A DNA stretch of 38,348 bases, from NCBI GenBank assembly GCA_030631915.1, contig DAOVKF010000002.1:1-38348 (forward strand), in the 5' to 3' direction. The position numbers and the translations under genes were made by a program. Below, piece by piece: positions 1-38,348 of the stretch (its first letter is position 1; every line of letters begins with the position of its first letter). The stretch is from Candidatus Omnitrophota bacterium (GTDB taxonomy: Bacteria > Omnitrophota > Gorgyraeia > Tantalellales > Tantalellaceae). The notes under the pieces are model-generated. The model did not search any database, was not told where the DNA came from, and worked only from the letters and a program-made list of their open reading frames with translations.

Positions 1-2
1 AC

Positions 3-1490
3 ATCCCGGTATGGAACCCGGAAACCTGTATCCAGTGCGGAAAGTGCTCCCTTCTCTGCCCACACGCCGCCATCCGGCCGAAAATATACAAAGAGGAGCT
101 TTTAAAGAACGCGCCGCCGGCCCTTAAGCACACGGCGCCGAAACCGCTCAAGGGAGTCGAAGGGCATGTCTATACGCTTCAGGTGGCCCCGGAAGACTGT
201 ACCGGATGCGGGGTATGCGTTGAAAGCTGTCCCATGAAGGCGCGGGAGGCGATCAGGATGATGCCCCTTGAGCCGTTGCGCGAAGCGGAGAAGGAAAATT
301 ACAGATTTTTCCTGGACCTGCCGGACCCGGACCCCGGGCTTTACAGGCGCGATACCGTAAAAGGCAGTCAGTATATAAAGCCGCTTTTCGAGTATTCCGG
401 GGCGTGCGGGGGTTGCGGCGAAACAGCCTACGTCAAGCTGCTGACGCAGCTTTTCGGAGACAGGGCGCTGATCGCCAACGCGACGGGATGTTCTTCCATT
501 TATGGCGGAAATCTGCCGACCACTCCTTACACCAAGCGTGCCGACGGGCGCGGGCCCGCGTGGAACAACTCGCTTTTTGAGGATACCGCGGAGATCGCGT
601 ACGGGATGCGTCTGGCTGTGGATAAATATACCGAGTATGCCGGTGAGCTGGCGGACAGGATCCTCGCCGGTAATAAATGCGGGGATGACCTCAGGAAACT
701 TCTCGGCGAGATAAGATCAGCCGATCAGTCTGACCAGGACGGTATCGAAAAACAGCGGGGACGGGTCTCCGGGTTAAAAGGCCTTTTAAAGAAAGAAGGG
801 TGTGAAGGTTGTGATGAGCTTTTATCCGTCGCGGAATATTTCATAAAAAAGTCTGTGTGGGGCCTGGGCGGCGACGGCTGGGCGTATGATATCGGTTTCG
901 GGGGCCTGGACCATGTGCTGGCCGCGGGGAAGAACGTAAATCTCCTGGTCCTTGACACCGAAGTATATTCCAATACAGGCGGCCAGGCATCCAAATCCAC
1001 GCCCATGGGCGCGGTCGCCAAGTTCGCCGCTGCCGGAAAGCCTGTAGGCAAAAAGGACCTGGGCATGATAGCCATGACTTACGGGTACATTTACGTGGCA
1101 AAGATCGCTCTGGGGGCTGATCAATCGCAGACGATAAAGGCGTTTATCGGGGCGGAAGCCTATGACGGCCCTTCTATAATAATCGCGTATTCGCACTGTA
1201 TAGCTCACGGTATAGATATGACCAGAGGGCTTGAGGAACAGAAGAGGGCTGTTGACTCGGGGCACTGGCCTCTTTTCAGGTATGATCCGGATCTCCGCGG
1301 CCAGGGGAAGAACCCTCTTACGCTTGACAGTAAAGCGCCGAGCATCAGCCTGGAGGAGTATGTATATAACGAGAACAGGTATAATATCCTTAAAAGGGCT
1401 GACCCTGAAAGGGCCAGGCGCCTTCTGGAAAAAGCGCAGAAACAGGTAGAAGAGCAGTATAAATTATATAAATATCTCTCGGAAATGTAA
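3..1490 (+). CDS. nifJ: pyruvate:ferredoxin (flavodoxin) oxidoreductase, C-terminal part; the 5' end lies outside the window
   Basis: Frame 3 is open from the window edge. Upstream of the ORF-track GTG it translates to CIQCGKCSLLCPHAAI, followed by CTGCGVCVESCP (two 4Fe-4S CxxCxxCxxxCP motifs). The TPP-domain signatures GACGGCGETAYVKLLTQLFG...ANATGCSSIYGG and GGDGWAYDIGFGGLDHV are present. Confidence 0.93.
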   Translation: MPVWNPETCIQCGKCSLLCPHAAIRPKIYKEELLKNAPPALKHTAPKPLKGVEGHVYTLQVAPEDCTGCGVCVESCPMKAREAIRMMPLEPLREAEKENYRFFLDLPDPDPGLYRRDTVKGSQYIKPLFEYSGACGGCGETAYVKLLTQLFGDRALIANATGCSSIYGGNLPTTPYTKRADGRGPAWNNSLFEDTAEIAYGMRLAVDKYTEYAGELADRILAGNKCGDDLRKLLGEIRSADQSDQDGIEKQRGRVSGLKGLLKKEGCEGCDELLSVAEYFIKKSVWGLGGDGWAYDIGFGGLDHVLAAGKNVNLLVLDTEVYSNTGGQASKSTPMGAVAKFAAAGKPVGKKDLGMIAMTYGYIYVAKIALGADQSQTIKAFIGAEAYDGPSIIIAYSHCIAHGIDMTRGLEEQKRAVDSGHWPLFRYDPDLRGQGKNPLTLDSKAPSISLEEYVYNENRYNILKRADPERARRLLEKAQKQVEEQYKLYKYLSEM

Positions 1491-1529
1491 GAGTCAGGAA
1501 AGTGGTCAGGCCTGGCCGACCAGATCGAT

Positions 1530-2276
1530 ATGGGAATTCATATAGGGTGCTCAGGCTGGGATTATAAGCACTGGCAAGGCCTTTTTTATCCCGAAGGAAG
1601 TTCTTCCAAAAGCTGGTTCAAAGAGTATTCGTCTGTCTTTTCCACGGTCGAGATAAATAACACCTTTTACAGGCTTCCCGCCCCTTCTGTTTTTGGATCG
1701 TGGCGGGAACAGGCACAGCCGGGGTTTATATACGCGGTAAAAGCCAGTCGTTTTATCACCCATATGAAAAAACTCAGGGATGCCGGCGAGCCTGTGAGGA
1801 ATTTTCTTGACCGGGCCCGGCTGCTCGGCGACAGGCTGGGGCCTGTCTTATTCCAACTGCCGCCGCACTGGGGTGTTAACGCCGGGAGGCTGGCCGGGTT
1901 TATCAGCGGTTTACCCGGCGGGTTCCGGTATGTTTTTGAATTCCGTGACAGTTCCTGGTACAGCGGCAGTATCTATGACATACTGTCCGCCGGGAAGACG
2001 TCCATGTGCCTGCACGACATGGCAGGGTCGGAATCGCCGATAATACCAGTGGGGGATATATGCTATATACGGTTCCACGGCACGAGCGGGAAGTACGCGG
2101 GCGGTTATCCGGTATCTCTTTTACGCGGATGGATAGAGTTCATACGTGAATGTGTCAGGCAAAAAAAGGAAGTGTACGTTTATTTTAATAACGACGCTGA
2201 GGCGCGCGCGCCTGAAGACGCGCTTCGGTTGATAGGGGCGTTACATGACCTGTATGGGGAATGGAAAGAAAAATAA
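1530..2276 (+). CDS. DUF72 (UPF0759/YecE-like) family protein
   Basis: The N-terminus GCSGWDYKHWQGLFYP, then VEINNTFYRLP, and a length of about 250 aa are typical of DUF72. The function is unknown. Confidence 0.8.
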   Translation: MGIHIGCSGWDYKHWQGLFYPEGSSSKSWFKEYSSVFSTVEINNTFYRLPAPSVFGSWREQAQPGFIYAVKASRFITHMKKLRDAGEPVRNFLDRARLLGDRLGPVLFQLPPHWGVNAGRLAGFISGLPGGFRYVFEFRDSSWYSGSIYDILSAGKTSMCLHDMAGSESPIIPVGDICYIRFHGTSGKYAGGYPVSLLRGWIEFIRECVRQKKEVYVYFNNDAEARAPEDALRLIGALHDLYGEWKEK

Positions 2277-3153
2277 TACCGTACTCGAACGTCCCGGCTG
2301 GATCCGGAGCAGGGTCTCCTGGGACGGAAATGTCGGCAGGGTCAGGGACCTGTTAAATGAGCTGAATTTGAACAGCGTTTGCTGGGACGCGGCCTGTCCG
2401 AACAGGGGAGAATGCTGGGAGAAGGGGCACGTGACTTTTATGATACTCGGGAGGAACTGTACCAGGCGATGCCGCTTCTGTAATATCGCGGCAGGGGTCC
2501 CCGAGGACCCGGATCCTTTCGAACCCGGCAGGATAGCCGCTGCGGTAAGCAGGCTGGGTATAAAATACGCCGTTATAACCTCTGTGACACGGGATGACCT
2601 TGCGGACAGGGGAACGAACCAGTTCGTTGACACGGTGAGAGAGATCAGGACCGGCGCTCCTTTCGCCCTGATCGAACTCCTTATCCCCGATATGGACGCT
2701 GACCGCGGCTTATTAAGGGAAATAGTTTTTTCAGGCGCTCAAGTGGTCGGGCACAACATCGAGATGCCGTTCTCCCTGTATCCGGCCCTGCGGCCTGAAG
2801 CGAATTACGGTAAGTCCCTCAGGACCATTTCTTTACTCAAAGGACATTCGCCGCGATCGATCGTAAAATCCTCGATAATGGCGGGACTGGGAGAGACAAA
2901 GGATGAGCTGATCCGCGCGATCCGGGATCTCCGGGACGCGGGTGTCGATATACTGTATATCGGCCAGTATTTAAGTCCTTCGGCGGATCACTGGCCCGTG
3001 AGGAAGTATTATACCCCCGCGGAGTTTCAGGGGCTTAAAGAAGAAGCGGAAAGAGCGGGGGTCCCTGTTGTGCTTTCCGGGCCCATGGTACGGAGTTCGT
3101 ATGAGGCGCATGGATCATATCTCGCTTATAAAGCCGTATCCGCGCAAGTTTGA
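2245..3153 (+). CDS. lipA: lipoyl synthase
   Basis: The auxiliary cluster motif CWDAACPNRGEC (CX4CX5C) and the radical-SAM motif CTRRCRFC are present, followed by VITSVTRDDL. The start is ambiguous (ATG 2245 or 2254); either one overlaps the DUF72 stop. Confidence 0.92.
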   Translation: MTCMGNGKKNNTVLERPGWIRSRVSWDGNVGRVRDLLNELNLNSVCWDAACPNRGECWEKGHVTFMILGRNCTRRCRFCNIAAGVPEDPDPFEPGRIAAAVSRLGIKYAVITSVTRDDLADRGTNQFVDTVREIRTGAPFALIELLIPDMDADRGLLREIVFSGAQVVGHNIEMPFSLYPALRPEANYGKSLRTISLLKGHSPRSIVKSSIMAGLGETKDELIRAIRDLRDAGVDILYIGQYLSPSADHWPVRKYYTPAEFQGLKEEAERAGVPVVLSGPMVRSSYEAHGSYLAYKAVSAQV

Positions 3154-3217
3154 TTTTTCAAAAGCCGTTTTTTATGGTATTATTATCTGGAAAGGCGCCG
3201 GCAACGAAAAGGAGATC

Positions 3218-5572
3218 ATGAAGAAAAAAGACGACAAGTACAGGAGACCTGTATACTCGAAATTCGCCGAGGACGAGTTGTGGTTGATAAAAGAGACCGA
3301 CTGGGATAAGGATATTCAACATATCCGGGAAGCTCAGTTTGCCCTGGGTAACGGATATATCGGGTCAAGGAGCGTGCTGGAAGAGTTTCCCTATAACTCA
3401 AAGCCAGGGACCTATATAGCGGGAATATATGATAAGCTGACCGCGCAGGTGTCGGAACTGGTCAATTTCCCCGATCCCGTTAATTTCAAATTTTCCGTCG
3501 GAGGGGAAAAAATAGGTATGGGCGCCATGGATGTCCTGAACCACAGGAGGGTCCTTAATATGAAAAAAGGCGTCCTGTTGAGGGATACTCTGTACCAAAA
3601 CAGTAAAGGCCACCGGTTTGCCTATGAGTCGTTAAGGTTCATCTCGATGCAGAAAAAGAACATCGGCGCGATGCAGATAGTCCTTACCCCTCTGGACAGG
3701 GACTACGTGGTGGACGTCCAGACCGGCATAGACACTTCTGTCTATAATTCGGGCACGGTTACCGAAGGGAGAAAGAAACATTTCCGCATAAAAGAACTGG
3801 GGCAGCACAGGAACGCCGGATATCTTGTGGTAGAGACCTTTGAGAAAAGGCACGCGCTTGTCTACTGGAGCGGATTCCATTATGAGCAAGAGGGTAAAAA
3901 GACATACGCCAGGGATAATATCTTCAACATAAAGGTGAAAAAAGGCAAACCCATAACATTTACCAAAATATTCTATATAGAGGATTTCCCGGGGGATAAA
4001 AAAGGTGCGAAGCATAAAGAAGAAACCTTCTCCAGGTTTTACAGGGCGTTTCATTCCAAATTCACGGGTTTATTAAATGAACATATCCGGGAATGGGAAA
4101 GATTGTGGGCGATATCCGACGTTATCATAAAGGGGACCGCCAATCTTCAGGTGAATATGCGCTTTAACATTTACCACATGCTCATATGCGGGCATTTTGA
4201 CGATGGTTTTTCCAGTATCGGGGCCAGGACCCTGTCCGGGGAAGGTTACAGAGGTCATATTTTCTGGGATACGGAGATATTTCTCATGCCTTTTTATCTG
4301 CTCACCAACCCGGACGTGGCCAGGAACATGCTTTTGTACAGGTATAAAAGGCTTGATGAAGCGCGGAAGATCGCGCAGGAAGCGGGCTATAAAGGGGCCA
4401 TGTTCCCGTGGGAGTCCGCGGAGTCGGGAGCCGAGGAAACCCCGACATGGGCAAAGGATATCAACGGGGAGATAGTGAAGATATACACCGGCAGCATGGA
4501 ACACCATATCACCCCGGATATCGCGTATACGGTAAAACAATATCACATTGCCACCGGCGATGAACGGTTCATGGAAGATTGCGGGTATGAGATGCTTTTC
4601 GAGACAGCGAGGTTCTGTGCCAGCAGGATGGAATATAACAAGAAAAAAGACATTTACGAGGTGCGGGACATTATAGGACCGGATGAGTTCCATATCGGCG
4701 TCAACAATAACGTGTTCACGAACCTTATAATGAGATGGAACCTTCTCACAGCGCATAAAGCCTATAACGCTTTTAAGAGAAGATCCCCCCGCGTGTGCGG
4801 TGACCTGAGAAGGAAGATCGGGTTAAAAGAGAATGAAGTGAAGGAGTGGAGGGCTATCGCCAGGAAGGTCAAGAAATTCCACATAAACAAAAAAAAGGTC
4901 ATTGAGCAGTTCGACGGGTATTTTAAATTAAAGGACGTTGATTTCCAGGAAATGGACGAGAACGGAATACCCATATTGCCCGAAGGCCTGGGCACCACGG
5001 ATATGGGAAAGACCCAGTTTATCAAGCAGGCCGACGTCATTATGCTGCTTTACATGTTATACGAATTCTTTCCTCTCGAAGAGATAAAGGCGAATTATTA
5101 CTACTATGTCCGGAAGACAGCTCATAAATCCTCTCTCAGCCCGTCCATTAATGCCCTGATGGGCTCCCGGGTCGGGGATCTTCACAGGGCGTATCATCTT
5201 TTTAATGTCGCGTTGAGAGCTGATATCAGTAATCTTTACGGGAACACCGGGGAAGGCGCCCACGGGGCAAGCCTGGGCGGCACTTACCAGGCCCTCATCT
5301 TCGGGTTCGCGGGTTTGAACATAACCGAAAAAAGACTGTTCCTGAATCCCCGGATGCCGAGGACATGGGAGAAGCTCATCTTTTCATTTTTCTGGAAAGG
5401 ACGTCTATTCAGGTTCGAGGTAGCGAACGACCTGGTAAAGATCAAGCTGAAATCCGGCAGGAAGGGGAAATTTTACGTAACTGTCTTTAACAAGAATTAT
5501 GTGATAGAAGACACCAGGACACATGCTTTCTCTAAAGGGGGGAAACAGCCCGGCATAGAGTTCTATTATTAG
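3218..5572 (+). CDS. glycoside hydrolase family 65 disaccharide phosphorylase (kojibiose/trehalose/maltose phosphorylase-like)
   Basis: Motifs seen are EAQFALGNGYIGSRSVLEE, GHIFWDTEIFLMPFYL and FPWESAESGAEETP (the catalytic-acid region). The start is moved to ATG 3218, which follows AAGGAG; the ORF-track start at 3068 would overlap lipA. Confidence 0.85.
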   Translation: MKKKDDKYRRPVYSKFAEDELWLIKETDWDKDIQHIREAQFALGNGYIGSRSVLEEFPYNSKPGTYIAGIYDKLTAQVSELVNFPDPVNFKFSVGGEKIGMGAMDVLNHRRVLNMKKGVLLRDTLYQNSKGHRFAYESLRFISMQKKNIGAMQIVLTPLDRDYVVDVQTGIDTSVYNSGTVTEGRKKHFRIKELGQHRNAGYLVVETFEKRHALVYWSGFHYEQEGKKTYARDNIFNIKVKKGKPITFTKIFYIEDFPGDKKGAKHKEETFSRFYRAFHSKFTGLLNEHIREWERLWAISDVIIKGTANLQVNMRFNIYHMLICGHFDDGFSSIGARTLSGEGYRGHIFWDTEIFLMPFYLLTNPDVARNMLLYRYKRLDEARKIAQEAGYKGAMFPWESAESGAEETPTWAKDINGEIVKIYTGSMEHHITPDIAYTVKQYHIATGDERFMEDCGYEMLFETARFCASRMEYNKKKDIYEVRDIIGPDEFHIGVNNNVFTNLIMRWNLLTAHKAYNAFKRRSPRVCGDLRRKIGLKENEVKEWRAIARKVKKFHINKKKVIEQFDGYFKLKDVDFQEMDENGIPILPEGLGTTDMGKTQFIKQADVIMLLYMLYEFFPLEEIKANYYYYVRKTAHKSSLSPSINALMGSRVGDLHRAYHLFNVALRADISNLYGNTGEGAHGASLGGTYQALIFGFAGLNITEKRLFLNPRMPRTWEKLIFSFFWKGRLFRFEVANDLVKIKLKSGRKGKFYVTVFNKNYVIEDTRTHAFSKGGKQPGIEFYY

Positions 5573-5607
5573 TAAATCCGCAGGATCAAGAATGGAGGAG
5601 ACGGCTA

Positions 5608-6795
5608 ATGGGTGATTCAAAAAGACGCAGATTGAATATAGCTTATCTTCACTGGGGGTTCCCGCCCATAATCGGGGGCGTGGAAACGCACCTGACGATA
5701 GTACTGCCCGAGATGGTGAAACAGGGAAATAACGTGAGCCTTCTTACAGGCGCGGTGGAAGGGATACACGGTAAATATGACTATGAGGGCGCGACTATTT
5801 ACAGGACCCCTCTTATGGACCTGAACTGGCTTTTTAAAAGAGGCCTGGCGGGTCTGGCGGAAGATGTCCGCCAGGTTTTTACGTCTTTTCTGGACGTGAC
5901 AAAGGCGGACGTGATACATGCCCATAATATGCATTATTTCAGCGAGGTGCACACGCATACCCTGGAGAGCCTGGCCAAGGCGAGGGGGATACCCTTGATC
6001 CTCACGGCTCATAACGTATGGGACGATGTGCTGTTCCTGGACCTTACGGAGAAAGTGGACTGGACGCATATAATCGCGGTGAGCCACTTCATAAAAAAGG
6101 AGATAATAGGGATAGGCGTCGATGACAGGAAGATCACGGTCATACACCACGGGATAGATCAGGATAAGTTCCACGCGGGGGTGGATCCTTCCAACGTGTT
6201 GAAAAAATACCCGCAGCTCAAGGGCAGAAAGGTCATTTTCCATCCGGCAAGGATAGGCATGGCAAAGGGCTGCGATGTCAGCATAAAGGCGATAAATCTC
6301 GTAAAGAGGATACATCCGGAAGTGATCCTGGTCCTGGCCGGTTCGAAGAACATAGTGGACTGGGGCGAGACACAGCAGAAGGATATAGCTTATTTCGTGA
6401 ACCTTATAAGACGGTTTAAACTGGAAGACAGCGTTTTGATAGATTGTTACACGCTGGATGAGGTCAAGGAACTGTACGCCGTCTCCGATGTGGTCCTGTA
6501 CCCCTCGACCGGGTGTGAGCCTTTTGGCCTTACCATGCTCGAGGCCATGGCGTCGGAAAAACCCATTATAGTCACCAGGATGGGCGGTATGCCGGAGATC
6601 ATCAGCGACGGCATAAACGGATTCGTTATCCCTGTCAAAGATTTTGAGACCCTGGCGTCAAAGATCAATAATCTTCTGGAAGATGAGAAGTTAAGAAAAC
6701 GGTTCGGCTATACGGGCAGACAGATGGTTGAAAAACAGTATACCAAAGAGCACATAGCGCGTAATACCCTTGCTGTCTATGACAGATTCGTGTAG
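5608..6795 (+). CDS. GT4-family (GT-B fold) glycosyltransferase
   Basis: The N-terminus has GGVETH, and the C-terminus has the EX7E region EPFGLTMLEAMASEKPIIVTRMGGMPEII. GGAGGA lies upstream of the ATG. Confidence 0.8.
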   Translation: MGDSKRRRLNIAYLHWGFPPIIGGVETHLTIVLPEMVKQGNNVSLLTGAVEGIHGKYDYEGATIYRTPLMDLNWLFKRGLAGLAEDVRQVFTSFLDVTKADVIHAHNMHYFSEVHTHTLESLAKARGIPLILTAHNVWDDVLFLDLTEKVDWTHIIAVSHFIKKEIIGIGVDDRKITVIHHGIDQDKFHAGVDPSNVLKKYPQLKGRKVIFHPARIGMAKGCDVSIKAINLVKRIHPEVILVLAGSKNIVDWGETQQKDIAYFVNLIRRFKLEDSVLIDCYTLDEVKELYAVSDVVLYPSTGCEPFGLTMLEAMASEKPIIVTRMGGMPEIISDGINGFVIPVKDFETLASKINNLLEDEKLRKRFGYTGRQMVEKQYTKEHIARNTLAVYDRFV

Positions 6796-6852
6796 GTTAC
6801 GGCGAAATTACTGAAAACTCCGGATAAAAAACCTCGCACTGATATTAGTCTC

Positions 6853-7938
6853 ATGTCCGATGACCTTTTAAAGAGAACGCCTCTTTACGGCAAACATTGT
6901 GAAGCAGGCGCCCGTATGGTGCCTTTTTCAGGATGGAACATGCCCGTTCAATACACAGGCATAATCGAAGAACATCTGCACACCCGTTCCAAAGCGGGCC
7001 TTTTTGATATCTGCCATATGGGGGAGTTGTTTATAAGGGGAAGTTCCGCGGAACAGGACCTGGACAGGCTCATGACATGCGACATAAAAGGGCTGGTGGA
7101 TGGCAGGTGCCGGTACGGGTTCCTGCTGAACAGAGAGGGGGGGATAATAGACGATGTCATTGTCTTCAGGATATCTGCGCGGGAATATATGATGGTGGTG
7201 AACGCCGGGACCGTGGAGAGTGACGGTAAATGGATACGGTCAAATCTTTCCTCCGGGACGGATCTTTCGGACGGATCCGCGAATATCGCCAAGCTGGACC
7301 TTCAGGGCCCGCTGTCAACGGAAGTAACGGGTTCCGTGTTCGGCAGTTCGGCCGTCCGGGCGATAAAAAGGTTTTTTTTTATAAACGCCGGGTTTAAGGG
7401 CGTGGATGTAATGATAAGCCGGACCGGTTATACGGGAGAAACGGGATACGAGATGTTTTTTTCCGCCTCTGCCGCGGGCGAACTCTGGGATGTGTTAATG
7501 AGTTTCGGCAGTGTCAGGCCGGCCGGTCTCGGGGCCCGTGATTCCCTGCGCATGGAGATGGGATATTCCCTGTACGGGCACGATATTGACGTTGAGCATA
7601 CCCCGGCCGAAGCCGGCCTTGGGAAATTTGTCCGCATGGAAAAGGATTTCATAGGCAAAAAAAAGCTTCTGGAACAGGCAGAACACGGGTTCGGCCGCGT
7701 CCTGGCCGGTTTCGTGTGTGAGGGCCGGAGGGCCGCGAGGGAGAACTACCTTGCGAAGGTCGATAACATTGAAGCGGGCAGGGTCACAAGCGGGACGTTT
7801 TCGCCCTGCCTGAAAAAGGGCATAGGCCTGTGCTATATAGACAGGGAATTCGCGGTCGAAGGGCGGGAAATAACGCTTACCCGCGGCGGGGTCGAGATCA
7901 GGGCGAATATCAGAAAGCCGCCCTTTGTCCGGAAATAA
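6853..7938 (+). CDS. gcvT: glycine cleavage system T protein (aminomethyltransferase)
   Basis: LYGKHCEAGARMVPFSGWNMPVQY, GLFDICHMGEL and SRTGYTGETGYE are present, and the length of about 360 aa fits. Confidence 0.93.
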   Translation: MSDDLLKRTPLYGKHCEAGARMVPFSGWNMPVQYTGIIEEHLHTRSKAGLFDICHMGELFIRGSSAEQDLDRLMTCDIKGLVDGRCRYGFLLNREGGIIDDVIVFRISAREYMMVVNAGTVESDGKWIRSNLSSGTDLSDGSANIAKLDLQGPLSTEVTGSVFGSSAVRAIKRFFFINAGFKGVDVMISRTGYTGETGYEMFFSASAAGELWDVLMSFGSVRPAGLGARDSLRMEMGYSLYGHDIDVEHTPAEAGLGKFVRMEKDFIGKKKLLEQAEHGFGRVLAGFVCEGRRAARENYLAKVDNIEAGRVTSGTFSPCLKKGIGLCYIDREFAVEGREITLTRGGVEIRANIRKPPFVRK

Positions 7939-7980
7939 CGTCATGGCGGGAAAGGCCTGACGAAGAAAAAAGGAGGAGGG

Positions 7981-8367
7981 ATGATACCGCAGGATCTGAA
8001 ATATACAAAAGAGCACGAATGGGTGAGAGTCGAAGATGGCGAAGCGGTTGTCGGGATAACGGAGTATGCTCAATCAGAGCTGGGGGATATTACGTTTGTC
8101 GAACTCCCGGAAAAGGGGAAGAGGATAGAACAGTCTGAAAATATGGCGACAGTCGAGTCCGTAAAAGCGGCGAGCGAGGTCTATTCCCCTGTTTCAGGCG
8201 AGGTCATCGAAGTAAATGAGGCACTGACGGACGCGCCCGGGGAGATGAACCGCTCATCTTACGACAAAGGGTGGATATGCCGCCTCAGGGTCGATGACGC
8301 GGGTGGGATCGAAAGCCTGATGGATGCCGCGGCTTATGAGAATTATCTCAAGGAGTTAAAGCAGTGA
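7981..8367 (+). CDS. gcvH: glycine cleavage system H protein (lipoyl carrier)
   Basis: YTKEHEWV is present, along with the lipoyl-lysine motif VESVKAASEVYSPVSGEV. AGGAGG lies upstream of the ATG. Confidence 0.95.
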   Translation: MIPQDLKYTKEHEWVRVEDGEAVVGITEYAQSELGDITFVELPEKGKRIEQSENMATVESVKAASEVYSPVSGEVIEVNEALTDAPGEMNRSSYDKGWICRLRVDDAGGIESLMDAAAYENYLKELKQ

Positions 8368-9707
8368 ACTATATCCCCAATGCCGAGGGTGACGTAAAAG
8401 AAATGCTTGGAGCCATAGGCATCGGGACCGGGGACATGGAAGAACTTTTCAGGATCATCCCTCCGGCGCTCCGCCCCCTGTCTTTTAACCTGCCTCCGGG
8501 CAGTTCTGAATTTGACGTCGAAAAATATCTGCGGGGCCTGGGCAGGAAAAACCTGACCGAACTCGTTTATTTTATCGGCGGCGGATTCTACGATCATTAT
8601 ATCCCCGCGGCGCTCGATGCCATTGTTTCACGTTCTGAATTTTACACCGCGTATACACCGTATCAGCCGGAAGCTTCCCAGGGCACGCTTCAGGCTATTT
8701 ACGAGTACCAGAGCTGTATTTGCCGACTGACAGGCATGGAGGCCGCTAACGCTTCACTTTATGACGGAGGCACCGCTTTATACGAAGCGGCGATGATGGC
8801 GATAAGGATCACCGGCAGGAATAAGATCATCATGGACGGCGGGGTCAATCCGATATACAGAAAGATGATGTATTCTTATACCAGCAATCTGTCCATTGAT
8901 TTCTCGGAGATACCGGTGAGCCACGGACAGAGTGACAGGGGTATGATAGACGAGTATCTTGATGACAGCACCGCGGCCGTCATCCTCCAGAACCCGAATT
9001 TTTTCGGGGCCATAGATGACCACAGTGATATATCCGAAAAATGCCATAAAGCCGGCGCCCTGGTCATAGAAAGCGTTTATCCTGTATCCCTGGGGTTATT
9101 GAAGACGCCGGGGGAGATGGACGCGGATATAGCCGTGGGAGAGGGACAGAGCCTGGGCATGCCGCTTTCGTTCGGAGGGCCGTATCTGGGGTTCATGGCC
9201 GCGAGGAAGAAATTTGTCCGCAAAATGCCCGGCCGGATCGCGGGAGCTACGACTGACGGAAAAGGACGTGTCGGATATGTGCTCACCCTGCAGACAAGGG
9301 AGCAGCATATACGCCGTGAAAAGGCCACTTCCAATATATGTTCCAACCAGGCTCTCTGCGCTTTACGCGCGCTGGTCTATATGTCGCTTATCGGGAAGCA
9401 GGGCTTCGTGGAATTGGCCCGGATCTGCCGGGATAAAGCCGAATATGCCGGGCAGAAGCTGGGAAAGATAAAAGGCGTGGAAGTCAAGAGAAGCGCGCCG
9501 ACCTTTAACGAGTTTACCTTGAAACTTCCCGGCAGCGCCGACAAGGTAATAGGCAAGCTTTTGGATAAGGGGATAGTGGCGGGTTTTCCGCTCGGGCGGT
9601 ACTATGCGGATATGGAGGATTACCTGCTGGTCGCTGTAACGGAGAAAAGGACGGAGCGGGAGATAACAATGTTCGCTGACGCTTTGGAGGAGGCCCTGTG
9701 GAGCTGA
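8364..9707 (+). CDS. gcvPA: glycine dehydrogenase (decarboxylating) subunit 1
   Basis: YTPYQPEASQGTLQAIYEYQ and REQHIRREKATSNICSNQAL are present. The GTG start overlaps the gcvH stop (GTGA) and follows AAGGAG. Confidence 0.93.
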   Translation: MNYIPNAEGDVKEMLGAIGIGTGDMEELFRIIPPALRPLSFNLPPGSSEFDVEKYLRGLGRKNLTELVYFIGGGFYDHYIPAALDAIVSRSEFYTAYTPYQPEASQGTLQAIYEYQSCICRLTGMEAANASLYDGGTALYEAAMMAIRITGRNKIIMDGGVNPIYRKMMYSYTSNLSIDFSEIPVSHGQSDRGMIDEYLDDSTAAVILQNPNFFGAIDDHSDISEKCHKAGALVIESVYPVSLGLLKTPGEMDADIAVGEGQSLGMPLSFGGPYLGFMAARKKFVRKMPGRIAGATTDGKGRVGYVLTLQTREQHIRREKATSNICSNQALCALRALVYMSLIGKQGFVELARICRDKAEYAGQKLGKIKGVEVKRSAPTFNEFTLKLPGSADKVIGKLLDKGIVAGFPLGRYYADMEDYLLVAVTEKRTEREITMFADALEEALWS

Positions 9708-11140
9708 TATTCAGGAGATCCGGGCCAGGGAAAGAAGGCGTGAGACTGCCGGCAAGGGATTGCCCTCCGGCCGGGGCGATAGATCCTCGTTATACCAGAA
9801 CCGAGGCCGCGGAACTTCCGGGTTTATCCGAGCCAGAGGTTGTGAGACACTTTACCAGACTTTCAAGGATGAACTTCGGGGTGGATTCGCATTTTTATCC
9901 GCTCGGGTCCTGCACCATGAAATATAACCCGAAATTTCTTGAGAAGATCGCGAACCTGGAGTGTTTCGCGTCGCTGCATCCCCTTCAGCCGCAGCTCGTA
10001 AAGGGAGCGACGCTTACCCAGGGCGCGCTTGAGGTAATAAACGGTCTTGAAAGGGCGTTGTGTGAAATAAGCGGCATGGATGAATTCACCACTCATCCCA
10101 TGGCAGGCGCGCACGGCGAACTTACCGGGGTCATGCTCATTGCCGCTTATCACAAAAGTAAAGGGGAAAGGCGGAAGTACATATTGATCCCGGATTCAGG
10201 GCACGGCACCAACCCTGCCAGCGCCGCTATCGCCGGATATGAGGTCAGGTCGATCACGACCGATGAGAACGGTGTCATGGACATCGCGGAATTCGAGAAG
10301 GCCCTTGACCGGGAGGCCGCGGGCGTGATGCTTACCTGTCCCAACACGCTCGGTATATTCAACCCGCGGATAAAAGAAATAGCTGATATGGCCCATGAGG
10401 CGGGAGCTCTCATGTATTACGACGGCGCGAACCTGAACGCGATAATGGGCAAGGCCAGGCCCGGCGATCTCGGGTTTGATATAGTGCATCTCAATATCCA
10501 CAAGACCTTTGGGACGCCTCATGGCGGCGGCGGGCCGGGCGCGGGGCCGGTAGGAGTCAAAGAGTATCTTGCGCCGTTTCTGCCTGTTTCGCGTGTTATA
10601 AAAGGAACGGACGGCGCGTTTGCGCTGGACTATGACAGGCCTTTTTCCATAGGCTACATTGCCCCTTTTTACGGGAATTTCGCGGTATTGCTTAAAGCGT
10701 ACGTGTATATACTTCTGCTGGGCGGGGAAGGGCTCCGGAGAGTGAGCGAGCATGCCGTTTTAAACGCGAATTACCTTAAAAGCCGGCTGGAACATCATTA
10801 TGATATCCCTTACGCCGAGAACTGTATGCATGAATTCGTGATATCAGCGGCGCGGCAGGCGGAAAGAGGTGTCCACGCCATTGATATCGCGAAAGCGCTC
10901 ATAGACAGAGGCATACACCCGCCCACCGTGTATTTCCCCCTTAATGTAAAAGAAGCCATTATGATCGAACCCACGGAGACCGAGTCCAGAGAGACACTTG
11001 ACAGGTTCATAGATGTCATGATCGAGCTTGCCGGACTGGCGGAAAAGGACCCGGCCGCCTTCCGGGAATTTCCGAAGACCGCGCCTGTCGGCCGGCTGGA
11101 CGAGGTCAAAGCCGCCAGGGACATGGACCTCTGTGCGTAG
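9698..11140 (+). CDS. gcvPB: glycine dehydrogenase (decarboxylating) subunit 2
   Basis: The PLP-lysine region HLNIHKTFGTPHGGGGPGAGPVGV is present. The GTG start follows GGAGGAGG and overlaps the gcvPA end by 10 nt. Confidence 0.93.
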   Translation: MELIFRRSGPGKEGVRLPARDCPPAGAIDPRYTRTEAAELPGLSEPEVVRHFTRLSRMNFGVDSHFYPLGSCTMKYNPKFLEKIANLECFASLHPLQPQLVKGATLTQGALEVINGLERALCEISGMDEFTTHPMAGAHGELTGVMLIAAYHKSKGERRKYILIPDSGHGTNPASAAIAGYEVRSITTDENGVMDIAEFEKALDREAAGVMLTCPNTLGIFNPRIKEIADMAHEAGALMYYDGANLNAIMGKARPGDLGFDIVHLNIHKTFGTPHGGGGPGAGPVGVKEYLAPFLPVSRVIKGTDGAFALDYDRPFSIGYIAPFYGNFAVLLKAYVYILLLGGEGLRRVSEHAVLNANYLKSRLEHHYDIPYAENCMHEFVISAARQAERGVHAIDIAKALIDRGIHPPTVYFPLNVKEAIMIEPTETESRETLDRFIDVMIELAGLAEKDPAAFREFPKTAPVGRLDEVKAARDMDLCA

Positions 11141-11218
11141 GGGGCCCCTGGTAGGAACATGGTAAACGGTCGTTACTCGTGTTCAGGGATACCCGAGTAG
11201 AAATACGTGTATTAGAAA

Positions 11219-11944
11219 ATGAAACTCGTTAATTACCAACCCTCCAGTCCGGAAGAATCAGTGGCACTGGACGAACTGCTTCTTCATAAAGCCGAAACCG
11301 GTGGCATCGGCGAGACCCTGCGTTTATGGACCCCTGATGAATATTTTATCGCGGCGGGCCGGGCCTCCACGATATCGCAGGATTGTTTTATGGAAAGATG
11401 CCGGCGCGAGAGAATAAAGATAATAAGACGCATATCAGGCGGCGGGACCGTGCTGCAGGGGCCGGGTTGCCTGAATTATTCCCTGGTCCTTGCTTATGAG
11501 AGCGACGGAAAGTACCGGCTCATCCGTACTTCCTACCTCGCGATTCTGGAGAGGGTAGCCGGCCTTTTGAGGGACAGGGGCCTTGCGGCGGAATTTTTCC
11601 CTGTTTCGGATCTCGCGATAGACGGTAAAAAGATATCCGGCAACGCCCAGGCGAGAAAACGTTCCTATCTGCTTCATCACGGCACTTTTATGGTGGATTT
11701 TGATATTGACCGGATATCGGGTCTTTTGAGGCATCCCGCCTCGGAACCGGAGTATAGAAAGGGCAGGCCGCACCGGGATTTTGTGCGTAATATTCCGGTG
11801 GACATGGAGGAAATGAAGCGGGTGATCATGAAGGCGTTTTCAGCCGCAGAAGGCGAATGGGAACCCGCCTCCGGCGATACAGAGGAATTAAAGTCGCTTA
11901 TCTCGCGGAAATACGCGGATAAAGGGTGGAATTACATGTTTTAG
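11219..11944 (+). CDS. biotin/lipoate A/B protein ligase family protein (lipoate-protein ligase or octanoyltransferase-like)
   Basis: RRISGGGTVLQGPGCLNYSLV and GKKISGNAQARKRSYLLHHGTFMVDFD (catalytic Lys context) are present. The gene sits directly after the gcv genes. Confidence 0.8.
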   Translation: MKLVNYQPSSPEESVALDELLLHKAETGGIGETLRLWTPDEYFIAAGRASTISQDCFMERCRRERIKIIRRISGGGTVLQGPGCLNYSLVLAYESDGKYRLIRTSYLAILERVAGLLRDRGLAAEFFPVSDLAIDGKKISGNAQARKRSYLLHHGTFMVDFDIDRISGLLRHPASEPEYRKGRPHRDFVRNIPVDMEEMKRVIMKAFSAAEGEWEPASGDTEELKSLISRKYADKGWNYMF

Positions 11945-11999
11945 AGTAGAGTGAGCATATCCTGATACACTGATATGCTTAACCGGGGGCTCCGCGTTA

Positions 12000-12404
12000 T
12001 TACAGCTTTTCCAGAATGAGCCGGTCCGCCTTTTTAAGAGCGGTGCTGCTGAGGGAACTCAGGGTTACGCTGGTCCTGCCTTGTCCCGCGGATTCAAAGA
12101 AGATGCCCACCCGCGTGGTATCGGTTTGTTTCGGAAAACCCATTACTATGATATAACCTTTGTCCGGGTTGCTCTGATATATGGTCAGGCCGCCGGCTTT
12201 CAGTATTCCCGTGATCTTATCAAAGGTTTTGTCACGCGGGAGATCGATCTCTTTTGTTATGCCGGTGCTTCGCGCTTTTTCAAGGTCAGTGTGCCCCACG
12301 CCGAAAACGTCACCCATGTTTTCCGGATATGACACGCATCCGCCTGTCAGGAAAACGATTGACAGAAGAACAATAGTCATGAATATGTCCTGTCTGGTTC
12401 TCAT
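12000..12404 (-). CDS. hypothetical lipoprotein
   Basis: MRTRQDIFMTIVLLSIVFLTGGC has a signal peptide with the lipobox LTGGC. The start is uncertain: ATG 12404 is preferred, the alternatives are ATG 12380 and TTG 12440, and there is no clear SD. Confidence 0.55.
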   Translation of the reverse strand: MRTRQDIFMTIVLLSIVFLTGGCVSYPENMGDVFGVGHTDLEKARSTGITKEIDLPRDKTFDKITGILKAGGLTIYQSNPDKGYIIVMGFPKQTDTTRVGIFFESAGQGRTSVTLSSLSSTALKKADRLILEKL

Positions 12405-12472
12405 GGACACAATTATACACTCCCTGTTCCGGGGACACAATACTTAATTCGTAACAGGTTTTATTCTTCCCG

Positions 12473-12501
12473 TTGACATGCTGAGATTTGTATTATAACA
12501 T
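12473..12501 (+). promoter_or_regulatory. candidate sigma70-type promoter for pckG
   Basis: A perfect TTGACA lies at 12473-12478. The -10 candidates are TATAAC (12494, 15-nt spacer) or TAACAT (12496, 17-nt spacer), so the -10 is only moderately good. Confidence 0.35.
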
Positions 12502-12558
12502 ATATTGTTAGATCTATAGCGCTGTGTTGACAGAGCGTGAATGGGGATAAGGAGAATA

Positions 12559-14451
12559 ATGAAGAAGGAACATAAAGACGTCCTGTTGCGGAAATGCGGG
12601 GAAAAAAATTACGGAAAACTTGAGGGACTGGATAACCCGGGGCTTATCGCGTTCCTCGCTGAATACGTCGGATTGTGTAACCCGGGATCGGTCTTTATCC
12701 GCACCGATTCAGAGGATGACGCGGAGTATATACGCAAAAAGGCGCTGGAGACCGGGGAGGAAAAAGAGTTGCGGATACCCGGGCACACGGTCCATTTTGA
12801 CGGATATTATGACCAGGCGAGGGATAAAACAAATACCAGATATCTTCTCAGGCCGGACGAGGTCCTCGGCTCCGATATAAGTTTTATTGACAGAGAAGAA
12901 GGCCTGAAAGAGATCCGCGCTATCCTGAAGGATATAATGGCGGGCAAGGAAATGTACATATCTTTCTTCTGCCTGGGGCCCACGGATTCTGAATTCTCCA
13001 TTTCCGCGGTGCAGATAACCGATTCTACTTACGTGGCCCATTCAGAGGACATCCTTTACCGCAGCGGGTATGAGCAGTTTAAAAGGTTATCCGGCGCCGA
13101 CAGATTTTTCCGCTTTGTGCACAGCGCCGGGGCGCTGGAGAACCGTGTCAGCCGCGACGTGTATAACCGGCGGGTGTATATAGATCTTGAAGAAGAGATG
13201 GTATACAGCGCCAATACCCAGTACGCGGGAAATACCGTGGGGTTGAAGAAACTGGCCATGCGTCTGGCCATAAAACGGGCTTCCGAAGAGGGGTGGCTGA
13301 CCGAACACATGTTTGTCATGGGTGTCCACGGGCCGGATAAAAAAAGGTTGACCTATTTTACCGGTTCTTTTCCCAGCGCGTGCGGGAAGACCGCGACCGC
13401 CATGCTGGAGGGGGAAAAGATAATAGGCGACGATATAGCATATCTTCGCTGCAAGAACGGAAACATCCGGGCCGTGAATGTGGAAAGCGGCATTTTCGGG
13501 ATCATAAAGGATGTCAGCGCCCGGAGCGATCCGGCGATATTCAAGGCCCTTACCTCGCCGGCGGAGATAATATTTTCCAACGTTCTGGTGACGACCGACA
13601 ACAGGCCGGACTGGCTCGGCAGCGGGGAGCCGGAACCCGAGGAGGGCGTTAATTTCGCGGGGAAATGGTATCAGGGCAGAAAGGGGCCTGACGACAACGA
13701 GATACTGCCAGCGCACAAGAACGCCCGGTACACGATCCGGCTGGAAAGCCTGGAAAATTGTGATGAAAACCTTGCAAACCCCGAAGGGGTCAAAATAGGC
13801 GGAGTGATATACGGCGGCCGTGATTCAGATACCAATGTCCCGGTGGAACAGTCTTTTGACTGGGCGCACGGAATACTGACGCAGGCGGCCACGATCGAAT
13901 CAGAGACCACAGCGGCCACTCTGGGGAAAGAGGGCGTCAGAAAATTCAACCTCATGGCAAACCTGGATTTTCTTTCCATCCCCATAGGAAGATACATACA
14001 GAACAATCTGGATATAGTGGAGGGGATCAAAGACCCGCCGCTGATATTCCACGTGAATTATTTTCTTAAAGGAAAGGACGGAAATTACCTTAACGGGATA
14101 AAGGATAAACACGTATGGGTCAGATGGATGGAGTTGCGGGTCAACGGGGAAGCCGGCGCCGTTAAGACGCCGACGGGATATTTCCCCGCATATCAGGACC
14201 TTGTTCCCTTGTTCAGGGAGGTCCTTGGCAGGGGCTACACCAGGGAGGAATATGAGGAGCAGTTCACTCTGCGTATCCCCGAGCGCATGGACAAGAAAAA
14301 GAGAATAAAGAAGATATATCATTCCAAGGTATTCGATACCCCTCATGCCCTGATGAAAGCCCTGGACGATCAGATGGCCAGGCTTGAAGAGTGCAGGAAG
14401 AAGCACGGGGATTATGTGTCTCCGTTTGTGCTCGAGGGGTTGTTGCAATGA
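12559..14451 (+). CDS. pckG: phosphoenolpyruvate carboxykinase (GTP)
   Basis: The kinase-1a motif FPSACGKT is present, and GIFGI, the size and the overall pattern fit GTP-PEPCK. The start is set to ATG 12559, which is preceded by AAGGAG; the ORF-track ATG at 12541 has no SD. Confidence 0.93.
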
Positions 14452-15356
14452 TACAGGAGAGTCCGTTGTTGACGCTGGAATTGCCGGGTATCCCGTTTTT
14501 TAAAAGGGGCAAGGTCAGGGACGTTTACGATCTGGGCGATAAACTGCTGTTTGTCGCCACGGACCGGATCTCCGCGTTCGACGTGATAATGAAGAACGGG
14601 ATACCGGCCAAAGGCAAGGTCCTTAACTCTATCTCCGAGTTCTGGTTCGGGTTCACGGAGGACATCATCGCCAATCATGTGATAACGTCTGATATGGCCG
14701 GGATGATCGACCTGGAGCCCGCGCTGGAGGGATACAGGGACCTGCTTGAAGGCAGGAGCATGCTCGTAAAAAAAGCGGAACCGGTCCCGGTCGAGTGCAT
14801 AGTAAGAGGATATATTTCCGGTTCAGGCTGGAAGGATTACACAAAGTCCGGCAAAATATGCGGCATTGACCTGCCCGAAGGATTGAAGGAATCCGACAGG
14901 CTCCGGGAACCGATATTCACGCCTTCCACGAAAGCGGAATCCGGGCATGACGAAAATATATCCCAGGAAGAGATGATCGAACAGGTCGGCGGGGAAGTAT
15001 TTCAACTGTTAAAGGAAAAGAGCGTGTCCGTTTATGAAAAGGCCAGGGATTACGCCGAGTCCAGGGGAATAATCATTGCGGATACAAAACTGGAGTTCGG
15101 CAGGACACAGGACGGGATAATACTTGTGGACGAGGTGCTTACGCCCGATTCTTCGCGTTTCTGGCCGAAGGACGGATACGCTCCCGGCCGCTCCCAGAAG
15201 AGTTTTGACAAGCAGTTTGTCCGGGATTATCTGGAGACCCTGGATTGGGACAAAACCCCGCCTGGGCCCGAACTTCCGGAAGACATCGTTCGGAAGACGT
15301 CAGAGAAATACAGGGAAGCGTACCGCATCCTCACCGGGCGCCAACTTCCCCTTTGA
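14448..15356 (+). CDS. purC: phosphoribosylaminoimidazole-succinocarboxamide (SAICAR) synthase
   Basis: [25 protein letters not shown] and [10 protein letters not shown] are present. ATG 14448 overlaps the pckG stop (ATGA). Confidence 0.92.
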
Positions 15357-15393
15357 TGAAAATAACGAATTACCGATCACGAGTTGCGAAACA

Positions 15394-16416
15394 ATGAGAC
15401 CGCCTATCCTGAGGATCGATCCTCGCGACATAGACCCTGAACTGGTCAAAGAAGCCGCGCACCTTATCAATAACAGGGGACTTGTCGCTTTTCCCACAGA
15501 GACCGTTTACGGGCTCGGGGCGGATGCCATGGACCCGGGAGCCGTAAGCAGGATATTTGAGGCAAAAAAACGTCCCCTTGATGATCCGCTTATCGTGCAT
15601 GTAGCGGCTGAGAAGAACCTGTATGAACTGGTAGAGACCGTCCCGCCGGAAGCGAAAAAACTTATGGAACGTTTTTGGCCCGGCCCGTTGACATTGGTCT
15701 TAAAGAAGACCATGAAGGTCCCGGACATTGTTACCACGGGTCTTGATACGGTTGCCGTGCGCATGCCTTCGAATATTATAGCCAGGGAACTGATAAAAGC
15801 GGCGGAGGTCCCGATAGCCGCGCCTTCCGCCAATCTGTTCGGCCGGCCTTCTCCCACCACGGCGCAGCATGTCATGGACGATCTTGGCGATGCCGTTGAC
15901 ATGGTCATTGACGGCGGCAGGACAGAGATCGGTCTGGAGTCCACTGTTGTGGCGTTTACGGGTGGAGAGACCGTTATCCTGCGGCCCGGAGGCATCTCTC
16001 TGGAGGAGTTAAGATCGGTCGTAAAGGGGATATATGTGTACACGGACAGTGAGCTCGCGGAGAAGTCGCCGGGCAAATATCCCCGGCATTATTCTCCGCG
16101 GCCCAGGGTCGTTATTGTCGAGGAGAGCGGCAGACAGATAGAAAGCACGTTGTCTGTCGTAAGGGACAGCATTGAAGGGGGATATAAGGTCGGCATAATG
16201 TCTAAGCAGGAGCATGCTTCTTCTTACATGGAATTTGATCATAAAATACTGGGTCCGGGAGATGACGGCAGGACATGCGCTTCCAGGCTTTTTCACGTGT
16301 TAAGGGAATTTGACACCGAAGGCGTGGATATTATCGTTGCCGAAGCTCTTCAGGAGCGAGGGATAGGCCTGGCTGTAATGGACCGTTTGCGGAAAGCCGC
16401 GGCTCCGGCGGCATAG
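15394..16416 (+). CDS. tsaC: L-threonylcarbamoyladenylate synthase, long Sua5/YwlC type
   Basis: LVAFPTETVYGLGADA, KKRPLDDPLIVHV, SANLFGRPSPTTA and a C-terminal Sua5 domain are present. The start is set to ATG 15394; the ORF-track start at 15124 lies inside purC. Confidence 0.88.
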   Translation: MRPPILRIDPRDIDPELVKEAAHLINNRGLVAFPTETVYGLGADAMDPGAVSRIFEAKKRPLDDPLIVHVAAEKNLYELVETVPPEAKKLMERFWPGPLTLVLKKTMKVPDIVTTGLDTVAVRMPSNIIARELIKAAEVPIAAPSANLFGRPSPTTAQHVMDDLGDAVDMVIDGGRTEIGLESTVVAFTGGETVILRPGGISLEELRSVVKGIYVYTDSELAEKSPGKYPRHYSPRPRVVIVEESGRQIESTLSVVRDSIEGGYKVGIMSKQEHASSYMEFDHKILGPGDDGRTCASRLFHVLREFDTEGVDIIVAEALQERGIGLAVMDRLRKAAAPAA

Positions 16417-16436
16417 CGGTTTATACAGACCTTATT

Positions 16437-17636
16437 TTAATCATTTAAATCATGCAAAACGCCGGTTTTATCGGCGATATCATCATAAGAGAATATAACG
16501 ATACCGCCCGGAGAAAGTTTTTGCAGTATCCTCAGCTGTTTTTTAAGCAGCTCCGGCCTGTCATTCAGCAGGTACGCTCCCAGCCCTATATATATCCTGT
16601 CTTTGAACCCGGGGAGAAGCATGGAGCGTGAGTTCAGGTCCATAAGCGCCGGGTCGTGCGTGTAGTTCATGACCACCACATAGTCGATAAGGTCTTCCCT
16701 GAGCCAGCGCGTCCAGTCCTGAAAGCTTACCAGATACGTTCTTTCCATGGACGGAGCTATGGTGCAGGATATTTCCGAAGCAGGGGATATCTTTCCCGCG
16801 CGCGTGGATATGTCCCGGACGAGAGCGGTAACCCGATCCCTCCGCCAGCCGTCCCATTGTTTAAAATTTTCCGGGGAAGGTTTCATGTTCCGCGCGTCAA
16901 GCCCTGTTGCTGCCTGAAAATTGCGGATATTGACGTCCGCGTAGCCGTAGCTTATCCCGTGGGAGTCAAACCTGGAACCCGGCGTGAACGGGACAGCCAC
17001 GGGATACCTTACGTAATCGAGGTGAAGGCCCGCGAATCCCGGATATTTTTTCAGTATCTCTTCCGCTACGGATACGAGATATTTTCTTACGCGTTCGTCC
17101 CCGGGTTCAAGGAAGAGCTGGTTTTCGCGGATGTAATATTTATCTAACCCGTCTTTGTTACCTTTTCTCAGCGGACTCCTTCCGTGCCGGTCCTGTGTCA
17201 GGACTTCTTCGCCCAGGCCGTCCAGTATCGCGGCATTTTCGTTCTGGGCCAGGCTGAGCAGATTTATCCAGGCGTATATTTTTATGTTGTTTTTACCGGC
17301 CTGCGCGAGCAGGTATTTCAGGGGGTCGCTGTCAGCGCCGGCCGCTGCTTTTTCATATTCGGTTTTTGGAGCGATGTCCGAATCATAATAGGCCTTGCCG
17401 GCCCGGTATATCTGCAGGTAAACGTGGTCTATGCCCGCGTTCCTGCAGTTTTTGAGCATGCGGTCCGCGTTTTCCCTTGAATATAACACCTTTTCCGGCG
17501 AGAACACGCTTATCCACACGCCCCGGCGGGGAATGCCTGATGGGGTGTCCGTCCCGGCAGAGCATGAATCCCGGCATGCGAAGCAAAGACCAAAAAAAAG
17601 GAAAAGACTTATAAATACGATCTGTCTGTTTTTCAC
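16437..17636 (-). CDS. GHL10/DUF187 (YddW/YngK-like) glycoside-hydrolase-like lipoprotein
   Basis: RGVWISVFS...NAGIDHVYLQIYRAGKAYYDS...YAWINLL...GLHLDYVRYP is the TIM-barrel GHL10 pattern. I propose a GTG start at 17636, giving VKNRQIVFISLFLFFGLCFAC (signal peptide plus Cys). The 61-codon upstream extension in the ORF track is A/T-rich repeat DNA. Confidence 0.7.
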   Translation of the reverse strand: MKNRQIVFISLFLFFGLCFACRDSCSAGTDTPSGIPRRGVWISVFSPEKVLYSRENADRMLKNCRNAGIDHVYLQIYRAGKAYYDSDIAPKTEYEKAAAGADSDPLKYLLAQAGKNNIKIYAWINLLSLAQNENAAILDGLGEEVLTQDRHGRSPLRKGNKDGLDKYYIRENQLFLEPGDERVRKYLVSVAEEILKKYPGFAGLHLDYVRYPVAVPFTPGSRFDSHGISYGYADVNIRNFQAATGLDARNMKPSPENFKQWDGWRRDRVTALVRDISTRAGKISPASEISCTIAPSMERTYLVSFQDWTRWLREDLIDYVVVMNYTHDPALMDLNSRSMLLPGFKDRIYIGLGAYLLNDRPELLKKQLRILQKLSPGGIVIFSYDDIADKTGVLHDLND

Positions 17637-17683
17637 GCTGATACTATAATATGCCGCCCCCCCGCTTGGCAAGAAAAAACTTG

Positions 17684-17713
17684 GGGGACATGCCTCAAGG
17701 GGACACACCTCAA
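17684..17713. repeat. tandem 15-nt direct repeat GGGGACAtgCCTCAA / GGGGACAcaCCTCAA
   Basis: Read directly from the sequence: 13 of 15 positions are identical and the units are head-to-tail. The repeat lies about 50-80 nt upstream of the proposed GHL10-like start on the minus strand. Confidence 0.8.
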
Positions 17714-17826
17714 GTAAAAAAATGGCAGTTTTGTGTATAAAAAAGATAAACACCACGCAGACGCAAAAAGGGATTTTCATCCTGTTGGCGAGTCTTGTAA
17801 AAGATAAAAAAGTAATCAAAATTGCC

Positions 17827-17854
17827 TTGCATTTGTGTTAAAGTATGGTATACT
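17827..17854 (+). promoter_or_regulatory. sigma70-type promoter with extended -10, for the PEP-CTERM-like gene
   Basis: TTGCAT (17827-17832), a 16-nt spacer, then TGgTATACT (-10 hexamer at 17849-17854). Confidence 0.55.
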
Positions 17855-17991
17855 TGCTTATGTCAAGAGTTTTACAAAGATTTTAATGAGTTTTAAATAA
17901 TCATTCCCCAAAGGAATGGGTTAATGAGTAAATGAGTTAATTGGGGTAGATCATGAAACGATTAACAAACGAAATAAAAGAGGAAAGAAAA

Positions 17992-18627
17992 ATGAAAAAG
18001 AGTAATGTTAGTATGTTGAGGAAGATAATTATTGTGCTGGCAGTATCATGCGTGGCGATGATAGGAGCCACCCCCCTGTTCGCCGATATTTTTGGGTATC
18101 AAACACCGGGGTCTAGTGATGATTGGTCAATGTGGGCGCAGATTGGCGGTTCTGTTTTTACTATCCCCGAGGATGGCACAGCCACACAGATGTCTGCTTA
18201 TATAGGAAGCTATTCCGACAATTTAAAAATAAAAACTGCAATTTACAAGCATAGTGATTCAACTTTAGTCGCTGAGTCATTGGAAGAAAATATTAATGCT
18301 ACAGGTACGCATATCTGGCAAGATTTCACCATTTCAGCTTCTTTAACAGCGGATACAGAATATGTTTTAGTTCTTATGAGTGATGGGAACATTCCATTGA
18401 CATATAATGGCGGAGACACAGATCAGGGACATAAACAAGGGCGCAGCTATAGTGATGGATTTCCGGGCACGGCCAGTTTTAACCATAATAATAACAAATA
18501 CTCCATTTACTGCACTTATACACCTGGCGGCGGCGGCGTGCCGGAGGTGCCGGCAGGCGCGATGCCGTTCATGGGCGCGCTTTGCGGATTTGTCTATGTA
18601 ACGATCCGGGGAAGTCGGAGGAAGTAG
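17992..18627 (+). CDS. secreted protein with a PEP-CTERM-like C-terminal sorting tail
   Basis: MKKSNVSMLRKIIIVLAVSCVAMIGATPLFA is a signal peptide, and GAGG lies 10 nt upstream of ATG 17992. The C-terminus is PGGGGVPEVPAGAMPFMGALCGFVYVTIRGSRRK: a Gly linker, a P-E-x-P motif, a TM helix and a basic cluster. The body pattern resembles a beta-sandwich of the DUF4082 type (weak call). Confidence 0.55.
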   Translation: MKKSNVSMLRKIIIVLAVSCVAMIGATPLFADIFGYQTPGSSDDWSMWAQIGGSVFTIPEDGTATQMSAYIGSYSDNLKIKTAIYKHSDSTLVAESLEENINATGTHIWQDFTISASLTADTEYVLVLMSDGNIPLTYNGGDTDQGHKQGRSYSDGFPGTASFNHNNNKYSIYCTYTPGGGGVPEVPAGAMPFMGALCGFVYVTIRGSRRK

Positions 18628-18684
18628 CTCTTAGCTCATAGCATTGTAGGATTCTGGATATGCTGTTTAGGATTTTATAAAAAC

Positions 18685-18710
18685 GGGGACAACAGTCCCC
18701 ATTTTTTTTT
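18685..18710 (+). terminator. rho-independent terminator
   Basis: GGGGAC-AACA-GTCCCC hairpin, followed by A and then a T9 run. Confidence 0.8.
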
Positions 18711-18734
18711 ATGCCTTCCCAGCTTAGCAAATTC

Positions 18735-18764
18735 TTGATTTATGGTCCGCATGGAGTGTATAAT
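18735..18764 (+). promoter_or_regulatory. sigma70-type promoter with extended -10, for thyX
   Basis: TTGATT (18735-18740), an 18-nt spacer, then TGtTATAAT (-10 hexamer at 18759-18764). GAGGAG lies upstream of ATG 18785. Confidence 0.6.
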
Positions 18765-18784
18765 ACGGGCATGAGGAGAGAAAA

Positions 18785-19525
18785 ATGCCGGAAGCCGGAT
18801 TAGAAGTAAGATTGATAGATAAGACAGAGAATCCCGTTGCCGTGATATACGCGGCCTGCCGCCAGTGCTATTCCTCGATGTTCGCCGGTGATATATACAA
18901 AGATGCGCTTGCCTCGGAAGACATGGAAAAAGCGGGGGATTTTATACGCAAGGTGGTAAGGAGCGGTCATGAGAGCCCCCTTGAACACGTAAAATTCACG
19001 TTCGCGATCAAAGGGGTATCACGTGCGCTGACGCATCAACTCGTCCGTCACAGGCTGGCCTCCTATTCCCAGCAGAGCCAGAGGTACGTTAAGGAGTCGG
19101 ATCTTTCGTATATTATCCCTCCGTCGTTTAAAAAGGACGAAAAATTAAGAGCAAAGTTTCTCGCGGCAATGGAAACGATACAGAAAAGCTATAACGAGCT
19201 CACCGGACTGTTGAAAGAAAAAGGCGTGGAAGGGGAAAAGGCCAACCAGGATGCCAGGTTCGTGCTGCCGCAGGCCGCGGAGACAAAGATCGTGGTCACT
19301 ATGAACTGCCGCGAACTGAGACATTTCTTTCACCACAGATGCTGCACGAGAGCCCAGTGGGAGATACGCGCGCTGGCCGACCGCATGCTGGAGATATGCA
19401 GAGAGGAGATACCCGAAGTATTTTCCACCTCCGGCGCGAAATGCGTGGAACTGGGTTATTGCCCTGAAGGCCGGAAGTTTTCCTGCGGGAGATATCCGCT
19501 CAGGTCAGACGTCATAAGATCGTAA
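18785..19525 (+). CDS. thyX: FAD-dependent thymidylate synthase
   Basis: The ThyX signature RHRLASYSQQSQRY (RHRxxSxxxxSxR) is present, along with SPLEHV. Confidence 0.93.
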   Translation: MPEAGLEVRLIDKTENPVAVIYAACRQCYSSMFAGDIYKDALASEDMEKAGDFIRKVVRSGHESPLEHVKFTFAIKGVSRALTHQLVRHRLASYSQQSQRYVKESDLSYIIPPSFKKDEKLRAKFLAAMETIQKSYNELTGLLKEKGVEGEKANQDARFVLPQAAETKIVVTMNCRELRHFFHHRCCTRAQWEIRALADRMLEICREEIPEVFSTSGAKCVELGYCPEGRKFSCGRYPLRSDVIRS

Positions 19526-19548
19526 ATCGTAAGGCGTGATCGGGGGGG

Positions 19549-20070
19549 CTATTTTTTGTCGTAATTGATCAGGGTTTTCGGGTTGTATTGCCCGATCTGT
19601 TCGGTGTAATTCAGGAAAGACAATCCGATCACGGAGAATATACCCGCTACTTCCGCTCCCTGTTTTTCGACCATTGTTGCCACGGCTTTAAGCGTTCCGC
19701 CTGTCGCTATCAGGTCATCCACAATGAGCCACTTTTTTCCCGGCGCGAGGTCTGACTTGTGTATCTCAAGGGTGGCTTCGCCGTATTCCAGGGAATAACT
19801 CTGTTTGACGGTTTCCCCGGGTAGTTTCCCTTGTTTTCTGGCCAGGACAAGCGGAAGCGCTCTTCTAAGGGCAAAAGGCGCGCCGACTATGAACCCCCGG
19901 CTTTCAATGGCGATCACGCCGTTTATTTCAGCGTTTTTATAGAGATCGTCCATCCGGTCCAGTACGTATCGGAAGGCTTGGGGGCTGGTGAATATGCTGG
20001 TCACGTCGTAGAACAGAATGCCCGGTTTGGGAAAATCCGGAACCTTGCGGATCGCTTTATCCAGGTCCAT
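19549..20070 (-). CDS. apt: adenine phosphoribosyltransferase
   Basis: FPKPGILFYD is present, along with the PRPP loop WLIVDDLIATGGT. The length is about 173 aa. Confidence 0.92.
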   Translation of the reverse strand: MDLDKAIRKVPDFPKPGILFYDVTSIFTSPQAFRYVLDRMDDLYKNAEINGVIAIESRGFIVGAPFALRRALPLVLARKQGKLPGETVKQSYSLEYGEATLEIHKSDLAPGKKWLIVDDLIATGGTLKAVATMVEKQGAEVAGIFSVIGLSFLNYTEQIGQYNPKTLINYDKK

Positions 20071-20086
20071 CGTTCATCTCCTGTTC

Positions 20087-20124
20087 AGACACGGATCAAA
20101 CGGATTTCAGGGAACCCCGTGTCT
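20087..20124 (-). other. intercistronic stem-loop between hppA and apt
   Basis: AGACACGG (20087-20094) and CCGTGTCT (20117-20124) are exact 8-bp complements around a 22-nt loop. No U-tract follows on the minus strand, and the apt SD (AGGAG) lies just downstream. Confidence 0.4.
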
Positions 20125-20151
20125 TTATGTTTAAATTTTCCACGGCCGCAT

Positions 20152-22128
20152 TCAGAATAGACTGATCAGCCGCTCATGCAACACAACGAATAATGCCCCG
20201 AATACCAGGGAAACCATGCCCATGAGCTTTATAAGGATGTTCATGGCCGGGCCTGCCGTGTCCTTGAAAGGATCGCCGACAGTGTCTCCGACGATGGCTG
20301 CCGCGTGGACATCCGTGCCTTTACCACCGAGATTTCCCTCTTCGATCCATTTCTTGGCGTTGTCCCACGCGCCGCCTCCGTTTGACATCATAATGCCCAG
20401 AAGGACGCCGCTGACGGTGGCGCCGGCAAGAAAGCCTCCCAGGGCTTCGACGCCGAGAAGGATACCAACCAATACCGGGCTTATGATCGCGACAAGGCCG
20501 GGCAGCACCATTTCCTTGAGCGCGCTTTTTGTCACTATGTCAATGCAGGTGTGGGTGTCCGGTTTCGCGGCGCCTTCCATAAGACCTTTTATCTCGCGGA
20601 ACTGCCGGCGTATTTCCTGGACAAGTTTATTAGCCGCTCTGCCGACCGCCTTCATGGTCATGGAAGCCATGGAGAAGGGGATGAGCGCGCCTATGAACAG
20701 CCCGACTATGGAGACGGGTCTTACAAGGTCAATCTTTGTCAGGCCTGTCACTTTTTGGAACGCCGCGAAGAGCGCCAGCGCCGTGAGAGCGGCCGAACCG
20801 ATCGCGAACCCCTTGCCGATAGCGGCTGTCGTGTTCCCCAGCGAATCGAGCTTATCCGTTATGCCGCGCACGCTTTTATCCAGCCCGCTCATTTCAGCGA
20901 TCCCGCCGGCGTTATCCGCTATGGGCCCGTAGGAGTCGGTTGACATGACTATGCCGATGGTGGAGAGCATGCCGACGGCCGCGAGGCCTATACCGTAGAG
21001 GCCTCCGAACTTATAGGCGATCAGTGTCGCGCCGCATATGGTCAGGACGGGTAATATGGTGCTTTCAAAGGCGATGGACAACCCCGTGACGATCGTGGTA
21101 GCCGGGCCGGTCCTGGCGCTTTCAGCGATGTCCCTGATCGGTTTGCCGGATGTAAAATATTCGCTTTCCACGCCTATAAGTATCCCGGCGCCCAGACCCG
21201 CCAGAATGGACCAGAACAGGGTGGTTTCACCGAACATCCTTTGAGCGGCGAAATATGCTCCGGCGAGGAACAGGACAGCGGAGATAAGGGTCGAATTTCT
21301 TAAAGCTGTCTGCGGGGCAAGCCTTTTTAAGAACCCCATGGACATAACACCCAGCATCGATGCCACAAGCCCTATAGTTATGAGAAATACCGGAAAGGTC
21401 AGATAGTTCAGTGGATTGGCCATTGTGGCACCTATGGCCATGGTCGCTATGACAGATCCGACATATGATTCGAACAGGTCAGCTCCCATTCCGGCGGTAT
21501 CGCCCACGTTGTCGCCGACATTGTCCGCTATTACACCGGGGTTGCGCGGGTCGTCTTCCGGGATACGGGCTTCTATTTTACCGACCAGGTCGGCTCCCAT
21601 GTCCGCGGCCTTTGTGTATATCCCCCCGCCGACACGGGCGAAAAGCGCTACAGAACTTGCGCCGAGCGCAAAACCCGTAATGATCGAGATGTCTCCCACG
21701 GCCATATAGCATATGCTGATCCCAGTCACACCGAGGGCCGCGACGGTTATGCCCATTACAGAGCCGCCGCGGAAAGCGATCCCGAGCGCTTCGCTGATAC
21801 CCGAAGACCTGGCTCCCTCACAGGTTCTCGCGTTGCAGCGGGTAGCCGCGTTCATGCCGATGAAACCGGCCAGCATCGAGCAGGACGCGCCCGTGACGTA
21901 CGCGATACCCGTATGCAGAGAAAGAAACCTGGAAATGACCGCGAACATAACGGCGGCAAAAACCGCGATTATACGATATTCCAGTGACAGGAAGGACATT
22001 GCCCCTTCGTGGATCTCGTGAGAAATATCGCGCATCCTGTCAGTGCCTTCCGGCTTTTTTAAGATCATAAAAAACGTGCCTATGGCAAACAGAATACCGA
22101 TCAGACCTGTAACAAATGATATAACCAT
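20152..22128 (-). CDS. hppA: membrane-bound pyrophosphate-energised cation pump (H+/Na+-PPase)
   Basis: GGGIYTKAADMGADLVGK, DNVGDNVGD, DSYGPIADNAGG and GDTVGDPFKDT are present in a multi-TM protein. The start is set to ATG 22128, which follows GGAGG. Confidence 0.93.
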   Translation of the reverse strand: MVISFVTGLIGILFAIGTFFMILKKPEGTDRMRDISHEIHEGAMSFLSLEYRIIAVFAAVMFAVISRFLSLHTGIAYVTGASCSMLAGFIGMNAATRCNARTCEGARSSGISEALGIAFRGGSVMGITVAALGVTGISICYMAVGDISIITGFALGASSVALFARVGGGIYTKAADMGADLVGKIEARIPEDDPRNPGVIADNVGDNVGDTAGMGADLFESYVGSVIATMAIGATMANPLNYLTFPVFLITIGLVASMLGVMSMGFLKRLAPQTALRNSTLISAVLFLAGAYFAAQRMFGETTLFWSILAGLGAGILIGVESEYFTSGKPIRDIAESARTGPATTIVTGLSIAFESTILPVLTICGATLIAYKFGGLYGIGLAAVGMLSTIGIVMSTDSYGPIADNAGGIAEMSGLDKSVRGITDKLDSLGNTTAAIGKGFAIGSAALTALALFAAFQKVTGLTKIDLVRPVSIVGLFIGALIPFSMASMTMKAVGRAANKLVQEIRRQFREIKGLMEGAAKPDTHTCIDIVTKSALKEMVLPGLVAIISPVLVGILLGVEALGGFLAGATVSGVLLGIMMSNGGGAWDNAKKWIEEGNLGGKGTDVHAAAIVGDTVGDPFKDTAGPAMNILIKLMGMVSLVFGALFVVLHERLISLF

Positions 22129-22224
22129 ACTCCCCTCCGATAAGTGACCCGGATCCGTGATAACGAAAAAAACCGGGGACACAATACCATATCAGGCCCT
22201 GTTTTGCAATTAAAAAGTTTTAAA

Positions 22225-23847
22225 CTATGGTTCTACGGGTTTGGGCGGTTTCTTGATGAATTTTGCGGAGGGCAGTGTCAGAACAAAGCACGTTCCTTTT
22301 TTGCTGGTCTTTTCCAGGCGCAGCATCCCCCGGTTAGCTTCCGCGATCGATTTAGAAATGGACAGGCCGAGCCCGGTACCCGATATTTTGGTGCTGTAAA
22401 AAAGATCGAAGATACTTTTTTTTGCGGCATCCATGATACCCGGGCCGGTGTCGCAGATCCGGGCATTCACCTTATGGCTGTGATCGGATAAGAACAGCGT
22501 TATGACGAGTGAGCCGGTATCGTACATGGCCTGCACCGCGTTCAGGATCAGGTTCCGCAGTATACTGTAGAGCTGGTGGAAGTCCATATAGACCAGGAGC
22601 GGGACGCTTCTGTCCCTGACGACCTTGACCTCGATACCTTCTGGTATTTCCAGGTCTTTAAGCACTTCATCCAGGCATTCCTGTGCGGATATCTCCGAAG
22701 GCGCTTCTATCCTGACGCGGGAATAACTGAGGATGCTTTTCAGTATATTGCTTGTGAGCTTGATCTTGTCATCAAGCATATCGAGCCTTTTGAGGAACAG
22801 CTTGCTGTCAGCGGAGCTTTCATTGCGGAGAAGATATATTGAATTTTTCATGGTACCCAGCGGGTTCTGCAGCTCATGCGCTATCTGGCCGGCCATGATC
22901 CCCAGTACCGCGAGCTTTTCCTTTTCTATTATCTTGGAGCTCATGCGCTGTATTTGCTGCGTTTTCAATTTTATGGTGGCTTTCAGCGAGACCACCCATA
23001 GTAAAATAAGCAGCGCCAGCAGGACGCCGGTTATTTTAGCGGTCATCGCAAAGACGGTTTGCCAGCGAAAGGGCTTTATGAGGTAAGTGCCGAACCATCT
23101 TCTATTCAACCGCTGCAAAGCTCTGTTCTCTTCCAGGATCCTCAGGCCGAGGTTGATGTCGTTCAACAGCGCATGCTCGCCTTTTTTGACGGATAACGAG
23201 TACTGGTAGATAAGGTCGGCGATCGGGGCGATGATCCTCAGGTTGCGAAGATCGTCCCGCTGTATGTAGTAGAGAGCGGCATTTTTCTCGGCAATAACCG
23301 CCGTTATTTCCCGGTTCTGCAGCTTGTGCAGGGCGTCGAGCATTGTGTCTGTTTTGATCAGCGTTATCCGCGGATTTTTCTCGAACCTGTCCAGGACATA
23401 GCTCCCGGCATAGATCCCGACGGCCGTGCCTTCCAGGGATTTGATCGAGTCAACGTGACCGGTTTTTTCTTCCACAAAAATAGCGTATTCGACCTCGCAG
23501 ATCGGGTTCGAAAAATCCATGTATTTTTCCCATTTTCTGCTGACCTGGGCACCGATCAATCCGTCGACCTTTCCGGCCTTGATCGCTTCCAGGCATTTTT
23601 CCCAGGGCATCAGTTTTATCGATATATTTTTCTTTATGACCGGCGCCAGGACCCTTATCAGGTCGATCGAATAACCTTGAGGTATACCTCTGGATTCAAA
23701 TGAATAAGGGGCGTAGTCGATATCACCGGCAAATATAAGAGAAATTTCGCCGGAAGCCCTGTTCGAGACAAGGATAAAGCACGCGAGGATCACAGAGAAA
23801 AATGTGAGGGTCGCGAGACAGATCGTTCTGGTATTGTTCAGCTTCAT
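22225..23847 (-). CDS. sensor histidine kinase with a periplasmic type-3 solute-binding (amino-acid-binding-like) domain
   Basis: Domain order is N-terminal TM, an SBP_bac_3-like domain (DYAPYSF...GYSIDL...), a second TM, the H-box IAHELQNPL, the N-box NLILNAVQAM, G1 DTGPGI and G2 GTGLGLSI. The start is set to ATG 23847 (MKLNNTRT...). The 99-codon upstream extension is intergenic repeat DNA. Confidence 0.85.
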   Translation of the reverse strand: MKLNNTRTICLATLTFFSVILACFILVSNRASGEISLIFAGDIDYAPYSFESRGIPQGYSIDLIRVLAPVIKKNISIKLMPWEKCLEAIKAGKVDGLIGAQVSRKWEKYMDFSNPICEVEYAIFVEEKTGHVDSIKSLEGTAVGIYAGSYVLDRFEKNPRITLIKTDTMLDALHKLQNREITAVIAEKNAALYYIQRDDLRNLRIIAPIADLIYQYSLSVKKGEHALLNDINLGLRILEENRALQRLNRRWFGTYLIKPFRWQTVFAMTAKITGVLLALLILLWVVSLKATIKLKTQQIQRMSSKIIEKEKLAVLGIMAGQIAHELQNPLGTMKNSIYLLRNESSADSKLFLKRLDMLDDKIKLTSNILKSILSYSRVRIEAPSEISAQECLDEVLKDLEIPEGIEVKVVRDRSVPLLVYMDFHQLYSILRNLILNAVQAMYDTGSLVITLFLSDHSHKVNARICDTGPGIMDAAKKSIFDLFYSTKISGTGLGLSISKSIAEANRGMLRLEKTSKKGTCFVLTLPSAKFIKKPPKPVEP

Positions 23848-23887
23848 GATTCGATCAGGATACAGTATTATAACCGACAGCGATAAT

Positions 23888-23916
23888 AGTATACACTGCA
23901 AACCCGGCAGGTTCAA
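23888..23916 (-). promoter_or_regulatory. sigma70-type promoter with extended -10, for the histidine kinase
   Basis: On the minus strand: TTGAAC, a 17-nt spacer, then TGtTATACT. Confidence 0.5.
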
Positions 23917-23957
23917 TATCCGGACATGTTTTTTGCGAGAGCCCTGCGAAAGAGTAA

Positions 23958-23987
23958 CCGTTCCCCGGCCGGCCGTTCCTCGGCCGG
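23958..23987. repeat. tandem 15-nt direct repeat CCGTTCCcCGGCCGG / CCGTTCCtCGGCCGG
   Basis: Read directly from the sequence: 14 of 15 positions are identical and the units are head-to-tail. The repeat ends 1 nt before the -35 of the plus-strand promoter. Confidence 0.85.
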
Positions 23988-23988
23988 C

Positions 23989-24017
23989 TTGCGCTCGCAG
24001 GGTCAAAATGTTACAAT
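23989..24017 (+). promoter_or_regulatory. sigma70-type promoter with extended -10, for the plus-strand envelope array
   Basis: TTGCGC (23989-23994), a 17-nt spacer, then TGtTACAAT (-10 hexamer at 24012-24017). The -10 abuts the ORF-track ATG at 24018, so that ATG would not be transcribed from this promoter. Confidence 0.5.
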
Positions 24018-24056
24018 ATGGCATCACTGCATCGGGTAACAAAAGGACCAACGGAT

Positions 24057-24551
24057 ATGAATGATCCCGGCCGAAAAGACCATGAGAGATACACTTCCCG
24101 TAAGTCGCTGGTCCTTGACCTGGCCGCGCATGTGGTGCTGACATCGGCGCTTTCGTGTTTTTTCTACTTTTCCACCGGCCGGCCGGGCCAGGCTGCCCTC
24201 TGTATCCTGGGGGGACTGTTTATAGATGTTGACCATTTTATCGATCATTTCCTTTACCATGGGTGGACGTTCAGCTTGAAGGAGTTCCTGTATCATTCAC
24301 ATCTGGATTCGGGAAAGATCTATATCGTTTTCCATTCCTGGGAGCTTGTAATATTGTTATGGGGCGTTTCTTTTATGGTGTCCTGGCTGCTTCCCCTGGC
24401 GGCAGGCATGACCCTGCATCTTGCGGTGGATCAGGTGTTGTGCACCAGGTCGAAATTGTTTTATTTTTTGGCGTATAGATGGTATCATGGGTTCAGGTGG
24501 GGAATAGCCGCGCCGGAGATCCTCTTGAGAGGGAATAAGGGGACACAGTGA
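24057..24551 (+). CDS. small multi-pass membrane protein, DUF457/YdjM-like metal-dependent hydrolase candidate
   Basis: Four or five hydrophobic segments carry His/Asp clusters (AAHVV, IDVDHFIDH, FHSWE, LHLAVD) reminiscent of YdjM-family proteins. The family assignment is weak. The start at ATG 24057 follows from the promoter position. Confidence 0.4.
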   Translation: MNDPGRKDHERYTSRKSLVLDLAAHVVLTSALSCFFYFSTGRPGQAALCILGGLFIDVDHFIDHFLYHGWTFSLKEFLYHSHLDSGKIYIVFHSWELVILLWGVSFMVSWLLPLAAGMTLHLAVDQVLCTRSKLFYFLAYRWYHGFRWGIAAPEILLRGNKGTQ

Positions 24552-24594
24552 AAAGGATGAAGGTTAAAGGGCAAAGGATGAACGGAGGGATATT

Positions 24595-25338
24595 ATGGAT
24601 ATAAAAAATATCGAGAAACTTCCACCGGGTGCCGGAAAGGTCCTGGGGCCGTATCTTGATGAACTGGAGAAGCTCTACAACGGCGCCATGATCTCTATTT
24701 TCGCGTATGGGAGCGTTACAGGCCCTGACTATGATCCCCGGACGTCGGACATAAATATCGCGGTGGTATTAAAAGACACTTCCGTCAAAGAGCTCAGATC
24801 GGCGCTTAAGATCGTAAAATCGGGGATCCGGAAAAGAATAACCGTTCCGCTCTTCCTGACTTCTGCTTACATAAAGATGTCACTTGATACGTTTCCCATG
24901 GAGTTCATGAATATGAAGGACACGCGGCTGGTCCTTTTCGGCGATGACGTCCTGGCCGATATCAGCGCGAATAATGAGGATTTGAGGAGGGAGTGCGAAT
25001 ATCAGCTGAAGGGAAAACTCCTTACCATAAGGCAGGCATATCTTGAGCAGGCCCTGGGCCGTCGAGGGCTTGAAAGGCTGATCAAAATGTCATTACGCGC
25101 GTTGCTGCCCGTGTTCCAGAATATGCTCAGGATAAAACGCGGAAATCCCCCTCCGAGGGGCAGGACAGAGGTCCTGATGGAGGTCGGTGAAGCGTTCAAT
25201 ATCGACATGTCGGCGTTCCTGGAAGTGGCGCACGACAGGAAGACCGAAGGGCGTATAGCCGGGAAGCCGGCGGAATCGTTCATAGATACGTTCCTCGCCC
25301 GGCTGGAGCATCTGTCCGGGATCGTTGATAATATTTAG
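24595..25338 (+). CDS. Pol-beta-superfamily nucleotidyltransferase-fold protein with a helical C-terminal domain
   Basis: FAYGSVTGPDYDPRTSDINIAVVL fits hG[GS]-x(9-13)-D-h-[DE]-h, except that Asn replaces the second acidic residue. The C-terminal half is helical, an architecture like KNTase or an MNT-HEPN fusion. GGAGGGA lies upstream of the ATG. Confidence 0.6.
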   Translation: MDIKNIEKLPPGAGKVLGPYLDELEKLYNGAMISIFAYGSVTGPDYDPRTSDINIAVVLKDTSVKELRSALKIVKSGIRKRITVPLFLTSAYIKMSLDTFPMEFMNMKDTRLVLFGDDVLADISANNEDLRRECEYQLKGKLLTIRQAYLEQALGRRGLERLIKMSLRALLPVFQNMLRIKRGNPPPRGRTEVLMEVGEAFNIDMSAFLEVAHDRKTEGRIAGKPAESFIDTFLARLEHLSGIVDNI

Positions 25339-25348
25339 GCGGGAAAAC

Positions 25349-26098
25349 ATGAGAAAGCTCTCAATATTTCTATGCGGCATATTGATCTGTTGTGTCTTTG
25401 TCTGCGCCCGTTCGGAAGCAGCCGTCCGCTTTCCTTCTCCGAAAGGTTTTGTGAATGATTATGCCGGGGTCCTTTCCCAGGACGCGGAAGGACAGATAGG
25501 GAGTCTGCTGGCCCTGATAGAAAAGAAGACCTCGGTGGAAGTTGCCGTAGTAACGGTTAAAACCACGGTACCGTTAACCATCGGCCAGTATGCGGTCGAG
25601 CTGTTCCAGGACTGGGGGATAGGAAAGAAAGGTCCGGATAACGGTGTTCTGTTGCTTGTGGCGACCGATGACAGGAAGATCAGGATCGAGGTGGGCTATG
25701 GCCTGGAAGGGGCCATTACTGATATGCACAGCAAGATGATCATCGATGACCTCATGATCCCTCATTTCAAAAAAGGCGATTTTGACCTGGGTATCATGGC
25801 CGGGGCCGTGATGATAGCAAAGATCATAAGAGACGAATACAATGTCGACCTGGACCTGGCGGAAGCGGGCAGCCTTCCCGTTTCTCCCAAAGGCGCGAGG
25901 AAAAGATCTCCTCTTTCTGTTTTATTGACTTTTGTCTTCTTTGTATTGATCTTTGGCTTCCGGTTCGGGACATTGTTCTTTCTTATGAGCGGAAGAGGCG
26001 GATACTGGTCCGGCGGATCAGGCGGCTCTTTTGGCGGCGGGTTCGGCGGATTCGGCGGCGGCATGTCAGGCGGCGGCGGAGCCTCGGGCTCCTGGTGA
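25349..26098 (+). CDS. TPM-domain (YgcG-like) protein with a C-terminal TM helix and Gly-rich tail
   Basis: A signal peptide MRKLSIFLCGILICCVFVCARSEA is followed by the TPM hallmark VNDYAGVLS...IAVVT..., a TM helix LLTFVFFVLIFGF and the tail GGSGGSFGGGFGGFGGGMSGGGG. Confidence 0.8.
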   Translation: MRKLSIFLCGILICCVFVCARSEAAVRFPSPKGFVNDYAGVLSQDAEGQIGSLLALIEKKTSVEVAVVTVKTTVPLTIGQYAVELFQDWGIGKKGPDNGVLLLVATDDRKIRIEVGYGLEGAITDMHSKMIIDDLMIPHFKKGDFDLGIMAGAVMIAKIIRDEYNVDLDLAEAGSLPVSPKGARKRSPLSVLLTFVFFVLIFGFRFGTLFFLMSGRGGYWSGGSGGSFGGGFGGFGGGMSGGGGASGSW

Positions 26099-26157
26099 AT
26101 CAGTGGATAGTGAATAGTCGTAAACGACTTGTTACGGATTACGAAAGAGGGGGGGAC

Positions 26158-26724
26158 ATGAAAAAATTATGGATCACATTAGGCGTTATCGCGCTCATTA
26201 TCCTGTTAGCTGCCGGCTGGCTTATCAGCGGCCTGAATCAGGTTGTCCGGCTGGACGAAGCCGTGAATTCCGCGTGGGCGCAGGTGGAAAATCAGCTTCA
26301 GAGGCGGAATGACCTGGTACCCAACCTGGTCAATACCGTAAAAGGATATGCCGCCCATGAAAAGGATGTCTTTACCAGAGTAACGGAACTGCGAAGCCAG
26401 TGGGGGAAGGCTGGCACACAGGCGGAAAAAATAGCGACAGCCAACCAGCTCTCCGGAGCCCTTTCGCGTCTTTTACTTGTAGCGGAGAATTATCCGCAAC
26501 TCAAGGCCAATCAGAATTTTCTGAGCCTTCAGGCCCAGCTTGAAGGCACGGAAAACAGGATAGCCGTTGAGCGGATGCGTTATAATCGCGAAGTGAAAGC
26601 CTTTAACGCGTACCGGCGCACGGTATTCGGCGCGGTATTCGCCTCTATGCGGGGCCTGCATCAACCGCGGGAGTATTTTGAAACTCCGGAATCAGCAAAA
26701 GAAGTGCCGCTTGTCAAGTTCTGA
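26158..26724 (+). CDS. lemA: LemA family protein
   Basis: An N-terminal TM helix is followed by NSAWAQVENQLQRRNDLVPNLVNTVKGYAAHEKDVF and ENYPQLKANQNFLSLQAQLEGTENRIAVERMRYN. The start at ATG 26158 follows GAGGGGGG. Confidence 0.88.
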   Translation: MKKLWITLGVIALIILLAAGWLISGLNQVVRLDEAVNSAWAQVENQLQRRNDLVPNLVNTVKGYAAHEKDVFTRVTELRSQWGKAGTQAEKIATANQLSGALSRLLLVAENYPQLKANQNFLSLQAQLEGTENRIAVERMRYNREVKAFNAYRRTVFGAVFASMRGLHQPREYFETPESAKEVPLVKF

Positions 26725-26753
26725 GACGCAGGGGATCAATCCGGAAGGAGGGT

Positions 26754-27446
26754 ATGAAAGAAATAGCAGCGGCAATAGTGCTTGCGGCCGGATCGGGCAC
26801 GAGGATGAACACGGCGGTCCCAAAGCAGTTCCTGGAATTAGCCGGTAAACCTGTCATTATCCATACCCTTGAAAAATTCGAAAAAAGCAGTTTCATATCA
26901 GATACAGTGGTCGTCTGCCATGAAGACCATATCGAGGACCTTCGCAGGCTTATAAGCAAAAATAAACTCCGGAAGGTGTATAAAGTGGTCCCCGGCGGGG
27001 AGACCCGGCAGGGATCTTCCTTTATCGGCGTGAAAAATTGTCCGCCGGGAACAACATTTGCGCTTATACATGACGCTGTACGGCCGTTTATCAACGATAC
27101 CATCATCAGTGATACATTAGAGGCGGCAGGAGCGGCGGGCGCGGCAGGGACCGTCGTTGACATGATCGATACCGTGATCGTGAAAAATGGCGATTTCATC
27201 AGGGACATGCCGGACAGGAACAACCTTAAAAGAGCGCAGACTCCCCAGGGGTTCCGGTATGAAACAATACTCACAGCCCATGAATGGGCTTTAAAGAACG
27301 ATATTTTTGACTCTACCGATGATTGCGGGCTGGTCCTGGCAATGGGCAGCCCGGTGAAAGCGGTGGAAGGTTCTGTATTCAACATAAAGATCACGGACCG
27401 GGCGGACCTGGCTGTCGCGGAAAGACTGATACTGGAAATCGAATGA
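26754..27446 (+). CDS. IspD/TarI-family cytidylyltransferase (MEP or ribitol-5-phosphate cytidylyltransferase; not resolvable by eye)
   Basis: LAAGSGTRM...PKQFLELAGKPVIIHTLEKF, HDAVRPF, AQTPQGF and VEGSVFNIKIT are present. Confidence 0.85.
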   Translation: MKEIAAAIVLAAGSGTRMNTAVPKQFLELAGKPVIIHTLEKFEKSSFISDTVVVCHEDHIEDLRRLISKNKLRKVYKVVPGGETRQGSSFIGVKNCPPGTTFALIHDAVRPFINDTIISDTLEAAGAAGAAGTVVDMIDTVIVKNGDFIRDMPDRNNLKRAQTPQGFRYETILTAHEWALKNDIFDSTDDCGLVLAMGSPVKAVEGSVFNIKITDRADLAVAERLILEIE

Positions 27447-27480
27447 ATATTCAGCCCTCCCCCGGCGTGGGTCAAAAGAT

Positions 27481-28752
27481 ATGCGCATGATCAGGGCCAT
27501 AATAAACGCTGTCAGGGGGTCAACGGAGAGGAAGGTTCTGGTCGAGAACTTTTTTTCTCTTTCTTTCCTGCAATTAGCCGATTATATCCTGCCGCTGATC
27601 ACGTTGCCCTATCTGGTCAGGGTTTTGGGCCTGGAGAGGTTCGGGCTTATTATTTTCGCGCAGGCGTTCATCCAGTTTTTTGTCATACTCACGGATTTCG
27701 GGTTCAATTTATCCGCGACCAGGGAAATATCGCTGAACAGGGATGACAGGGACAGGGTTTCCGAGATATTCTGTTCCGTCATGCTGGTCAAATCCGCGTT
27801 GATGATGGTCAGTCTGGCGGCGCTCGCCGGTCTGGTTTTCGCGATACCTAAATTCAGGGCCGACTGGCCTGTTTACCTTTTCACCTCCGGGCTGGTCATA
27901 AGCAACGTGCTTTTTCCCGTCTGGTTTTTCCAGGGGATGGAAAAGATGAAATACATCACCCTGATCAATATCCTGGCGAAGCTGATCTTTGTGGCCTGCA
28001 TATTTATCTTTATAAGAAACTCTGCGGATTATATTTATGTCCCGCTGATAAATTCCCTGGGTTTCATCGCCGCGGGAATACTGTCTTTCTGGATCGCGAG
28101 AAAGCATTTCAGGTTCCGGCTATATATGCCCGGCCCGGGCCCCGTGATCTCCATTGCGAGGGAAAGCGTCCATTTCCTGTTGTCGCGTGTTTCCGTTTCC
28201 ATCTATACGACGAGCAGCGTTTTCTTTCTCGGCATGTTCACGAGCAACCTGATGGTCGGGTATTATTCAGCCGCCGAGAAACTCTACCTGGCGGTCCAGA
28301 AGTTATATCACCCGCTTGTGGCCGCCGTATATCCTTTCATGGCCAAGACCCGGGACAGGGTATTCTATAAAAAAATGTTCAAATTAAGCGTTCTGGCCAA
28401 TACGCTGTTCATTGCGCTTTTGTTCGTTTTCAGCAGGCGCGTGATCATCCTCCTGTTCGGAAGCGATTTCAACGAAAGCGTTGCCGTCCTGAGGATATTC
28501 TCAGCGGCGTTATTCGTCGTTGTCCCTTCCATCCTTCTGGGGTATCCTTTTCTGGCCGCTTTGGGCCGTTCCGAATACGCCAATAACAGCGTGATAATCG
28601 GCTCAATATTTCATCTGGCCGTTCTTGTGGCCCTGACCCGGGTCTGCATGAATATTTACACGGTGGCCGCCCTGGTCGTACTGACCGAATCTCTGGTGCT
28701 CTTGATAAGAGTATATGGAATAACCAAATATAAACTATGGAGGGTGAGATGA
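27481..28752 (+). CDS. Wzx-type oligosaccharide flippase (MOP superfamily, Polysacc_synt)
   Basis: The N-terminus NFFSLSFLQLADYILPLITLPYLVRVLGLERFG is typical, and the 423-aa protein has about 12 hydrophobic segments. Confidence 0.75.
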   Translation: MRMIRAIINAVRGSTERKVLVENFFSLSFLQLADYILPLITLPYLVRVLGLERFGLIIFAQAFIQFFVILTDFGFNLSATREISLNRDDRDRVSEIFCSVMLVKSALMMVSLAALAGLVFAIPKFRADWPVYLFTSGLVISNVLFPVWFFQGMEKMKYITLINILAKLIFVACIFIFIRNSADYIYVPLINSLGFIAAGILSFWIARKHFRFRLYMPGPGPVISIARESVHFLLSRVSVSIYTTSSVFFLGMFTSNLMVGYYSAAEKLYLAVQKLYHPLVAAVYPFMAKTRDRVFYKKMFKLSVLANTLFIALLFVFSRRVIILLFGSDFNESVAVLRIFSAALFVVVPSILLGYPFLAALGRSEYANNSVIIGSIFHLAVLVALTRVCMNIYTVAALVVLTESLVLLIRVYGITKYKLWRVR

Positions 28753-29435
28753 AGGTTGTTATTTTAGCGGCAGGCATGGGGACAAGGCTGGCCAGAACGC
28801 TCCCGAAACCGTTGATATCGCTAAAGGACGAAGAAACGATACTGGATTATCAGATAAGGAATATCACGCGGTATGTATCGATCCAGGATATTTACGTGGT
28901 CGTGGGATACAAAAAGGAGCTTTTAATGGAAAAATACCCGGAGCTGCTTTATGTGTATAACAACGGCTATGCCCAGACCAATACCGGGAGGAGCCTGCTG
29001 CTCGCCTTGAGAAAAATAGAGGAAGACACCATATGGCTGAACGGTGATATATTTTTTGAGGACAGGGTCCTCGAAAAACTGATGGGTTCGAGGACCTCGG
29101 CCGTTCTCGTGCAGAAAAAAGAATGCGGCGAAGAAGAAGTCAAGTATACGGTGGACCGGAAGGGATTTGTCAGGGAAATATCCAAGAATGTCAGGAACAG
29201 CCCGGGGGAATCGGTAGGCATCAATCTCATCAAGAAAAAAGATATCCCCGGATTCGTCAGGCACCTTGAAAAGACAGGGCCGCGGGATTATTTTGAGAAA
29301 GCGATGGAGAGGATGATCAGGCTTGATAAAGTAAGGGTCCGGCCCGTGGACATCGGAGATCTGTTTTGTGTCGAGATAGATTTTCCCGAAGATCTTGAAA
29401 GGGTCAGGGATCGTCTGAGATCCAGGGTTTATTAA
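28749..29435 (+). CDS. LicC-like NTP-transferase (phospho-alcohol or sugar-phosphate cytidylyl/nucleotidyltransferase)
   Basis: MKVVILAAGMGTRL...PKPL is present, and the length (about 228 aa) and the C-terminal VEIDFPEDL resemble CTP:phosphocholine cytidylyltransferase-type enzymes. ATG 28749 overlaps the flippase stop (ATGA). Confidence 0.7.
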   Translation: MKVVILAAGMGTRLARTLPKPLISLKDEETILDYQIRNITRYVSIQDIYVVVGYKKELLMEKYPELLYVYNNGYAQTNTGRSLLLALRKIEEDTIWLNGDIFFEDRVLEKLMGSRTSAVLVQKKECGEEEVKYTVDRKGFVREISKNVRNSPGESVGINLIKKKDIPGFVRHLEKTGPRDYFEKAMERMIRLDKVRVRPVDIGDLFCVEIDFPEDLERVRDRLRSRVY

Positions 29436-29445
29436 AGGACGGGGC

Positions 29446-30675
29446 ATGTCTTTTTTTGTAAGGCTGGGAGAAATATGCGTCTGGGTGTTCAAGGACATGG
29501 TGTATCTGGTGTCATGCGTTATCCCCGGGAGCAGGTCCATCTGGGTTTTCGGCGCCTGGTTCGGCGCGAGGTATTCGGATAACAGCAGAAGCCTGTTCGA
29601 GTACGTTAATGAGAATTGTCCGAATATCAGGGCGGTATGGCTGACCGGGAATAACGATGTTTTAAAACTGGTGAGGGACAAAGGATATGAGGTTTGTTTC
29701 GCGAACAGCCTGAAAGGGATATGGCTGTCACTAAGGGCGGGGATAGGCGTGATCTGCACCGGCAATAATGACATTAACGGGTTTACCACCGGAAGGCAGA
29801 GAATTATCAATCTGGAGCACGGCATTCCCCTGAAAAAGATAGTGTATGACGACCGTATCAGCTATAAAGGGCATTCAAACCTTAAGCTTTTCCTCCTGCC
29901 TTTTCTCAGGAAAAAACCGAGGCTTGTCAGCGCGACGTCTTTGCGGGTCAAGAACACGGTGTCGGGAGCTTTGAGAGTTCCGGACAGTAACGTGGTAATA
30001 ACCGGGTATCCGAGGAACGACGTTTTTTTTGCCCAAAAAAGAGAGAAGACGCCGCTTGAGGCCGGGCTGCTGCTGAGGGACAGAAAGGATCGCAGACTGG
30101 GCATATACATGCCCACCCATCGAAGGGAGGGCAGGCTGGACGTTCTTTCCCTGTTTTTCGGGGAGATGGACAGTATAAACTCGAGATTGCGGGAGCAGCG
30201 CGTTATCCTGCTGGTAAAAGTCCATTATTATCACCTGGAGGAGATGCAGAAGAACCCTTCAGAGTATTCAAACATTTATTTCATACAGGATAAGGATGTC
30301 GAGCAGGACATATACAGCCTTTTGCCGGCGGTCGATTTTCTGGTCACGGATTATTCCAGCGTATACTTTGATTATCTGCTGCTGGACAGGCCGATCATTT
30401 TCGCGCCGTTTGACATGGAAGAATATCTGAGAGACGATAGAGAGCTCTATTATGGGTATAACGACGTTACTCCGGGCCCGAAGGCCGGTAACTGGGACGA
30501 GGTCTTGAAATACATCGGGGAAAGCCTCTCTTTTCCCGAAAGGTACGCGCGGGAAAGAGACAGGGTCAGAGAAATGTTTCACACGTACTGCGACGGGCAC
30601 AGCAGCGAAAGAGTGTATAAGGAGATCCTCGGTATATTACAGGCCAAACCGTTGGGAGCGGCCCGAAAAAGATGA
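29446..30675 (+). CDS. CDP-glycerol/CDP-ribitol phosphotransferase family protein (TagF/TarF/TarL-like, Glyphos_transf)
   Basis: LEHGIPLKK (catalytic His context), ITGYPRND, YMPTHR and LVTDYSSVYFDYLLLDRPIIF are present. Confidence 0.85.
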   Translation: MSFFVRLGEICVWVFKDMVYLVSCVIPGSRSIWVFGAWFGARYSDNSRSLFEYVNENCPNIRAVWLTGNNDVLKLVRDKGYEVCFANSLKGIWLSLRAGIGVICTGNNDINGFTTGRQRIINLEHGIPLKKIVYDDRISYKGHSNLKLFLLPFLRKKPRLVSATSLRVKNTVSGALRVPDSNVVITGYPRNDVFFAQKREKTPLEAGLLLRDRKDRRLGIYMPTHRREGRLDVLSLFFGEMDSINSRLREQRVILLVKVHYYHLEEMQKNPSEYSNIYFIQDKDVEQDIYSLLPAVDFLVTDYSSVYFDYLLLDRPIIFAPFDMEEYLRDDRELYYGYNDVTPGPKAGNWDEVLKYIGESLSFPERYARERDRVREMFHTYCDGHSSERVYKEILGILQAKPLGAARKR

Positions 30676-31592
30676 AAAAAGTCGTTGTTATCATAGTCAA
30701 CTGGAACAGATGCGCGGATACGGTCGAGTGCCTGGAATCGCTGAACAGGATATCCTATCCGGACTATGGTGTGGTCATCGTTGACAACGGTTCGGAAGAC
30801 GGTTCCGAACAGCTGTTCCGGGAAAAGTACCCGGAACATGCCGTGATCCAGAGCGGGTCCAACCTGGGTTTTGCCGGCGGCGTGAACGTCGGGATCAGGC
30901 GCGCGAGGGAGGAGAACGCGGATCTTGTCCTGATCCTGAACAATGATACCGAGGTCAGCCGGGATTTTCTTGATGAACTGGTCAGGACAGCCGAGTCTGA
31001 ACAGGGGATCGGGATAGTCGGCGGGAAGATATACCGTCTGGACGACAGAAAAAGGTTATGGTCCTGCGGAGGGTCTTTTGACGTCAATACCGGAAGGGCC
31101 AGGCACTTTGTGTCCGGAGAAGACTGCCGGCACACCGCCGGAAAGCCGGAATTTTTGTATATCCAGGGTTGTCTGATGCTGATAAAAAAGGAATGCGTGG
31201 ATGATATCGGGTTGTTTTCCGAAAGGTTCTTTCACCTCGGGGAGGATGTAGAATACTGTATCCGCGCGCAAAAAAAAGGATGGCGGCTGGCTTTCGCTCC
31301 GAAAAGCGTTATCTATCACAGGGCTTCGGCTTCACTGCGGTCTTTCAGCCCGGTTTATAATTATTATGAACAGAGGAACCGGTTAAGCATCGTAAAAGAA
31401 TATCATGATTACGGGAACCCGTTTGAAATGATCATGAGCGTGGCCGTGAACGTGATGAGGGTCCTGTATGCCGTTTTTTTCAGAACGAGCAGAAAAGATT
31501 TCATGTCAAATATCAGCTGGATATTCCGCGGTGTCCGGGATTTTACGCGTGATAATTTCGGAAAGGCCCCCGAGAAAACGGTATCGCAATGA
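30672..31592 (+). CDS. GT2-family glycosyltransferase
   Basis: VVIIVNWNRCADTVECLESL, VIVDNGSEDGS, GFAGGVNVG and LILNNDTEV are present. The ATG overlaps the TagF-like stop (ATGA). Confidence 0.8.
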   Translation: MKKVVVIIVNWNRCADTVECLESLNRISYPDYGVVIVDNGSEDGSEQLFREKYPEHAVIQSGSNLGFAGGVNVGIRRAREENADLVLILNNDTEVSRDFLDELVRTAESEQGIGIVGGKIYRLDDRKRLWSCGGSFDVNTGRARHFVSGEDCRHTAGKPEFLYIQGCLMLIKKECVDDIGLFSERFFHLGEDVEYCIRAQKKGWRLAFAPKSVIYHRASASLRSFSPVYNYYEQRNRLSIVKEYHDYGNPFEMIMSVAVNVMRVLYAVFFRTSRKDFMSNISWIFRGVRDFTRDNFGKAPEKTVSQ

Positions 31593-32806
31593 AAATATTA
31601 CTGATCACGCCGTATCTTCCGCATTCCAGGGTCACCCATGCCGGCGGGAAATTCATATATGACCTTATTGCCCGGCTTAAGGAACGCGGCTTTCAGGTCT
31701 CTCTTATTTCCTTTTTCGAGCCGGGCGAGAGCAGGTATCTGGACAGCGTGAAGCCGTTGTGCGAGGCGTCCGTTTTCCTGGCAAGGGCAATGGTGTTCCC
31801 CAAAACACTTGTCGAGTATTTTCTGGAACGGCCCTTTCTGTGCGCGATAAAGCTGTTTCTTTTTTTCTTTGAGAGCATGGTGCAGAAGATCAGGCTGACG
31901 CGCTCCATGGATAAAATGACCCGGGAGACCGATTTTGACGTGCTTCAGGTCGAATACAGCATAATGGGCCTTATCATGAAAAAGATAAAATTCAACGGCC
32001 TTAAGGTCCTGGACCTCCAGGATCTCAAGGTCAAGCCCGCTGTCAGGGAGTTATCGTCCGAGAAGAACGCGGTTTTAAGGTCCCTGAGGGGCCTGAAAGT
32101 GAGGGCCGTTGAAAAAATGGAGATATCCTTTTGCGGGAAGTTTGACTGCCTTATGGTCAAATCCGAATTCGACAGGAAGATACTGAACGGGTTCGGGGAT
32201 TTTGATATAAAGGTCGCGCCTCTGGGGGTCGTTGTTCCGGAAACGCGTATCCAGGCCGGGGAGAGAGAGGAGAACAGCGTTCTGTTCGTAGGGGCGATGT
32301 TCAGGGACTTTAACGAGAACGCCGTGCTGTATTTTGTCAATGAGGTCATGCCGCGTCTGAATAAAGGATCGAAAGACGTGAAATTTTATATCGTGGGGGA
32401 CAGGCCCTCGGACAGGGTGCTCGGTCTGTCCTCAGGTAGTGTTACGGTTACCGGATATGTCGAAGACCTCGCCCGGTTTTATAACAGGTGCAGGGTGTTC
32501 GTGGCTCCGCTGTTCATCGGAGGCGGGCAGATCTTTAAGGTCCTGGAAGCCATGAGTTTCGGTGTCCCGGTTGTCGCGACGTCCGTAGCCAATGAAGGCA
32601 TACTGGCCGAAGACGGCAGGGAAATACTGATCGCTGACACGCCCGGGGAGTTCTGCGAAAAGATAACCGGTCTGCTGGAAAATGGACCGCTGTGGGATGA
32701 GATATCAAGACAGGCCAGGGTGTTCGTTGAAAAAACATATTCCTGGGACAGGGTGATCGACCGGTACATGGAAGTATATAAGAAGCCGCGGGAGCGAACC
32801 GTCTAG
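31589..32806 (+). CDS. GT4-family glycosyltransferase
   Basis: The C-terminus has GGGQIFKVLEAMSFGVPVVATSVANEGI. The ATG overlaps the GT2 stop (ATGA). Confidence 0.8.
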   Translation: MKILLITPYLPHSRVTHAGGKFIYDLIARLKERGFQVSLISFFEPGESRYLDSVKPLCEASVFLARAMVFPKTLVEYFLERPFLCAIKLFLFFFESMVQKIRLTRSMDKMTRETDFDVLQVEYSIMGLIMKKIKFNGLKVLDLQDLKVKPAVRELSSEKNAVLRSLRGLKVRAVEKMEISFCGKFDCLMVKSEFDRKILNGFGDFDIKVAPLGVVVPETRIQAGEREENSVLFVGAMFRDFNENAVLYFVNEVMPRLNKGSKDVKFYIVGDRPSDRVLGLSSGSVTVTGYVEDLARFYNRCRVFVAPLFIGGGQIFKVLEAMSFGVPVVATSVANEGILAEDGREILIADTPGEFCEKITGLLENGPLWDEISRQARVFVEKTYSWDRVIDRYMEVYKKPRERTV

Positions 32807-34386
32807 AACGGTTTCATGATAAGCGCGCCGTTGTGAAATACCGTTTCCAGCGCCATGGGAACGCTCCAGAAAGCAGATACCGCGAGCGCGGCAACGAGCA
32901 GTATCGTGCCTGTCCATGGCCCTGCCTTGCTGTTCAGGAATATTCTCAGGCGGTTCGCCACGTAAGCGCCGAGTATGGCAAAAGCCGGGTAAGCCGGAAG
33001 CATGTAGCGGTGTTCTCCCCCCATCAGTTTGTAAGCTACGCAGAACGCCGCCGCGAGCCATATGACCGGGAACAGGGTGTTCTTAAATTGCTTTTTATCC
33101 AGCCAGAGCCATAGAGGGGACAGGTAAGCCAGGATGAAAAGCGGGTTCTGATAGGGTATGCCGAGGAGGTACAGGTGTTTTGGCCGGCCCTGGACCAGCC
33201 TGAACCACGCTGTTTCAGCCGCTTCGATAAGGTTTTCCTGATGGGGCCTGTAGATAGGGTCTCCGTAGGTCAGGGTTATCTTGATAAACCAGTATCCCGC
33301 GCTCAGGATACACCCGGTTCCGAACAGCATAAGGTTTTTGTCGAACACCACTTTTAGAAAAGTCTCTTTCCGGAAAAGCCTGTCCGCGTTCGACAAAAAA
33401 TGCCAGATCACTATGGCGAAAGCCCCGATAGCCGCGTTCTGTTTGGTAACGACGCCCATACCGCAGGCTATGCCGCCGGCAAAGGCAAAAAAAGGCGCCT
33501 GTTTTTTCACGGCCACAAGGTACAGAAGGACTGCCGCTACCATCAGCGCGGCGGTCATGTCATCGGCCCATATCTTTTGCGACGTGAGTATGTCGATCGG
33601 GGAGATCGCCATCAGGAACATGGCTACGGGCGGGATCCATTCGTCGTTATAAAGGGTCCTGGCCGTCAGATACACGAGAACGATCAGGAGCATGCTGGAC
33701 GCGAGCGGTATTATTATCGAATAGAACTGTTTGCCGGCGATCGCCGGGTCAAAACGGAAATTCCTCAGACCCACACCCGGCGGGGCTTTCCTGATTATCG
33801 CGGTGTCGTTGACCGCGAGCATGTAATACGGCTGGCCCGCGGCGAATATTTTGTGTGACAACATGATCGCCAGCGGGAAGCCGAAAGGCATGTGGTGCAG
33901 GGGTTCGTCGTAATAAGTGATGCCCCCCTCAGCGAGGCTTTTTATTATCCGGCCTTTATCCCGCGCCGGAGCCATCTGCACGACTTCCGGGTGTTCGCGC
34001 AGGGAGTACATGTCAATGCCTCTCAGGTTGTAGCCGGAGATGCCGCTGGTATCCAGTTTGAACGCCAGGCCGACATAGTGGTGCTGATCGCCGCGGTAAT
34101 GCGGGAGGTCAAAGGTGTGTTTTCTGAGGCCGAACGCCAGTAAAAGTATCGCAACGAAAACAGCCCATCCGGCCGCTGTTTTCAGTTTTTTAAATGGAAG
34201 TTTATCCAGCGGGATAATGGATAAAGCTCTTTTCCCGGAGTTTTTAAGCTCGGCGCTGTCACGGTATTTCTGGACCGTATGACGCGGTATCCCCAGTTTT
34301 CTGGATATCTCTTTGTTGGACATGGAGCCCAGGTGCTCGATTATGAATTCCTTTTCCTGACTGCTGAGATGGCGCTGTTCTTTCAT
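32803..34386 (-). CDS. fusion protein: N-terminal helix-turn-helix domain plus a multi-pass GT-C-like (ArnT/PMT_2-like) membrane glycosyltransferase
   Basis: Residues 1 to about 70 are soluble and carry SNKEISRKLGIPRHTVQKYR. About 11-13 hydrophobic segments follow, with a long first loop containing YYDEPLHH. The ATG overlaps the upstream GT4 stop (ATGA). The GT-C assignment rests on the overall pattern only. Confidence 0.55.
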   Translation of the reverse strand: MKEQRHLSSQEKEFIIEHLGSMSNKEISRKLGIPRHTVQKYRDSAELKNSGKRALSIIPLDKLPFKKLKTAAGWAVFVAILLLAFGLRKHTFDLPHYRGDQHHYVGLAFKLDTSGISGYNLRGIDMYSLREHPEVVQMAPARDKGRIIKSLAEGGITYYDEPLHHMPFGFPLAIMLSHKIFAAGQPYYMLAVNDTAIIRKAPPGVGLRNFRFDPAIAGKQFYSIIIPLASSMLLIVLVYLTARTLYNDEWIPPVAMFLMAISPIDILTSQKIWADDMTAALMVAAVLLYLVAVKKQAPFFAFAGGIACGMGVVTKQNAAIGAFAIVIWHFLSNADRLFRKETFLKVVFDKNLMLFGTGCILSAGYWFIKITLTYGDPIYRPHQENLIEAAETAWFRLVQGRPKHLYLLGIPYQNPLFILAYLSPLWLWLDKKQFKNTLFPVIWLAAAFCVAYKLMGGEHRYMLPAYPAFAILGAYVANRLRIFLNSKAGPWTGTILLVAALAVSAFWSVPMALETVFHNGALIMKPF

Positions 34387-35543
34387 GCGTCCGCCCCTGT
34401 CGTATCCTTAAAGAGCTTAACGTATCTCCGCGACACGGCGGATATGCTGTAGCGCGCCGCGGCGCTTCTGTTGTTTTCGCTGATCTCCCTCCTGCGGCGG
34501 TCGTCCATCGCCAGATCCAGGATGGCTTCCGCCAGTTTCGTCTCATCGCGCGGCGGGACCAGTATCCCGTTCCTGTCCGGCGCGATGATATCGGTCTGCC
34601 CGCCTTGGTCCGTCGCGACGACAGGGAGGCCGCAGGACATGGCTTCAAGAAGCACGATCCCGAATCCCTCGTGCAGGGAAGACAGCACGTACATGTCCGC
34701 AGCGGCGAGGTACTGGAATTTTTTCTCCTCAGAGACCGAAGACAGGAACGTCACCCGGTCCTTGAGCCCGGTTCTTATTGAGAGTTCGTTCAGAGCGTCC
34801 CGCTCGGGGCCGTCCCCGATAAGTATGAGTTCAAGGTTTTGCGCGCGTTCCCGCGCCACGGCAAGGGATATTATGAGATGATCGTATCCTTTCCGTTTTA
34901 TCAGCCTGCCGATGGATATAATATAGAACGAGCCCTTGCGCATGGAAAGCTTTTCGCGGTCCACGGGGGTGAAGACAGGGGCGGGGATCCCCAGCGGGAT
35001 GACGGCGATGTCCTTTGACGGTTTGTAGAACCTTCCGGCGTTGTCCCTGGTGTTTTGTGACTGCGCCACGACCGCTGAAGCGCTGTTCAGAACGGTCCGG
35101 ACCGCCAGGCGGAGGAGCGCGTGACGGTGCGGCGACGTTTTTTTACTGGGGTCGTAGATGTCGCCTCCGTGTACGCTCAGCACGTCGGGTATGTTGAAAA
35201 CGCGGGAAAGGACCAGCCCCACGGGCCCGGTGGGCACGGCGAAATGGGTATTGATAACATGATATTTTTTATTCGCGCACAAACGGATGCCTTTCATGAC
35301 GGCGGAAAAAAGGAACGTCAGCATGGAAGACATGGTCGCCGTATGCAGTGAAGTCCTGTTCAGGACCGGGACGCGGTAGATGTTCACGCCGTTCTTGACC
35401 TCTTTTTTTTCCAGGCCCCTGAAATGCGTCGTCAGAACGTCAACATTATGGTCCCCGGCCAGTTCGTTCGCCAGATCCCGCGTAAAGACGCCTCCTCCGC
35501 CCCCAAGAGGCGGGTATTCATAGTTGATCATCAGGATATTCAT
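34383..35543 (-). CDS. GT4-family glycosyltransferase
   Basis: The N-terminus has YEYPPLGGGGGVF and the C-terminus has EGFGIVLLEAMSCGLPVVATDQGGQTDII. Confidence 0.8.
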   Translation of the reverse strand: MNILMINYEYPPLGGGGGVFTRDLANELAGDHNVDVLTTHFRGLEKKEVKNGVNIYRVPVLNRTSLHTATMSSMLTFLFSAVMKGIRLCANKKYHVINTHFAVPTGPVGLVLSRVFNIPDVLSVHGGDIYDPSKKTSPHRHALLRLAVRTVLNSASAVVAQSQNTRDNAGRFYKPSKDIAVIPLGIPAPVFTPVDREKLSMRKGSFYIISIGRLIKRKGYDHLIISLAVARERAQNLELILIGDGPERDALNELSIRTGLKDRVTFLSSVSEEKKFQYLAAADMYVLSSLHEGFGIVLLEAMSCGLPVVATDQGGQTDIIAPDRNGILVPPRDETKLAEAILDLAMDDRRRREISENNRSAAARYSISAVSRRYVKLFKDTTGADA

Positions 35544-36478
35544 TACAGGATATCTCTTATGTGGTATATCGTCTTATTCTGGGATTCGTAATAGGTGCGG
35601 ATATTTATCTCTCCGAGGAAACCCATGGAGATCAGCTGCACGCTCACAAGAAAGAAAAGCACACAGAGTATCAGCAGGGGGTTTCCGCTCATGTCCGTGT
35701 GCTTTACGAGTTTCATGTAAACGACGAGCAGAAAACTGAGGAACCCCAGACTTCCGCTGATGATCCCCATGCCCCCGAAGAACCGTATGGGTTTTGTGCT
35801 GTACTCGGAAAGGAACGCGATAAGCAGAAGGTCGAGCAGCACTTTTATCGTGCGGTTCAACCCGTATCCGGTCTTGCCGTATTGCCGCGGCCTGTGGTTT
35901 ACCTCGAGCTCGGTTATCCTGGCGCCTTTCCAGCAGGCGATAGCCGGGATAAAGCGGTGCATTTCGCCGTAAAGCCGCAGGTTCTTTATGACGTCGCGTT
36001 TATAAGCCTTTAACGTGCAGCCGTAGTCGTGCAGCGGGACCTTCAGTGTGACCGATATAAGCCAGTTGGCCAGTCTTGAAGGAACGACCCTCCGCAGGAA
36101 GGCGTCTTTCCGCTTTCTGCGCCATCCGCTGACAAGATCAAAGCCGGAATCAAGTTTTTCTATGAGCGCAGGGATGTCACGCGGGTCATTCTGCATGTCC
36201 CCGTCCATTGTGATGACGATATCCCCCCCGGCCATGTCGAATCCGGCCATGATAGCGGGTGTCTGCCCAAAATTCCTGTTAAGGTCGATTATTTTCAGGT
36301 GCGGGGCTGATTGTTTTATTCCGGTAAGCTCCTGCAGCGTGTTATCCGTACTGCCGTCATTGATAAAAATGACTTCATAGGATCTGCCGTATTTACCCAG
36401 GACCTCACTGATCTCATCACAGAGAGGGCGGATATTCTTTTCCTCGTTATAGACCGGTATTATGACGCTTATTTCCAT
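35543..36478 (-). CDS. polyprenyl-phosphate glycosyltransferase (GtrB/ArnC/DPM1-like GT2 with a C-terminal TM pair)
   Basis: ISVIIPVYNEEKNI, VIFINDGSTDNT and VITMDGDMQNDP are present, with two C-terminal TM helices and ...GEINIRTYYES. The start is set to ATG 36478, which follows GGAAGG. The stop overlaps the GT4 ATG by 1 nt (TAATG). Confidence 0.85.
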   Translation of the reverse strand: MEISVIIPVYNEEKNIRPLCDEISEVLGKYGRSYEVIFINDGSTDNTLQELTGIKQSAPHLKIIDLNRNFGQTPAIMAGFDMAGGDIVITMDGDMQNDPRDIPALIEKLDSGFDLVSGWRRKRKDAFLRRVVPSRLANWLISVTLKVPLHDYGCTLKAYKRDVIKNLRLYGEMHRFIPAIACWKGARITELEVNHRPRQYGKTGYGLNRTIKVLLDLLLIAFLSEYSTKPIRFFGGMGIISGSLGFLSFLLVVYMKLVKHTDMSGNPLLILCVLFFLVSVQLISMGFLGEINIRTYYESQNKTIYHIRDIL

Positions 36479-36595
36479 AAAATGCCTTCCCGGGTTCAAT
36501 ACGGATAAAGCGTAGCATATGTTAACCAAAAAAGCAAGATAGCCCGAAACGTCATTCCTGCGCAAGCAGGGACCCATAAAAGGATCCCTTTTGAT

Positions 36596-36624
36596 TTGTT
36601 AAGTCAGGGTCCCCGATATATAAT
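36596..36624 (+). promoter_or_regulatory. candidate promoter for the divergent GT2 gene; it implies a near-leaderless mRNA
   Basis: TTGTTA (36596-36601), a 17-nt spacer, then a perfect TATAAT (36619-36624). ATG 36635 lies only 10 nt past the -10, and there is no SD. Confidence 0.4.
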
Positions 36625-36634
36625 ATATTATAAG

Positions 36635-37684
36635 ATGAAGGAAAAAGTCACTGTCTGTGTGATCACGTTTAACAGCGTCAAATATCTGTCCGCTCTGCTG
36701 GACAGTATCCGGGATTCGACATTCAGGGAATTCCGCCTGTTATTCATAGATAACGGCTCCACGGACGGCACAATGGATTATCTTGAAAAAGACCGGTCAG
36801 AAAAAGAGGTCATCAGCCTGCCCGAAAATACAGGCCACAGCCACGCCGCCAATTTAGCGTTAAAAAAATGCAGGACCCGGTATCTGATATTGCTGGACCA
36901 CGATACGATCGTTGACAGGGACTTGTTCAGGGGTCTTTATCTGGAAGCAGGGCGGGAACAGAACACCGATTTCGCGGTCTTCGCGCCGAAGATCATAGAC
37001 AGGGCAAGGGACGAGGTCTATTACGGCGGAGAGTTCCATTATATCGGAAAGACACATACCAATCGTGAAAGACCGGAGGGCGCGGAAGTGGGCATGATCG
37101 GATCCACCGCTCCGCTCCTGGACCTGAGCAGGATCCCTCCGGATCTGGCCTTTGACGACGATTTTTTCATATACTGGAACGACGCCGATTTTTTTTACAG
37201 GTTAAGGGCGGCCGGGAAGAAGATAAAACTGGTCCCGGAAGCTCTCGTTTATCACCTGGGCGGCACAGAGGATTATTCTCACCGCCGCGGGGTGAAATAC
37301 AGCCCGATAAGGGCGTTCTATGTTATGCGGAACCACAGGTTATTTGTGATCAAGAACTATAGTCCGGCGAGCATATTGATCTTCCTCCCCTGTTTTTTGT
37401 TGTATGAATTGTTCAATCTCATGTTCTGTATAAGAAAACGGGTTTTCATAAAAGGCTACTTGCGTTCCGTGGCCGGCACGGCCGGACTGTTCTTTTCAAC
37501 GATGATGAAAAGGTCCGCCTTCCAGAAGACGAGAAAGATCGGGGAAAAGGACCTGGTGGGATGGTACAGGCTGGATTACAACCCCGGAGTGGTGAGCACG
37601 GACCTTGAAGATCTTCTTGTGAGGATCTTTGACCGGGTATTGAGGACATATTATCTTCTGGTAAAAGCCATTTTCTGGAGGTGA
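36635..37684 (+). CDS. GT2-family glycosyltransferase
   Basis: VTVCVITFNSVKYLSALLDSI, FIDNGSTDGT and LDHDTIV are present, and the C-terminal part is hydrophobic. Confidence 0.8.
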   Translation: MKEKVTVCVITFNSVKYLSALLDSIRDSTFREFRLLFIDNGSTDGTMDYLEKDRSEKEVISLPENTGHSHAANLALKKCRTRYLILLDHDTIVDRDLFRGLYLEAGREQNTDFAVFAPKIIDRARDEVYYGGEFHYIGKTHTNRERPEGAEVGMIGSTAPLLDLSRIPPDLAFDDDFFIYWNDADFFYRLRAAGKKIKLVPEALVYHLGGTEDYSHRRGVKYSPIRAFYVMRNHRLFVIKNYSPASILIFLPCFLLYELFNLMFCIRKRVFIKGYLRSVAGTAGLFFSTMMKRSAFQKTRKIGEKDLVGWYRLDYNPGVVSTDLEDLLVRIFDRVLRTYYLLVKAIFWR

Positions 37685-37774
37685 TCCGTACCGGCTGCCG
37701 GCGCCCGGACAATCCCGGATGTTACCGGACCGGAGCGAAAAAACCGCTTATTTTTAATAAAATCCAAAAAAATA

Positions 37775-37803
37775 TCGACAAACGCGTTTCTTTAGTGTAA
37801 AAT
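37775..37803 (+). promoter_or_regulatory. sigma70-type promoter with extended -10, for the receiver gene
   Basis: TCGACA (37775-37780), a 17-nt spacer, then TGtTAAAAT (-10 hexamer at 37798-37803). Confidence 0.5.
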
Positions 37804-37817
37804 TACTGTAAAATTAC
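37796..37817. repeat. exact tandem 11-nt direct repeat TGTAAAATTAC x2
   Basis: Read directly from the sequence. Copy 1 covers the -10 hexamer. Copy 2 ends at the SD AGGAG. Each unit contains the dyad GTAA..TTAC. Confidence 0.85.
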
Positions 37818-37829
37818 AGGAGCGGGGAA

Positions 37830-38210
37830 ATGGCTAAAGAGCACCGGATATTGATAGTGGATGACAATAAGGATTTCGCTGATGTTTTTTGCGACATCTT
37901 GAAAGCGAATGACTATATGGTGGAAAGCTGTTACGGCGGGGCTGAGGCCATAGAGAAAATGAAAAAAGGCGCTTTCAACATAATGTTCCTGGATATCAGG
38001 ATGCCGGAGATAGACGGCATCCAGACCTTAAAGGAAGTAATGAGAATACAGCCGGACACCACCGTTATAATGATGACGGGATATTCCGTAGATGAACTTG
38101 TCCATAAAGCCCTTGAAGAAAGGGCGTCCGACATAATATACAAACCTTTCGAGATCGATAAAGTATTAAGCCTGATACAGGGCAGTCGACTCCCCGGAAC
38201 CGCCGGATAA
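37830..38210 (+). CDS. single-domain CheY-like response regulator receiver
   Basis: ILIVDDN, the phospho-acceptor context FLDIRMPEIDG, VIMMTGY and the conserved Lys in YKPF are present. At 126 aa there is no output domain. Confidence 0.9.
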   Translation: MAKEHRILIVDDNKDFADVFCDILKANDYMVESCYGGAEAIEKMKKGAFNIMFLDIRMPEIDGIQTLKEVMRIQPDTTVIMMTGYSVDELVHKALEERASDIIYKPFEIDKVLSLIQGSRLPGTAG

Positions 38211-38348
38211 AAGCCAGCTGAGAACGGACCTCTTGATATAACAGTTTTTTCAGGCGTAAAGATGTTTTCCTCAGAGATAACACAAGGGACTGTCAGCCGG
38301 TGTTCCTCCCGAAATACCGGTTCCCGCTTCCGAAATATCCTATTTCGC

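Follow-up and report, generated by a model that had tools for sequence, protein, structure and literature searches.

The Wzx-dependent layout with a glycerol-phosphate side group has been documented in pneumococcal capsules (PMC1391919) and, together with Gtr-type side-chain glucosylation, in the O-antigen of Hafnia alvei (PMC4869667); further precedent has also been published (PMC7685785). The PF04464 family includes the TagF/TarL polymerases, the TagB/TarF primases and the Gram-negative capsule transition transferase CpsA. Characterised members use CDP-glycerol or CDP-ribitol as donors, and some of them add a single glycerol-3-phosphate (PMC11666461). Cytidylyltransferases of the COG1213 type, such as LicC, PntC, IPCT, Cj1416 and CpgD, act on phosphosugars, phosphocholine, phosphoglutamine and, for CpgD, phosphoglycerate, and glycerol-3-phosphate is not among the substrates described (PMC12275187). 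The pneumococcal (type IV) teichoic acid system includes TarIJ, LicABC, LicD and the flippase TacF.

The locus analyzed here lies in a stretch of 38,348 nucleotides, referred to as the window. Like the pneumococcal capsule and Hafnia clusters, it unites Wzx, several GT2 and GT4 enzymes, a dedicated cytidylyltransferase and one putative glycerol-phosphate transferase in one variable cluster, and it shares with the Hafnia O-antigen the additional decoration route through GtrB and GT-C enzymes. It differs from them in that the cytidylyltransferase is of the LicC fold and not of the TagD type, Wzy and the priming transferase are absent from the cluster, and the ArnC-like/GT-C pair sits within the locus, and its host is uncultured and Omnitrophota-like. 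The initial annotation regarded the locus as unlike a canonical WTA, LTA or capsule layout; it corresponds instead to the general layout of Wzx-dependent heteropolysaccharide loci that add a glycerol-phosphate side group (PMC1391919, PMC4869667). We favor, at a probability of about 0.6, the reading that the genes are one version of a Wzx-dependent surface-glycan locus that varies between strains, encoding an O-antigen- or exopolysaccharide-type glycan of an Omnitrophota-like diderm, with g3 and g4 supplying glycerol phosphate. The locus is of an ordinary kind, neither a wall or pneumococcal teichoic acid locus nor a new type of teichoic acid.

Gene content and organization

Ten ORFs were present in the ORF list (Table 1), and the Pfam profile run agreed with the domains previously assigned to them. 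Nine of them can be retained as envelope genes, while g1 is most likely a housekeeping flank gene. The start/stop overlaps at 28749, 30672, 31589, 34383-34386 and 35543 are all real. The ATG of g3 overlaps the stop codon of g2 as ATGA, with GGAGG upstream, and the CTAG palindrome at 32803-32806 serves as stop codon of both convergent genes g6 and g7. The hydropathy profile of g2 displays about 10-12 hydrophobic segments. Assignment of g6 to TIGR03087 was rejected, the score of 150 bits being below the cut-off of 317. Translation of g9 and g10 probably begins at downstream ATGs, M34 (36478) and M14 (36635), respectively. The Glycos_transf_2 match of g10 begins at residue 19 of the TTG-called protein, and the best promoter-like site nearby (36596-36624) overlaps the called TTG start.

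Table 1. Genes of the glycan locus and its right flank, with coordinates in the window.
Gene	Coordinates	Strand	Length	Predicted product	Profile match
g1	26754-27446	+	230 aa	IspD-family cytidylyltransferase	Pfam IspD 5e-52
g2	27481-28752	+	423 aa	Wzx/MOP-family flippase	Pfam Polysacc_synt 5e-64
g3	28749-29435	+	228 aa	LicC/PntC/IPCT-fold (COG1213-type) cytidylyltransferase	NTP_transf_3 1e-12
g4	29446-30675	+	409 aa	TagF-family CDP-alcohol phosphotransferase	Glyphos_transf 2.5e-61
g5	30672-31592	+	306 aa	GT2	Glyco_tranf_2_3 3e-25, Glycos_transf_2 3.5e-20
g6	31589-32806	+	405 aa	GT4	Glyco_trans_1_4 1.3e-28
g7	32803-34386	-	527 aa	GT-C membrane glycosyltransferase, PMT_2/ArnT-like	PMT_2 2.5e-9, PMT 1.9e-7
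g8	34383-35543	-	386 aa	GT4	Glycos_transf_1 7e-44
g9	35543-36577	-	344 aa as called	ArnC/GtrB-like polyprenyl-phosphate glycosyltransferase	Pfam GT2
g10	36596-37684	+	362 aa as called (TTG)	GT2, divergent from g9	Glycos_transf_2 2e-21
Response-regulator gene	37830-38210	+		Right flank	Response_reg 1.4e-27

A Pfam scan of the main ORFs (120 aa or longer) across the window gave no hit to a TarJ-type reductase, LicA/B/D, a priming phosphoglycosyltransferase, Wzy, Wzz or an ABC exporter, in agreement with the reported absences, and the 1.8 kb of the source contig outside the window has none of these functions either. The 40-kb contig thus offers no candidate for the priming transferase, for Wzy, for a ligase or for a small flippase of polyprenyl-phosphate sugars, and the pathway is not closed from the contig.

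Conserved flanks and exchange of gene content

The best named matches and the syntenic contigs come from Candidatus Omnitrophota. The host is not a Firmicute, in agreement with the earlier suggestion that this is not a classical Firmicute wall. The left flank is ordered H+-PPase, histidine kinase, TPM, LemA and ispD. On the right, the response-regulator gene is 70% identical to the gene at the same position in two related contigs (L002 and L004). In both of these and in the source contig, genes for a protein of 242-267 aa and then PNP_UDP_1 come next. Between these conserved flanks gene content has been exchanged. Where the window has g3 and g4, two relatives (L007 and L008) carry genes of pyruvylation after wzx, PS_pyruv_trans together with an FrhB-like gene. 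In L171 a sulfotransferase follows wzx and a methyltransferase lies immediately ahead of it, and in L009 a methyltransferase follows. L170 has a ManNAc-type sugar pathway ahead of wzx, and its contig ends inside that gene.

The flank gene g1 and the comparison with teichoic acid loci

In each of five related Omnitrophota contigs (L007, L008, L009, L170 and L171) an orthologue of g1 (55-65% identity) sits at this same position, next to a cluster of different content. Over the portion read, none of these clusters shows a gene of the TagF-like, LicD-like or LicC-like kind. In a neighbor-joining tree g1 falls beside IspD proteins and IspDF fusions, apart from the TarI-like genes of glycan loci. 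No reductase adjoins it. Most likely g1 is the housekeeping IspD of the MEP pathway and not TarI, and it bounds the variable locus on the left as a conserved flank gene. It also passes the NCBIfam ispD model TIGR00453 (207 bits against a cut-off of 181). The TarI role in making CDP-ribitol previously suggested for it is thus not upheld.

A teichoic-acid-style locus was the alternative at stake. Here g1 would give CDP-ribitol and g3 would activate another phospho-alcohol, for instance phosphocholine, while g4 would build or prime an alditol-phosphate chain for export by the MOP flippase, on the model of pneumococcal teichoic acid. The four best solved-structure matches of g1 are indeed TarI proteins, and with the model for the ribitol-5-phosphate cytidylyltransferase subfamily g1 scores barely above the cut-off (172.8 against 166). 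In addition, NCBI places the orthologues of g3 in a phosphocholine cytidylyltransferase family, and some marine loci pair IspD-like and LicC-like genes side by side. However, those marine loci possess two CDP-alcohol transferases (TagF-like and LicD), whereas the window has two cytidylyltransferases for one such transferase. The TarI-like genes found next to TagF-like genes in three loci (L037, L060 and L081) are each followed by a reductase, and LicA, LicB, LicD and TagGH were not found by Pfam in the window or the rest of the contig. The cargo of Wzx flippases consists of short lipid-linked units, which also speaks against this model, as does the catalytic-domain-only size of g4 (409 aa). 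Taken with the tree and synteny of g1, these points make a teichoic-acid-style locus improbable.

The pneumococcal analogy drawn in the initial annotation is likewise not supported: IspD-fold, LicC-fold and MOP flippase genes do lie close together, but TarJ, LicA, LicB and LicD are missing and the IspD-fold gene behaves as a housekeeping flank gene. Moreover, the phospho-alcohol transferases of the pneumococcal system belong to the LicD family and are not known to include TagF-family enzymes.

A two-gene module for probable CDP-activated phospho-alcohol transfer

The pair g3-g4 is also adjacent in Omnitrophota relatives (66% and 55% identity, respectively) and is a conserved two-gene module. 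The CDP-alcohol transfer function proposed for it is supported, and the catalytic residues are intact. The motifs EHGIPLKK (residues 124-131), GYPRND (187-192) and YMPTHR (221-226) quoted earlier for g4 are all present, and alignment to residues 356-707 of S. epidermidis TagF shows conservation of His125 (TagF H444) and His260 (TagF H584). The GT-B domain of the TagF family is retained in g4 with its two catalytic histidines, the TDYSS motif and the PTHR/PTWR motif, and in size g4 resembles TagB, TarF and CpsA, which make one or a few additions. It differs in consisting of the catalytic domain only, lacking an N-terminal membrane-targeting or TPR domain, in having EHG in place of the WHG motif, and in belonging to a Wzx locus and not to a TagO/A/B plus TagGH or KpsMT/CS system. 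Its scores are far below the NCBIfam equivalog cut-offs, the best match being TarF (125 bits against 550). We infer that g4 would add a single glycerol phosphate to a lipid-linked repeat unit, without polymerisation.

The AlphaFold model of g3 (pLDDT 94) resembles PntC (TM 0.85-0.87), LicC (0.80) and IPCT, with an overall range of 0.79-0.87, and the structure search does not tell substrates apart. The protein shares with COG1213 enzymes the fold, the LAAGxGxR...PK nucleotide-binding loop and gene coupling to a transferase of CDP-activated donors. It differs in its partner, which is TagF-like and not LicD, and in its distance from characterised members (only 21-24% identity), homology to LicC at the sequence level being limited to residues 2-128. 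Its closer relatives, an Omnitrophota protein (66-67%) and a D. crinifex protein (48%), both adjoin TagF-like genes. The order in D. crinifex is PGT, Wzx, cytidylyltransferase, GpsA-type glycerol-3-phosphate dehydrogenase, TagF-like gene (50%), GT2 and GT4. A GpsA-like gene separates the two module genes in eight loci, from Desulfurobacterium, Methanobacteriota (L010), Fibrobacter (L059) and several metagenomes (L005, L010, L059, L106, L113, L139, L141 and L147, of which L106, L113, L139, L141 and L147 are metagenome loci). All three genes lie within 3 kb in Sulfurimonadaceae L015, and in Polaribacter L018 a TagD-like gene takes the cytidylyltransferase slot ahead of the GpsA-like and TagF-like genes. 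Because a GpsA-type gene separates the module genes in other taxa, glycerol phosphate is the most likely head group and CDP-glycerol its donor, with g3 the predicted CTP:glycerol-3-phosphate cytidylyltransferase. The head group, formerly held to be beyond prediction, can thus be proposed from gene association.

Within 6 kb of TagF-like relatives, a TagD-like gene was found in 30/80 genome loci, a LicC-fold cytidylyltransferase of the g3 type in 19/80 and an IspD/TarI-like gene in only 3/80. Downstream neighbors of g3-family genes are CDP-alcohol users or GpsA-like genes in 34 of the 51 evaluable cases (16 Glyphos_transf, 7 LicD, 4 CDP-OH_P_transf and 7 GpsA-like). Some members at similar identity adjoin LicD, CDP-alcohol phosphatidyltransferase or inositol-phosphate synthase, and public sources name the family phosphocholine cytidylyltransferase, choline kinase or L-glutamine-phosphate cytidylyltransferase. 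With partners so mixed, specificity is not readable from family membership alone.

The same architecture could accordingly serve a different phospho-compound, activated by g3 and transferred by g4, with glycerol-2-phosphate, glycerol-1-phosphate, phosphoglycerate, inositol phosphate, 2-aminoethylphosphonate and phosphocholine as candidates. Besides the mixed partners, this is consistent with the similarly low identity of g3 to PntC, LicC and IPCT (~22-24%), with the absence of a GpsA-like gene from the window, and with the phosphocholine, phosphoglutamine, inositol-1-phosphate and phosphoglycerate known as substrates of COG1213-type enzymes (PMC12275187). We consider it unlikely, as the loci with the TagF-like enzymes most similar to g4 (L005, L010, L113 and L147; 338-405 bits) have the interposed GpsA-type gene, a TagD-like gene holds the same slot in Polaribacter, and the donors of characterised PF04464 enzymes are CDP-glycerol or CDP-ribitol (PMC11666461).

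The minus-strand unit

The products of g9, g8 and g7 are 73%, 56% and 59% identical to their orthologues in L171, and g7, the last gene of this conserved unit, is 57% identical to its counterparts in L007 and L008, whereas the plus-strand genes are not conserved. The best NCBIfam match of g9 is ArnC NF007986 (218 bits against a cut-off of 529), with 176 bits to PgfS, and two hydrophobic helices form its C-terminus. At E<=1e-3 the GT-C family of g7 numbers 371 representatives and is thus a small one. The N-terminus of g7 contains an HTH-like segment of about 50 aa (34237-34386), also found in a subset of the family (P0365, P0368, P0369, P0372, P0374 and P0485).

This conservation, the ArnC match and the GT-C subfamily with its cytoplasmic HTH-like N-terminus could point to two systems: a variable repeat-unit cassette, g2-g6 with or without g10, and an independent modification system, g9-g8-g7, whose target, as with ArnC/ArnT or in protein O-mannosylation, would be lipid A or core, a protein or a different glycan. 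We regard such a division as possible yet less probable than a single surface-glycan locus, since in all relatives examined the two units lie side by side at this locus in convergent orientation and Gtr-type decoration of Wzx-dependent O-antigens is already known (PMC4869667). It is also compatible with the surface-glycan reading and not exclusive of it.

Proposed pathway

In the surface-glycan reading, g3 would make CDP-glycerol, drawing on CTP and on the sn-glycerol-3-phosphate of central metabolism. A polyprenyl-diphosphate-linked oligosaccharide would be begun by a priming phosphoglycosyltransferase encoded elsewhere and extended by the cytoplasmic GT2/GT4 enzymes g5, g6, g10 and perhaps g8. 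One glycerol phosphate would then be moved by g4 from CDP-glycerol to a sugar hydroxyl of the lipid-linked unit, with His125 as putative base and His260 contacting the pyrophosphate, and g2 would flip the unit to the periplasmic face. In the minus-strand unit, g9 would make a polyprenyl-phosphate sugar, used periplasmically by g7 to glycosylate the same glycan or another envelope acceptor. As the housekeeping IspD, g1 would stand outside the glycan system. The acceptors and the order of these steps are conjectural, and each of the two convergent units may have an acceptor of its own. The newest aspect of the locus is a probable route to CDP-glycerol that does not use TagD.

Organization of the locus and its surroundings

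The ten tightly packed genes that the initial annotation placed between 26754 and 37684 were borne out by the ORF list and by the junction sequences, in which the reported start/stop overlaps are present as 4-base overlaps. Searches of the ten genes with Pfam and NCBIfam reproduced all of its domain calls, namely IspD, Wzx (Polysacc_synt), NTP_transf_3, Glyphos_transf, two GT2, two GT4, one ArnC-like GT2 and one PMT_2 GT-C domain.

Coordinates, from the ORF list, and assignments of the ten genes of the glycan locus
Gene	Position	Strand	Assignment	Arrangement
g1	26754-27446	+	IspD family	
g2	27481-28752	+	Wzx/MOP flippase	
g3	28749-29435	+	LicC-fold cytidylyltransferase	
g4	29446-30675	+	TagF-family transferase	
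g5	30672-31592	+	GT2	
g6	31589-32806	+	GT4	
g7	32803-34386	-	GT-C (PMT_2)	third in the g9-g8-g7 run, convergent to g1-g6
g8	34383-35543	-	GT4	second in the g9-g8-g7 run
g9	35543-36577	-	ArnC/GtrB-like polyprenyl-phosphate glycosyltransferase	first in the g9-g8-g7 run
g10	36596-37684		GT2	divergent from g9

The convergent genes g6 and g7 take both of their stop codons from one CTAG palindrome (32803-32806), which leaves zero intergenic room for terminators. Between the divergent genes g9 and g10 the called starts (36577 and a TTG at 36596) leave just 18 bp. The domain matches start at residue 34 in g9 and at residue 17-19 in g10, and the top promoter-like site (36596-36624) overlaps the called start of g10. 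The true starts are likely at 36478 for g9 and 36635 for g10, and some 156 bp would then be available for divergent control. Scanning 26-38 kb for promoters and terminators gave a signal not above the shuffled expectation.

Within the window, Pfam scans covered the main ORFs with a length of 120 aa or more, and the gene list also covered the 40,173-bp source contig (ENA ERZ23498525 scaffold_576). Both show that the locus is surrounded mostly by central-metabolism and other housekeeping genes. Among these ORFs and in the contig gene list there was no priming phosphoglycosyltransferase, no Wzy or Wzz, no ABC exporter, no LicA/B/D and no TarJ-type reductase, in agreement with the earlier report of a window devoid of TarJ, LicA/B/D, a priming transferase, Wzy, a chain-length regulator and TagGH. 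The closest named relatives belong to Candidatus Omnitrophota, with g4 sharing 56% identity, g1 up to 69% and g3 66%, and the syntenic contigs derive from Omnitrophota assemblies. The host lineage is diderm and not Firmicute, and the earlier remark that this is not a classical Firmicute wall agrees with these relatives.

Two further features of the window were recorded. A 224-aa protein (17953-18627, +) has a signal peptide and the C-terminus VPEVPAGAMPFMGALCGFVYVTIRGSRRK. By eye this C-terminus resembles a sorting signal, as the earlier label "PEP-CTERM-like" implied, but the label gained no support from the models, with no Pfam or NCBIfam match at E<=0.01. At 3068-6795 (+) a gene for a GT4 glycosyltransferase (395 aa) comes after one for a GH65 glycoside phosphorylase (834 aa); the two probably serve a disaccharide or compatible-solute function of their own that has no link with the glycan locus.

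Conserved flanks and exchanged genes

Five relatives (L007, L008, L009, L170 and L171) share the left flank of the locus, composed of Pribosyltran (73-81% identity), H+-PPase (76-79%) and an SBP_bac_3 histidine kinase (about 51%). TPM and LemA are additionally present in L170 and L171, and the IspD orthologue then follows. The right flank is kept in L002 and L004, with a response regulator (70%), a protein of 242-267 aa (41%) and PNP_UDP_1 (47%). The plus-strand genes after ispD differ from one relative to another. They are Wzx, g3 and g4 in the window; Wzx, PS_pyruv_trans and an FrhB-like gene in L007 and L008; a methyltransferase, Wzx and a sulfotransferase in L171; PMT, Wzx and a methyltransferase in L009; and an oxidoreductase/acetyltransferase, UDP-GlcNAc 2-epimerase and Wzx in L170. 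We read these differences, from gene content, as a putative swapping of genes for non-carbohydrate substituents within a hypervariable glycan locus, where the interchangeable sets may be those for glycerol phosphate, pyruvate and sulfate/methyl.

The minus-strand unit g9-g8-g7 is kept between the flanks, with identities of 73%, 56% and 59% in L171, and g7 is 57% identical in L007 and L008. The g9 product is a GT2 protein with two C-terminal hydrophobic helices and g7 is a PMT_2 GT-C protein, with scores under the equivalog cut-offs. No small flippase gene (GtrA or ArnE/F) for a GtrB/ArnC plus GT-C route was seen. Ahead of its membrane domain, g7 carries an N-terminal HTH-like segment of about 50 aa (34237-34386, -; SSQEKEFIIEHLGSMSNKEISRKLGIPRHTVQKY; Sigma70_r4_2 E=7e-4). 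Most of the 371 members of the g7 family are without it. It is shared with six listed homologues (P0365, P0368, P0369, P0372, P0374 and P0485) and is thus not a start-codon artefact.

The IspD-family gene g1

The initial annotation took g1 for TarI, a source of CDP-ribitol. The protein does score marginally above the cut-off of the ribitol-5-phosphate cytidylyltransferase subfamily model NF001183 (172.8 against 166), and it also passes the ispD model TIGR00453 (207.4 bits, cut-off 181.3). Against solved structures, TarI proteins (114-128 bits) and B. subtilis IspD (114) are about equal. Since this similarity does not separate TarI from IspD, we relied on synteny and on the tree. The g1 homologues form a smooth gradient within Omnitrophota (48-69% identity), beyond which come IspD and IspD-IspF fusions of other phyla. 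In a neighbour-joining tree, constructed without bootstrap, g1 falls in an Omnitrophota clade adjoining IspD/IspDF and apart from those IspD-like genes of other loci that neighbour a TagF-like or LicC-like gene. The position of the IspD orthologue is kept in the five relatives sharing the left flank (55-65% identity), and no TagF-like, LicD-like or LicC-like gene follows it in the stretch read of any of them. By the identity gradient, the kept position and the tree, the apparent conservation of g1 is vertical and context-independent within the lineage.

Reductase genes bear on the same question. Three loci (L037, L060 and L081) have an IspD/TarI-like gene beside a TagF-like gene with a reductase directly after, SDR-type in two and Zn-ADH (TarJ-type) in one. 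No reductase adjoins g1 or was found elsewhere on the contig by the Pfam scans and the source-contig gene list. A four-gene module of marine metagenomes combines a distant Glyphos_transf, an IspD-like gene, a g3-like cytidylyltransferase and a LicD-like gene (L126:1198-4767, L133:4227-7767, L137:449-4017; in L120:4091-7760 the IspD-like gene is first). With two cytidylyltransferases and two CDP-alcohol transferases it has the look of a true system for two head groups, unlike the window, which has g4 alone. The ispD model, the tree, the kept position and the absence of a reductase thus all stand against TarI, and g1 is most likely a housekeeping IspD. This corrects a plausible misreading, as an ispD gene bordering a glycan cluster gives no evidence of CDP-ribitol.

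The TagF-family transferase g4

The g4 protein matches PF04464 with 208 bits (cut-off 22.1) over residues 30-395, the whole catalytic domain, and its alignment with S. epidermidis TagF spans residues 356-707 of the latter. The motifs read in it earlier are present. Whether the TagF-like protein might lack catalytic residues had also been raised; in the alignment both catalytic histidines are in place, His125 (LEHGIPLKK) at TagF H444 and His260 (VKVHYYH) at H584. Among 30 g4 homologues H260 never varies and H125 is kept in at least 90%; g4 reads EHG at the position where most homologues have WHG. With 409 aa the protein consists of the catalytic domain only, and the N-terminal domains of TagF are absent. 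Among PF04464 enzymes, the addition of just one glycerol-3-phosphate to an acceptor sugar is documented in Gram-negative capsule priming (CpsA, PMC11666461).

The closest TagF-like homologue of g4, P0002 of Omnitrophota (L002:2312-3520, 56% identity), has LWYG instead of WHG, which puts Tyr at the position of the catalytic-base histidine. The capsule transition transferase Cps7A is reported to have a Tyr there as well (PMC11666461).

The cytidylyltransferase g3 and its association with g4

The g3 protein has the P-loop LAAGMGTRL...PK and a confidently predicted structure (pLDDT 94). Fold searches with this model retrieved PntC (TM 0.85-0.87), LicC (1JYK, 0.80) and inositol-1-phosphate cytidylyltransferases (0.72-0.79), all of them cytidylyltransferases for small phospho-alcohols or phosphonates, with just 21-24% identity to g3. 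The sequence match to LicC is confined to residues 2-128, and the fold prediction and search give the fold without separating substrates. A TagD-type enzyme (HxGH / RTEGISTT fold, COG0615) was ruled out because g3 has the LicC/GlmU-N fold; judged from the model, g3 can only be a functional analogue of TagD. LicA, LicB and LicD, the choline-pathway partners, were not found in the scans, and the partner of g3 is a TagF-like enzyme. Public names in the g3 family (P0247-P0364) clash, including phosphocholine cytidylyltransferase family, choline kinase, L-glutamine-phosphate cytidylyltransferase and GlmU; among the members with a name are Patescibacteria, Dojkabacteria, Woesearchaeota, WS2 and Phycisphaerales.

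The adjacent g3-g4 pair is kept in the Omnitrophota relatives L002-L004 (66% and 55% identity). Desulfurobacterium crinifex has a g3 orthologue that is 48% identical along its whole length; it is preceded by Bac_transf and then Wzx, and followed in turn by an NAD(P)H-dependent glycerol-3-phosphate dehydrogenase, a TagF-like gene (50%), GT2 and GT4. Runs of cytidylyltransferase, GpsA-like and TagF-like genes are also found in Methanobacteriota (L010), Fibrobacter (L059) and five metagenome loci (L106, L113, L139, L141 and L147), and the three genes lie within 3 kb in Sulfurimonadaceae (L015). All four loci with the TagF-like proteins scoring highest against g4 (L005, L010, L113 and L147) contain the dehydrogenase gene. 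A TagD-like gene precedes the GpsA-like and TagF-like genes of Polaribacter (L018) in the same arrangement, and the LicC-fold enzyme therefore sits in the slot of TagD.

A single-sequence scan of genome contigs found no g4 relatives, and the scan was repeated with an alignment. Within 6 kb of the TagF-like relatives at 80 genome loci, a TagD-like gene was found in 30, a LicC-fold cytidylyltransferase in 19 and an IspD/TarI-like gene in three. Starting from g3, 80 metagenome loci gave 51 evaluable downstream neighbours: Glyphos_transf (16), GpsA-like (7), LicD (7), CDP-alcohol phosphatidyltransferases (4), inositol-phosphate synthases (2) and a mixed rest, including ABC transporter, Stealth and methyltransferase genes. 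By these counts the family goes mainly with CDP-alcohol chemistry, and its specificity is not uniform. Since the partners are mixed and family membership alone leaves the specificity of g3 unfixed, the argument rests on the TagF-/GpsA-linked sub-group. For this sub-group the neighbouring GpsA-like genes point, by association, to sn-glycerol-3-phosphate as the substrate, although the initial annotation had held that the head group could not be predicted.

The characterised glycerol-phosphate cytidylyltransferases TagD, TarD, Cps3B/Cps7B and AQ1368 are TagD-type, and AQ185 belongs to the FAD synthetase family (PMC8262930, PMC12275187). We give a probability of about one half to the reading that the g3 family provides a widespread non-TagD route to CDP-glycerol feeding TagF-family glycerol-phosphate transferases, and forms with them an interchangeable set at the Omnitrophota glycan locus. 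Its hosts may be diderm bacteria, candidate-phyla lineages and archaea, and the family could be the source of the archaeal glycerol-phosphate cytidylyltransferase activity whose gene is not yet assigned (PMC8262930).

Comparison with known glycopolymer loci

The domain content and gene layout of the initial annotation stand; its interpretation is supported only in part. The scanned window ORFs (120 aa or longer) and the 40-kb contig showed neither the wall teichoic acid set (TagGH-type ABC exporter, TagO/TagA/TagB, TagD or TarIJ) nor any Glycos_transf_4/Bac_transf, TagA-type or TagD-type gene, and the wall teichoic acid polymerase has extra N-terminal domains that the catalytic-domain-only g4 does not. 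The logic of pneumococcal teichoic acid (TarIJ, LicABC, LicD and TacF) had also been invoked, but what the window has in common with it is limited to a generic MOP flippase and two nucleotidyltransferase folds, with TarJ, LicA, LicB and LicD undetected in the same scans.

A group-2 capsule (Kps) reading was considered because in one Omnitrophota relative (L003:2594-7145) the cytidylyltransferase/TagF-like pair lies downstream of KdsA, KpsF-like, weak Capsule_synth (KpsC/S-like) and HAD-like proteins; the module may thus also serve a Kdo-linked, group-2-capsule-like setting. The window is without KdsA, KpsF and Capsule_synth and has Wzx instead, and this reading was rejected for it. The soluble protein encoded upstream of the cytidylyltransferase in L002 and L003 (471 aa and 403 aa, no Pfam match) was rejected as a candidate Wzy, having no transmembrane segments.

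The locus was said to match no canonical layout. However, its Wzx flippase, several glycosyltransferases, dedicated cytidylyltransferase and single glycerol-phosphate transferase are arranged as in the pneumococcal capsule loci with glycerol phosphate, which have gct or gtp1-3 plus wchX (PMC1391919), and as in the O-antigen locus of Hafnia alvei PCM1220, which has tagD plus whcT and whose product receives additional glucose by way of a Gtr system (PMC4869667). In E. coli, TarI and ribitol genes likewise occur in O-antigen clusters, and O130 contains glycerol phosphate (PMC7685785). A Wzx flippase and several glycosyltransferases, with variable content between conserved flanks, characterize the window as they do Wzx/Wzy-dependent O-antigen/EPS loci. 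Like wecA in E. coli, the genes for the Wzy polymerase, the chain-length regulator and the initiating phosphoglycosyltransferase may lie at another site in the genome. In D. crinifex a Bac_transf gene adjoins wzx.

The product of the strain-variable locus is most likely a Wzx-flipped oligosaccharide unit with a glycerol-phosphate substituent. The conserved polyprenyl-phosphate-sugar/GT-C system would further glycosylate, or accompany, this unit, and the genes for initiation, polymerisation and ligation would be located elsewhere.

Implications

Current concepts of glycopolymer assembly are unchanged by this locus. Modestly novel are the probable non-TagD source of CDP-glycerol, the proposed swapping of substituent genes at one fixed Omnitrophota locus and the GT-C enzyme with an N-terminal HTH-like segment. 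A testable function is offered for the large and inconsistently annotated g3 family, which appears to replace TagD beside TagF-like enzymes in many uncultured lineages. The phylum Omnitrophota is thought to include small-celled, host-associated organisms. Omnitrophota-like bacteria would vary their surface glycan by swapping genes for non-sugar substituents at one conserved locus, and such variation bears on phage and host recognition in these bacteria.
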